From a virus (Duplodnaviria > Heunggongvirae > Uroviricota > Caudoviricetes): 21,355 nucleotides of DNA. The notes under the pieces were generated by a model. It ran no database searches and was not told the origin of the DNA. It saw only the letters and a list, made by a program, of their open reading frames with translations. Both the position numbers and the translations under genes were made by a program. How positions within the stretch are numbered: the first letter of the stretch is position 1; the number at the start of each line of letters is the position of its first letter. Shown piece after piece: positions 1 to 21,355 of the stretch. Location of the stretch: IMG/VR virus record IMGVR_UViG_2541047698_000017, positions 1-21,355 of that record; one strand, 5' to 3'.

Positions 1-381
1 ATGCTGGGAGCGGTGGAACGCCGCTTCGGCAACGATCTTCCGTCGTCTCCAGTGGAGTGGCTGACGGATAATGGTTCATGCTACCGGGCTAATGAAACAC
101 GCCAGTTCGCCCGGATGTTGGGACTTGAACCGAAGAACACGGCGGTGCGGAGTCCGGAGAGTAACGGAATAGCAGAGAGCTTCGTGAAAACGATAAAGCG
201 TGACTACATCAGTATCATGCCCAAACCAGACGGGTTAACGGCAGCAAAGAACCTTGCAGAGGCGTTCGAGCATTATAACGAATGGCATCCGCATAGTGCG
301 CTGGGTTATCGCTCGCCACGGGAATATCTGCGGCAGCGGGCTTGTAATGGGTTAAGTGATAACAGATGTCTGGAAATATAG
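1..381 (+). CDS. insD: IS2-like transposase OrfB (InsD-type, DDE integrase domain), C-terminal fragment; 5' end lies outside the window
   Basis: The translation ...[34 protein letters not shown] is typical of the IS3-family OrfB C-terminus, with TAG stop at 379-381. Confidence 0.75.
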
Positions 382-392
382 GGGCAAATCCA
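1..392 (+). mobile_element. 3' end of an IS2-like (IS3 family) insertion sequence, partial; right terminal inverted repeat ends at about 392
   Basis: Transposase C-terminus is followed by a terminus (about 350-392, gggttaagtgataacagatgtctggaaatataggggcaaatcca) matching my recollection of the IS2 right inverted repeat. P2-type coding sequence (gene S) begins directly at 393. Confidence 0.7.
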
Positions 393-818
393 CTCTTCAA
401 TCATCTGCACATCCTCACCGGTAAAGCCGAGCAGAGGACGCGCCGGATAATCAATTTTCTTACCGTCTTTCCGGGTTTCTTCCGACAGACCGAACTGATG
501 CACACTGGCGATTTTCGGCGACTTCCCGCCGTAAAATTCCATTGATGCCTGTTCCGGGCTGGCGCGGATATGCAAAAAACGACTGGTGATAAGTTTCGCA
601 AACATTTTTCGCTTAACACGACCGGTCTTTTTTCTGGCGCTCTGCTGCTGGCGTGGCGCATAGGGTGTGCCATCCGGGGCTTTCTGTGCCATCACCCGAC
701 GCTGCTGACTCTGCCGCAGACGTTTCGCCAGTTCGGCGCTCAGTCGCCGACGCCCTGACGGTGACAGCGACTCAGTCAGTCCGGTCAGCCGGTCTTCAAA
801 ACGCTTAAACTCATTCAT
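393..818 (-). pseudogene. S: P2 gpS-like tail completion protein, 3'-truncated by the IS2 insertion
   Basis: ATG at 818 overlaps the R stop. The first 142 codons read as P2-type S (MNEFKRFEDRLTGLTE...FTGEDVQMIEE); from codon 143 the frame runs into IS2 sequence and ends at 306 with IS-derived residues. Confidence 0.75.
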
Positions 819-1278
819 CCCACTTGCTCACCAGTTCGCCATTGATATAAAGCTCCATCGGGCGGGTGGCCGGCTCCGGCGGCGTGGGTTCCGGGATATT
901 CTTCACATGCAGCGCGCCGTCCACCTCACTGACCAGCGTGCGCTCGGTCAGCATCAGGCTGATGCTGATATCAAAGCTGCTGTCATTGTTGATGTCTGCA
1001 TAAAACGTGAAACCTTTTTTCTGACCTTCGTCGGTGGTCATGATGTCGGGCTGATTTTCCCGCAGCCACGCCAGCACCGGCACGATGAGCAGGTCAAAAT
1101 CACCGGTAAAGTCGGTCACAATCACATTGAGCGTGTAACGCTTTTCGAATGACAACGACGTCGCCAGCGTGGAGGCAATACTCCCGTTATCCACGAATAT
1201 CCGCAACATCTCGGGACTGGTTTTCAGCACCGTGACGGCATCAGTCAGCGCCCTGCGCAGGCTGTCGGGTTTGAGCAT
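811..1278 (-). CDS. R: P2 gpR-like tail completion protein (155 aa)
   Basis: Length and sequence (MLKPDSLRRALTDAVTVLKTSPEMLRIFVDNGS...) match P2 R; sits between lysC and S as in P2. Confidence 0.88.
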   Translation of the reverse strand: MLKPDSLRRALTDAVTVLKTSPEMLRIFVDNGSIASTLATSLSFEKRYTLNVIVTDFTGDFDLLIVPVLAWLRENQPDIMTTDEGQKKGFTFYADINNDSSFDISISLMLTERTLVSEVDGALHVKNIPEPTPPEPATRPMELYINGELVSKWDE

Positions 1279-1531
1279 CGTTTTCGTCCTGACAGTGTTT
1301 AATCATTTTTACCTGGCTGGCACAGCGTGCCAGCGCGTTCTCAAGCTGCCGGATATCGGCACTTAAATCACCGTTCGTCTGCGGGTCACTGCCCGGCATC
1401 GGGCAAAGGCTCACTTTCGGGCAGGCGTTGTGGACAATCACTGGCGTCGGTGCAGGCGGGGCGCTGGTGCAACCGGCGCACAGCATCAGGCAGGTCAGCG
1501 CCGTACCAGCGGCGAAAATCTTCGTTTTCAT
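1241..1531 (-). CDS. lysC: LysC, Rz1-like outer-membrane spanin lipoprotein (96 aa), embedded out of frame in lysB
   Basis: Internal ATG at 1531 with GAGG about 8 nt upstream; N-terminus MKTKIFAAGTALTCLMLCAGC is a signal peptide with a lipobox Cys, followed by a Pro-rich region. It starts inside lysB and extends past its stop, as in P2. Confidence 0.8.
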   Translation of the reverse strand: MKTKIFAAGTALTCLMLCAGCTSAPPAPTPVIVHNACPKVSLCPMPGSDPQTNGDLSADIRQLENALARCASQVKMIKHCQDENDAQTRQPAQGAD

Positions 1532-1811
1532 TAAGTAACCTCGTGATGGTTTTCTCGCGCTGTGCTTCACGCTTCGCGGCGTTCTCCAGTTCCTGACGCA
1601 GTGCCACCTGCGCCAGCTCGTTTTTGTCTGCCCTGGTGAGGGCAACATGAAGCTGATTTTTCAGCATGGTGATGGTCGTCTGCTGTTCACTGGCGACGTT
1701 GTTCACCCTGTCCAGCGAGGCGCGCAGGCTGGCGTTTTCATGCTTCGCCAGAAACAGCCCCGCCACCGCCAGCGATAACAACACAACCATCACAATCATC
1801 AGCTTTGACAT
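1386..1811 (-). CDS. lysB: LysB, Rz-like inner-membrane spanin (141 aa)
   Basis: N-terminal transmembrane segment then coiled-coil-like charged region; size and position match P2 lysB. Confidence 0.85.
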   Translation of the reverse strand: MSKLMIVMVVLLSLAVAGLFLAKHENASLRASLDRVNNVASEQQTTITMLKNQLHVALTRADKNELAQVALRQELENAAKREAQREKTITRLLNENEDFRRWYGADLPDAVRRLHQRPACTDASDCPQRLPESEPLPDAGQ

Positions 1812-2224
1812 GGTTCCCGCCCCTCAAGACGTTGACGGCAGGCCGTACGTATCAGCCGGAAGAACACCGACGCCACGAGATAAATCAGCGCGGTAAAAAT
1901 CCACCCGGCAGCGACCAGCGAGATAAATGTCGCCACCATCACCACCAGAGCCGCCGCCCGTCTGCACCACGGCACTGGCTGCAAAAACAGCGACATGACA
2001 ATCTTCACGGCCAGCGACTCCGGCGGCAGCTCCCGCCCGTAGCGTTCCAGCACATACTCAGTGGCATAAACGCCGACACCACCGGCAACCACACAGATAA
2101 CCGTCGCCAGAATCGCCCAGGCAGCGACAAAACTGACGGCCACGCTCTGCGGGTAAATCAGGGACAGTGCCAGCATCAGCGCCAGCGACACGTTCAGCAT
2201 CAGTGAAAGGGATAATTTCTTCAT
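1799..2224 (-). CDS. lysA: LysA, multi-pass membrane lysis-timing protein (141 aa)
   Basis: Strongly hydrophobic with several predicted transmembrane segments; size and position downstream of K match P2 lysA. Confidence 0.85.
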   Translation of the reverse strand: MKKLSLSLMLNVSLALMLALSLIYPQSVAVSFVAAWAILATVICVVAGGVGVYATEYVLERYGRELPPESLAVKIVMSLFLQPVPWCRRAAALVVMVATFISLVAAGWIFTALIYLVASVFFRLIRTACRQRLEGREPCQS

Positions 2225-2238
2225 GGTGTTTACTCCGT

Positions 2239-2736
2239 TTAAGCCGGTACGCCGCCAGCGGTACGCCAGACGGTGACCAGTTTTTCCAGTGAATGCTCAC
2301 GCTGACCGTAACCGGCACCCGGCAGGGACGCCCAGATATTGCGACAGCGTGAAATGGCGCGCTCAATACGTCCCGCCCGGATGTCATCCAGTGCACCGCG
2401 TTCGCGGATCAACTGAATGGCGAGTCTGTCCTGTGACAACGGACTGAAATCCGGCAGGGCAAGCTGTTTGCGGTAATGCGGCCAGAACAGGTAAAGCTGC
2501 TGATAGCGACCGGAGGCCGTTGATTTTTCACCGCGACGGTTAAACACCTTCGCCGGTCGGCCATGTGCGAACGGGTGGTCACTGTAGTCGGTGAAAATTT
2601 CCGGCTTTCCGTCCAGTCCGGTGACTATCACGTCATAGCCCCGGTTTTTCGTCAGCGGATGATTCGCCGTCCCTTCGGACACGGCCAGCATGTCGAGAAA
2701 GGCGGCGATATTCTGATGCGTGTTAATTACCGGCAT
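2239..2736 (-). CDS. K: P2 gpK-like endolysin (165 aa)
   Basis: MPVINTHQNIAAFLDMLAVSEGT... is endolysin-like; 165 aa as in P2 K. Its ATG at 2734-2736 overlaps the Y stop (TAATG). Confidence 0.88.
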   Translation of the reverse strand: MPVINTHQNIAAFLDMLAVSEGTANHPLTKNRGYDVIVTGLDGKPEIFTDYSDHPFAHGRPAKVFNRRGEKSTASGRYQQLYLFWPHYRKQLALPDFSPLSQDRLAIQLIRERGALDDIRAGRIERAISRCRNIWASLPGAGYGQREHSLEKLVTVWRTAGGVPA

Positions 2737-3017
2737 TACTGTTTCCCCCTGCCCTTAAAGCGGCGCTGAATGGCAATCTCAATCACCTGATAACCGGCGA
2801 TACCCAGCATGGAGCCGATGCCGCACACCGCAGGCAGTGACAGGTCAGGGAACTGCACCAGAACAACACCGGCAACCATCGAGACAAAACCACCGAGCAA
2901 CATGCGCCCGATAAACAGACGCGGGGTAATGGGTTCACCACCGGCAAGCACCTTGCCGACAACAATCAGCACCCCAATCATGAAAAGCGACAGGACGCTT
3001 TTTTCTTCTGCTGTCAT
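2736..3017 (-). CDS. Y: P2 gpY-like holin (93 aa)
   Basis: Small protein with hydrophobic transmembrane segments and a charged C-terminus (RRFKGRGKQ); position between X and K. Confidence 0.88.
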   Translation of the reverse strand: MTAEEKSVLSLFMIGVLIVVGKVLAGGEPITPRLFIGRMLLGGFVSMVAGVVLVQFPDLSLPAVCGIGSMLGIAGYQVIEIAIQRRFKGRGKQ

Positions 3018-3020
3018 GTG

Positions 3021-3224
3021 TTACTCCCACAGATTGACAGTTTCAGCCACGGGCGCGGTCTGAACGTCGGGCAGTTCGACGGCGGTGCCGTGCGGCAGCA
3101 CCGCACCCAGTTCAGCCAGTCCCGGATTTGCGGCGAGCACGGCCTCGACCACGCCCTCAGTGCGCCCGTAATACCGGACACAAATGGCGTCGAGCGTGTC
3201 GCCCTGTAGCGCAAAGGTCTTCAT
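3021..3224 (-). CDS. X: P2 gpX-like small tail protein (67 aa)
   Basis: Internal ATG at 3222-3224 gives MKTFALQGDTLDAICVRYYGRTEG..., 67 aa as in P2 X. The start overlaps the L stop (TGATG); the track's 90-aa version is an upstream extension. Confidence 0.85.
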   Translation of the reverse strand: MKTFALQGDTLDAICVRYYGRTEGVVEAVLAANPGLAELGAVLPHGTAVELPDVQTAPVAETVNLWE

Positions 3225-3733
3225 CAGATTTGACTCACGATGCAGCGTGGCTTGTCCTGGATACGCGCCACCGCCCAGCGCATATCCCGCCACAGTTCAT
3301 CAATGGTGCTGTCAATGCTGTCGGCCTTCTTGTCGCCTTTCGCACTGGCATCCACACCGCGATAACGTTCATAAAGCGACGCGGTCGCCATCGCACACAC
3401 GGCGCGCTCGTAATAAAAAACTTTGATGCTTTCACCGTCGATGTCGTCCGCCGGGACGTCCACCAGACGCGTAAAACCGGCAGCAATTTTCTGTTCGCGG
3501 TACTCGTACAGCTCCGCATTCGTTTCAGCCATGCCTGACTTGATGGCCTCTCGCAGACGGGCGGGGGCGACGGTCTGCTCAAGGCGCATACGTTCCCGGA
3601 CGCGCTTCGGGTCGATATCGGGAAAAAAGAACGTGTTTTTAATCACCGGCTCGTCGCCTGCCGGTTGCGGGATGACCACCGTACCCTCACCGGACACGGG
3701 AGCCTCCTTTCGCGGAATAATCAGCGTCATCAT
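3224..3733 (-). CDS. L: P2 gpL-like head completion protein (169 aa)
   Basis: ATG at 3733 (MMTLIIPRKEAPVSGEG...) with GAGG about 6 nt upstream; 169 aa as in P2 L. Confidence 0.88.
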   Translation of the reverse strand: MMTLIIPRKEAPVSGEGTVVIPQPAGDEPVIKNTFFFPDIDPKRVRERMRLEQTVAPARLREAIKSGMAETNAELYEYREQKIAAGFTRLVDVPADDIDGESIKVFYYERAVCAMATASLYERYRGVDASAKGDKKADSIDSTIDELWRDMRWAVARIQDKPRCIVSQI

Positions 3734-3832
3734 GACTACCTCTGAAAAGTCGGGCGGTGGACGCCGGTGCAGTGTCAGGTGATTCACCCTCACTGACCGG
3801 CGTGCCGCCCTGGCGCGGGGCGCATTCGGTTG

Positions 3833-4576
3833 TTAACTGGCTTTCTTTTTCGGGCGTCCACGTTTTGCCGGTGTCGCACTCCGGGTCTTACGCGGGGCGC
3901 GGGTGGCCGCTTTTGGCTGTGGCTCCGGCTTCGGTTTCAGTTCCCGCTCCAGTCGTTCAATCTCTTTTTTGACGCCTGCCTGACAGTCGAGCTGTGTCGC
4001 ACGTTGCAGGTGCGCCAGCGCCCCTGCGGCATCACCAGCGTCACGCAGAAACAGACCGGTGATTTTGTGCAGCTTTGCGCGCACTTCATCAGGCATGTCA
4101 GCCGTGGCGGTCAGTTCAAGGGTGTCCGTCAGCAGGCGGGTATCCACAGACTCACCGGCAGCGTGAGCGCGCATGGCCGCAAGCGCCACCTCCTCGGTGA
4201 ACATGTACGGCGGGGTGCGGCGGTGTTTACCCGGCATGGTCAGACCGTACTTCAGGGCATAACGGGCAATCTCCAGCGCACCGGCAATATCGCCGGTATC
4301 CAGACGCCACAGCATGACCGTCATCAGAATGTCATCCTGTGCACCTTTGCCCTGCTCCAGCACGCCGTTCACCCACGGCAACCAGAACGGCAGCAGTTCG
4401 CGTTTTTTCGCGGCCTTCAGCTCTTTTGAATAAATCGCTTTCAGTGTGCGCTGGTCTGCGGCCAGCTTGACCAGCATCTGCTCATAGACAGTTGCATGTC
4501 GCAGCGGGGCGGCTTCCCGCTGCGCGGTCATCGCTGCCGAGACCCGCATCATGTGGCGCTGTGCGGGACTCGTCAT
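3833..4576 (-). CDS. M: P2 gpM-like terminase small (endonuclease) subunit (247 aa)
   Basis: Size and position directly downstream of N; basic Lys/Arg-rich C-terminal tail; synteny with P2 M. Confidence 0.88.
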   Translation of the reverse strand: MTSPAQRHMMRVSAAMTAQREAAPLRHATVYEQMLVKLAADQRTLKAIYSKELKAAKKRELLPFWLPWVNGVLEQGKGAQDDILMTVMLWRLDTGDIAGALEIARYALKYGLTMPGKHRRTPPYMFTEEVALAAMRAHAAGESVDTRLLTDTLELTATADMPDEVRAKLHKITGLFLRDAGDAAGALAHLQRATQLDCQAGVKKEIERLERELKPKPEPQPKAATRAPRKTRSATPAKRGRPKKKAS

Positions 4577-4579
4577 CGG

Positions 4580-5653
4580 TTACGCTCCCGGCTCTGCGGT
4601 CGCTTTAGCCGGTGTGGAGAAATCACCGACCTTAATTTTTTCCACCAGACAACCGGCGGCGTAGTCCTCCACCACGTAATCAATGTTCATTGACTCGTAG
4701 TTCTCCACGCGGTCGAGTTTCGGGTTTTCCTCAATCACGCGGCGATGGCTGTCATCCATGTAGTAGATGGACAGGTTTTCCAGCTTCGTGATGAGCATCG
4801 CATCCGCCGGGAAGTACGGGACGCGTACCGCTGGCAGGTTGCCGATGCGTTTCTGGCTGATGATGACGTCAGCGGCCAGCATTTCGCTGTTGTCCTGCTC
4901 CTTGTTAACGATGGGGAAATACTTGTCCGCCAGTAACTGACGTCCCACTATCACCACAAGGTCAGGGTCTTCCTGATACCACGGTTCGATCAGGTTGTTG
5001 GTCGCATCCATCACCAGTGCATCAAGGCTGGCATAATCACCGCCCTTACCCACGCGGATGACCTCAGAGGTCGTGTGACCTTCCTCGTCAGTGACCTTGC
5101 TCATCACGCGCGCCGGTGCTTCATTGCGGTATTTCTGCAGCCAGCCGACCGCCACATCCTGCAACATCGGATTGCTGCTGCGGTCAGAGGTTTCGGCACG
5201 CTTCACGCCGTTAAAACCGGCCATGATGAAATCAAGGGACTGGCGTTTGATAATGGCGTTACGGACACGGAGCTGGAAATCCTGATAACGCGCCCACAGG
5301 TCAAGCGTTTTGTAGCGGATATAAAAATCGAAGTTAATCTGGTCGCATTCGTACTTGTTTGACGCCAGCTTCGAGAAGTCCTTCGGCTGACGCTCGGTGC
5401 CACCGGCGGTGTCGGTGGTGCTGGCGATGGAGCCGGTGACACCGATGCCAATTTTTTCCCCTTTCATTTCGCTGACCGGCACAATGTTGATGCGGGTCAG
5501 AAAGTCAGAGGACTCCTGCATGGTGTTCATCAGGGTCTGGGTGACCGACGGTTCAACGGTGAATTTTTTCGACACATCACCGGCGTCGATGCCGTTCAGT
5601 TCGGCAACACGGGACAGGTAGGCATTAAATTTAAAGCGGGTTTCCTGGCGCAT
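4580..5653 (-). CDS. N: P2 gpN-like major capsid protein (357 aa)
   Basis: 357 aa; MRQETRFKFNAYLSRVAELNGIDAGDVSKKFTVEPSV... recognised as P2-family major capsid protein; lies between O and M. Confidence 0.92.
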   Translation of the reverse strand: MRQETRFKFNAYLSRVAELNGIDAGDVSKKFTVEPSVTQTLMNTMQESSDFLTRINIVPVSEMKGEKIGIGVTGSIASTTDTAGGTERQPKDFSKLASNKYECDQINFDFYIRYKTLDLWARYQDFQLRVRNAIIKRQSLDFIMAGFNGVKRAETSDRSSNPMLQDVAVGWLQKYRNEAPARVMSKVTDEEGHTTSEVIRVGKGGDYASLDALVMDATNNLIEPWYQEDPDLVVIVGRQLLADKYFPIVNKEQDNSEMLAADVIISQKRIGNLPAVRVPYFPADAMLITKLENLSIYYMDDSHRRVIEENPKLDRVENYESMNIDYVVEDYAAGCLVEKIKVGDFSTPAKATAEPGA

Positions 5654-5710
5654 AGTTTTTCCTGAAATTAAGGGTTAATCGTGAAGGTTTTCCCGGATGA
5701 CTGATGCCGG

Positions 5711-6565
5711 TCAGCAGTTCGTCATCAGGGCGTCACCGCCACCGCCGGTGGCCTTGCTGCGGCGCTGCTGGGTCAGACTTTCGGTGTGGTCGAGACTGTT
5801 TTTCAGGCGGGTGAATGCCTGGCTGGTTTCATCCGCCCTGTCAGTCACCTCCTGCTTAAGTGCGGAAAAGGCGGTTTCCATCTCCGCGAGGCGCTGCTCA
5901 GTGGCGCTCAGTTTTTCCTGCACATGTTCAGCAACAGCGGTCACCGCTTCATGCACGTCATTCAGACGGGCATCATCGCTGGCCTGTTTGCGGCCAAAAA
6001 TGGACTTCACCTTTTCGGTCAGGGCGGTGAACACGGTTTCAGGCAGGTCTTCAAATTCCAGCTCAACAGGCGTTGCCACTGAAATCAGGTTTTCAGGGCT
6101 TAATTTGAAGCGGTTCAGAGGGTTGTGTTTTGCCGTGCGGCAGAATTCCAGGTATTCCGTGCCGAGGCTTGCCGGGTCATCGGTGACGGCCAGCCCCACC
6201 AGATAACATTTGCCGGTGTTGGCAAAGTTCGGCTGAATTTCCATTGAGGTGTAGACCTTCTGCGCGGCCTTGTTCATCGCGATAAGGTCATTGGTCGGGG
6301 TGATTTTCGCAAACAGCGCCCATTTGCCTTTCAGCGCCGAATCATCGTCAATCTTTTCGGCCTTCAGTTCGGCCACATCGCCATAACGTTTAAAAATGCC
6401 GTCAGGCAGGATGCCGCGCAGATGTTCCAGGTTAATGCGGCAACCATAGACACGCGGGTCAAAGGTTTCGGCCATTTCCTGAATATCCTGCGCACTGATG
6501 ACACGCCCGTCACAGGTGTCACCCTCAACGCCGATACGAAAGAATTTTGAGACTTTTTTTGCCAT
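5711..6565 (-). CDS. O: P2 gpO-like capsid scaffolding protein/protease (284 aa)
   Basis: Internal ATG at 6565 (MAKKVSKFFRIGVEGDTCDGR...) gives 284 aa as in P2 O; the track's 306-aa form is a 5' extension. Confidence 0.9.
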   Translation of the reverse strand: MAKKVSKFFRIGVEGDTCDGRVISAQDIQEMAETFDPRVYGCRINLEHLRGILPDGIFKRYGDVAELKAEKIDDDSALKGKWALFAKITPTNDLIAMNKAAQKVYTSMEIQPNFANTGKCYLVGLAVTDDPASLGTEYLEFCRTAKHNPLNRFKLSPENLISVATPVELEFEDLPETVFTALTEKVKSIFGRKQASDDARLNDVHEAVTAVAEHVQEKLSATEQRLAEMETAFSALKQEVTDRADETSQAFTRLKNSLDHTESLTQQRRSKATGGGGDALMTNC

Positions 6566-6738
6566 TGTCAGGAGTCCTGAATAGTGATTAGAGGAGTCAC
6601 ATGTCGGCATCAGTTTCCCGACGATGCGCATCCTCCGCCATCAGTCCCGGATGGCTTATCACTGACACAACAGCACCTTAGCGAATCGCAGGGCGCGACT
6701 CAGTAGCCTTGCCGTGTATTCATCACGGCGAGGTATTC
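6566..6738. promoter_or_regulatory. Divergent O/P intergenic region, expected site of P2-type late promoters
   Basis: By P2 synteny the divergent late promoters for O and P lie here. I did not find a canonical TGT-N12-ACA activator site by eye, so this is positional only. Confidence 0.35.
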
Positions 6739-8511
6739 ATGACCATCACCACAGACACCACTCTTTTACACGACCCGCGTCGTCAGGCGGCGCTGCTGTA
6801 CTGGCAGGGGTTTTCCGTGCCGCAGATTGCCGCCATGTTGCAGATGAAACGCCCGACGGTGCAGAGCTGGAAACAGCGCGACGGCTGGGACAGCGTTGCC
6901 CCCATCAGCCGTGTCGAAATGAGTCTGGAAGCGCGACTGACCCAGCTCATCATCAAACCGCAGAAAACCGGTGGTGACTTCAAGGAAATTGACCTGCTCG
7001 GACGCCAGATTGAACGACTGGCACGGATAAACCGCTACAGTCAGACCGGCAACGAGGCAGACCTTAATCCGAACGTCGCTAACCGCAACAAAGGCGGGCG
7101 TCGCAAACCGAAAAAGAATTTTTTCAGTGACGAGGCCATCGAAAAGCTGGAGCAGATTTTCTTTGAGCAGTCTTTCGACTATCAGTTGCACTGGTATCGC
7201 GCCGGGCTTGAGCACCGCATCCGCGATATCCTGAAATCCCGCCAGATTGGCGCAACGTTTTATTTTTCCCGCGAGGCGCTGCTGCGCGCCCTGAAAACCG
7301 GCCATAACCAGATTTTTCTGTCGGCCAGTAAAACGCAGGCGTATGTATTCCGTGAATACATCATCGCCTTTGCCCGTCTGGTTGACGTTGACCTGACCGG
7401 TGACCCGATTGTCCTGGGCAATAACGGCGCAAAACTGATTTTTCTCGGCACAAACTCCAACACCGCGCAGAGCCATAACGGCGACCTGTACGTCGATGAG
7501 ATTTTCTGGATCCCGAATTTTCAGGTACTGCGTAAGGTGGCATCAGGTATGGCCTCACAGAGTCACCTGCGCTCGACCTATTTCTCCACCCCGTCCACGC
7601 TGGCGCACGACGCCTACCCGTTCTGGTCAGGTGAACTGTTCAACCGGGGACGCGCCAGCGCCGCCGAACGTGTGGAAATCGACGTCAGTCATAACGCCCT
7701 TGCCGGTGGGCTTCTCTGTGCGGACGGCCAGTGGCGGCAGATTGTCACCATTGAGGATGCCCTGAAAGGCGGCTGCACGCTGTTCGACATTGAGCAGCTC
7801 AAACGCGAAAACAGCGCCGACGATTTTAAAAACCTGTTCATGTGTGAATTTGTTGACGACAAGGCATCGGTGTTCCCGTTCGAGGAGCTGCAACGCTGCA
7901 TGGTCGACACGCTGGAAGAATGGGAAGACTATGCGCCGTTTGCCGCCAATCCGTTCGGCTCCCGCCCGGTATGGATTGGTTACGACCCGTCACACCGTGG
8001 CGACAGCGCCGGATGCGTGGTACTGGCACCGCCGGTGGTGGCCGGTGGCAAATTCAGAATACTTGAGCGTCACCAGTGGAAAGGCATGGACTTTGCCACC
8101 CAAGCTGAATCCATCCGCAAACTCACCGAAAAATACAACGTCGAATACATCGGTATTGATGCCACCGGCCTCGGTGTCGGCGTGTTCCAGCTCGTGCGCT
8201 CGTTCTATCCCGCCGCGCGTGATATCCGCTACACGCCGGAAATGAAAACCGCAATGGTGCTCAAGGCAAAAGACGTTATCCGCCGTGGCTGTCTGGAATA
8301 TGACGTCAGCGCCACCGACATCACCAGCTCGTTTATGGCTATCCGCAAGACCATGACCAGCAGCGGACGCAGCGCCACCTATGAAGCCAGCCGCAGCGAG
8401 GAAGCCAGCCACGCCGACCTCGCCTGGGCGACCATGCACGCCCTGTTAAATGAGCCACTCACCGCCGGTATCAGCACCCCGCTGACATCCACCATTCTGG
8501 AGTTTTACTGA
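6739..8511 (+). CDS. P: P2 gpP-like terminase large (ATPase) subunit (590 aa)
   Basis: ATG at 6739 (MTITTDTTLLHDPRRQAALLYWQGFSVPQIAAM...) with GAGG about 6 nt upstream gives 590 aa; the track start at 6709 is a TTG extension. Its stop overlaps the Q start (TGATG). Confidence 0.92.
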   Translation: MTITTDTTLLHDPRRQAALLYWQGFSVPQIAAMLQMKRPTVQSWKQRDGWDSVAPISRVEMSLEARLTQLIIKPQKTGGDFKEIDLLGRQIERLARINRYSQTGNEADLNPNVANRNKGGRRKPKKNFFSDEAIEKLEQIFFEQSFDYQLHWYRAGLEHRIRDILKSRQIGATFYFSREALLRALKTGHNQIFLSASKTQAYVFREYIIAFARLVDVDLTGDPIVLGNNGAKLIFLGTNSNTAQSHNGDLYVDEIFWIPNFQVLRKVASGMASQSHLRSTYFSTPSTLAHDAYPFWSGELFNRGRASAAERVEIDVSHNALAGGLLCADGQWRQIVTIEDALKGGCTLFDIEQLKRENSADDFKNLFMCEFVDDKASVFPFEELQRCMVDTLEEWEDYAPFAANPFGSRPVWIGYDPSHRGDSAGCVVLAPPVVAGGKFRILERHQWKGMDFATQAESIRKLTEKYNVEYIGIDATGLGVGVFQLVRSFYPAARDIRYTPEMKTAMVLKAKDVIRRGCLEYDVSATDITSSFMAIRKTMTSSGRSATYEASRSEEASHADLAWATMHALLNEPLTAGISTPLTSTILEFY

Positions 8512-9545
8512 TGAGCAAGAAAAAAGGGAAAACACCGCAACCTGCGGCAAAAAAAATGACTGCCAGCGCCCCGAAAATGGAGGCATTCACCTTTGGCGAG
8601 CCGGTGCCGGTACTCGACCGCCGTGACATTCTGGATTACGTCGAATGCATCAGTAACGGCAGATGGTATGAGCCGCCGGTCAGCTTTACCGGGCTGGCAA
8701 AAAGTCTGCGTGCTGCCGTGCATCACAGCTCACCGATTTACGTCAAACGCAATATTCTGGCCTCGACATTTATCCCGCATCCGTGGCTTTCCCAGCAGGA
8801 TTTCAGCCGCTTTGTGCTGGATTTTCTGGTGTTCGGCAATGCGTTTCTGGAAAAGCGTTACAGCACCACCGGTAAGGTCATCAGACTGGAAACCTCACCG
8901 GCAAAATATACCCGCCGTGGGGTGGAAGAGGATGTTTACTGGTGGGTGCCGTCCTTCAACGAACCGACAGCCTTCGCGCCCGGCTCCGTATTTCACCTGC
9001 TGGAGCCGGATATCAATCAGGAGCTGTACGGCCTGCCGGAATATCTCAGCGCCCTTAACTCTGCCTGGCTGAATGAGTCGGCCACGCTGTTCCGCCGCAA
9101 GTATTACGAAAACGGCGCACATGCCGGATACATCATGTACGTCACCGACGCCGTGCAGGATCGCAACGATATCGAAATGCTCCGCGAAAACATGGTGAAG
9201 TCGAAAGGCCGCAACAACTTTAAAAATCTGTTTCTCTACGCCCCGCAGGGAAAAGCCGACGGCATTAAAATTATCCCGCTCAGTGAAGTGGCGACGAAAG
9301 ACGATTTTTTTAATATCAAAAAAGCCAGCGCCGCAGACCTGCTGGACGCGCACCGCATCCCCTTTCAGTTGATGGGCGGCAAGCCGGAGAACGTCGGGTC
9401 GCTGGGTGATATTGAGAAAGTGGCAAAGGTCTTTGTCCGCAATGAGCTTATCCCGTTACAGGACAGGATCCGCGAGATAAACGGCTGGCTCGGTCAGGAG
9501 GTCATCCGATTTAAAAACTACTCACTGGACACTGACAACGGCTGA
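8511..9545 (+). CDS. Q: P2 gpQ-like portal protein (344 aa)
   Basis: 344 aa (MSKKKGKTPQPAAKKMTASAPKMEAFTFGEPVPVLDRRD...); lies downstream of P and next to cos, as in P2. Confidence 0.92.
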   Translation: MSKKKGKTPQPAAKKMTASAPKMEAFTFGEPVPVLDRRDILDYVECISNGRWYEPPVSFTGLAKSLRAAVHHSSPIYVKRNILASTFIPHPWLSQQDFSRFVLDFLVFGNAFLEKRYSTTGKVIRLETSPAKYTRRGVEEDVYWWVPSFNEPTAFAPGSVFHLLEPDINQELYGLPEYLSALNSAWLNESATLFRRKYYENGAHAGYIMYVTDAVQDRNDIEMLRENMVKSKGRNNFKNLFLYAPQGKADGIKIIPLSEVATKDDFFNIKKASAADLLDAHRIPFQLMGGKPENVGSLGDIEKVAKVFVRNELIPLQDRIREINGWLGQEVIRFKNYSLDTDNG

Positions 9546-9550
9546 ACATC

Positions 9551-9572
9551 GCCGCCTGCGGGCGGCTTTTTT
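9551..9572 (+). terminator. Rho-independent terminator after Q
   Basis: GC hairpin gccgcc-tgcg-ggcggc followed directly by tttttt, 6 nt after the Q stop. Confidence 0.7.
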
Positions 9573-9714
9573 ACACCCCGTCATCACGCCCTCACACGCT
9601 CACCACCGCACAAAACACCCCGCAGACACACCAACGCCTCAACGGGCAGACTAAGCGCCGTCACGACGCGCTGAGACGCTGAAAAAATAAAATCAGCACC
9701 ACCGCCAGCGCGCA

Positions 9715-9733
9715 GTGCTTTCCCCGCCTCGCC
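9715..9733. other. cos site: 19-nt cohesive-end sequence of P2/P4/186-type phages
   Basis: gtgctttccccgcctcgcc is the exact reverse complement of the P2 cohesive end GGCGAGGCGGGGAAAGCAC as I recall it; it sits next to Q as on the P2 map. Confidence 0.7.
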
Positions 9734-9779
9734 CGCCCGCTTCATGGGGCGGTTTTAATGCAGTTGCATCAGGAAATCA

Positions 9780-9961
9780 GAGCTCTACCAACACTAGCAC
9801 GCCCCCACATGCTTTGAAATAAAAGCGAATGCAAACTCATGCACCAGTTAGATGCATTAGCACAAAGCTGAAAATCATAAAATAAGCGGCATAATCCCCC
9901 TCATGCTACCAAGAAACTCTCAAGATGTTGTGCTAAACATCGATGATCTGTACCTTGTTTT
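9780..9961 (+). promoter_or_regulatory. AT-rich upstream region of the accessory island; putative promoter
   Basis: Composition shifts abruptly to AT-rich after about 9780; weak -35/-10-like hexamers (ttgaaa at 9814, cataat at 9890) but no convincing sigma70 match. Confidence 0.3.
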
Positions 9962-11428
9962 ATGGTAAACATATCTATAAGTAATCACACAGATGGAACT
10001 AAAATAACTATGGCAAACGATATCATCGAAGCTTTTCCTGCAAAACGTTTCTTTGTAGAAATGTTAACCAGGGATATCGAACTCCAAGATGCTATTCTTG
10101 ACTTATTAGACAACTGTCTTGATGGCGCTCTTCGTTCCATTTCATCATCGAATGAAGAAATAAACGAAGAAAATAAATACCACGGTTTTTACTCAAAAAT
10201 AAATTTTAATGAAGATGGTTTTACAATTGAAGATAATTGTGGCGGAATTTCGGGAAGCTTAGCAACAAGCTATGCTTTCCGAATGGGAAGACCAAATGAA
10301 AGAGACATAGATAATATCCCAACCATTGGTGTTTATGGGATAGGTATGAAGCGAGCTATTTTTAAGTTGGGCACTTCATCGCAAGTATTAAGTAAAACAA
10401 AAGACGAGGAATTTAAAGTTACAATTTCTCCAGAATGGTTATCCAATGATAAAAACTGGAAACTAGATCTCGAACGTGGTAATGTCGATTTAAAAACAAC
10501 GGGCGTAAAAATTATAGTTAACGATCTCAGAGACGATGTAAAAAACCATTTCAAAGTTGATCGTGATTTTCAACAAAAATTAATCAATTCTGTTTCAAAC
10601 CATTATAGCCTAATTCTTAATAAAGGTTTCAAGGTCTATATTAATGATATAGAAGTCAAGCCAAATCTGACATCATTAATTATCGATACCGAAGCTCTTG
10701 TGTCAGCGAAAAAAGGTGGTATCACGCCTTATTTTTACAGAGGTGAAACTAATGGAGTTTCAATAAAGATCGCAGTTGGATTCTATAGAGATTTTGTGAC
10801 AGAAGATGAGGAAAATTCATTCCTTACTGGACGTAACACTTCCGAGAAAGCCGGATGGACTATTATCTGCAATGATCGTGTTGTTGTTCATGCGGACAAG
10901 ACACGTCTTACCGGATGGGGTGAAGCAGGAGTTCCACAATATCACACACAATTTGTTGGAATTGCAGGCGTAGCTATTTTTACATCTAATGAAGCTGAAA
11001 AATTACCTATTACTACTACCAAGAGAGGCATTGATGGTAATTCTGATATCTATTTGGCTACTAAAGATTTCATGCGTGAAGGCTTGAAAATATTTACAGA
11101 TTTTACTAACAGATGGAAAAGTAACTCTCCAGAACGCCAGCAAATGTTTAGTTCCACATCTAAAACAATTCCTCTTACAAACGACAAACTAGATAGCATA
11201 GTACCTGAAGATAAATGGTCTCGGGTGCATAGATCCATTGGTGGGAATAGTTTCAAACCAACATTGCCAATACCTAAAGAAACAGACCCTTTAAAGCAAA
11301 TAAAATTTAGTAGAAGATTGAGTGAGATAAAAACTGTTGCCACTTTCATTTTCGATGATGATTCTGTTCCTCCGACAGAAATTGGTAATTATTGCTTTGA
11401 AGATTTTTTAGAGAGGGCAAAAAAATGA
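9962..11428 (+). CDS. GHKL-superfamily (MORC/MutL-like, Bergerat-fold) ATPase, 488 aa; start uncertain (alternative ATG at 10010)
   Basis: Three GHKL motifs in order: motif I ELQDAILDLLDNCLDGAL (compare MutL ELVENSLDA), G1 box FTIEDNCGGIS (DxGxG), G2 box IGVYGIGMKRAIFKLG (closest to the MORC-type G2 box). About 350 C-terminal residues have no motif I can assign. Neither candidate start has a strong Shine-Dalgarno sequence. Confidence 0.75.
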   Translation: MVNISISNHTDGTKITMANDIIEAFPAKRFFVEMLTRDIELQDAILDLLDNCLDGALRSISSSNEEINEENKYHGFYSKINFNEDGFTIEDNCGGISGSLATSYAFRMGRPNERDIDNIPTIGVYGIGMKRAIFKLGTSSQVLSKTKDEEFKVTISPEWLSNDKNWKLDLERGNVDLKTTGVKIIVNDLRDDVKNHFKVDRDFQQKLINSVSNHYSLILNKGFKVYINDIEVKPNLTSLIIDTEALVSAKKGGITPYFYRGETNGVSIKIAVGFYRDFVTEDEENSFLTGRNTSEKAGWTIICNDRVVVHADKTRLTGWGEAGVPQYHTQFVGIAGVAIFTSNEAEKLPITTTKRGIDGNSDIYLATKDFMREGLKIFTDFTNRWKSNSPERQQMFSSTSKTIPLTNDKLDSIVPEDKWSRVHRSIGGNSFKPTLPIPKETDPLKQIKFSRRLSEIKTVATFIFDDDSVPPTEIGNYCFEDFLERAKK

Positions 11429-12417
11429 GTACTGGGGGAAGTATTCCTTATCATCTTCGACAACACAAAGCTGTCGAAAGAAATCTATTCATTGAGTTGC
11501 TCAGAAAACTCAACAACTATGTAAACATATCCGATTATGTTTATATCGGGTTTGGTGGCCCTTTTCTAGAAGACTTCAAACAACTGCATAATGCTTTAAA
11601 AATCAATAACATGATCTCTCTAGAGGTAGATGCTAACGTTCATAAACGACAAAAATTTAACAAACCTATATCATGTATTGATTTAGGAGAAGAACCTTTA
11701 AGTAGCAGTGAATTTATTACTCAAAGCGACTTCGCTGCACCTTCTCTAATTTGGCTTGACTATGCCATACCAAGCCAAATATATGAGCAAATGAATGACA
11801 TTGCTCAATTGGTAAGTAAGTTAAAGCCAAAAGATATATTTAAAATAACTTTAAATGCAACTCCTGAAACTTTAGGAAGAGATTTTCAAGAAAGAGACCC
11901 TAGGCGTTTTCGATTAAAAAAAATACAATCTTTACTTACTCAAGATTATTGCCCAGTGAATCTAACTGTTGATGATGTCACTTTTAAAAGGTACCCACAC
12001 CTTTTAATAAAAGCAGCTCAACGTGCCATAAGTATTGGATTAACAGGTAGACCAGATATAATGATCCATCCTTTATGTAATTTTATTTACAAAGATGGTC
12101 AGCAAATGCTTACCTTTACTGCCATTGTTCTCGAAAACAGTGATATGCAATTAGATAGCTTCCTTCAAAATTCTCGAATTAATTTTTGGCCCTTTTATTC
12201 TGGAGACTGGGGCACCGTCAAAAACATTAGTGTTCCCACGATGTCTTTACGTGAGAGAATCTTTATTGAGGAACGACTTCCTACAAAAGACCATGAAGAA
12301 ATTACCAACGACCTCGGCTTTTACATTGGAGATGATGAAGCCGAGGCTAATAGTAACCTTAAAAACTTTATTGAGTATTACAAAGTAATTCCGTGGTATT
12401 CGAAAGTTCTTCTTTAG
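11425..12417 (+). CDS. Protein of unknown function (330 aa), translationally coupled to the GHKL ATPase; candidate effector or specificity partner
   Basis: Its ATG overlaps the upstream stop (ATGA at 11425-11428), with GAGAGGG about 8 nt upstream. No motif recognised with confidence; only a weak Rossmann-like glycine-rich segment (YVYIGFGGPFLEDF ... ISLEVD). Confidence 0.7.
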   Translation: MSTGGSIPYHLRQHKAVERNLFIELLRKLNNYVNISDYVYIGFGGPFLEDFKQLHNALKINNMISLEVDANVHKRQKFNKPISCIDLGEEPLSSSEFITQSDFAAPSLIWLDYAIPSQIYEQMNDIAQLVSKLKPKDIFKITLNATPETLGRDFQERDPRRFRLKKIQSLLTQDYCPVNLTVDDVTFKRYPHLLIKAAQRAISIGLTGRPDIMIHPLCNFIYKDGQQMLTFTAIVLENSDMQLDSFLQNSRINFWPFYSGDWGTVKNISVPTMSLRERIFIEERLPTKDHEEITNDLGFYIGDDEAEANSNLKNFIEYYKVIPWYSKVLL

Positions 12418-13519
12418 AAAACTGACATAATTTATATAACGGTAATAGCATAGCTTCAGCTACTAATGGGCTAACGCTATTACCGATTTGCCTGAAACTA
12501 TGCCACTTAGTAGGGTGAAACCTAAACCAATCAGGAAAACCTTGTAATCGAGCAGCCTCACGTGGAGTAATAACTCTAGCCTGCGTTGGATGGATCGGCC
12601 TAACTGCTTGATAACTGCCCTTATCGCTGCCAGTTCCAGCCCTTAGCGTCGGACAGAAACCATTTGGATTTAACCTCTGAGATCGTGAAATTTTATCAGT
12701 TTCGCCAAAAGAGAGTTTTTTATATCTATTAATAACCTCATCTGTATGTATTGTTCCCAAGAAACCGGAGACCAACCCTTTTTTTAATTTTTCTAAAGAT
12801 TCCGGATCACCAACATTATTCGGAACATTACTCCAAAGTCTATCAAAAAAATATCCTTGCCTATCCATCTTAACTTCACGCCAGCCTTGTTCCTCTTGCT
12901 GCCATTCTTTTCTTATAACACGAGGAATACCGTATAAAGCATCTTTAACTAAGGTTTGCTCAATATCTTGCACAGGAAAGAAATCAGATTCTTTTAAACA
13001 ATTAGCTAATTCCTTTTTGAATCCGATAAAAAAAATCCTAGTTCTAGTTGTAGGAGCTCCATAATTAGACGCATTCACTTTTATTGGGCTCAATATTACA
13101 TATCGGTCTTTTACTAATGAGAATGCTTTTTCTCTAACTGCATCATATTTTTCATTCATTATCCCAGGAACATTCTCTGCCAAGAAACAAACAGGTGATA
13201 ACTCGCTCACCAACCTAAAAAAATGAATATACAATTCATTTCTGACGTCATTAGCCATCCCTTTACCAATTGTACTAAATCCCTGACAAGGTGGTCCACC
13301 GATGACACAATCAATATTACTAACATTACAAGCTGTTAGAATATCATGAGCAGAAAGTTTGCTAACATCTTTATGTAAATGTGTTGAATTTGGGAAATTA
13401 AGAGCATGGGAAAATATTGCATGCTTATCCAACTCAACGGCACCAACCAAGTTAAAGCCTGCCCGTGATGCTCCCAAGCTTAAACCACCTACCCCTGAGT
13501 ATAAATCAACCACATTCAT
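12368..13519 (-). CDS. DNA (cytosine-5)-methyltransferase, Dcm-like (383 aa)
   Basis: Canonical m5C-methyltransferase motifs: I DLYSGVGGLSLG, IV GGPPCQGFS (catalytic Cys), VI ENVPG, VIII TTRTRIF, X QIGNSVSP. Gene is AT-rich; its 3' end overlaps the convergent partner gene by 50 nt. Confidence 0.88.
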   Translation of the reverse strand: MNVVDLYSGVGGLSLGASRAGFNLVGAVELDKHAIFSHALNFPNSTHLHKDVSKLSAHDILTACNVSNIDCVIGGPPCQGFSTIGKGMANDVRNELYIHFFRLVSELSPVCFLAENVPGIMNEKYDAVREKAFSLVKDRYVILSPIKVNASNYGAPTTRTRIFFIGFKKELANCLKESDFFPVQDIEQTLVKDALYGIPRVIRKEWQQEEQGWREVKMDRQGYFFDRLWSNVPNNVGDPESLEKLKKGLVSGFLGTIHTDEVINRYKKLSFGETDKISRSQRLNPNGFCPTLRAGTGSDKGSYQAVRPIHPTQARVITPREAARLQGFPDWFRFHPTKWHSFRQIGNSVSPLVAEAMLLPLYKLCQFSKEELSNTTELLCNTQ

Positions 13520-13569
13520 GTTCAGTTAACCATATATGTATATTTAGACAACAATATTTAATTCTACCA

Positions 13570-15870
13570 TTACTTGAGCTCTTTGCTGAAGTACTCATTA
13601 CTAAAACCCTGCCACTCATCGACATTACTTGCCACATACTTATATTTTTTATCATCGAATATCACCATCGCACCACGCGCCAGCGCCTCAAGCTCCCATC
13701 GCTGTGGCCTGATACCGTTCTGAGCAAGGTCAACGCGGATACGGGTAATTTGCATTCGTTCCGACCGGGTCAGTCTGGCCGATGGCGCTATTTCATGCGG
13801 TTTTAACGGGCTTCCGTTTCTTTGCTGACGGTTTGGTCTTCTCAGGCCGTGTTTTAATGCGCCCCTGAGCGCCCTCACGACCTCCGGTTCATTCCATTCA
13901 ATAACACCGTCATCAACCAGATTAAGCACTGCTGCGGCGTGCTCAGAAGGTGTGGGAGCCGGTAACGAAGTATCACCACCGGTGAGCTTTCCACAGTTAT
14001 TGACAGGACTCCGAGGCGCGGCGATGCCGCTTTTTAAAGTCAAAGGCTCAACGACCGGCACTTTCGGAACAATGCGCCAGTCCGTCGTTCTGGTGATATG
14101 AATATGACGCGCGCCGAGATGCGGCGCGTAAATGCCGACCACTCTCTCGACTTCTTCCTCGTACTCGTTAACGTCATCCGACGGGCTACGGGCGACCCTG
14201 ACAGTCTGGCAATCGCGCGGGACATTTGCCCCGCCCTGCGCGCTGATATACAACGCAAAATCACCACTGTCTGCAGCGGCGCGTGCAGCCTCGACGCGCT
14301 CGTCAAACTCATCAGCAATGCTGACGCCGCGAGGCAATTTGCGTAGTTCACGGTAAGCCCCCATTGTCGGCAGACCAACCGTTTTAAATTGCGGAATGCG
14401 CCACGTTGACGCCCATGCGGTAACAGCCGCAGCTGTGTCTTTCAGCGGTCTACCGGTATCATTATCGAGCTGACCATCCAGTGCATAGCCGTCGATGTTT
14501 TTTGAGATGTATTTCGCGATATATCCCGCAGCACCGCCCCGGTTAAGGTGTTTTGCCTGAAAACGGTTTCGCGCAGCTCCTCTTTCGTCGCCATCCTCTT
14601 TGAGCGCGTAGCGACGCATGATTTCAATAATCTGGTTACGCTGGCGTGGATTACAAAAAAGCATCATATGCCAGTGCGGCGTTCCGTCGTGGTGTGGTTC
14701 AACAACACGCAAACCGTAGGCCTGTAAATCATTATCCTTGAATGCCGTGCGCATCAGGCTCCAGATACGGCAGAGATAACGCTGCGCATCCTTTGGATTA
14801 AATGCCTCATCGTTCCAGCCGTGATTTAGCTGGACGGTTTTACTTTCGCCTTTTCTGACCTGACGTGTCGGGTGATACTTTGACGGCGCGGTCAGCGTGA
14901 TAAACATCCCTACATCACCCTCTGCGGCGGCGTAACGCTCAATACCGGCGATGGTGTTCATCAGCTCCATCCGGCGAATTTCTGGATTAGAAATACTGCC
15001 CATCACCTTACTGATAAGGTCGATGCGCTCGCCGGTTTCCTTGTTTTCAAGGTCACACGATTTAAGAAATTCCAGATTTGCCTGGCGGCGCGCACGCACA
15101 TCACGAATGGCATGTTTACTGGCATAAGGAGAACGGTCTTTATTGACCTCCCCGACAGCAATCAGTAACGCCTCATGCCAGCGCATACGCTGGCCTTTAA
15201 GCTGATGAGTCCACCACTCATCGTTAAACAGGCGGGCAATGGCAGAATATGCCTGCCTCGTGGTCATCTGCCCTTTACGGTATTTTTTCCAGTAAAGCGG
15301 GGAAATATTGAAAGCACGTGCAGCGCCAGCAACATGACCATACAGATGTGCCTGCGCCTCATCCGTAAACAGCGATTCTTTTTCGCCATGCGCATCCACC
15401 CAGGCATCGCAGAGTTCCTCATACATCATGAAAAGCTGCGATGAGATACGGGCAGCAAACTTTTTCAGCTCCTTGTCATTCATTCCCGGCAGGCGCGCAT
15501 AGTGGTCACGCTCTGCCAGAAACAGCAACGACGCGTCGGTGTTCATTTCATGGCGCTGATTCACACGCTCAATGCGCGGCCATAAACGACGCTGAAAAGT
15601 GGATGTGAGGAAATAAAACCCGTGCACCGGGCTTTTATTGCGCCGGATGTAGTCATAGCGTGAAGTAAACAGCGAGCGCAAAAAGTAAGGCAGGCGGTTA
15701 ATCGTGGATAAAACACCTTGCACCTGACGCATCTCGTCACGTGTAAGGGGTCTTTCGCGCCCGACAGCCTCGCGTGGCGCGTTCCATGCATAAGCACCGG
15801 TAAACGCCTTACCGGTGCCTGCGGCAAATGCTGACGGAGGGACAAAACGCCCGGAGGCTTTAACGGCCAT
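13570..15870 (-). CDS. A: P2 gpA-like rolling-circle replication initiator (766 aa from ATG 15870)
   Basis: HUH motif (EPHHDGTPHWHMMLF) and active-site tyrosine region (GYIAKYISKNIDGY). ATG at 15870 (MAVKASGRFVPPSAF...) overlaps the orf83 stop; the track start at 15912 is TTG. Confidence 0.9.
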   Translation of the reverse strand: MAVKASGRFVPPSAFAAGTGKAFTGAYAWNAPREAVGRERPLTRDEMRQVQGVLSTINRLPYFLRSLFTSRYDYIRRNKSPVHGFYFLTSTFQRRLWPRIERVNQRHEMNTDASLLFLAERDHYARLPGMNDKELKKFAARISSQLFMMYEELCDAWVDAHGEKESLFTDEAQAHLYGHVAGAARAFNISPLYWKKYRKGQMTTRQAYSAIARLFNDEWWTHQLKGQRMRWHEALLIAVGEVNKDRSPYASKHAIRDVRARRQANLEFLKSCDLENKETGERIDLISKVMGSISNPEIRRMELMNTIAGIERYAAAEGDVGMFITLTAPSKYHPTRQVRKGESKTVQLNHGWNDEAFNPKDAQRYLCRIWSLMRTAFKDNDLQAYGLRVVEPHHDGTPHWHMMLFCNPRQRNQIIEIMRRYALKEDGDERGAARNRFQAKHLNRGGAAGYIAKYISKNIDGYALDGQLDNDTGRPLKDTAAAVTAWASTWRIPQFKTVGLPTMGAYRELRKLPRGVSIADEFDERVEAARAAADSGDFALYISAQGGANVPRDCQTVRVARSPSDDVNEYEEEVERVVGIYAPHLGARHIHITRTTDWRIVPKVPVVEPLTLKSGIAAPRSPVNNCGKLTGGDTSLPAPTPSEHAAAVLNLVDDGVIEWNEPEVVRALRGALKHGLRRPNRQQRNGSPLKPHEIAPSARLTRSERMQITRIRVDLAQNGIRPQRWELEALARGAMVIFDDKKYKYVASNVDEWQGFSNEYFSKELK

Positions 15871-16135
15871 GTGAGCCAAAAGCCTCTGAACAACGCTTGC
15901 TGAGTTGCTCAACCTGCGCGTTTAAATCAGCAAAAGATTTTGCGCTTCCGGTCAGAATATCGTGATGCATCATGCCGGAAACGAGCTGGCTTAATTTCGG
16001 GTAATAACCAACCACCGCCAGCCATTCCTGGCCGGCGTTTTTACCGCTTTCCGCTCTCTTTTTCTCGTGGAGAATAAACTGAAAGCTGTCACTGGTAACG
16101 ACATAACGTTCGCCAATTTCGATACGAATACTCAT
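15860..16135 (-). CDS. P2 orf83-like small early protein (91 aa)
   Basis: ORF directly upstream of A on the same strand; its ATG overlaps the orf82 stop (ATGA). Confidence 0.65.
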   Translation of the reverse strand: MSIRIEIGERYVVTSDSFQFILHEKKRAESGKNAGQEWLAVVGYYPKLSQLVSGMMHHDILTGSAKSFADLNAQVEQLSKRCSEAFGSHGR

Positions 16136-16356
16136 GCCATTCTCCGGTAATGCTTGTTTTTTGCTTCAAAGACTGACTGGCAGGAAACACAACGCGTGGC
16201 TGACGGATAAGCCGCACGACGGGCAGCAGGTATTGGCGCATCACACTCTTCGCAAACCAGCGCAGAAGCACAGCAATGTTTTACCCTTGCCGCGTTAATC
16301 TGGCGCTCCAGTAATTCAGCCTGTTGTTCCTGAATGAAATCTACGTTGTCCGGCAT
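16132..16356 (-). CDS. DksA/TraR-family C4 zinc-finger protein (P2 orf82-like, 74 aa)
   Basis: CEEC-x17-CVSC matches the C-x2-C-x17-C-x2-C zinc finger of the TraR/DksA family; AAGGA Shine-Dalgarno upstream; start overlaps the orf81 stop (TAATG). Confidence 0.75.
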   Translation of the reverse strand: MPDNVDFIQEQQAELLERQINAARVKHCCASALVCEECDAPIPAARRAAYPSATRCVSCQSVFEAKNKHYRRMA

Positions 16357-16658
16357 TACCAGTTCCTTTTGTCGTTCAGTTTCTTAAATTCATCAGCGCA
16401 ATAGCTGGCGAGTTCTGTCGTTAATTTTGTCAGTTCATCCACTGAGGAAATTTGCTTGTGAAATACAGCGCGTTTCACAAGTAAATTGATCACATCAGAC
16501 AGGAGGTTTAATTCGCTCTGATAAATCGCGATAACAGATTCAGTTATGTCGCGCTTTTCTTTATCAAGACCAAGTTGAATAAGAGACAAATCGCCATTTT
16601 CCATAACGGCGATTTTTAAGGCGTTATTCAGTAATACAATTGAACGAGAACAGGACAT
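16356..16658 (-). CDS. P2 orf81-like small early protein (100 aa)
   Basis: ATG at 16658 with GGAGG about 7 nt upstream, overlapping the orf80 stop (TGATG); the track start at 16661 is TTG. Confidence 0.6.
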   Translation of the reverse strand: MSCSRSIVLLNNALKIAVMENGDLSLIQLGLDKEKRDITESVIAIYQSELNLLSDVINLLVKRAVFHKQISSVDELTKLTTELASYCADEFKKLNDKRNW

Positions 16659-16882
16659 CAAAGCACCTCCCCACGAGACAATCCGATATTGTGAAATTTT
16701 TCCGACTCCTGACTGAGCAGCTCGACTATCTCCACGCGGGATAACTCCGCCTTTGTGATGTGGCGAATCATGGCGTCAAGATGAGAAGAAAAGCGCGTCG
16801 CTGCGTCGGCCTGTGCTTCGGTTCTGGCCTGTTGCAGCAGTAATGCGTATTTACCGCACTGATTTTCAGAAACTGTATGCAT
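16658..16882 (-). CDS. P2 orf80-like small early protein (74 aa)
   Basis: ATG at 16882 with GGAG about 8 nt upstream; the track start at 16915 is TTG. Confidence 0.55.
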
Positions 16883-16945
16883 GACTTTCTCCAGGCAAAA
16901 AGAAGCCCCGCACAATTAAGTGCGTTAAAAACTCTGGTTAATTAC

Positions 16946-17446
16946 TTAATGCAGATATTGCTCTGGTTTTACCGACGTCAGAATTGTCGGTGCATACTCA
17001 AACAGGCTGAATAATTCACGTAATGCACGGAATAAAGCATCATGCCAGTAACATGATTCATCATTAATTCGCCAGTATGGCTGGTTGAATTCTTTTTCAG
17101 TCAATCCGGCATGCATAAATAAAGTACGACGCTGACTGACTGTTAAAAAACTAATATATGCATATTCACTTGCGCCAACCTGACGGCGTTTTGAGAATGC
17201 CCCACGCAATTCATCAATTGCACATACCAGTCGTTCACGTTCGACGTCGTTCATTTCTTCAAAACGCATCGTTGCGTGACGCTGTTTTAACTGCGCATGG
17301 AAGCAAACCGTTAGCCGTTCGCGCTCCATCATCTGATTATAATAATCACATGTCTCCTGCCAGCGAGGGACGGCAAGATGCTTACCAATTATCCGGCGCA
17401 TAGTTACTGGTTGTTTTTCAACGAGATTGAGCGTCATCACTGTCAT
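16946..17446 (-). CDS. B: P2 gpB-like replication protein (166 aa)
   Basis: ATG at 17446 with GGAGG 8 nt upstream, overlapping the orf78 stop (ATGA); 166 aa agrees with P2 B; lies between cox/orf78 and orf80 as in P2. Confidence 0.8.
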   Translation of the reverse strand: MTVMTLNLVEKQPVTMRRIIGKHLAVPRWQETCDYYNQMMERERLTVCFHAQLKQRHATMRFEEMNDVERERLVCAIDELRGAFSKRRQVGASEYAYISFLTVSQRRTLFMHAGLTEKEFNQPYWRINDESCYWHDALFRALRELFSLFEYAPTILTSVKPEQYLH

Positions 17447-17613
17447 TTCCATACCCTCCGGCTTTTCAGAAAGGTCAGAGCCTTTTTTAACGGACTCTGT
17501 TTTTTGGTGCGGATAATGATTCCCTTATGCCCCTTACCGTGGGTGATGGTGAAGTCAATCGCCCTGGGGCTTTCGTTACGCAATAACTGAGCAATACAAC
17601 GAGGCTCATTCAT
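17443..17613 (-). CDS. P2 orf78-like small protein (56 aa)
   Basis: ATG at 17613 with AAGGAG 7 nt upstream; the track start at 17637 is GTG. Confidence 0.55.
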   Translation of the reverse strand: MNEPRCIAQLLRNESPRAIDFTITHGKGHKGIIIRTKKQSPLKKALTFLKSRRVWK

Positions 17614-17623
17614 ACGGTTCTCC

Positions 17624-17899
17624 TTAACGTGGTTCACCGAGACCTAACCACATCAACCAGCCGTCACGAATCTCTTTAGGACGGCTTTCATAAGCCAGTT
17701 TTAGTCCGTTATTCCATGCCGGAAGGTATACCCAATATTCACCAGCACGCCCCGATACTGACTGAGGGTCAGTAATCTCAATAACTGGTAATTTCCCTTT
17801 CTCAATCATGCCCCTTACAGCTCTTGGAGTTTTACCAATGAGTTTTGCAAACTCCTGATAAGGCACGGCATCAGTCACGCTTACAAGCTGTCTATTCAT
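17624..17899 (-). CDS. cox: Cox-like excision and lysis-lysogeny switch protein (91 aa)
   Basis: 91 aa; ...YQEFAKLIGKTPRAVRGMIEKGKLPVIEITDPQSVSGRAGEYWVYLPAWNNGLKLAYESRPKEIRDGWLMWLGLGEPR is recognisably P2 Cox-like; divergent from C. Confidence 0.88.
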   Translation of the reverse strand: MNRQLVSVTDAVPYQEFAKLIGKTPRAVRGMIEKGKLPVIEITDPQSVSGRAGEYWVYLPAWNNGLKLAYESRPKEIRDGWLMWLGLGEPR

Positions 17900-18020
17900 C
17901 TGCTACGATTCTCCCTTAGTGCTTCTAATGGCTCCTAATGGCTAATTATTGCCTAAAAGGATAACTCCAGAAGCACAACATTTCACACTATCAGCAAGAA
18001 ATTACGCAATCGGAGTAATT
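17900..18020. promoter_or_regulatory. Divergent immunity promoter/operator region (Pe for cox/early operon, Pc for C)
   Basis: Lies between divergent cox and C, the P2 architecture; contains a tandem decamer repeat (see repeat feature). Confidence 0.6.
17925..17944. repeat. Tandem direct repeat ctaatggctc / ctaatggcta in the cox-C intergenic region; candidate operator half-sites
   Basis: Two near-identical 10-bp units seen directly at 17925-17934 and 17935-17944. Confidence 0.5.
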
Positions 18021-18320
18021 ATGTCAATAGACGTTTCGGAGAAGTTGAAGCTAATCCGTGAATCTGAAAGGTTAAACCGTAAAGAATTCAGTGAATTAAC
18101 TGGTGTAGCCTACAGCTCACTTTCGAGCTATGAGAGCCGGTCAAAAAACGCTGGAGTTGAAGCCATAATGAAGGTCTTACAACATCCCAGATTTACTAAA
18201 TATACTTTGTGGTTCATGACTGATCAGGTAGCTCCAGAAGCCGGGCAAATTGCGCCCGCTCTCGCACACTTTGGGCAAAACGAAACAACGTCGCCCCACT
18301 CCGGTCAAAAGACTGGTTAA
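18021..18320 (+). CDS. C: C-type immunity repressor (99 aa)
   Basis: ATG at 18021 with GGAG 5 nt upstream; helix-turn-helix-like N-terminus (RKEFSELTGVAYSSLSSYES) and conserved P2 C-family C-terminus (FTKYTLWFMTDQVAPEAGQIAPALAHFGQNETTSPHSGQKTG). Confidence 0.85.
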   Translation: MSIDVSEKLKLIRESERLNRKEFSELTGVAYSSLSSYESRSKNAGVEAIMKVLQHPRFTKYTLWFMTDQVAPEAGQIAPALAHFGQNETTSPHSGQKTG

Positions 18321-18434
18321 CAATTTATCGTGAATATATTCATCACAAGTGCCTACTATTGGTGGCTAAATTTCAGCCACCACGAAAAAAGCGATTAGTA
18401 GTAGCAAAAAAAGTACCACTCGGAGGGTTTTCTG

Positions 18435-19448
18435 ATGGCAATCAAAAAACTCGATGATGGTCGATATGAAGTGGACATCCGCCCTACTGGACGTAACGGA
18501 AAACGCATCCGTAGGAAGTTTGATAAGAAAAGCGAAGCTGTCGCTTTCGAAAAATACACGTTGTACAACCACCACAATAAAGAATGGCTATCAAAACCAA
18601 CAGACAAACGACGTCTGTCGGAACTGACACAGATCTGGTGGGATTTAAAGGGTAAACACGAAGAGCATGGGAAATCTAATCTTGGAAAAATTGAAATCTT
18701 CACAAAAATAACGAATGACCCATGCGCATTTCAAATCACGAAATCCCTTATCAGCCAGTACTGCGCCACCCGAAGAAGTCAGGGTATTAAACCTTCGAGT
18801 ATCAATCGTGATTTAACATGTATTAGCGGCATGTTTACAGCCCTGATTGAAGCGGAGTTATTCTTTGGTGAGCACCCTATCAGAGGGACAAAGAGGCTTA
18901 AGGAGGAAAAACCAGAAACAGGCTATCTCACACAGGAAGAAATTGCCTTACTGCTTGCAGCACTTGACGGCGACAATAAAAAGATTGCGATTCTTTGCCT
19001 GAGTACAGGAGCACGTTGGGGAGAAGCAGCTCGTTTGAAAGCAGAAAATATCATCCATAACCGCGTCACGTTTGTTAAAACGAAAACAAACAAACCACGC
19101 ACCGTCCCGATCTCAGAGGCTGTTGCCAAAATGATCGCGGATAACAAACGAGGTTTTTTATTCCCTGATGCTGATTACCCTCGCTTCAGACGAACAATGA
19201 AAGCAATAAAACCGGATTTGCCAACGGGGCAAGCCACACATGCACTAAGGCACAGCTTTGCCACTCATTTCATGATTAATGGAGGAAGTATTATCACGCT
19301 ACAACGGATACTAGGTCACACGCGGATTGAGCAAACTATGGTTTACGCTCATTTTGCGCCAGAGTACCTTCAGGACGCCATTTCTCTTAATCCGCTAAGA
19401 GGTGGTACTGAAGCCGAGAGTGTCCACACAGTGTCCACAGTAGAGTAA
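18435..19448 (+). CDS. int: P2-type tyrosine integrase (337 aa)
   Basis: 337 aa; tyrosine-recombinase catalytic motifs (HALRHSFATH; LGHTRIEQTMVYAH); GGAGGG Shine-Dalgarno; 3' end next to the att core. Confidence 0.92.
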   Translation: MAIKKLDDGRYEVDIRPTGRNGKRIRRKFDKKSEAVAFEKYTLYNHHNKEWLSKPTDKRRLSELTQIWWDLKGKHEEHGKSNLGKIEIFTKITNDPCAFQITKSLISQYCATRRSQGIKPSSINRDLTCISGMFTALIEAELFFGEHPIRGTKRLKEEKPETGYLTQEEIALLLAALDGDNKKIAILCLSTGARWGEAARLKAENIIHNRVTFVKTKTNKPRTVPISEAVAKMIADNKRGFLFPDADYPRFRRTMKAIKPDLPTGQATHALRHSFATHFMINGGSIITLQRILGHTRIEQTMVYAHFAPEYLQDAISLNPLRGGTEAESVHTVSTVE

Positions 19449-19527
19449 CGTTTAAGGGCTTTCAGTGGTAATTTATGCCGCTCAAACCCGCATTGTACCG
19501 TTGAAAGCCCCTACTGGTGACACCCTA

Positions 19528-19554
19528 AATCTCCCTTACACGGGCTTATTTTTT
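19528..19554. other. 27-bp phage attachment core (P2 locI-type), int-proximal prophage/host junction
   Basis: aatctcccttacacgggcttatttttt is the reverse complement of the P2 att core AAAAAATAAGCCCGTGTAAGGGAGATT as I recall it, which coincides with the 3' terminator of the host sRNA gene cyaR. It lies 80 nt after the int stop. Confidence 0.6.
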
Positions 19555-19724
19555 GTGCATAAACCATAGAGACGGATTGATCCCAGGTGACCGTCTTCCA
19601 TTGACCACATCGATAGAATCTCCCTTCATAGCACGATGCCTTTCACGTAACGGCATCGTGCTCGCACAGGTTCCGGCTAAGCACAACCAGAACGCGCATG
19701 TTTGACGCTTACCAAAAAATATTC

Positions 19725-20042
19725 TCACTCTCCACATTTGAATGTCAGACGAGCGACGCCATGTAATCCTGCACCTTCTGTCTTCAGGTCAACTATCTGC
19801 ATTTTTTTGCCCTGAGTAACACAGAAATGAGCTGCATCATTTTTTACTATATTTTCTGCACCAGATATTCTGCCCCTGGCTAAAGAAGCTTCGGCTTCGG
19901 TGTAGTATTGGTTATCGAGTTTACGCTGAATATTACTTTTATATGCAAGACCAAATTTACCGATACTTGTCTCATCATTATGTACAGCACACCCAGACAT
20001 AAGAAAAACACTAATTAATGATATAGCAGCTATCTTTTTCAT
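19725..20042 (-). CDS. yegR: Host small exported, lipoprotein-like protein (YegR-like, 105 aa)
   Basis: ATG at 20042 gives MKKIAAISLISVFLMSGC..., a signal peptide with Cys; its position divergent from yegS matches the E. coli yegR-yegS neighbourhood as I recall it. Confidence 0.6.
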   Translation of the reverse strand: MKKIAAISLISVFLMSGCAVHNDETSIGKFGLAYKSNIQRKLDNQYYTEAEASLARGRISGAENIVKNDAAHFCVTQGKKMQIVDLKTEGAGLHGVARLTFKCGE

Positions 20043-20455
20043 CTTACCTTCCCCCATTAAATACCAACGACACGCTCTGGTGTTAAAATATAATAATGGC
20101 ATGATTATTATAATTGAATAGGATTATAATAAATGTTCTGTACAACATTTCCTACATAAGTAGGAATTACAAACATGAAGCCCTGCCCAGGTATCCCCAT
20201 GAGGGCTTTAATATATTTAGAATAAGATAGTGAAGATGCCACTGTTTAGTTGAATATTAGGTATATGCTCTTTTTTGAAATTTACCGGTGGCTACCGTTA
20301 ACATTCACTGTCCCCATTGCAAGCTCCTGGTGGTAACCACTGAATCCTCCATACTTGAACTGATTTTTATCCTCCGACTTTCATCCTGTTCTGACTCCAC
20401 CTTTTCTTTTCTGCTCTACACTATCTACAGACCAATCATAAAGGCACATACGATC

Positions 20456-21355
20456 ATGGCAGAATTTCCCGCCAGCTTACTGATTCTTAATGGCAAAAGT
20501 ACTGACAATTTACCATTGCGCGAAGCAATTATGCTGTTGCGTGAGGAAGGAATGACGATCCATGTGCGGGTCACCTGGGAGAAAGGCGATGCCGCACGAT
20601 ATGTAGAGGAGGCCCGGAAGTTGGGCGTCGCAACGGTGATTGCCGGTGGTGGCGATGGCACCATTAATGAAGTTTCTACGGCGTTGATTCAGTGTGAGGG
20701 GGATGACATACCCGCGCTAGGAATTTTGCCATTAGGAACCGCCAATGATTTTGCCACCAGTGTAAGGATTCCTGAGGCACTGGATAAGGCGCTGAAACTG
20801 GCAATTGCCGGTGACGCCATTGCGATAGATATGGCGCAGGTCAACAAACAAACCTGTTTTATTAATATGGCGACAGGCGGATTTGGGACGCGTATTACCA
20901 CAGAAACGCCGGAAAAATTAAAAGCCGCGCTGGGTGGCGTCTCTTACATCATTCATGGCTTAATGCGCATGGATACTCTGCAACCGGACCGTTGTGAGAT
21001 CCGCGGTGAAAACTTTCACTGGCAAGGTGACGCCCTGGTCATTGGTATTGGTAACGGGCGTCAGGCCGGTGGCGGTCAGCAATTGTGCCCGAACGCGTTA
21101 ATTAACGATGGCTTGCTGCAACTGCGCATTTTTACCGGCGATGAAATTCTTCCGGCTCTCGTATCAACATTAAAATCTGACGAAGATAACCCGAATATTA
21201 TCGAAGGCGCTTCGTCGTGGTTTGATATACAAGCCCCACACGAAATCACTTTTAATCTTGATGGCGAACCGTTGAGCGGACAAAACTTTCATATTGAAAT
21301 ACTTCCGGCGGCGTTGCGTTGTCGATTACCACCAGATTGCCCATTGTTGCGTTAA
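20456..21355 (+). CDS. yegS: Host lipid kinase YegS (299 aa), complete
   Basis: [28 protein letters not shown]... with the diacylglycerol-kinase-family GGDGT motif ([12 protein letters not shown]); 299 aa from ATG 20456; the track start at 20288 is an upstream extension. Confidence 0.85.

Follow-up and report, generated by a model that had tools for sequence, protein, structure and literature searches.

Prokaryotic MORC and paraMORC proteins were predicted to act in restriction-modification operons together with Dcm and Vsr (Iyer, Abhiman, and Aravind, 2008; PMC2292703). That paper describes GHKL+S5 ATPases with a MORC signature motif, linkage to a cytosine methylase and Vsr, and a patchy, laterally mobile distribution. 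It stresses helicases and nucleases as partners, notes a minority class that lacks helicases, and reports two different GHKL proteins in some loci. A second arrangement consists of a C5-methylase, a HATPase_c_3/HEF_HK 'kinase-like' protein, and a Response_reg_2 protein, with additional Vsr and HNH_2 (Bellieny-Rabelo et al., 2021; PMC8011034). Anti-phage activity of a paraMORC-type protein is experimentally shown for GHKL-Shedu (paraMORC3; VcSduA of Vibrio cholerae), in which the ATPase is needed for defence (PMC12137116).

The three-gene island analyzed here (the trio) lies in a P2-like prophage of E. coli and encodes a MORC-family ATPase and a PF20553 partner (the pair) together with a C5-cytosine DNA methyltransferase (Dcm). 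It has the GHKL+S5 ATPase with the MORC signature, the linkage to a cytosine methylase and Vsr, and the patchy, laterally mobile distribution of the MORC/paraMORC operons; like their minority class it has no helicase, and two GHKL proteins occur together in 8 loci. It differs in having neither the helicases nor the nucleases that are stressed as partners, and its invariant partner, PF20553, did not turn up in term searches of the PMC2292703 text. In the system of PMC8011034, too, a Dcm-linked GHKL protein of paraMORC type is paired with a small partner of its own, and Vsr and HNH are frequent, but its partner is receiver-like and its GHKL protein carries extra HEF_HK and HATPase_c domains, neither of which was detected here. 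GHKL-Shedu shares the GHKL ATPase, whereas its effector is a fused PD-(D/E)xK nuclease (DUF4263) in a single gene with no methylase. We take the trio to be a new variation on the restriction-modification-like systems of the MORC/paraMORC kind.

The window is the whole stretch of 21,355 nucleotides that was analyzed (IMG/VR record IMGVR_UViG_2541047698_000017). Its relevant features are as follows.

9715..9733, minus strand: P2 cos cohesive-end sequence, an exact 19-nt match to GGCGAGGCGGGGAAAGCAC; left border of the cargo hotspot
9780..13560, no strand: AT-rich cargo island between the cos/portal gene Q and the replication gene A
9868..9895, plus strand: possible sigma-70 promoter upstream of the ATPase gene, a weak candidate with a 9/12 consensus match
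10010..11428, plus strand: MORC-family GHKL+S5 ATPase, 472 aa (longest ORF from 9962, 488 aa)
11425..12417, plus strand: PF20553 (Methyltransf_35) protein with a predicted class-I SAM-methyltransferase fold, 330 aa; an ATGA overlap couples its translation to that of the ATPase gene
12368..13519, minus strand: C5-cytosine DNA methyltransferase, 383 aa; its gene runs towards the PF20553 gene, and the two 3' ends share 50 nt

The 19-nt match to P2 cos at 9715–9733 is expected 0 times by chance. The end of the portal gene is at 9545, and gene A, for the replication endonuclease, occupies 13570–15912; the RefSeq annotation of an E. coli EC77 prophage with 100% identity confirms both assignments. 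In P2, tin and old occupy the cos-to-A site. A first-pass annotation had described an AT-rich block of three overlapping genes at this P2 cargo hotspot, and the positions of cos, the portal end, and gene A, together with the foreign base composition, bear this out. The GC content of the island is 0.359 compared to 0.565 in the left flank and 0.481 in the right flank, and it runs at 0.33–0.40 per 500-nt window against 0.5–0.6 in the flanks. The open reading frames at 9962–11428 (plus), 11425–12417 (plus), and 12368–13519 (minus) are intact and fully occupy the cos-to-A interval. The ATGA stop/start overlap of the pair is read directly at 11425–11428, and the convergent 3' overlap of the partner and methylase genes covers the 50 nt at 12368–12417. 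The sigma-70 promoter is only a candidate because comparable matches are no more frequent in the region than in shuffled sequence. The island is found at 100% identity in only 3 of 5426 complete E. coli genomes, and the same cos-to-A site holds divergent versions of the trio in 20 P2-like IMG/VR contigs and in other E. coli, Enterobacter, and Kluyvera prophages.

The first gene had been annotated as a 488-aa MORC-like GHKL ATPase. The family assignment holds and the length does not: the ATG at 10010 (472 aa) is the most likely start because homologues (460–475 aa) begin there and PGAP uses it. A HATPase_c/MORC-type profile match had been anticipated, and HATPase_c_3 was found (E 1e-9). The family definition of PMC2292703 was used. 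All four ATP-binding motifs of the GHKL (Bergerat) fold are present (E24/N35/D38-G39, D75-x-G-G79, and G107-x-x-G-I-G112 in 472-aa numbering), and their residues do not vary across 21 sequences; across 60, their conservation is at least 95%. A C-terminal S5-fold domain follows with its conserved basic residue (the S5 lysine) and the MORC motif GhXhhpXXRhl, which reads G-W-T-I-I-C-N-D-R-V-V at residues 282–292; its G, C, N, D, and R are each at least 95% conserved. The best structural match is MORC3, better than MutL, and PDB sequence and profile searches gave a marginal MORC3 match only. The C-terminal 127 residues have no Pfam match. These data identify the ATPase as a true MORC-family GHKL+S5 protein.

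The second protein had been called unknown, and PHROGs labels both members of the pair "unknown function". It is nevertheless a member of Pfam PF20553, Methyltransf_35 (E 1.5e-84; 284.5 bits against a gathering cut-off of 27), with residues 3–328 of 330 covered, and the family comprises about 1,970 clusters at 50% identity from many bacterial phyla. Structure prediction and a fold search, proposed in the first-pass annotation, indicate a class-I SAM-methyltransferase fold. Its best structural matches are methyltransferases of nucleic-acid bases; they are N- and C-methylating RNA enzymes, their scores are generic, and these predicted similarities do not identify an RNA substrate. PDB searches with the single sequence and with a profile gave no match. 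Pfam describes the family as a "putative O-methyltransferase"; no backing for that name was found, the nearest structures being N-/C-methylating RNA enzymes. Motif I/IV-like residues are conserved. An invariant D112 followed by an aromatic residue stands at the end of strand 4, and from the sequence these two residues appear to resemble motif IV, the catalytic motif, of amino-methyltransferases. The partner is not a basic protein, and the pI values of the proteins do not discriminate between candidate substrates. A variable region of target-recognition size is absent from the partner, and the ATPase likewise has no such domain.

The third protein is a C5-cytosine DNA methyltransferase by Pfam PF00145 (E 8.6e-58; 196.7 bits against 22), TIGR00675 dcm, and PADLOC MTase_II (E 8e-95), and it also scores on the PADLOC DrmMII and DruM models. 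The catalytic PC motif (P77-C78-Q79), ENV (E115-N116-V117), the QxRxR-type arginines R159/R161, and G346/V349 of the C-terminal GN(S)V motif show conservation across 60 sequences. Among solved structures the closest is 3g7u (E 1e-156), which appears to be the crystallised methylase of the CP-933R trio of EDL933. The conserved GHKL motifs, S5 lysine, motif I/IV-like residues of the partner, and PC/ENV motifs of Dcm make all three proteins look active.

The idea that the three genes form one module was examined in 80 GTDB loci from Proteobacteria, Cyanobacteria, Bacteroidota, Bacillota, Chloroflexota, Acidobacteriota, Verrucomicrobiota, Latescibacterota, and other phyla, and the comparison supports it. 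The ATPase gene stands next to the partner gene in 80/80 loci, the 4-nt overlap is the same in most, and the distances of the two proteins correlate with a Mantel r of 0.78. The pair is obligate, translationally coupled, and co-evolving. Dcm was found by tblastn in 68 loci. In four of the 12 loci where it was missing, the sequence stops within about 0.5 kb of the pair on one side, which leaves 76 informative loci with both flanks visible and a linkage of 68/76 (89%). A C5-methylase also stands beside the pair in 37 of 38 viral contigs. The order and strand of Dcm vary and the flanks are otherwise unrelated. Dcm co-evolves loosely with the pair (r 0.26–0.36), as expected for a modular specificity component. 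These data show that the C5-cytosine DNA methyltransferase linked to the pair is exchangeable and that Vsr is often linked as well. At least three unrelated kinds of temperate phage carry the trio: P2-like phages, the lambdoid CP-933R of E. coli O157:H7 EDL933, and a Pseudomonas Pf phage, the inovirus PfAC20, where it lies at the end of the record. According to the PfAC20 source study, Pf phage defence systems sit in the accessory genome. Most copies of the trio are chromosomal and spread over many phyla. The methylase gene, which lies on the other strand, might encode an orphan phage methylase thrown together with unrelated cargo genes in a single prophage, but the recurrence of the same three families in 68 genome loci of many phyla and 37 viral contigs with unrelated flanks refutes chance juxtaposition, which retains virtually no probability and was rejected.

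Clustering all ORFs of the 80 loci and scanning 101 flanking proteins revealed no hidden conserved fourth gene or nuclease. The sole recurrent extra neighbours are Vsr (28 loci), HNH (6), and NERD-UvrD (3), and the immediate neighbours are mostly ordinary genes rather than defence genes. The presence of Vsr raises the idea that a MutL-like ATPase and its partner maintain C5-methylation by aiding Vsr in very-short-patch repair of T:G mismatches or of other Dcm by-products. E. coli MutL does bind Vsr in a nucleotide-dependent manner (abstract of PMC2715241). This explanation is very unlikely: Vsr is missing from most loci, no role is left for the methyltransferase-fold partner, the ATPase bears the MORC signature and gives a better match to MORC3 than to MutL, and the recurrence at prophage cargo hotspots and within a DISARM operon speaks for conflict functions.

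The same Dcm is flanked in 8 loci by the gene of a further GHKL protein, a relative of the first with a fused HEPN or PD-Lambda-5_A-like C terminus. One copy of the pair (L059) is nested in a class-1 DISARM operon, where the linked methylase is an N6-adenine enzyme; replacement of the DISARM methylase by the pair was considered and rejected, as the locus retains DrmMI. The pair lacks a neighbouring Dcm in eight loci whose flanks are intact, six of which come from cyanobacteria; therefore, the pair is not strictly dependent on a linked Dcm or is not toxic without one. These observations, with the HEPN RNase-type domains on sister GHKL proteins and the weak Dcm–pair co-evolution, would fit abortive infection, in which the ATPase would respond to a sign of infection and translation would stop through methylation of host rRNA or tRNA by the PF20553 enzyme, with Dcm as a common yet separable neighbour. 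Such a role is improbable: the 89% linkage of Dcm across many phyla in rearranged order is hard to explain without functional dependence, and the generic structural matches point to no RNA substrate. Pair genes are damaged in four loci (partner split in GF43, ATPase split in L024 and L051, partner truncated in L115) compared to no damaged Dcm, an asymmetry too small to be statistically significant.

The trio had not been matched to a named system, and it stays without one. PADLOC models were hit by Dcm alone, and those were methylase models; neither plus-strand protein matches any model, a comparison that covers systems named up to 2023, the date of PADLOC 2.0. An NCBIfam scan of the plus-strand proteins gave no defence-system match beyond a faint MzaB score. 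Type II restriction-modification systems likewise have a modular, swappable C5 methylase, often with Vsr, and non-methylase genes that decay first, but the trio lacks a restriction endonuclease; beside the methylase it has an ATPase and another protein with a methyltransferase fold. BREX stops phage although it has no known nuclease. BREX and DISARM combine self-marking by a DNA methylase with ATPases, as the trio may do, but PglZ, BrxC, DrmA, DrmB, and DrmC are absent from the window and neither plus-strand protein matches their PADLOC models. Mza (Gao et al., 2020) is a multi-gene anti-phage system with a MutL-like GHKL ATPase, MzaB. It shares a GHKL ATPase in a multi-gene setting with the trio, whereas the MzaB score is 14.5 bits against an NCBIfam cut-off of 850, and other Mza components were found neither by PADLOC among the plus-strand proteins nor as a further conserved gene beside the trio. 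The literature searched, including searches for PF20553/Methyltransf_35, MORC/paraMORC, and CP-933R, yielded no description of the trio and no experimental phage protection or other phenotype for any of its members. The main text of two P2-hotspot papers mentions neither methyltransferases nor GHKL proteins.

We give a joint probability of about 0.5 to the reading that the island is a self-contained, horizontally mobile three-gene module carried as cargo by temperate phages and that, judged from its context, it is a methylation-based immunity system without a recognisable nuclease that follows restriction-modification or BREX logic. A defence role is supported by the P2 hotspot, CP-933R, the end position in PfAC20, and the DISARM nesting, and the earlier decay of the pair, though not significant, is counted in its favor. 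The missing nuclease or recognised effector, the 8 loci without Dcm, the N6-adenine methylase at the DISARM copy, and the ordinary neighbours count against it. Eukaryotic MORCs and MutL dimerise on ATP and clamp or scan DNA. The Dcm-type enzyme would mark resident DNA with m5C, the MORC-like ATPase would dimerise on ATP and clamp or scan DNA, and together with the methyltransferase-fold partner it would act on DNA lacking the mark. Sequence specificity would probably be borrowed from Dcm, because the pair has no variable domain of target-recognition size and Dcm is swapped freely. The partner would be the output subunit, in the position of the fused nuclease, HEPN, or TIR effectors of paraMORC proteins. 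It may methylate invader nucleic acid or host RNA so that replication or translation stalls, or it may be a base-probing subunit of a blocking complex. That a MORC-type clamp delivers a SAM enzyme that disables m5C-lacking DNA, or host RNA, by methylation is a tentative proposal and rather doubtful; we know of no precedent for a methyltransferase as a defence effector. The effector role is suggested by analogy with the HEPN and PD-Lambda-5_A-like fusions in 8 loci, with VcSduA (PMC12137116), and with the MORC/paraMORC operons predicted in PMC2292703.

Both methyltransferases could instead modify DNA in a phage-serving hypermodification or anti-restriction cassette. The MORC-like clamp would make the compact PF20553 enzyme, which has no target-recognition domain, processive or sequence-independent or direct it to m5C sites, with a product such as N4,5-dimethylcytosine, and the phage or host genome would be protected from restriction, including by type IV enzymes that attack m5C. 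Two methyltransferase-fold proteins in a module with no nuclease, the three kinds of temperate phage, the partner's lack of a variable region of target-recognition size, its base-methyltransferase matches, and the apparent motif IV are all consistent with this proposal. It is unlikely, since independent protective methylases need neither near-obligate linkage nor an ATPase, the sites are known hotspots of defence cargo, most copies are chromosomal in many phyla and accompanied by Vsr, related second GHKL proteins bear HEPN-type toxic effectors, and the partner is not basic.

The trio is a widely conserved three-gene module whose description was not found in the searched literature or in PADLOC 2.0 (2023), and it is carried by the reference pathogen E. 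coli O157:H7 EDL933. Prophage Dcm genes scored as "incomplete R-M" may belong to a complete three-gene module. If the immunity reading is true, the trio would represent an architecture without a recognisable nuclease and with a methyltransferase-fold protein in the effector position. If the effector is indeed a methyltransferase, restriction would here work through chemical marking without a nuclease, and the system would be a prokaryotic precursor of the alliance between MORC ATPases and DNA methylation that silences invading elements in eukaryotes. The trio offers a tractable bacterial model for MORC-family ATPases that read or act on DNA methylation, with relevance to eukaryotic gene silencing.

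The island lies between cos and replication gene A of a P2-like E. coli prophage. Nucleotide comparison identified a stretch of E. coli EC77 that is 100% identical to the island, and the RefSeq annotation of EC77 surrounds it with P2 structural genes, terminase, portal, replication endonuclease, cox, repressor and integrase. The EC77 prophage adjoins yegR and yegS in this annotation. The positions of cos, the portal gene and A place the island in the cos-to-A interval, which agrees with the defence-cargo location proposed in the first-pass annotation. In P2 itself, this interval is the site of tin and old. The GC content of the island is 0.359, compared to 0.565 in the left flank and 0.481 in the right flank.

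Features of the window (coordinates, strand, description)
9545, end of the portal gene (RefSeq annotation of EC77)
9715-9733, exact match to the 19-nt sequence that we take to be P2 cos
9780-13560, AT-rich island
10010, (+), most likely ATG start of the ATPase gene (472 aa)
11425-12417, (+), partner gene (330 aa)
11425-11428, ATGA overlap of the ATPase and partner genes
12368-13519, (-), Dcm gene (383 aa)
12368-12417, convergent 50-nt overlap of the partner and Dcm genes
13570-15912, replication gene A (RefSeq annotation of EC77)
18435-19448, integrase gene

Window 1-381 (+) is the 3' portion of a hypothetical gene, 786 nt long in EC77, that lies between baseplate V (minus strand) and the tail-completion genes; it is another small non-structural insertion in the late region. 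Past the integrase gene, the right prophage boundary occupies 19450-20500, adjoining yegR and yegS, and includes a low-GC stretch (0.37; 20001-20500).

Direct reading of the open reading frames in the window reproduced the three-gene layout described at first pass, including both overlaps. The ATPase gene itself stands, but its 488-residue start probably does not; the ATG at 10010 fits better because homologues are 460-475 residues long and the PGAP start is identical. The GHKL motifs and the S5-domain lysine (TTTKRG) are invariant in the homologue alignment, and so is GWTIICNDRVV, which corresponds to GhXhhpXXRhl, the motif by which Iyer et al. define the MORC family (PMC2292703). These data upgrade the suggested MORC-like ATPase to a true prokaryotic MORC-family protein. 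Structure and Pfam searches assigned its last ~125 residues to no family and detected no nuclease signature in them. The partner had been called a protein of unknown function, but it is a member of PF20553, "putative O-methyltransferase", over its full length (Pfam E 1.5e-84), and the PGAP name agrees. Among 60 divergent sequences, G44 in the motif I glycine loop and W110 and D112 at the end of strand 4 are at least 95% conserved, as is a striking N-terminal segment (Y9, H10, L11, R12, K15, A16 and R19). The partner is thus probably an active methyltransferase, judging from these sequence signatures; no support was found for the "O-" in the family name. If it acted on RNA, the trio could be an abortive-infection module, which we consider quite unlikely. 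The family comprises about 1,970 clusters at 50% identity, and the 150 best-scoring representatives are nearly all stand-alone proteins of ~300-380 residues, with a few shorter fragments. Both plus-strand proteins fall into PHROGs phage families labelled "unknown function". Dcm is a canonical C5-cytosine DNA methyltransferase in which every catalytic motif is present, and the nearest relative of solved structure is PDB 3g7u (E 1e-156). A two-methylase hypermodification or anti-restriction cassette is conceivable, although we regard it as unlikely.

With an alignment of partner homologues, 80 loci were collected from species-representative genomes spanning many phyla. The ATPase gene directly adjoins the partner gene in every locus, and is upstream and co-directional in 79. 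The 4-nt overlap is kept in about 48 of the 73 measurable cases, and, in pairwise comparisons, ATPase divergence correlates strongly with partner divergence (Mantel r 0.78). A Dcm homologue is found within a few kb in 68/80 loci; four of the 12 loci that lack one are cut off, on one side, within ~0.5 kb of the pair. The dominant order in Chloroflexota, Latescibacterota and delta-proteobacteria is Dcm, ATPase, partner on one strand, and in enterobacteria it is ATPase, partner and a convergent Dcm. Apart from the module itself, the surrounding genes are unrelated between the 80 loci. Comparative genomics shows that the ATPase and its methyltransferase-fold partner are an obligate co-evolving unit, and that bacteria and phages alike selectively retain this pair beside a C5 DNA methylase. 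Dcm divergence correlates weakly with that of the pair (r 0.26-0.36), and the loci hold several Dcm subfamilies (24-57% identity to the window's Dcm). The methylase is an exchangeable component. Accessory genes encode the Vsr endonuclease in 28 of the 80 loci, HNH in six and a NERD-UvrD helicase in three. The idea that the module is a MutL-like helper of Vsr repair draws on the first of these counts, and we judge it improbable.

Several loci have unusual arrangements. A Rhodoferax MAG (L020:6613-13706) has one Dcm and an HNH-like gene between two divergent ATPase-partner pairs, the second of which shows 30% and 25% identity to the query. In a cyanobacterial locus (L022:4129-9020), the ATPase gene is tandemly duplicated (537 and 498 aa), and one partner gene and a Dcm follow downstream. 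The pair is inside a class-1 DISARM operon, on the same strand, in a Myxococcota MAG (L059:239-12323); the order is DrmMI fragment, DrmD, the pair, DrmA, DrmB, DrmC and a NERD-UvrD helicase, and a C5 methylase is absent. Eight loci encode a second, distantly related GHKL+S5 protein (546-610 aa; 23-27% identity to the window ATPase) beside the same Dcm. Its C terminus is a HEPN (Hypoth_Ymh / Aga_HEPN) or PD-Lambda-5_A-like domain, and these genes look like a separate Dcm-paraMORC-HEPN system that shares the methylase.

Second GHKL+S5 genes in the compared loci
L008, 10243-11961
L009, 4846-6486
L010, 9067-10830 (-)
L013, 1021-2853
L015, 9611-11356 (-)
L018, 5640-7397 (-)
L030, 195-1892 (-)
L031, 10382-12073

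The suggestion that the trio matches no named system held. Neither plus-strand protein matched any of 5,027 PADLOC models, their sole NCBIfam match was MzaB at 14.5 bits against a cut-off of 850, and a literature search found no description of the trio. The nearest described systems are the MORC/paraMORC restriction-modification predictions of 2008 (PMC2292703), a sister arrangement of C5-methylase, HATPase_c_3/HEF_HK protein and receiver-like protein reported in 2021 (PMC8011034), and, experimentally, the GHKL-Shedu protein VcSduA (PMC12137116). By class, the trio would belong with the known MORC/paraMORC methylase-linked systems. Domain, structure and flank scans found no nuclease domain in the module and none conserved alongside. 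The classical restriction reading is unsupported, and the original interpretation as a whole is partly supported.

The module is carried by diverse phages and prophages. Of 5,426 complete E. coli genomes, only three contain the identical island, and about 49 have full-length variants with 67-75% nucleotide identity. Strain 1579 has a variant at the same P2 site, in a prophage at the same chromosomal integration site as the window's. The partner is encoded in 38 IMG/VR viral contigs, 37 of which also encode Dcm. In twenty of these contigs, which are P2-like, the trio lies between portal and repA; their portal sequence is only 68-100% identical and their trio 62-100% identical. A divergent trio (L083:4566-8065 = NZ_CP120944.1 2586216-2589715) is found in the lambdoid prophage CP-933R of E. 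coli O157:H7 EDL933, between replication/nin-like genes and the DUF1133/tRNA region, and is common to about 200 related genomes (O157:H7, O111). Protein identities to the window are 41% for the ATPase, 34% for the partner and 64% for Dcm. We take PDB 3g7u to be the CP-933R methylase, and the latter identity is consistent with the strong 3g7u match of the window's Dcm. A still more distant trio is at one record end of the Pseudomonas Pf inovirus PfAC20 (PP058144.1; L082:280-3711), consisting of an ATP-binding protein, a hypothetical protein with 28% identity to the partner and a cytosine methyltransferase. The PfAC20 authors scored the methylase alone, as an "incomplete" restriction-modification system. 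A second, short gene for a DNA cytosine methyltransferase lies at 5438-6082 of this record. Decayed copies have a damaged pair and an intact Dcm: E. coli GF43 (NZ_CP172127.1 2311-6090) matches the island one base shorter with the partner annotated as two pieces, the ATPase gene is split in loci L024 and L051, and the partner gene is truncated in a P2-like viral contig (L115).

We infer that the module is a methylation-based conflict system. Dcm would mark self DNA, and the MORC clamp and partner would act on unmarked DNA by modifying or blocking it, with the partner in the effector position and no nuclease in the scheme. We give this R-M/BREX-like, nuclease-free scheme as a whole a probability of about 0.5, and any specific chemistry within it a much lower one. 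To our knowledge, there is no precedent for a methyltransferase as a defence effector, which counts against the scheme. The effector role of the partner is suggested by the fused HEPN or PD-Lambda-5_A-like C terminus of the second GHKL protein beside the same Dcm in eight loci, by the nuclease or TIR domains fused to paraMORC proteins elsewhere (PMC2292703), and by the dependence of VcSduA defence on its GHKL ATPase (PMC12137116). Both pair proteins lack a variable domain of DNA-target-recognition size and Dcm is freely swapped, so specificity would most simply be supplied by Dcm or its mark. Eight Dcm-less loci, of which the six cyanobacterial ones lie amid housekeeping genes, also count against the favoured scheme. 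In three Nostocales loci (Nostoc/Scytonema; L026, L028 and L029, ~4100-12200), the Dcm-less pair has conserved synteny between two NADH-dehydrogenase/antiporter-type genes in an unusual chromosomal, non-island setting, and this context does not fit a simple restriction-modification reading. The trio is real, has no name and sits at a defence-cargo site. It matters on account of its wide distribution, its occurrence in a reference pathogen and its direct testability.

Follow-up and report, generated by a model that had tools for sequence, protein, structure and literature searches.

The window analysed here, a 21,355-nt stretch of a virus of the class Caudoviricetes, carries a cassette made up of a MORC-like ATPase, a methyltransferase-fold partner and a Dcm-type C5 cytosine methylase. 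We give an even chance to the reading that this trio is a restriction-like defence module that is keyed to 5-methylcytosine (5mC), has no nuclease and uses the ATPase as its ATP motor. In such a module, Dcm would put 5mC on resident DNA; the ATPase would bind ATP, dimerise by its N-terminal domains and clamp on or move along DNA; the partner would use base flipping to read the unmethylated target, or would itself methylate nucleic acid; and incoming unmarked DNA would be blocked without a classical restriction nuclease. The analysis established the fold and motifs, the overlap of the genes in the operon, the co-evolution of the ATPase with its partner, the linkage to Dcm in many phyla and the location in prophages and defence islands; the ATP-driven clamping, the discrimination of self from non-self by 5mC and the defence phenotype are what we infer in this scheme.

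The three genes occupy the whole of a low-GC cargo island (positions 9800 to 13569, delimited by the composition profile), which has about 35-36% GC against 52-58% in its flanks. The P2-type cos/portal side lies on one flank and replication gene A on the other, and Pfam identified the neighbours as terminase, portal and GPA. The only intergenic part common to other P2-like phages and prophages is 9546-9799, and the entire island was present in 3 of 5426 complete E. coli genomes. A search of the island for a fourth gene, such as Vsr or a restriction endonuclease, found none, and the open reading frames in 9546-10010 are all of 53 aa or less. Pfam and PADLOC detected no nuclease domain in the three open reading frames of the island, and no tRNA gene was found in the window. 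A weak candidate sigma-70 promoter (CTGAAA-16-CATAAT, 9868 to 9895, plus strand; 9 of 12 consensus matches) lies upstream of the ATPase gene, in a consensus scan that gave a number of sites in the region not clearly above that in shuffled sequences. The island takes the position of the P2 old/tin slot, in which the cargo is mostly defence genes and which is reportedly a defence hotspot (Rousset et al. 2022).

The preliminary description had recognised a GHKL ATPase from its motif I, G1 and G2 boxes, and this was borne out by a Pfam match to HATPase_c_3 (1e-9), by the fold of the AF2 model (pLDDT 86.8) and by the invariance of the motifs in 72 homologues. The start codon, previously left ambiguous, is most likely that at 10010, which gives a protein of 472 aa (10010 to 11428, plus strand, as are all features of this gene given below), rather than the upstream ATG at 9962 (488 aa). 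Bergerat motif I (LDLLDNCLDGA, 10097 to 10129) has D31, N35 and D38 invariant, N35 being the Asn of ExxxNxxD and the expected Mg ligand. The G1 box, or motif II (EDNCGGIS, 10229 to 10252; DxGxG), has D75, N76, C77, G78 and G79 invariant. In the G2 box, or motif III (IGVYGIGMKRAIFKLG, 10325 to 10372; GxxGxG), the residues G107, Y109, G110, G112, K114, R115, F118, K119 and G121 are invariant, and the stretch aligned to the MORC3 G2 box in an hmmsearch against PDB. The motif IV (GT) box and the Bergerat fold are also present, and K338 and the four GHKL motifs are all invariant in the 72 homologues.

In GHKL ATPases a Glu at position -4 relative to the motif I Asn serves as catalytic general base; here it is replaced by Asp (D31), a point that was missing from the preliminary description. 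The change is a conservative one. Asp occupies this position in 76 of 79 short and 6 of 6 long paralogues, and also in distant viral copies. Judging from the sequence, ATP hydrolysis may be lowered or abolished; the Asp suggests slow hydrolysis, which would suit a switch or clamp better than a fast motor.

Residues ~200-345 form the S5/transducer domain of MORC/MutL/Hsp90-type ATPases. The C-terminal ~350 residues had been considered a region of unknown function, which no longer applies to this part and still holds for the family-specific residues ~346-472. Iyer et al. (2008; PMC2292703) define MORC proteins by a GHKL domain followed by an S5 domain with a conserved basic residue, and give GhXhhpXXRhl as the MORC-specific S5 motif. 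This domain order with the basic residue was found here, and the strand GWTIICNDRVV (residues 282-292; 10853 to 10885) fits the motif. The pattern occurs in 70 of the 72 family members, compared with 0.4% of shuffled sequences, and is kept in copies of 33-37% identity; on the model it was placed on an S5 beta-hairpin, which would correspond to the MORC strand. The loop LPITTTKRGIDGNS (11003 to 11044), which contains TTTKRG, has L332, P333, T336, T337, K338, R339 and G340 invariant. By analogy with the GyrB QTK loop, MutL K307 and the MORC S5 lysine, K338 (11021-11023) is a candidate for the transducer lysine that reaches the ATP gamma-phosphate. As part of the explanation given at the outset, and held with the same evenly balanced confidence, the ATPase, which is composed of a Bergerat domain, an S5 transducer with an invariant lysine and a short helical tail, would be a MORC-type molecular clamp.

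The ranking of MORC as the nearest family varies from one method to another. Morc6_S5, which we take to be Pfam's curated MORC S5 model, was unmatched in the ATPase, and its Pfam hits at E <= 0.1 were HATPase_c_3 and a spurious phage-tail match. Sequence searches of PDB gave nothing significant: the GHKL part alone aligned to MORC3 with E 0.25, and the S5 fragment alone had no match. In the Foldseek ranking, Hsp90/TRAP1, which has its N-domain and middle-domain arrangement in common with the ATPase, came first (E 1e-15, TM ~0.49 over ~420 of 472 residues) and MORC3 fiftieth. Eukaryotic MORC proteins (MORC3, PDB 5ix1; MORC2, 5of9) and SMCHD1 are 14-20% identical to the ATPase, which, unlike them, has Asp for the catalytic Glu and is without chromatin-reader domains such as a CW zinc finger or coiled coil. 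It also has a C-terminal extension of its own and depends on a methyltransferase-fold protein as obligate partner. It differs from MutL in having no Pfam DNA_mis_repair or MutL_C match, in falling outside the MutL transducer family, in the missing C-terminal dimerisation/endonuclease domain and in its partner protein.

The family-specific extension (residues 346-472; 11045 to 11425) is mostly helical in the secondary structure of the model. Its ~125 residues matched no domain in Pfam, PADLOC or NCBIfam, and those that are invariant are limited to K, W, P, G, F, T, M and L. Because no invariant Asp, Glu or His was found there in the family alignment, a nuclease in the C-terminus of the ATPase, as had been suggested earlier, is unlikely. 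The broader proposal of a cryptic domain in this region, with nuclease or sensor function, seems to us very improbable. GHKL domains and nucleases are combined in MutL, paraMORC3/Shedu and topoisomerases, and the S5 domain is unusually rich in invariant polar residues (N288, D289, R290, D296, K297, H312 and Q314); however, residues 200-345 are modelled as an S5 transducer with no nuclease fold, and Pfam, PADLOC and NCBIfam gave no nuclease family match for the ATPase. A possible PD-(D/E)xK site in S5 (D289...D296-K297) was considered and rejected, the fold being that of S5 rather than of a restriction endonuclease and the spacing atypical.

The coupled partner, in which a nuclease had also been suspected, instead has the fold of a class-I SAM-dependent methyltransferase. 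This protein (330 aa; 11425 to 12417, plus strand) matches PF20553 (Methyltransf_35) at 1.5e-84, a family of 2003 clusters at 50% identity; among the best 150 of its representatives, nearly all are standalone proteins of ~315-350 aa. The best structural matches are nucleic-acid methyltransferases. A Gly-rich loop follows beta1, an acidic residue ends beta2 and an Asp ends beta4, and the SAM-site residues G44, E67 and D112 are kept in 68-69 of 69 sequences, down to 25-30% identity. A sequence search of PDB with the partner gave nothing significant. RefSeq and Pfam label it 'O-methyltransferase' by prediction. The K-D-K-E tetrad of 2'-O-methyltransferases was sought in the partner and rejected, since K140 is lost in PfAC20 and no conserved Glu is suitably spaced.

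The start of the partner gene overlaps the ATPase stop codon as ATGA, both in the window and in most of 72 loci, and its Shine-Dalgarno sequence (AGAGGG) sits within the 3' end of the ATPase gene. The two proteins co-evolve, their pairwise-identity matrices being correlated at r = 0.79, compared with 0.33 and 0.25 for the correlations with Dcm. The ATPase is co-translated with the partner and most likely forms a physical complex with it. Another use of such a pair would be abortive infection, which we hold to be unlikely: the ATPase would sense a phage protein, or DNA that is unmethylated or comes from a phage, and license the partner to methylate host rRNA or tRNA, thereby arresting translation, and Dcm would only silence the sensor on host DNA.

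The third gene encodes the Dcm-type C5 cytosine DNA methyltransferase (383 aa; 12368 to 13519, minus strand), which is convergent with the partner gene, their 3' ends overlapping by 50 bp (12368-12417). It matched Pfam DNA_methylase (8.6e-58), PADLOC MTase_II (7.9e-95), TIGR00675 and PDB 3g7u (E 1e-156), and the PCQ, ENV and GN motifs are present. Its target-recognition region shows 40-53% identity across phyla in ~40 loci, and ATPase-partner pairs of 60-70% identity adjoin Dcm genes with divergent recognition regions. The pair is unlikely to be tied to a single DNA sequence.

The trio was found in most of 80 genome loci, which span more than 12 phyla. The partner lies directly 3' of the ATPase in 73 of these and Dcm within 5 kb of it in 65, in three different arrangements. 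In the viral loci from IMG/VR, all three genes are present in 62 of 63, and 20 are at the P2 portal|gpA slot. A version is carried by 222 of 5426 complete E. coli genomes (4%; 3 + 46 + 173), located in a prophage every time among those inspected. The trio also occurs in the O157:H7 lambdoid prophage Sp10/CP-933R and in the Pseudomonas filamentous phage PfAC20, so that the carriers belong to three unrelated types of phage (P2-like, lambdoid and filamentous). It is a cassette in the cargo (lysogenic-conversion) slots of temperate phages. Defence genes (mad3/6/8, AriA, PD-T4-6, PD-T4-4_A and PDC-S03/S70) often flank the loci. Cyanobacteria have ATPase-partner pairs without an adjacent Dcm, which indicates that the pair is not obviously lethal in the absence of a linked methylase, and in one cyanobacterial lineage the ATPase persists although partner and Dcm are both missing.

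This distribution bears on a further alternative, in which nothing is restricted and the partner acts as a second nucleic-acid methyltransferase, assisted by ATP and loaded or processively driven by the MORC-like clamp; partner and Dcm together would decorate prophage and host DNA, either to shield phage DNA from host restriction or epigenetically. The three kinds of carrier phage, the cyanobacterial pairs without linked Dcm, the conserved SAM site and the presence of two methyltransferase-fold proteins with zero nucleases are all consistent with modification alone. We nevertheless consider it as doubtful as abortive infection, because anti-restriction methylases known so far act alone, with no ATPase, because a Dcm that is transcribed separately yet tightly linked, frequently accompanied by Vsr, and a location in defence islands are an architecture like that of restriction-modification (R-M), and because defence cargo dominates the old/tin slot.

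Of the loci, 19 contain Vsr and 4 an HhH-GPD glycosylase, a trait in keeping with an R-M-like module. In another alternative, that of a repair accessory, the ATPase would be an analogue of MutL and aid Vsr or the glycosylase at T:G mismatches that arise from deaminated 5mC of the linked Dcm. Such a role is improbable, since the window, the O157 and Pf cassettes and about three quarters of the loci lack Vsr, the obligate methyltransferase-fold partner would be left unexplained, and the MutL C-terminal domain is not found in the ATPase by Pfam. Restriction enzymes are added at few genome loci (HNH at 4, a Type II restriction endonuclease at 2-3), and recognised restriction endonucleases stand beside the trio in at most ~11 of ~70. 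Accordingly, the pair could be accessory to classical R-M rather than its restricting part.

In its setting the trio resembles the prokaryotic MORC/paraMORC operons of Iyer, Abhiman and Aravind (2008; PMC2292703), in which GHKL+S5 proteins have cytosine methylases and Vsr as neighbours and, in some cases, also a second GHKL paralogue and HNH endonucleases; a longer GHKL paralogue adjoins the ATPase in 7 of our loci. paraMORC1, compared by its description in that paper, would be a good fit in its intact motifs, its conserved extension past S5 and its association with methylases, HNH and a MORC gene. The same text has paraMORCs lacking the MORC S5 motif, which the present family does fit. In contrast to those operons, the core cassette here lacks both helicase and nuclease, and the PF20553 partner does not appear in the parts of their description covered here. 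We regard the trio as a variation on the theme of MORC/paraMORC in R-M predicted in 2008.

Other systems are similar in part. Of the Type II R-M components, a cognate methyltransferase (Dcm) is present and a restriction endonuclease gene is absent from the cassette. In Type III R-M and BREX, as proposed here, a methyltransferase, encoded separately or integral to the system, marks self and an ATPase complex acts on unmarked DNA, and BREX shows no DNA cleavage. PADLOC found no homology to BREX or Type III components in the trio, which differs from them in having a stand-alone Dcm that makes 5mC as the mark, and an ATPase of GHKL rather than P-loop type. MzaB of MZA and the Shedu type I-D/paraMORC3 protein VcSduA are likewise GHKL ATPases of anti-phage systems, the latter experimentally protective (PMC12137116). 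The MzaB equivalog NF041932 scored 14.5 bits on the ATPase against a cut-off of 850, with no PADLOC Mza match, and the Shedu DUF4263 PD-(D/E)xK domain was found in it by neither Pfam nor PADLOC, with no invariant acidic residues past 345. Two systems of the Vibrio paper (PMC12137116), WonAB (ABC ATPase and nuclease) and VcSduA (a GHKL-Shedu fusion), were set aside as different systems.

That the window cassette has no recognisable nuclease counts against the proposed 5mC-keyed module; phage protection, if true, would have to come from some other effector step. A tentative possibility, to which we give somewhat more weight than to abortive infection, is that of nuclease-free restriction, in which Dcm marks self and the MORC clamp, with the methyltransferase-fold protein as reader or writer, would topologically entrap, compact or chemically poison incoming DNA that is unmethylated.

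Our literature searches on the trio, PF20553, bacterial MORC, the P2 hotspot and the O157 loci found neither a description of the trio nor experimental studies of prokaryotic MORC-type ATPases. PADLOC v2 and NCBIfam gave no named match for the ATPase or the partner, and each falls in one unnamed PHROG; since the first two resources have no model for either protein, the pair could add a new family to defence catalogues. The trio is a compact, directly clonable three-gene MORC cassette in well-established phage cargo hotspots, and its study in a tractable bacterium would reveal how a MORC clamp acts on DNA with and without methylation. Prokaryotic MORC-type ATPases were predicted in 2008 to act in R-M and to be ancestral to the eukaryotic MORC silencers (PMC2292703). 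If the nuclease-free reading is true, the trio would be a phage-borne, nuclease-free restriction system that occurs in E. coli O157:H7, and a prokaryotic antecedent of the silencing of transposons by MORC and DNA methylation in eukaryotes.

The window is a P2-like prophage of E. coli, in which Pfam names the small terminase (3833-4576, minus strand), the P2 major capsid protein (4580-5653, minus), the scaffold GPO (5711-6631, minus), the large terminase (6709-8511, plus), the portal (8511-9545, plus), replication protein A (13570-15912, minus), an HTH repressor-like gene (17949-18320, plus) and the integrase (18435-19448, plus). A yegS-like lipid kinase gene (DAGK_cat and YegS_C) at the right end is probably host DNA, and the attachment site should lie between it and the integrase. 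Two small unannotated ORFs (19546-20102, minus) occupy that interval, and no tRNA gene was found at the right end (18435-21355). The composition profile gives 35-36% GC for the interval between the portal gene and gene A versus 52-58% for its flanks. Because only 9546-9799 of this interval (about 254 bases) is common to other P2-like phages and prophages, the cargo island spans approximately 9800-13569. Two strong terminator-like hairpins (9551-9566 and 9733-9752; six G-C pairs and a T run each) lie upstream of it, 3' of the portal gene in the P2 cos-proximal region. The island is wholly occupied by three ORFs, namely a GHKL-type ATPase (9962 or 10010 to 11428, plus), a 330-aa partner (11425-12417, plus) whose ATG overlaps the ATPase stop, and a convergent 383-aa Dcm (12368-13519, minus). 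In phage P2 this slot carries old and tin, and it is said, in work by Rousset and colleagues from 2022, to be a hotspot of defence cargo.

The ATPase ORF and its motifs I, G1 and G2, as quoted in the preliminary description, are present, and none of the three motifs varies among 72 homologues drawn from many phyla. Pfam likewise returned a GHKL match (HATPase_c_3, 1e-9), and a fourth Bergerat box is found at G165-T166 within GTxIxVxxL. The start had been left ambiguous between 9962 and 10010; the latter is best because the RefSeq start, the beginning of a PHROG profile (471 positions) and homologue lengths concur, more than 100 homologues among the matches listed being 460-480 aa long and lacking the 16-residue extension. 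The C-terminal region had been described as of unknown function, which no longer holds for residues ~200-345. Comparison with the ATPase module of mouse MORC3 (285; 22.2; 20% identity), SMCHD1 (300; 19.2) and MORC2 (317; 19.0) identifies them as an S5-fold transducer domain, completing the ATPase in this branch of the superfamily. K338, in its invariant loop LPxTTTKRG, is by analogy a candidate gamma-phosphate sensor; the analogues are the QTK loop of GyrB and K307 of MutL. Iyer et al. 2008 (PMC2292703) describe the MORC S5 domain with a basic residue, to which K338 would correspond, and give GhXhhpXXRhl as a signature that unifies MORCs and excludes other GHKL proteins. The S5 hairpin GWTIICNDRVV (residues 282-292) matches this signature, as do 70 of the 72 family members versus 0.4% of shuffled sequences, and it is also kept in copies of 33-37% identity and in a longer paralogue. 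Thus, the assignment to GHKL plus transducer is solid. The MORC-like assignment is well supported, with strict family membership not proven; it is graded lower because Foldseek placed Hsp90/TRAP1 at the top (E 1e-15, ~420 aligned columns) and MORC3 fiftieth, and because neither a curated MORC S5 profile nor a PDB sequence search matched the S5 part.

Asp (D31, window 10100-10102) stands in for the general-base Glu of GHKL motif I in nearly the entire clade: in 76 of 79 short forms, in all six long paralogues and in distant viral copies. This previously unreported peculiarity may mean that ATP hydrolysis is slow or regulated. Residues 346-472 are predicted to be a mostly helical extension. Any nuclease or sensor activity had been placed in the C-terminus or the coupled partner, and a cryptic nuclease within the ATPase is one rival reading. 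The extension keeps K, W, P, G, F, T, M and L as invariant residues but not a single Asp, Glu or His, which makes it an unlikely seat for a metal-dependent nuclease site.

The partner belongs to PF20553 (Methyltransf_35, "putative O-methyltransferase"; 1.5e-84), and its model (pLDDT 91) shows a class-I SAM methyltransferase fold with a helical region C-terminal to it. G44 (after beta1), E67 (end of beta2) and D112 (end of beta4), positions expected for SAM binding or catalysis, are kept in 68-69 of 69 sequences, in an alignment reaching down to 25-30% identity, and an N-terminal basic helix (Y9, R12, K15, R19) is conserved as strongly. At 50% identity the family falls into 2003 clusters, of which 922 match at E <= 1e-30; among the 150 best-scoring representatives, almost all are standalone proteins of ~315-350 aa. 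The Dcm gene encodes a complete C5 cytosine methyltransferase matching PDB 3g7u (E 1e-156), a structural-genomics structure of what we take to be a protein of an O157 prophage. The 3' ends of the partner and Dcm genes overlap by 50 bp (12368-12417), which could permit antisense or transcriptional-interference control by analogy with some R-M systems.

In 80 genome loci (one-genome-per-species contigs, more than 12 phyla), the partner lies directly 3' of the ATPase in 73, and 65 have a Dcm within 5 kb. Most of 72 loci show the 4-nt overlap between the ATPase stop and the partner start. Dcm is downstream and convergent most often (25 of 56 loci), otherwise upstream co-directional (21), downstream co-directional (8) or upstream divergent (2). 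Pairwise-identity matrices correlate at r = 0.79 between ATPase and partner versus only 0.33 and 0.25 with Dcm, indicating that ATPase and partner evolve together, with the methylase swapped more freely. Across distant phyla, about 40 Dcm genes have target-recognition regions 40-53% identical to that of the window, which points to one predominant specificity; some similar pairs adjoin Dcm genes with clearly different recognition regions. Nineteen loci have Vsr beside the trio and four have an HhH-GPD glycosylase, as expected beside 5mC methylases. That the ATPase assists Vsr repair in the manner of MutL is an unlikely rival reading; MutL itself was rejected as its identity.

The complete trio is present in 62 of 63 ATPase loci of IMG/VR, 20 of them at the P2 slot between portal and gpA. 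The exact island occurs in three of 5426 complete E. coli genomes, and a second variant, also at the P2 slot, in 46 (E. coli elppa5 and 45 others). There (L082:9802-11853; locus-internal coordinates, as for all L-numbered comparison loci) the annotation of the adjoining P2 gene A is that of a truncated pseudogene, so these prophages may be defective though the cassette is kept. A third variant (ATPase 41% identical, 173 genomes) belongs to the lambdoid prophage Sp10/CP-933R, in O157:H7 and its relatives, with its genes annotated only as "putative methyltransferase" and "hypothetical". In the Pseudomonas filamentous phage PfAC20 (PP058144), the trio is ORF1-3 (L083:280-3711); a second, short "DNA cytosine methyltransferase" is ORF9 (5438-6082). 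Chromosomal flanks often hold defence genes (MADS components, AriA, PD-T4-6, PD-T4-4_A, PDC candidates).

A longer GHKL paralogue (546-610 aa) adjoins Dcm in several trio-bearing loci (L003:1021-2853, L004:6225-7865, L007:10981-12726 on the minus strand, L014:11761-13452, L043:12078-13835, L069:195-1892 on the minus strand). It shares the motif I Asp and the xCNDR S5 motif, and its C-terminal ~200 residues match PADLOC models of PD-Lambda-5_A (E 4e-23), which is part of an anti-phage system discovered by experiment in E. coli.

No nuclease was found in the window, O157 or Pf cassettes, as would suit a less likely rival, a modification-only module. Elsewhere, an HNH Type II enzyme lies upstream of the ATPase in four genome loci (PADLOC 2e-118), L032 and L047 combine ATPase, Dcm and a Type II REase (PDLC03404, 5e-127) without the partner, and recognised REases flank at most ~11 of ~70 loci. 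In one cyanobacterial lineage, a partner-less ATPase (L032, L047, L048, L049, L038, L058, L071) occupies a fixed chromosomal site adjoining housekeeping genes, with Dcm beside it in four loci and alone in three; other cyanobacterial loci, L011, L015-L017 and L020-L026, have ATPase-partner pairs with no Dcm within 5 kb. These cases show that the pair is not obligately methylase-linked in cis.

MzaB (14.5 bits versus 850) and a Shedu/paraMORC3 fusion (DUF4263 absent) were rejected for the ATPase. The nearest concept is the prokaryotic MORC/paraMORC ATPases, which Iyer, Abhiman & Aravind 2008 (PMC2292703) predict to act in R-M systems. An extension beyond S5 and neighbouring MORC, methylase and HNH genes recall paraMORC1 as described there; unlike a plain paraMORC1, these proteins match the MORC motif of that paper as well. 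PADLOC v2 and NCBIfam release 20 contain no model for either ATPase or partner, and our search of the published literature found no description of the trio.

We give even chances to the trio being a 5mC-keyed, restriction-like defence module. Self DNA would be marked by Dcm; the MORC-like protein would bind ATP, dimerise and clamp DNA; and translational coupling would supply the SAM-binding partner in fixed ratio to the ATPase, to read out, or act chemically on, nucleic acid that lacks the mark. The analysis establishes the fold, motifs, synteny, co-evolution and location; complex formation, clamping, discrimination and the phenotype are inferences. In a less likely rival, an abortive-infection version, the partner's substrate would be RNA. 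The nuclease survey leaves two readings: the pair may do the restricting itself and have no need of a nuclease, or it may be an accessory of 5mC R-M systems, of which phages carry a reduced form.

Follow-up and report, generated by a model that had tools for sequence, protein, structure and literature searches.

The window, that is, the whole 21,355-nt stretch of DNA that was analysed (IMG/VR record IMGVR_UViG_2541047698_000017), contains three adjoining genes that code for a prokaryotic MORC-family ATPase (472 aa), a 330-aa protein of Pfam family PF20553 (Methyltransf_35), which is the target of this analysis, and a convergent DNA (cytosine-5) methyltransferase of the Dcm type (383 aa) (Table 1). 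A previous sequence-only reading had described the 330-aa open reading frame, an ATGA stop-start overlap with a good ribosome binding site, and a 50-nt overlap with the convergent methylase gene; all of them are borne out, the last at exactly the positions given in Table 1. In particular, the target's ATG (11425-11427) overlaps the TGA of the ATPase gene (11426-11428), and a GAGAGGG Shine-Dalgarno sequence is spaced 7 nt from that ATG. The ATPase ORF begins at 9962 in the mechanical ORF call; the start at 10010 is favoured by RefSeq and by homologue alignments. The sigma-70-like promoter candidate 5′ of the ATPase gene (CTGAAA and CATAAT, 16 nt apart) matches the consensus at 9 of 12 positions, in a region where the count of such sites is not above the shuffled expectation. 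The methylase is identified by Pfam DNA_methylase (E = 8.6e-58), by TIGR00675 (dcm) and by PADLOC MTase_II (E = 7.9e-95), and its convergent overlap with the target gene is found in similar form in enterobacterial and P2-like relatives.

Table 1. Positions of the cassette's genes, junctions and surrounding island within the window
Feature	Position	Strand	Basis or remark
Low-GC cargo island, P2 tin/old defence hotspot	9780..13550		Composition, flanking Pfam matches, RefSeq annotation of the identical prophage
Sigma-70-like promoter candidate	9868..9895	+	Consensus scan, weak
MORC-family GHKL+S5 ATPase gene	10010..11428	+	RefSeq and homologue alignments
Shine-Dalgarno sequence of the target ORF	11411..11417	+	Read from the sequence; within the 3′ end of the ATPase gene
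ATGA stop/start overlap, ATPase gene and target gene	11425..11428	+	Sequence; translational coupling
Target gene (PF20553)	11425..12417	+	ORF list and sequence
Overlap of the convergent 3′ ends, target gene and dcm (50 nt)	12368..12417		ORF coordinates
DNA (cytosine-5) methyltransferase gene (Dcm type)	12368..13519	-	Pfam, TIGR00675, PADLOC

The island is cargo of the P2 tin/old hotspot, located between the portal gene Q and the replication gene A (Pfam Phage_portal and Phage_GPA), with the terminase gene P on the Q side. Its GC content is 32-40% along the composition profile, compared with 52-58% for the P2-like backbone. Of 5426 complete E. coli genomes, only 3 carry the exact cassette, in a P2-like prophage to which the region is 100% identical; a megablast search against a phage collection returned no match. 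Further, 20 P2-like contigs from IMG/VR have the cassette at the same Q/A site, and in some of them the backbone is near-identical while MORC and PF20553 are only ~63% identical and Dcm ~81%. Rousset et al. (2022, PMC9122126) showed that the P2 tin/old hotspot holds anti-phage systems. Their table of hotspot contents (supplementary file 6) includes the exact accessions of the trio, with the target as "hypothetical"; we found the trio neither in their set of tested systems nor in the body of the paper.

Family, fold and class of the PF20553 protein

The sequence-only reading had found neither a confident family assignment nor a recognisable catalytic motif in the target, and on both points it has to be revised. 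Residues 3-328 align to positions 2-307 of the 309-position PF20553 profile ("putative O-methyltransferase"; E = 1.5e-84, 284.5 bits with a cut-off of 27), an end-to-end match, and the identical protein in RefSeq is named O-methyltransferase (WP_021517197.1). This is not a match to a well-characterised housekeeping family, the outcome named in that reading as counting against its proposal, because PF20553 is itself uncharacterised; neither the family nor its name Methyltransf_35 is mentioned in any paper of the literature searched. NCBIfam has no model for the target, PHROGs places both target and ATPase in families of unknown function, and PADLOC v2 returned no family at E-values up to 1 for the target, the ATPase or the copies embedded in DISARM loci. 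A word-indexed search gave 355 clusters of target homologues, and an exhaustive one gave 1981 representatives at 50% identity; among the best 150 of the 1981 there is no fusion, and every protein stands alone at ~320-345 aa. The target is mildly acidic, with a pI of about 6.

A confident AF2 model gives the target a class I SAM-methyltransferase fold, seven-stranded and Rossmann-like with a strand 6-7 hairpin. The segment YVYIGFGGPF and the LEVD that follows it, both picked out earlier from the translation, are present and correspond in the model to strand 1 with the G-rich loop of motif I and to the acidic end of strand 2. Outside this core, the protein has an N-terminal PYHLRxxKAxER motif and a C-terminal helical extension. 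Conservation, scored over 76 sequences from more than 10 phyla, extends to the putative SAM-site positions G42, G44 and G45 after strand 1, E67 ending strand 2 and D112 ending strand 4. Within the I-G42-F-G44-G45-P loop, at least 95% of the sequences keep G44 and 85-95% keep G45; E67 likewise is present in 85-95%, and one or more of the sequences without it have Asp there. Further polar residues are conserved as well (Y9, R12, K15, R19, R75, Q76, N79, T142, N144, Y222, D224 and E277). Judged from the alignment, the pattern looks enzyme-like, and the target is predicted to be a divergent class I SAM-methyltransferase-fold protein that is probably active and would use SAM.

Several more specific classes were rejected. 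A DNA amino-methyltransferase (N6A/N4C) would carry a (D/N/S)PP(Y/F/W) motif IV, which is absent; the end of strand 4 reads W-L-D112-Y-A-x-P family-wide, a non-canonical motif IV, and not (D/N)PP(Y/F). A C5-cytosine methyltransferase is rejected with no PF00145 match for the target and a sole P-x-C (P216-L-C218) that is not conserved. A PD-(D/E)XK reading of D112...K140 fails on three counts: no acidic residue stands two positions before K140, D137 is unconserved, and the fold is that of a methyltransferase. Membership of the RlmJ family, suggested by the N-terminal Y/H/K motif, is rejected by a profile comparison with E. coli RlmJ (hhalign probability of 0.5%). Lastly, the family profile searched against all PDB chains yielded only a chance match (E = 1.1), and at the sequence level the target matches no PDB chain.

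In two fold searches, the nearest solved structures are RNA methyltransferases (Trm1, the RlmI-like TTHA1280, RsmD-like proteins, RlmO and TrmN); O-methyltransferases come no nearer than methyltransferases of the N or C type, and nothing specific supports the "O-" in the family name. The RNA methyltransferase matches, together with loci where the pair of ATPase and target occurs alone, are what would be expected of an abortive-infection effector, where MORC activates PF20553 on infection, rRNA or tRNA (or protein) is methylated and translation is shut down, with the methylase linkage reduced to defence-island co-localisation or to a trigger function. However, the similarity to solved structures is generic (TM-score of at most 0.43, ~10% identity), MORC relatives act on DNA, and the gaps of a few nucleotides within DISARM operons and the convergent dcm overlap point beyond co-localisation. 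We consider such an effector improbable.

Pairing with a MORC-family ATPase

The ATPase is MORC-like by its fold, and by its GHKL ATP-binding boxes, its S5 domain and the GhXhhpXXRhl motif, the defining motif of the MORC family in Iyer et al. (2008, PMC2292703). Its sequence here is GWTIICNDRVV, and 73 of 76 relatives have the motif, compared with 0.6% of shuffled sequences. The ATP-binding boxes are invariant, and the general-base position, four residues before the Asn, is occupied by Asp, not the usual Glu. The C-terminal ~120 residues are helical and have no match, and the only NCBIfam result for the ATPase is a sub-threshold match to MzaB (14.5 bits, with a cut-off of 850). A nuclease domain was found neither in the ATPase nor in the target by Pfam, PADLOC or fold search. 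In some related loci, a second, longer MORC paralogue stands beside Dcm.

A MORC homologue lies directly upstream, on the same strand, in 79 of the 80 genome loci that a search with the target family yielded (only a 2-kb contig departs from this), and directly upstream in 37 of the 38 IMG/VR viral loci. The junction itself is conserved across relatives in many phyla. A 4-nt overlap (ATGA or GTGA) is seen in at least 38 of the 72 loci scored, most others have a gap of 0-5 nt, and this recurrence is far beyond chance. Moreover, the pairwise identities of MORC and PF20553 proteins are correlated with r = 0.89, and those of Dcm and the pair with r = 0.36, indicating weak co-evolution. The upstream counts and the first correlation support co-expression with the ATPase, which had been proposed from the overlap and the ribosome binding site, and a functional coupling of the two; the PF20553 protein is an obligate, translationally coupled partner of a MORC-family GHKL ATPase. 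A real link to the methylase is supported too: about three quarters of the non-DISARM loci include a Dcm homologue. However, its gene may lie upstream or downstream of the pair and on either strand, and the 50-nt overlap is thus particular to this lineage and not a defining trait.

Genomic contexts and proposed role

Across a census of 121 loci, 52 contain Dcm only, 29 contain both Dcm and Vsr (some with further genes), 21 belong to class 1 DISARM, and 11 have none of Dcm, Vsr and DISARM. The Vsr assignment in relatives is confirmed by Pfam, and Vsr or HNH genes occur in only some relatives. The DISARM loci are arranged as drmD-drmMI-[MORC-PF20553]-drmA-drmB-drmC, the genes lying a few nucleotides apart; the RefSeq annotation of a Microvirga plasmid independently confirms that order, and a DISARM-linked relative of the target also matches PF20553. 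The same trio is found in the accessory region of the Pseudomonas Pf inovirus PfAC20, and in another prophage type it is beside a STAND NTPase and an HNH gene. About 6-8 loci, mainly from Nostocales, have the pair alone among housekeeping ndh genes (ndhF and ndhD in Nostocales) with no methylase nearby, which argues against strict dependence on a linked methylase. Further, the pair goes with methylases of both the 5mC type (Dcm) and the N6A type (DrmMI), making it unlikely that it reads one specific methyl mark.

The Pfam and RefSeq names, and some catechol and natural-product O-methyltransferases among the structural matches, would suit an ordinary small-molecule O-methyltransferase that is unrelated to its neighbours. 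The invariant MORC pairing, the methylase and DISARM contexts and the prophage hotspots are unlike metabolism, there are no biosynthetic genes nearby, and the fold searches do not single out O-methyltransferases. Because of the genomic contexts, this is the least likely of the rival explanations, and we regard it as very improbable.

We favour a role for the pair in restriction or in sensing, within a system that is gated by methylation. The PF20553-MORC pair would then be a mobile module that plugs into DNA-methylation-based immunity, accompanied at this locus by its own Dcm, and we give this reading about an even chance of being correct. Points that weigh against it are the lack of a PADLOC match, the absence of a recognisable nuclease, the loci with the pair alone, the association with two methylase types, the non-canonical motif IV, the mildly acidic pI of the target, the Asp at the general-base position of the ATPase and the weak co-evolution with Dcm. 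An effector and a specificity subunit, the two roles put forward in the sequence-only reading, both agree with the evidence. Mechanistically, the MORC dimer would serve as an ATP-driven DNA clamp, the methyltransferase-fold subunit would engage or methylate a nucleic-acid base, the partner DNA methylase would mark self DNA, and the module, which has no nuclease itself, would act on invading DNA that lacks the mark. Family, fold, gene pairing, co-evolution, genomic contexts and the hotspot position are observed; a MORC-PF20553 complex, the use of SAM, the substrate, the action on nucleic acid, the dependence on methylation and the anti-phage activity are inferred. Overall, its genomic context makes the pair a good candidate for a new anti-phage module.

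A bolder form of the favoured reading, which we consider quite unlikely, is that the trio provides nuclease-free, methylation-gated immunity in which MORC, guided by the base-engaging methyltransferase-fold subunit, clamps or compacts and silences unmethylated invading DNA. The trio would then be a prokaryotic antecedent of the MORC-mediated, DNA-methylation-linked silencing of eukaryotes, and class 1 DISARM would have taken up the same module as an accessory arm.

The same gene neighbourhoods can be read differently. PF20553 may be a second protective DNA-modification enzyme, aided by MORC, that adds a further mark beside that of Dcm or DrmMI; on that view, the cassette would shield prophage or host DNA through modification or anti-restriction, and PF20553 would not be a restriction-side component. 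Several observations agree with this: the methyltransferase fold appears intact in the predicted structure, the PF20553 gene is always near a DNA methylase gene on this account and directly follows drmMI, with MORC, in DISARM, the trio is without a nuclease, orphan methylases are common in temperate phages, and the Pf copy of the trio has been read as an incomplete R-M system (PMC11878078). We judge a second modification enzyme to be unlikely on balance, if worth keeping in mind.

Alternatively, PF20553 could be a non-catalytic sensor that binds SAM or a base, for example as a guard that responds to SAM depletion or to the blocking of the partner methylase by phage anti-restriction proteins, with MORC as the effector. 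The pair's association with SAM-dependent methylase systems of two distinct chemistries (Dcm and DrmMI), the non-canonical motif IV and the absence of fusions or other effector domains in the best 150 of the 1981 representatives are consistent with a sensor. However, the strict conservation across phyla of many of the polar residues that surround the predicted active site is more enzyme-like, and the sensor has only a slim chance of being the right description.

No bacterial MORC system with experimental characterisation was found in the literature searched, and the present locus offers a compact, 3.8-kb, three-gene MORC version in an E. coli prophage, whose invariant partner has a methyltransferase fold and not a nuclease fold. 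If the trio does protect against phage, it is a further system, overlooked by the models of current defence finders; it then explains two unannotated genes in many class 1 DISARM operons and becomes a tractable model for the coupling of a MORC ATPase to DNA methylation. If it is only a second modification module, it would represent a new type of ATPase-dependent methyltransferase in temperate phages. The trio is directly testable in E. coli as a 3.8-kb fragment.

Comparison with known systems

Iyer, Abhiman and Aravind (2008, PMC2292703) predicted that MORC ATPases originated in bacterial restriction-modification systems, and that MORC and paraMORC ATPases encoded with Dcm and Vsr are components of such systems. 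The present locus is like those neighbourhoods in having a GHKL+S5 ATPase with the MORC motif, a cytosine methylase and, often in its relatives, Vsr; it fits their helicase-less minority class, and the longer MORC-like paralogue of some relatives has its parallel in their paraMORC1. In contrast, the available portion of their text expects a nuclease partner and describes no methyltransferase-fold partner, whereas the invariant partner here is PF20553. The general theme of a MORC-type ATPase with Dcm and Vsr (PMC2292703) and the Pfam family PF20553 are thus already known. The obligate pairing, the insertion into class 1 DISARM and the recurrence in P2 and Pf cargo regions are found neither in PADLOC nor in the literature searched, where searches that included GHKL with DISARM, MORC with anti-phage defence and GHKL with cytosine methyltransferase returned no description of the MORC-PF20553 pair.

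Class 1 DISARM shares with the trio a link to DNA methylation, and accommodates the pair between drmMI and drmA in the 21 loci counted above. However, the window contains no DrmA, DrmB, DrmC, DrmD or DrmMI, and class 1 DISARM was rejected for its trio. The description of the characterised Serratia DISARM does not include the MORC-PF20553 pair, and the papers on YprA/ARMADA and class 1 DISARM make no mention of it; within DISARM, the pair is an add-on module and not a defined component. Compared with the RNA methyltransferases of the Trm1 and RsmD/RlmI types, PF20553 differs in its low identity and fold score, in its motif IV, and in the N-terminal PYHLR motif and C-terminal extension that are unique to it.

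A type II restriction-modification system was also rejected, as Pfam, PADLOC and fold searches show no restriction endonuclease beside the methylase; no nuclease can be recognised in the trio, which leaves it without the means for classical restriction. BREX offers an analogy: it is linked to methylation, it needs a methyltransferase-fold protein (PglX) and an ATPase, and it has no evident nuclease. Its components are non-homologous to those of the trio, the pair has no PADLOC BREX match, and the marking methylase here, Dcm, is a separate third gene. Nevertheless, as a minimal trio without a nuclease, the cassette would, on the favoured reading, be nearer to BREX than to classical restriction-modification.

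Allelic exchange of the cassette and the prophage landmarks around it

The backbones of L092, an IMG/VR P2-like contig, and of the window prophage, also an IMG/VR P2-like contig, are near-identical, with identities of 97% for gpA and 100% for both the portal and the terminase. In the cassette, the MORC-family ATPase and the PF20553 protein are each about 63% identical between the two, and the Dcm methylase about 81%. These sequence comparisons show the hotspot to be a site where alleles of the cassette are exchanged, and the MORC-PF20553 pair to diverge faster than the methylase.

After the portal gene, two strong GC-rich hairpin/T-run sites resembling terminators lie in the GC-rich stretch that precedes the start of the low-GC cargo. 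The late operon presumably ends at one of them, close to the position that cos has in P2. Further, the window extends beyond the prophage end: the segments 18435-19448 and 19725-21355 hold the integrase and, after it, yegR and yegS of the host, an arrangement that places the attachment site around 19450-19700.

Features of the window and of related loci
Feature	Locus	Coordinates	Remark
Terminator-like site	window	9549-9566	
Terminator-like site	window	9733-9752	
ATPase N-box, DLLDNCLDG	window	10100-10126	residues 31-39 of the 472-aa form
A8 homopolymer	window	11915-11922	within the PF20553 gene
Second MORC-motif GHKL paralogue (example)	L008	10243-11961	
CxxC protein, about 230 aa	L071	9040-9726	
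CxxC protein, about 230 aa	L015	5606-6262	
CxxC protein, about 230 aa	five further loci		

Start site and N-box of the ATPase, and a split PF20553 gene

The start of the ATPase gene is ambiguous between 9962 (mechanical ORF, 488 aa) and 10010 (RefSeq, 472 aa), and neither position has a strong Shine-Dalgarno sequence. In favour of the start at 10010, homologues align with the longer form only from its residues 17-24 onwards. The general base of the GHKL N-box, four residues before the Asn, is usually Glu; here this position is occupied by Asp, which is kept in 69 of 76 relatives. The substitution may result in slow or regulated ATP hydrolysis.

The PF20553 gene contains a run of eight A residues. 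In E. coli GF43 (NZ_CP172127.1), an otherwise identical copy of the gene has a 1-nt deletion and is annotated as two CDS; in contrast, the ATPase and Dcm genes of this strain are both intact. The deletion could be a long-read assembly error, a natural frameshift or a phase-variable knockout.

Neighbours of the pair in related loci

In three Nostocales loci (L027, L029 and L030), the pair is inserted by itself around 6500-9000, flanked by the housekeeping genes ndhF and ndhD, and no methylase or nuclease is found in these 17-kb loci, showing that the two genes can occur as a stand-alone module. Seven loci, including DISARM operons, share a further conserved protein near the pair, about 230 aa long and carrying CxxC and H-x-P-P/S motifs. 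This protein has no Pfam match and may be a nuclease of HNH-like or zinc-finger type that has gone unrecognised.

Moreover, in eight loci (L008, L009, L010, L013, L015, L018, L031 and L032) Dcm is adjoined by a second, longer GHKL paralogue with the MORC motif. It measures 546-610 aa and shares about 25% identity with the ATPase of the pair. These loci may correspond to the MORC and paraMORC1 neighbourhoods described among predicted restriction-modification systems by Iyer 2008 (PMC2292703).

Follow-up and report, generated by a model that had tools for sequence, protein, structure and literature searches.

Gene content and setting of the cassette

The window analysed here is a 21,355-nucleotide stretch of viral DNA, and the features found between and around its portal gene Q and its replication gene A are given in Table 1. 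The interval holds two genes that form one operon, encoding an ATPase and a protein of the PF20553 family, and a Dcm-like cytosine methylase gene that converges on them. The PF20553 gene overlaps the ATPase stop by 4 nt. This layout, as read from the list of open reading frames, concurs with the RefSeq/PGAP annotation of a 100%-identical locus in E. coli EC77; an alternative ATG for the ATPase at 9962 was judged unlikely.

Table 1. Position of genes, hairpins and other features at the locus, numbered from the first base of the window
Feature	Position	Strand	Basis or remark
Portal gene Q	8511-9545	+	left border of hotspot
AT-rich cassette in gpQ-gpA hotspot	9960-13603		composition profile, backbone homology
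MORC-type GHKL+S5 ATPase gene (predicted)	10010-11428	+	472 aa (PGAP start)
PF20553 (Methyltransf_35) gene	11425-12417	+	330 aa; second gene of partner operon; ORF list and PGAP
Hairpin T2: GCCUCGGCUU, 17-nt loop, AAGCCGAGGU	12311-12347	-	inside PF20553 codons for LGFYIGDDEAEA
Convergent 3' overlap of methylase and PF20553 coding sequences	12368-12417	both	50 nt
C5 cytosine DNA methyltransferase (Dcm-like) gene	12368-13519	-	383 aa; ORF list and PGAP
Hairpin T1: CGGUAAUAGC ... GCUAUUACCG	12440-12485	+	22 nt past PF20553 stop
Gap between A stop and methylase ATG	13520-13569	-	50 nt, 24% GC; no terminator-like structure
Putative extended -10 promoter TGGTAGAAT	13561-13569	-	TG 13569-13568, G, TAGAAT 13566-13561
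P2-type replication gene A (early operon)	13570-15870	-	PF05840, 408 bits; PGAP 'replication endonuclease'

The cassette differs in composition from its surroundings (33-40% GC versus ~55% in the composition profile). On the left, terminator-like hairpins follow gene Q at 9551-9566 and 9733-9752. The right junction lies within gene A, in its final 11-22 codons: with a longer query, homology of A to other P2-like phages stops at ~13603-13636, which leaves 33-66 nt up to the A stop, and a query made of the gap and the final 90 nt of A gave no match among deposited phages. Its position between gpA and gpQ, next to cos, and its variable, AT-rich character are those of cargo of the P2 gpA-gpQ hotspot, where anti-phage cargo predominates (PMC9122126). 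Table S5A of Rousset 2022 (PMC9122126) includes the same protein accessions among the arrangements at the P2 hotspot; the trio occurs in that catalogue table only and not in the main text. Literature searches on PF20553, on GHKL with cytosine methyltransferase and anti-phage, and on bacterial MORC phage defence returned nothing on the trio; it is already catalogued at the P2 hotspot, but has never been characterised.

Distribution of the three-gene module

The exact cassette was found in only 3 of 5426 E. coli genomes, and the three-gene module in 256 of them, including within a lambdoid prophage of O157:H7. When 80 genome loci from many bacterial phyla, including non-phage contexts, were compared, the ATPase and PF20553 genes were adjacent, in the same direction and overlapping in every one. 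A Dcm match lay within the 6-kb flank of the pair in ~70 of these loci, mostly immediately adjacent to it, and the trio took four different arrangements. In most of these ~70 loci the methylase was of the same subfamily (E about 1e-120 to 1e-136). In V. cholerae the trio is Tn7-like cargo, and among viral contigs the methylase adjoins the ATPase-PF20553 pair in 21 of 21. The PF20553 family itself comprises about 2,000 clusters at 50% identity. The shared orientation of the P2 cassettes is not independent evidence, as they may have a single insertion as their common ancestor.

By sequence and context the trio is a horizontally acquired three-gene module of the P2-like E. coli prophage defence hotspot. 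From this context we infer a putative role in defence, as a methylation-based self/non-self system. The explanation which we prefer as a whole, that the methylase is the modification component of the trio and that the layout of the cassette governs its timing as set out below, is tentative, and we give it a probability of about 45%.

The methylase and its junction with gene A

The methylase is predicted, by profile and by catalytic motifs, to be a bona fide C5-methyltransferase. It matched PF00145 with 196.7 bits (cut-off 22) over residues 1-358, TIGR00675 with 168.3 bits (cut-off 100.65) and the PADLOC MTase_II model with E = 8e-95, and its translation contains motifs I, IV, VI and X (DLYSGVGG, GGPPCQGFS, AENVPG and IGNSVSP). 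It is an orthologue of PDB 3G7U (residues 1-365, E = 1e-156), a cytosine-specific methyltransferase and the CP-933R prophage enzyme of O157:H7. That record is a structural-genomics entry for which the literature searched gave no specificity or function. The last ~16 codons of the methylase are a lineage-specific tail which orthologues in other gene arrangements lack.

A preliminary description of this DNA had placed the methylase start 50 nt after the A stop, across an AT-rich gap with no visible terminator, and had proposed that the gene might be read through from the early operon as well as transcribed from any promoter of its own. The spacing and composition are as described (Table 1), and the absence of a terminator held up as well. 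A consensus scan gave no terminator-like site on the minus strand between A and the methylase, the RNA of the junction folded no better than shuffled sequence (z = +1.1), and among the corresponding gaps of 13 relatives our own scan returned one weak terminator match. Since nothing terminator-like lies between the two genes, here or in relatives, read-through from the A early operon into the methylase is plausible.

A promoter for the methylase itself is also apparent. The element TGGTAGAAT starts one base after the A stop codon and has the form of an extended -10 promoter, with TG one base before a TAnnnT hexamer at a conserved position. The pattern TGnTAnnAT occurs at -50 to -42 from the methylase ATG in 21 of 21 related cassettes, whatever is upstream; the O157 variant of the element is TGTTATAAT, and loci L005 and L007 carry TGnGATAAT-like and TGATAAT-like elements. 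The consensus promoter and terminator scan of 9400-14200 misses this element, which lacks a -35, and gave nothing relevant on the methylase strand. The methylase therefore appears to have its own conserved, putative extended -10 promoter. Because of this promoter, and because the interval between methylase and A ranges in relatives from 49 to 723 nt, the coupling of the methylase to A is not fixed. With respect to the ATPase operon, upstream regions were not conserved among cassettes, and the consensus scan returned only weak promoter candidates (CTGAAA-16-CATAAT at 9868-9895).

The possibility that the methylase promoter is part of the conserved P2 backbone was considered and rejected, as backbone homology already ends before the A stop.

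The preliminary description had also suggested a phage self-protection enzyme. Such an orphan methylase would be near-silent in the lysogen and expressed by read-through only, progeny would be methylated against host restriction, and the ATPase-PF20553 pair would be unrelated or loosely related to it. The lack of a terminator after A fits this reading, as does the orientation of the methylase, which is co-directional with early genes both in the P2-like context and in the O157:H7 lambdoid prophage, a second and unrelated backbone; equal polarity in two phage backbones is, however, expected by chance in 50% of cases. It also gains from RNA-seq data of O157, in which no reads fell on the orthologues under 11 non-inducing conditions (PMC4048457). 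It is weakened by the tight linkage of the methylase to the pair outside phages, Tn7 cargo included, by the recurrence of mostly one methylase subfamily beside the pair, and by the conserved promoter element which the gene has of its own. We therefore regard an orphan methylase as unlikely.

The partner proteins

The ATPase consists of a GHKL domain followed by an S5-fold transducer domain, the domain composition of MORC and paraMORC proteins. Its N-box (DLLDNCLDG), G1 (DNCGG) and G2 (GVYGIGMK) motifs are invariant in 30 homologues, and an invariant Asp, read by eye, occupies the usual position of the catalytic Glu. No Asp, Glu or His is invariant in the helical C-terminal tail. The PF20553 protein models confidently as a class-I SAM-methyltransferase fold, and it retains the G-loop, the acidic residue that ends strand 2 and the Asp that ends strand 4, which are invariant residues of the SAM-binding type. 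A search of the PF20553 profile against PDB sequences gave no match, and only the fold comparison was informative.

No nuclease family was matched by either partner in Pfam, NCBIfam or PADLOC, even at E = 1, no other effector domain was found in the two proteins, and neither has a name in PADLOC or NCBIfam. The convergent operon, which had been considered as a possible restriction partner of the methylase, is thus predicted to encode a MORC-type ATPase and a methyltransferase-fold protein and is not a recognisable restriction enzyme. Of the two hallmarks of a Type II restriction-modification system, the tight linkage of methylase and partner is present, and a nuclease fold or motif was not found in these searches.

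A classical Type II system with a cryptic endonuclease, in which the partner protein or proteins, or a complex of them, cleave unmethylated DNA through an unrecognised nuclease site, would account for the compact convergent layout, which many restriction-modification systems share. It would also agree with the fate of the PF20553 gene in two independent cassettes, where it is frameshifted and the methylase is intact; we counted this pattern as suggestive of restriction-like behaviour in favour of the preferred explanation too. For MORC and paraMORC ATPases, moreover, cooperation with nucleases has been predicted within restriction-modification operons (PMC2292703). The proteins themselves argue the other way, since PF20553 gives a confident methyltransferase model with residues suited to SAM binding, the ATPase is accounted for by GHKL, S5 and a tail without invariant candidates for catalysis, and even permissive searches returned no nuclease. 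A cryptic endonuclease is accordingly given little weight.

The same two methyltransferase folds, together with the lack of a nuclease and the SAM-binding-type residues kept by PF20553, could instead point to a DNA (or RNA) modification pathway, not immunity, with the ATPase helping to install a compound epigenetic mark of benefit to the mobile element. Residence in a hotspot full of anti-phage genes (PMC9122126) and in Tn7 cargo, and a variable gene order with patchy phyletic spread, typical of defence genes, make this very unlikely.

The convergent overlap and its hairpins

The 50-nt overlap between the methylase and the convergent gene, reported in the preliminary description, was confirmed by both the open reading frame list and PGAP. 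All 20 P2-like contigs from IMG/VR share an overlap of equal length, as do 2 Enterobacteriaceae genomes (protein identity of the cassettes 59-100%), and the layout is thus not a chance of one genome. A run-on tail of 16 codons on the methylase gene produces the overlap. As had been anticipated, the transcripts of the two converging units are bound to be complementary for 50 nt or more.

In contrast to the earlier view that the overlap leaves no room for terminators, each gene is followed by a G+C-rich hairpin 20-22 nt past its stop, placed inside the coding sequence of its partner. T1 corresponds, in antisense, to the methylase codons that specify motif X (GNSV) and MLLP, and its tail reads AUUUGCC. 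T2 begins 20 nt past the methylase stop, and its outer stem extends to about 12300-12358. The folding energy of T1 is -20.5 kcal/mol and that of T2 -18.9 kcal/mol, the latter in the lowest 0.2% of 50-nt windows of the cassette (T2 region z = -4.9) and both in the lowest 0.3%; in most cassettes the two hairpins lie in the lowest 0.1-1% of windows.

Conservation of the two structures takes different forms. In the T1 alignment 92% of cells were paired, with 13 double-change cells and 0 of 500 shuffles scoring as high, and compensatory synonymous changes were seen at three pairs. The T1-region hairpin was found in convergent-overlap loci only, with a median of -18.9 kcal/mol versus -8.3 kcal/mol in operon-type loci. 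At the T2 site, relatives, other lineages and O157 carry hairpins of different sequence at an equal position. Since covariation of T2 within a class was not significant (35 of 500 shuffles as high in the main class), the case for T2 rests on the occurrence of differing hairpins at one site.

While the position and composition of T1 and T2 are those of terminators, no canonical U-run follows either stem (tails AUUUGCCUG for T1 and CGUUGGUAAUUUCUUC for T2). Neither was called by the consensus scan, which missed them on account of loops longer than 8 nt and the lack of a U-tract. They are therefore described as conserved 3' hairpins and not as terminators, and termination at these putative elements is not established. 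Counts of G.U pairs by strand (15 versus 10 for T1 and 15 versus 7 for T2) were in the expected direction and too weak to decide which strand's RNA the hairpins serve. On the sequence evidence the overlap of the transcripts is likely to be limited to about 180 nt rather than unbounded.

That overlap and hairpins are incidental, left by deletion or compaction in a size-limited phage genome and without a regulatory role, would suit the run-on tail missing from orthologues elsewhere, the missing U-tracts and the P2 orf91/tin junction, likewise without a canonical terminator, but is highly improbable given the compensatory synonymous substitutions in T1, the recurrence of differing hairpins at equal positions, including in O157, and their absence from the equivalent coding region of operon-type loci.

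Proposed mechanism

In the preferred explanation, with the methylase as the modification component of the trio, the methylase would be transcribed in the lysogen from its own promoter, probably weakly. Silencing of the 35% GC cassette by H-NS, if it occurs, would reconcile the conserved promoter with the silence of the O157 orthologues. On infection of a new host, or on derepression, transcription of the early operon would continue through A into the methylase and give an early burst of modification; P2-type prophages do not in general respond to SOS induction. The same transcription would run head-on into the ATPase-PF20553 operon coming from the cos side, and so may delay expression of that operon. 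T1 and T2 could form or stabilise the 3' ends of the transcripts, or serve as pause or processing sites, and would keep complementarity within about 180 nt (about 12300-12490), leaving the gene bodies free of opposing transcription. The methylase would thereby mark resident DNA, and incoming DNA that lacks the mark would be acted on by the ATPase-PF20553 pair, with no canonical nuclease involved; of all the steps proposed, we are least sure of this one.

A bolder version of this explanation may be imagined, although we consider it a long shot. The trio would be a nuclease-free, methylation-guided immune or silencing system, in which a MORC-type clamp and a 'reader' of SAM-methyltransferase fold detect DNA without the 5mC of the cassette and put it out of action by trapping it, compacting it or adding a poisoning modification. 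Such a system would be a prokaryotic counterpart, and possibly an ancestor, of the eukaryotic link between MORC and DNA methylation, and the arrangement of promoter, read-through and hairpins would put the methylase before the effector.

Comparison with known systems

A close published likeness is to the paraMORC/MORC restriction-modification neighbourhoods of Iyer, Abhiman and Aravind 2008 (PMC2292703), in which a GHKL+S5 ATPase and a cytosine methylase are carried together on mobile DNA, as here. The effectors of those neighbourhoods are helicases, Vsr, or restriction-endonuclease, HNH or TIR domains, whereas here only PF20553 is present, with no detectable nuclease. The ATPase also resembles the GHKL ATPase of VcSduA (Shedu type I-D, paraMORC3), a validated anti-phage system (PMC12137116). 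VcSduA, however, is a single protein in which the ATPase is fused to a DUF4263 PD-(D/E)xK nuclease, and it has no methylase; no match to DUF4263 was obtained with the window ATPase, which sets it apart from Shedu type I-D. An HATPase_c_3 domain beside a C5-methylase, as found here, also occurs in the HEF_HK/Response_reg_2 pairs described by Bellieny-Rabelo 2021 (PMC8011034) and in MZA systems (MzaB), but the partner domains of both differ from those of the cassette: the partner proteins gave no matches to HEF_HK or Response_reg_2, and the MzaB equivalog scored 14.5 bits against a cut-off of 850, so that the locus is not an MZA system.

The larger value of the locus lies in the system, in which a MORC-type ATPase and a C5-methylase are joined by a member of an unstudied methyltransferase-fold family, without a recognisable nuclease. 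Should the system prove to act in defence, methylation-based immunity would gain a further mechanism, and an experimentally tractable bacterial model would become available for MORC ATPases that read DNA methylation. As regulation, the layout is nothing unusual for a compact restriction-modification-like cassette and, alone, a modest point. It does illustrate how a size-limited hotspot can pack two opposed transcription units: the putative methylase promoter abuts the stop of an essential gene, and the 3' hairpins are written into the codons of the partner by way of synonymous sites and a run-on tail.

In convergent Type II cassettes, such as those of the EcoRII type, the methylase and a defined endonuclease face each other with their 3' ends very close, and antisense effects are possible. 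The present cassette departs from these in its overlapping coding sequences and in having hairpins that lie within them. A parallel in position is phage P2 itself, where the early operon A-orf91 converges on the lysogenic-conversion operon old-tin, whose start is near cos, and the cargo lies between gpA and cos/gpQ as it does here. In both, one unit follows on from A, and an operon coming from the cos side runs towards it. The P2 3' ends are 38 nt apart and have no canonical terminator, while those of the cassette overlap by 50 nt. The P2 cargo is unrelated, and for P2 orf91, which overlaps the stop of A, no separate promoter is evident, whereas the methylase has its putative extended -10 element.

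Methylase junction with gene A

The methylase ORF and its relation to both neighbours were as the preliminary description had placed them. The ORF list and the annotation agreed on its limits, the convergent partner gene (PF20553, with a SAM-methyltransferase fold) overlapped it by 50 nt (partner end 12417, methylase end 12368), and the interval separating it from the replication gene A was 50 nt long with 24% GC. While this observation and all of its numbers were right, the interpretation placed upon them stood only in part. The encoded protein is an intact C5-methyltransferase, and the structure of a close relative has been solved (3G7U, E = 1e-156). The window represents a P2-like E. coli prophage; over the region examined it was 100% identical to strain EC77, and the coordinates of its features are presented in the table. 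In P2-like phages the gpA-gpQ interval is the anti-phage hotspot reported by Rousset et al. 2022 (PMC9122126).

Features of the locus in the window
Feature	Position	Strand	Remarks
N (capsid), O (scaffold), P (terminase), Q (portal)	Q, 8511-9545	Q, +	left of the island, in that order
Terminator-like hairpins	9551-9566 and 9733-9752	+	two, canonical, with T-runs; 3' of Q, in the cos-proximal stretch before the cassette
cos-proximal non-coding stretch			between portal gene Q and the AT-rich island
AT-rich island	3.6 kb		33-40% GC versus about 55% for the phage (composition profile)
ATPase gene	10010-11428	+	longest ORF begins at 9962; ATG 10010 favoured by PGAP and homologue N-termini
ATPase N-box	10100-10126	+	residues 31-39
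PF20553 gene	11425-12417	+	convergent with methylase
T2 hairpin	12311-12347	-	-18.9 kcal/mol; region z = -4.9; past methylase stop
Methylase	12368-13519	-	
T1 hairpin	12440-12485	+	-20.5 kcal/mol; past PF20553 stop
Mini-ORF	13523-13534	-	ATG GTT AAC TGA; 15 nt 5' of methylase ATG
Promoter element	13569-13561	-	TGGTAGAAT; starts one base past the A stop
A stop codon	13570-13572	-	
A-end junction	13570-13636		end of gene A homology to other P2-like phages
Replication gene A	13570-15870	-	then rest of early operon, C, int

With respect to the proposed read-through from A, a consensus scan found no terminator-like site on the methylase strand of the A-methylase interval, and the junction RNA showed no excess of structure over shuffled sequence (z = +1.1). 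Relatives were then drawn from 21 IMG/VR contigs encoding PF20553 homologues (48-100% identity), 20 of which were P2-like with the order gpQ, ATPase, PF20553, then convergent Dcm and gpA, and with the 50-nt overlap constant throughout. Our scan of their A-methylase gaps yielded a single weak terminator-like site, and read-through would therefore never be obviously blocked in these relatives. Between the A stop and the methylase ATG lay 49 to 723 nt, with extra small ORFs in some, so that direct abutment to A is peculiar to some members and the coupling is not fixed. At the nucleotide level, gene A ceased to match other P2-like phages 33-66 nt short of its stop codon; the final 11-22 codons of this essential gene thus arrive with the cassette, and these codons, the stop and the putative methylase promoter are together part of the exchanged unit. 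A degenerate copy of the A tail persisted immediately 5' of the Dcm promoter in relatives with long gaps, and the annotation of E. coli WCHEC4533 gives gpA as a pseudogene without its C-terminus.

A putative methylase promoter and its activity

All 21 cassettes (the window and the 20 P2-like contigs) carried TGnTAnnAT at -50 to -42 from the methylase ATG, as TGGTAGAAT, TGATAGAAT, TGGTATAAT, TGGTATGAT, TGGTACAAT or TGATAAGAT, and the element was kept regardless of the sequence upstream. Such an element is characteristic of extended -10 sigma-70 promoters, and this one is putatively that of the methylase. In the window no obvious Shine-Dalgarno sequence was found upstream of the ATG. The three-codon mini-ORF preceded the methylase in all P2-type cassettes, reading ATG GTT ATC TGA/TAA in relatives. 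No promoter of the ATPase operon was identified, since the upstream regions, compared among cassettes, differed and showed no conservation.

Of 5426 complete E. coli genomes, 256 had diverged versions of the module. The O157:H7 version belongs to a lambdoid prophage, has 3' ends that overlap by 33 nt and carries TGTTATAAT as promoter element; its methylase runs in the same direction as the early cro-O-P-nin genes and its ATPase operon against them. The O157 orthologues were without reads in 11 RNA-seq conditions (PMC4048457), which argues that in laboratory-grown lysogens this cassette, at least, is almost unexpressed. Such near-silence points to a weak or silenced state of the conserved promoter, and it keeps alive the earlier idea that the methylase is expressed on induction. 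For DNA of 35% GC, silencing by H-NS is a natural candidate.

Hairpins embedded in the convergent 3' ends

The ORFs overlap because of a run-on tail of 16 residues on the methylase, which its orthologues in other arrangements do not have; those end 16-18 residues past motif X. The overlap had been taken to leave no room for terminators, but a strong hairpin was found 20-22 nt past each stop, within the coding sequence of the partner. Both hairpins, T1 and T2, ranked in the lowest 0.2-0.3% of the cassette's 50-nt windows, and likewise in most relatives. The T1 stem pairs the antisense of the methylase GNSV codons with the antisense of its MLLP codons; 92% of cells paired (17 distinct sequences), with compensatory synonymous-site changes at three pairs (UA to CG twice, and AU/UA/CG/GU at the closing pair) and covariation reached in 0 of 500 shuffles. 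No comparable hairpin was seen in the same coding region of loci with the methylase upstream in the operon (median -8.3 versus -18.9 kcal/mol, at similar GC). The T2 sequence varied by lineage, being GCCUCGGCUU/AAGCCGAGGU in the window, UUGGCUCC/GGAGCCAA with one compensatory change in most P2 cassettes, and different again in L085, L086, L007 and O157, all within one stretch of about 60 nt.

T1 and T2 appear to be conserved 3' hairpins, and we use only this name and do not claim them as intrinsic terminators, because a canonical U-tract was absent from both, within-class covariation of T2 was weak, and strand preference judged by G.U counts was only suggestive. If they define the 3' ends, the methylase and partner transcripts are complementary over about 180 nt. 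An embedded, covarying hairpin is a neat detail of an otherwise ordinary regulatory layout.

A three-gene module

Grouped at 50% identity, the PF20553 family gives about 2,000 clusters, and nearly all of its members are stand-alone proteins of 320-345 aa. We surveyed 80 genome loci from Proteobacteria, Cyanobacteria, Bacteroidota, Acidobacteriota, Verrucomicrobiota, Chloroflexota, Bacillota and others. The ATPase and PF20553 genes were adjacent, co-directional and overlapping in every one (80/80), and about 70 had a Dcm match within the 6-kb flanks, mostly of the same subfamily (E about 1e-120 to 1e-136), placed upstream in the same operon, downstream convergent, downstream co-directional or upstream divergent. 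On this conserved linkage, the three genes constitute one module. In the convergent set (n = 17; the window and 16 genome loci), 3' ends overlapped in ten, by 50, 50, 50, 47, 40, 40, 16, 11, 11 and 6 nt, and lay 1-33 nt apart in the other seven, with one at 86 nt. Six cyanobacterial loci (L022, L024, L026, L027, L029 and L030) had the pair and no Dcm-type methylase within the 6-kb flanks; either a methylase of a different class serves there or the pair acts without one. PF20553 was frameshifted in two independent cassettes with intact methylase and ATPase (L002, E. coli GF43, 3380-4371; L102, 4998-5994), an anecdotal pattern of two cases that would be expected if PF20553 were the harmful, restriction-like component.

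The module may be likened to a compact convergent restriction-modification cassette, but the nuclease that defines type II systems was not found in it: neither the ATPase nor the PF20553 protein gave a nuclease domain in any library searched (Pfam, NCBIfam, PADLOC), even at E = 1. In broad terms it fits among the methylase-linked MORC/paraMORC ATPases of a 2008 prediction (PMC2292703), but its partner has a methyltransferase fold where theirs is a helicase or nuclease; it is neither MZA nor Shedu type I-D. P2 has the same overall polarity at this locus, its A-orf91 being convergent with the old-tin operon, whose start was mapped near cos. As a regulatory arrangement this is an ordinary variant among restriction-modification-like cassettes of phage hotspots, and the module is a catalogued yet uncharacterised variant of methylation-linked GHKL systems which merits experimental testing.

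Judging from conservation and the lack of terminators, we propose that the methylase, as the modification arm of the module, would be transcribed from its own extended -10 promoter and also by read-through whenever the early operon is active, which may give modification a head start on entering a new host. Read-through transcription would collide with, and be antisense to, the ATPase-PF20553 operon coming from the cos side, and T1 and T2, from their conservation and covariation, may bound or stabilise both 3' ends. The ATPase-PF20553 pair would presumably act on unmarked DNA without a nuclease.

Several loci held additional components. In L021 (9397-11748, minus strand) and L023 (2117-3742), a second diverged PF20553-ATPase pair, or a tandem second ATPase, lay on the far side of a single Dcm. 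In V. cholerae (L107/L108, 7617-13088) a Tn7-like TnsABCDE element carries four genes as cargo, namely the module and a second GHKL ATPase of 610 aa. Such an extra GHKL ATPase, 580-610 aa long, adjoined Dcm there and in L009, L010, L011, L014, L016, L019, L031 and L032; it had no nuclease domain by Pfam and a weak PADLOC match to PD-Lambda-5_A at residues 401-512. With respect to the module ATPase itself, the N-box reads D-L-L-D-N-C-L-D-G, and the position of the usual catalytic Glu was, by eye, an invariant Asp in 30 of 30 aligned homologues.
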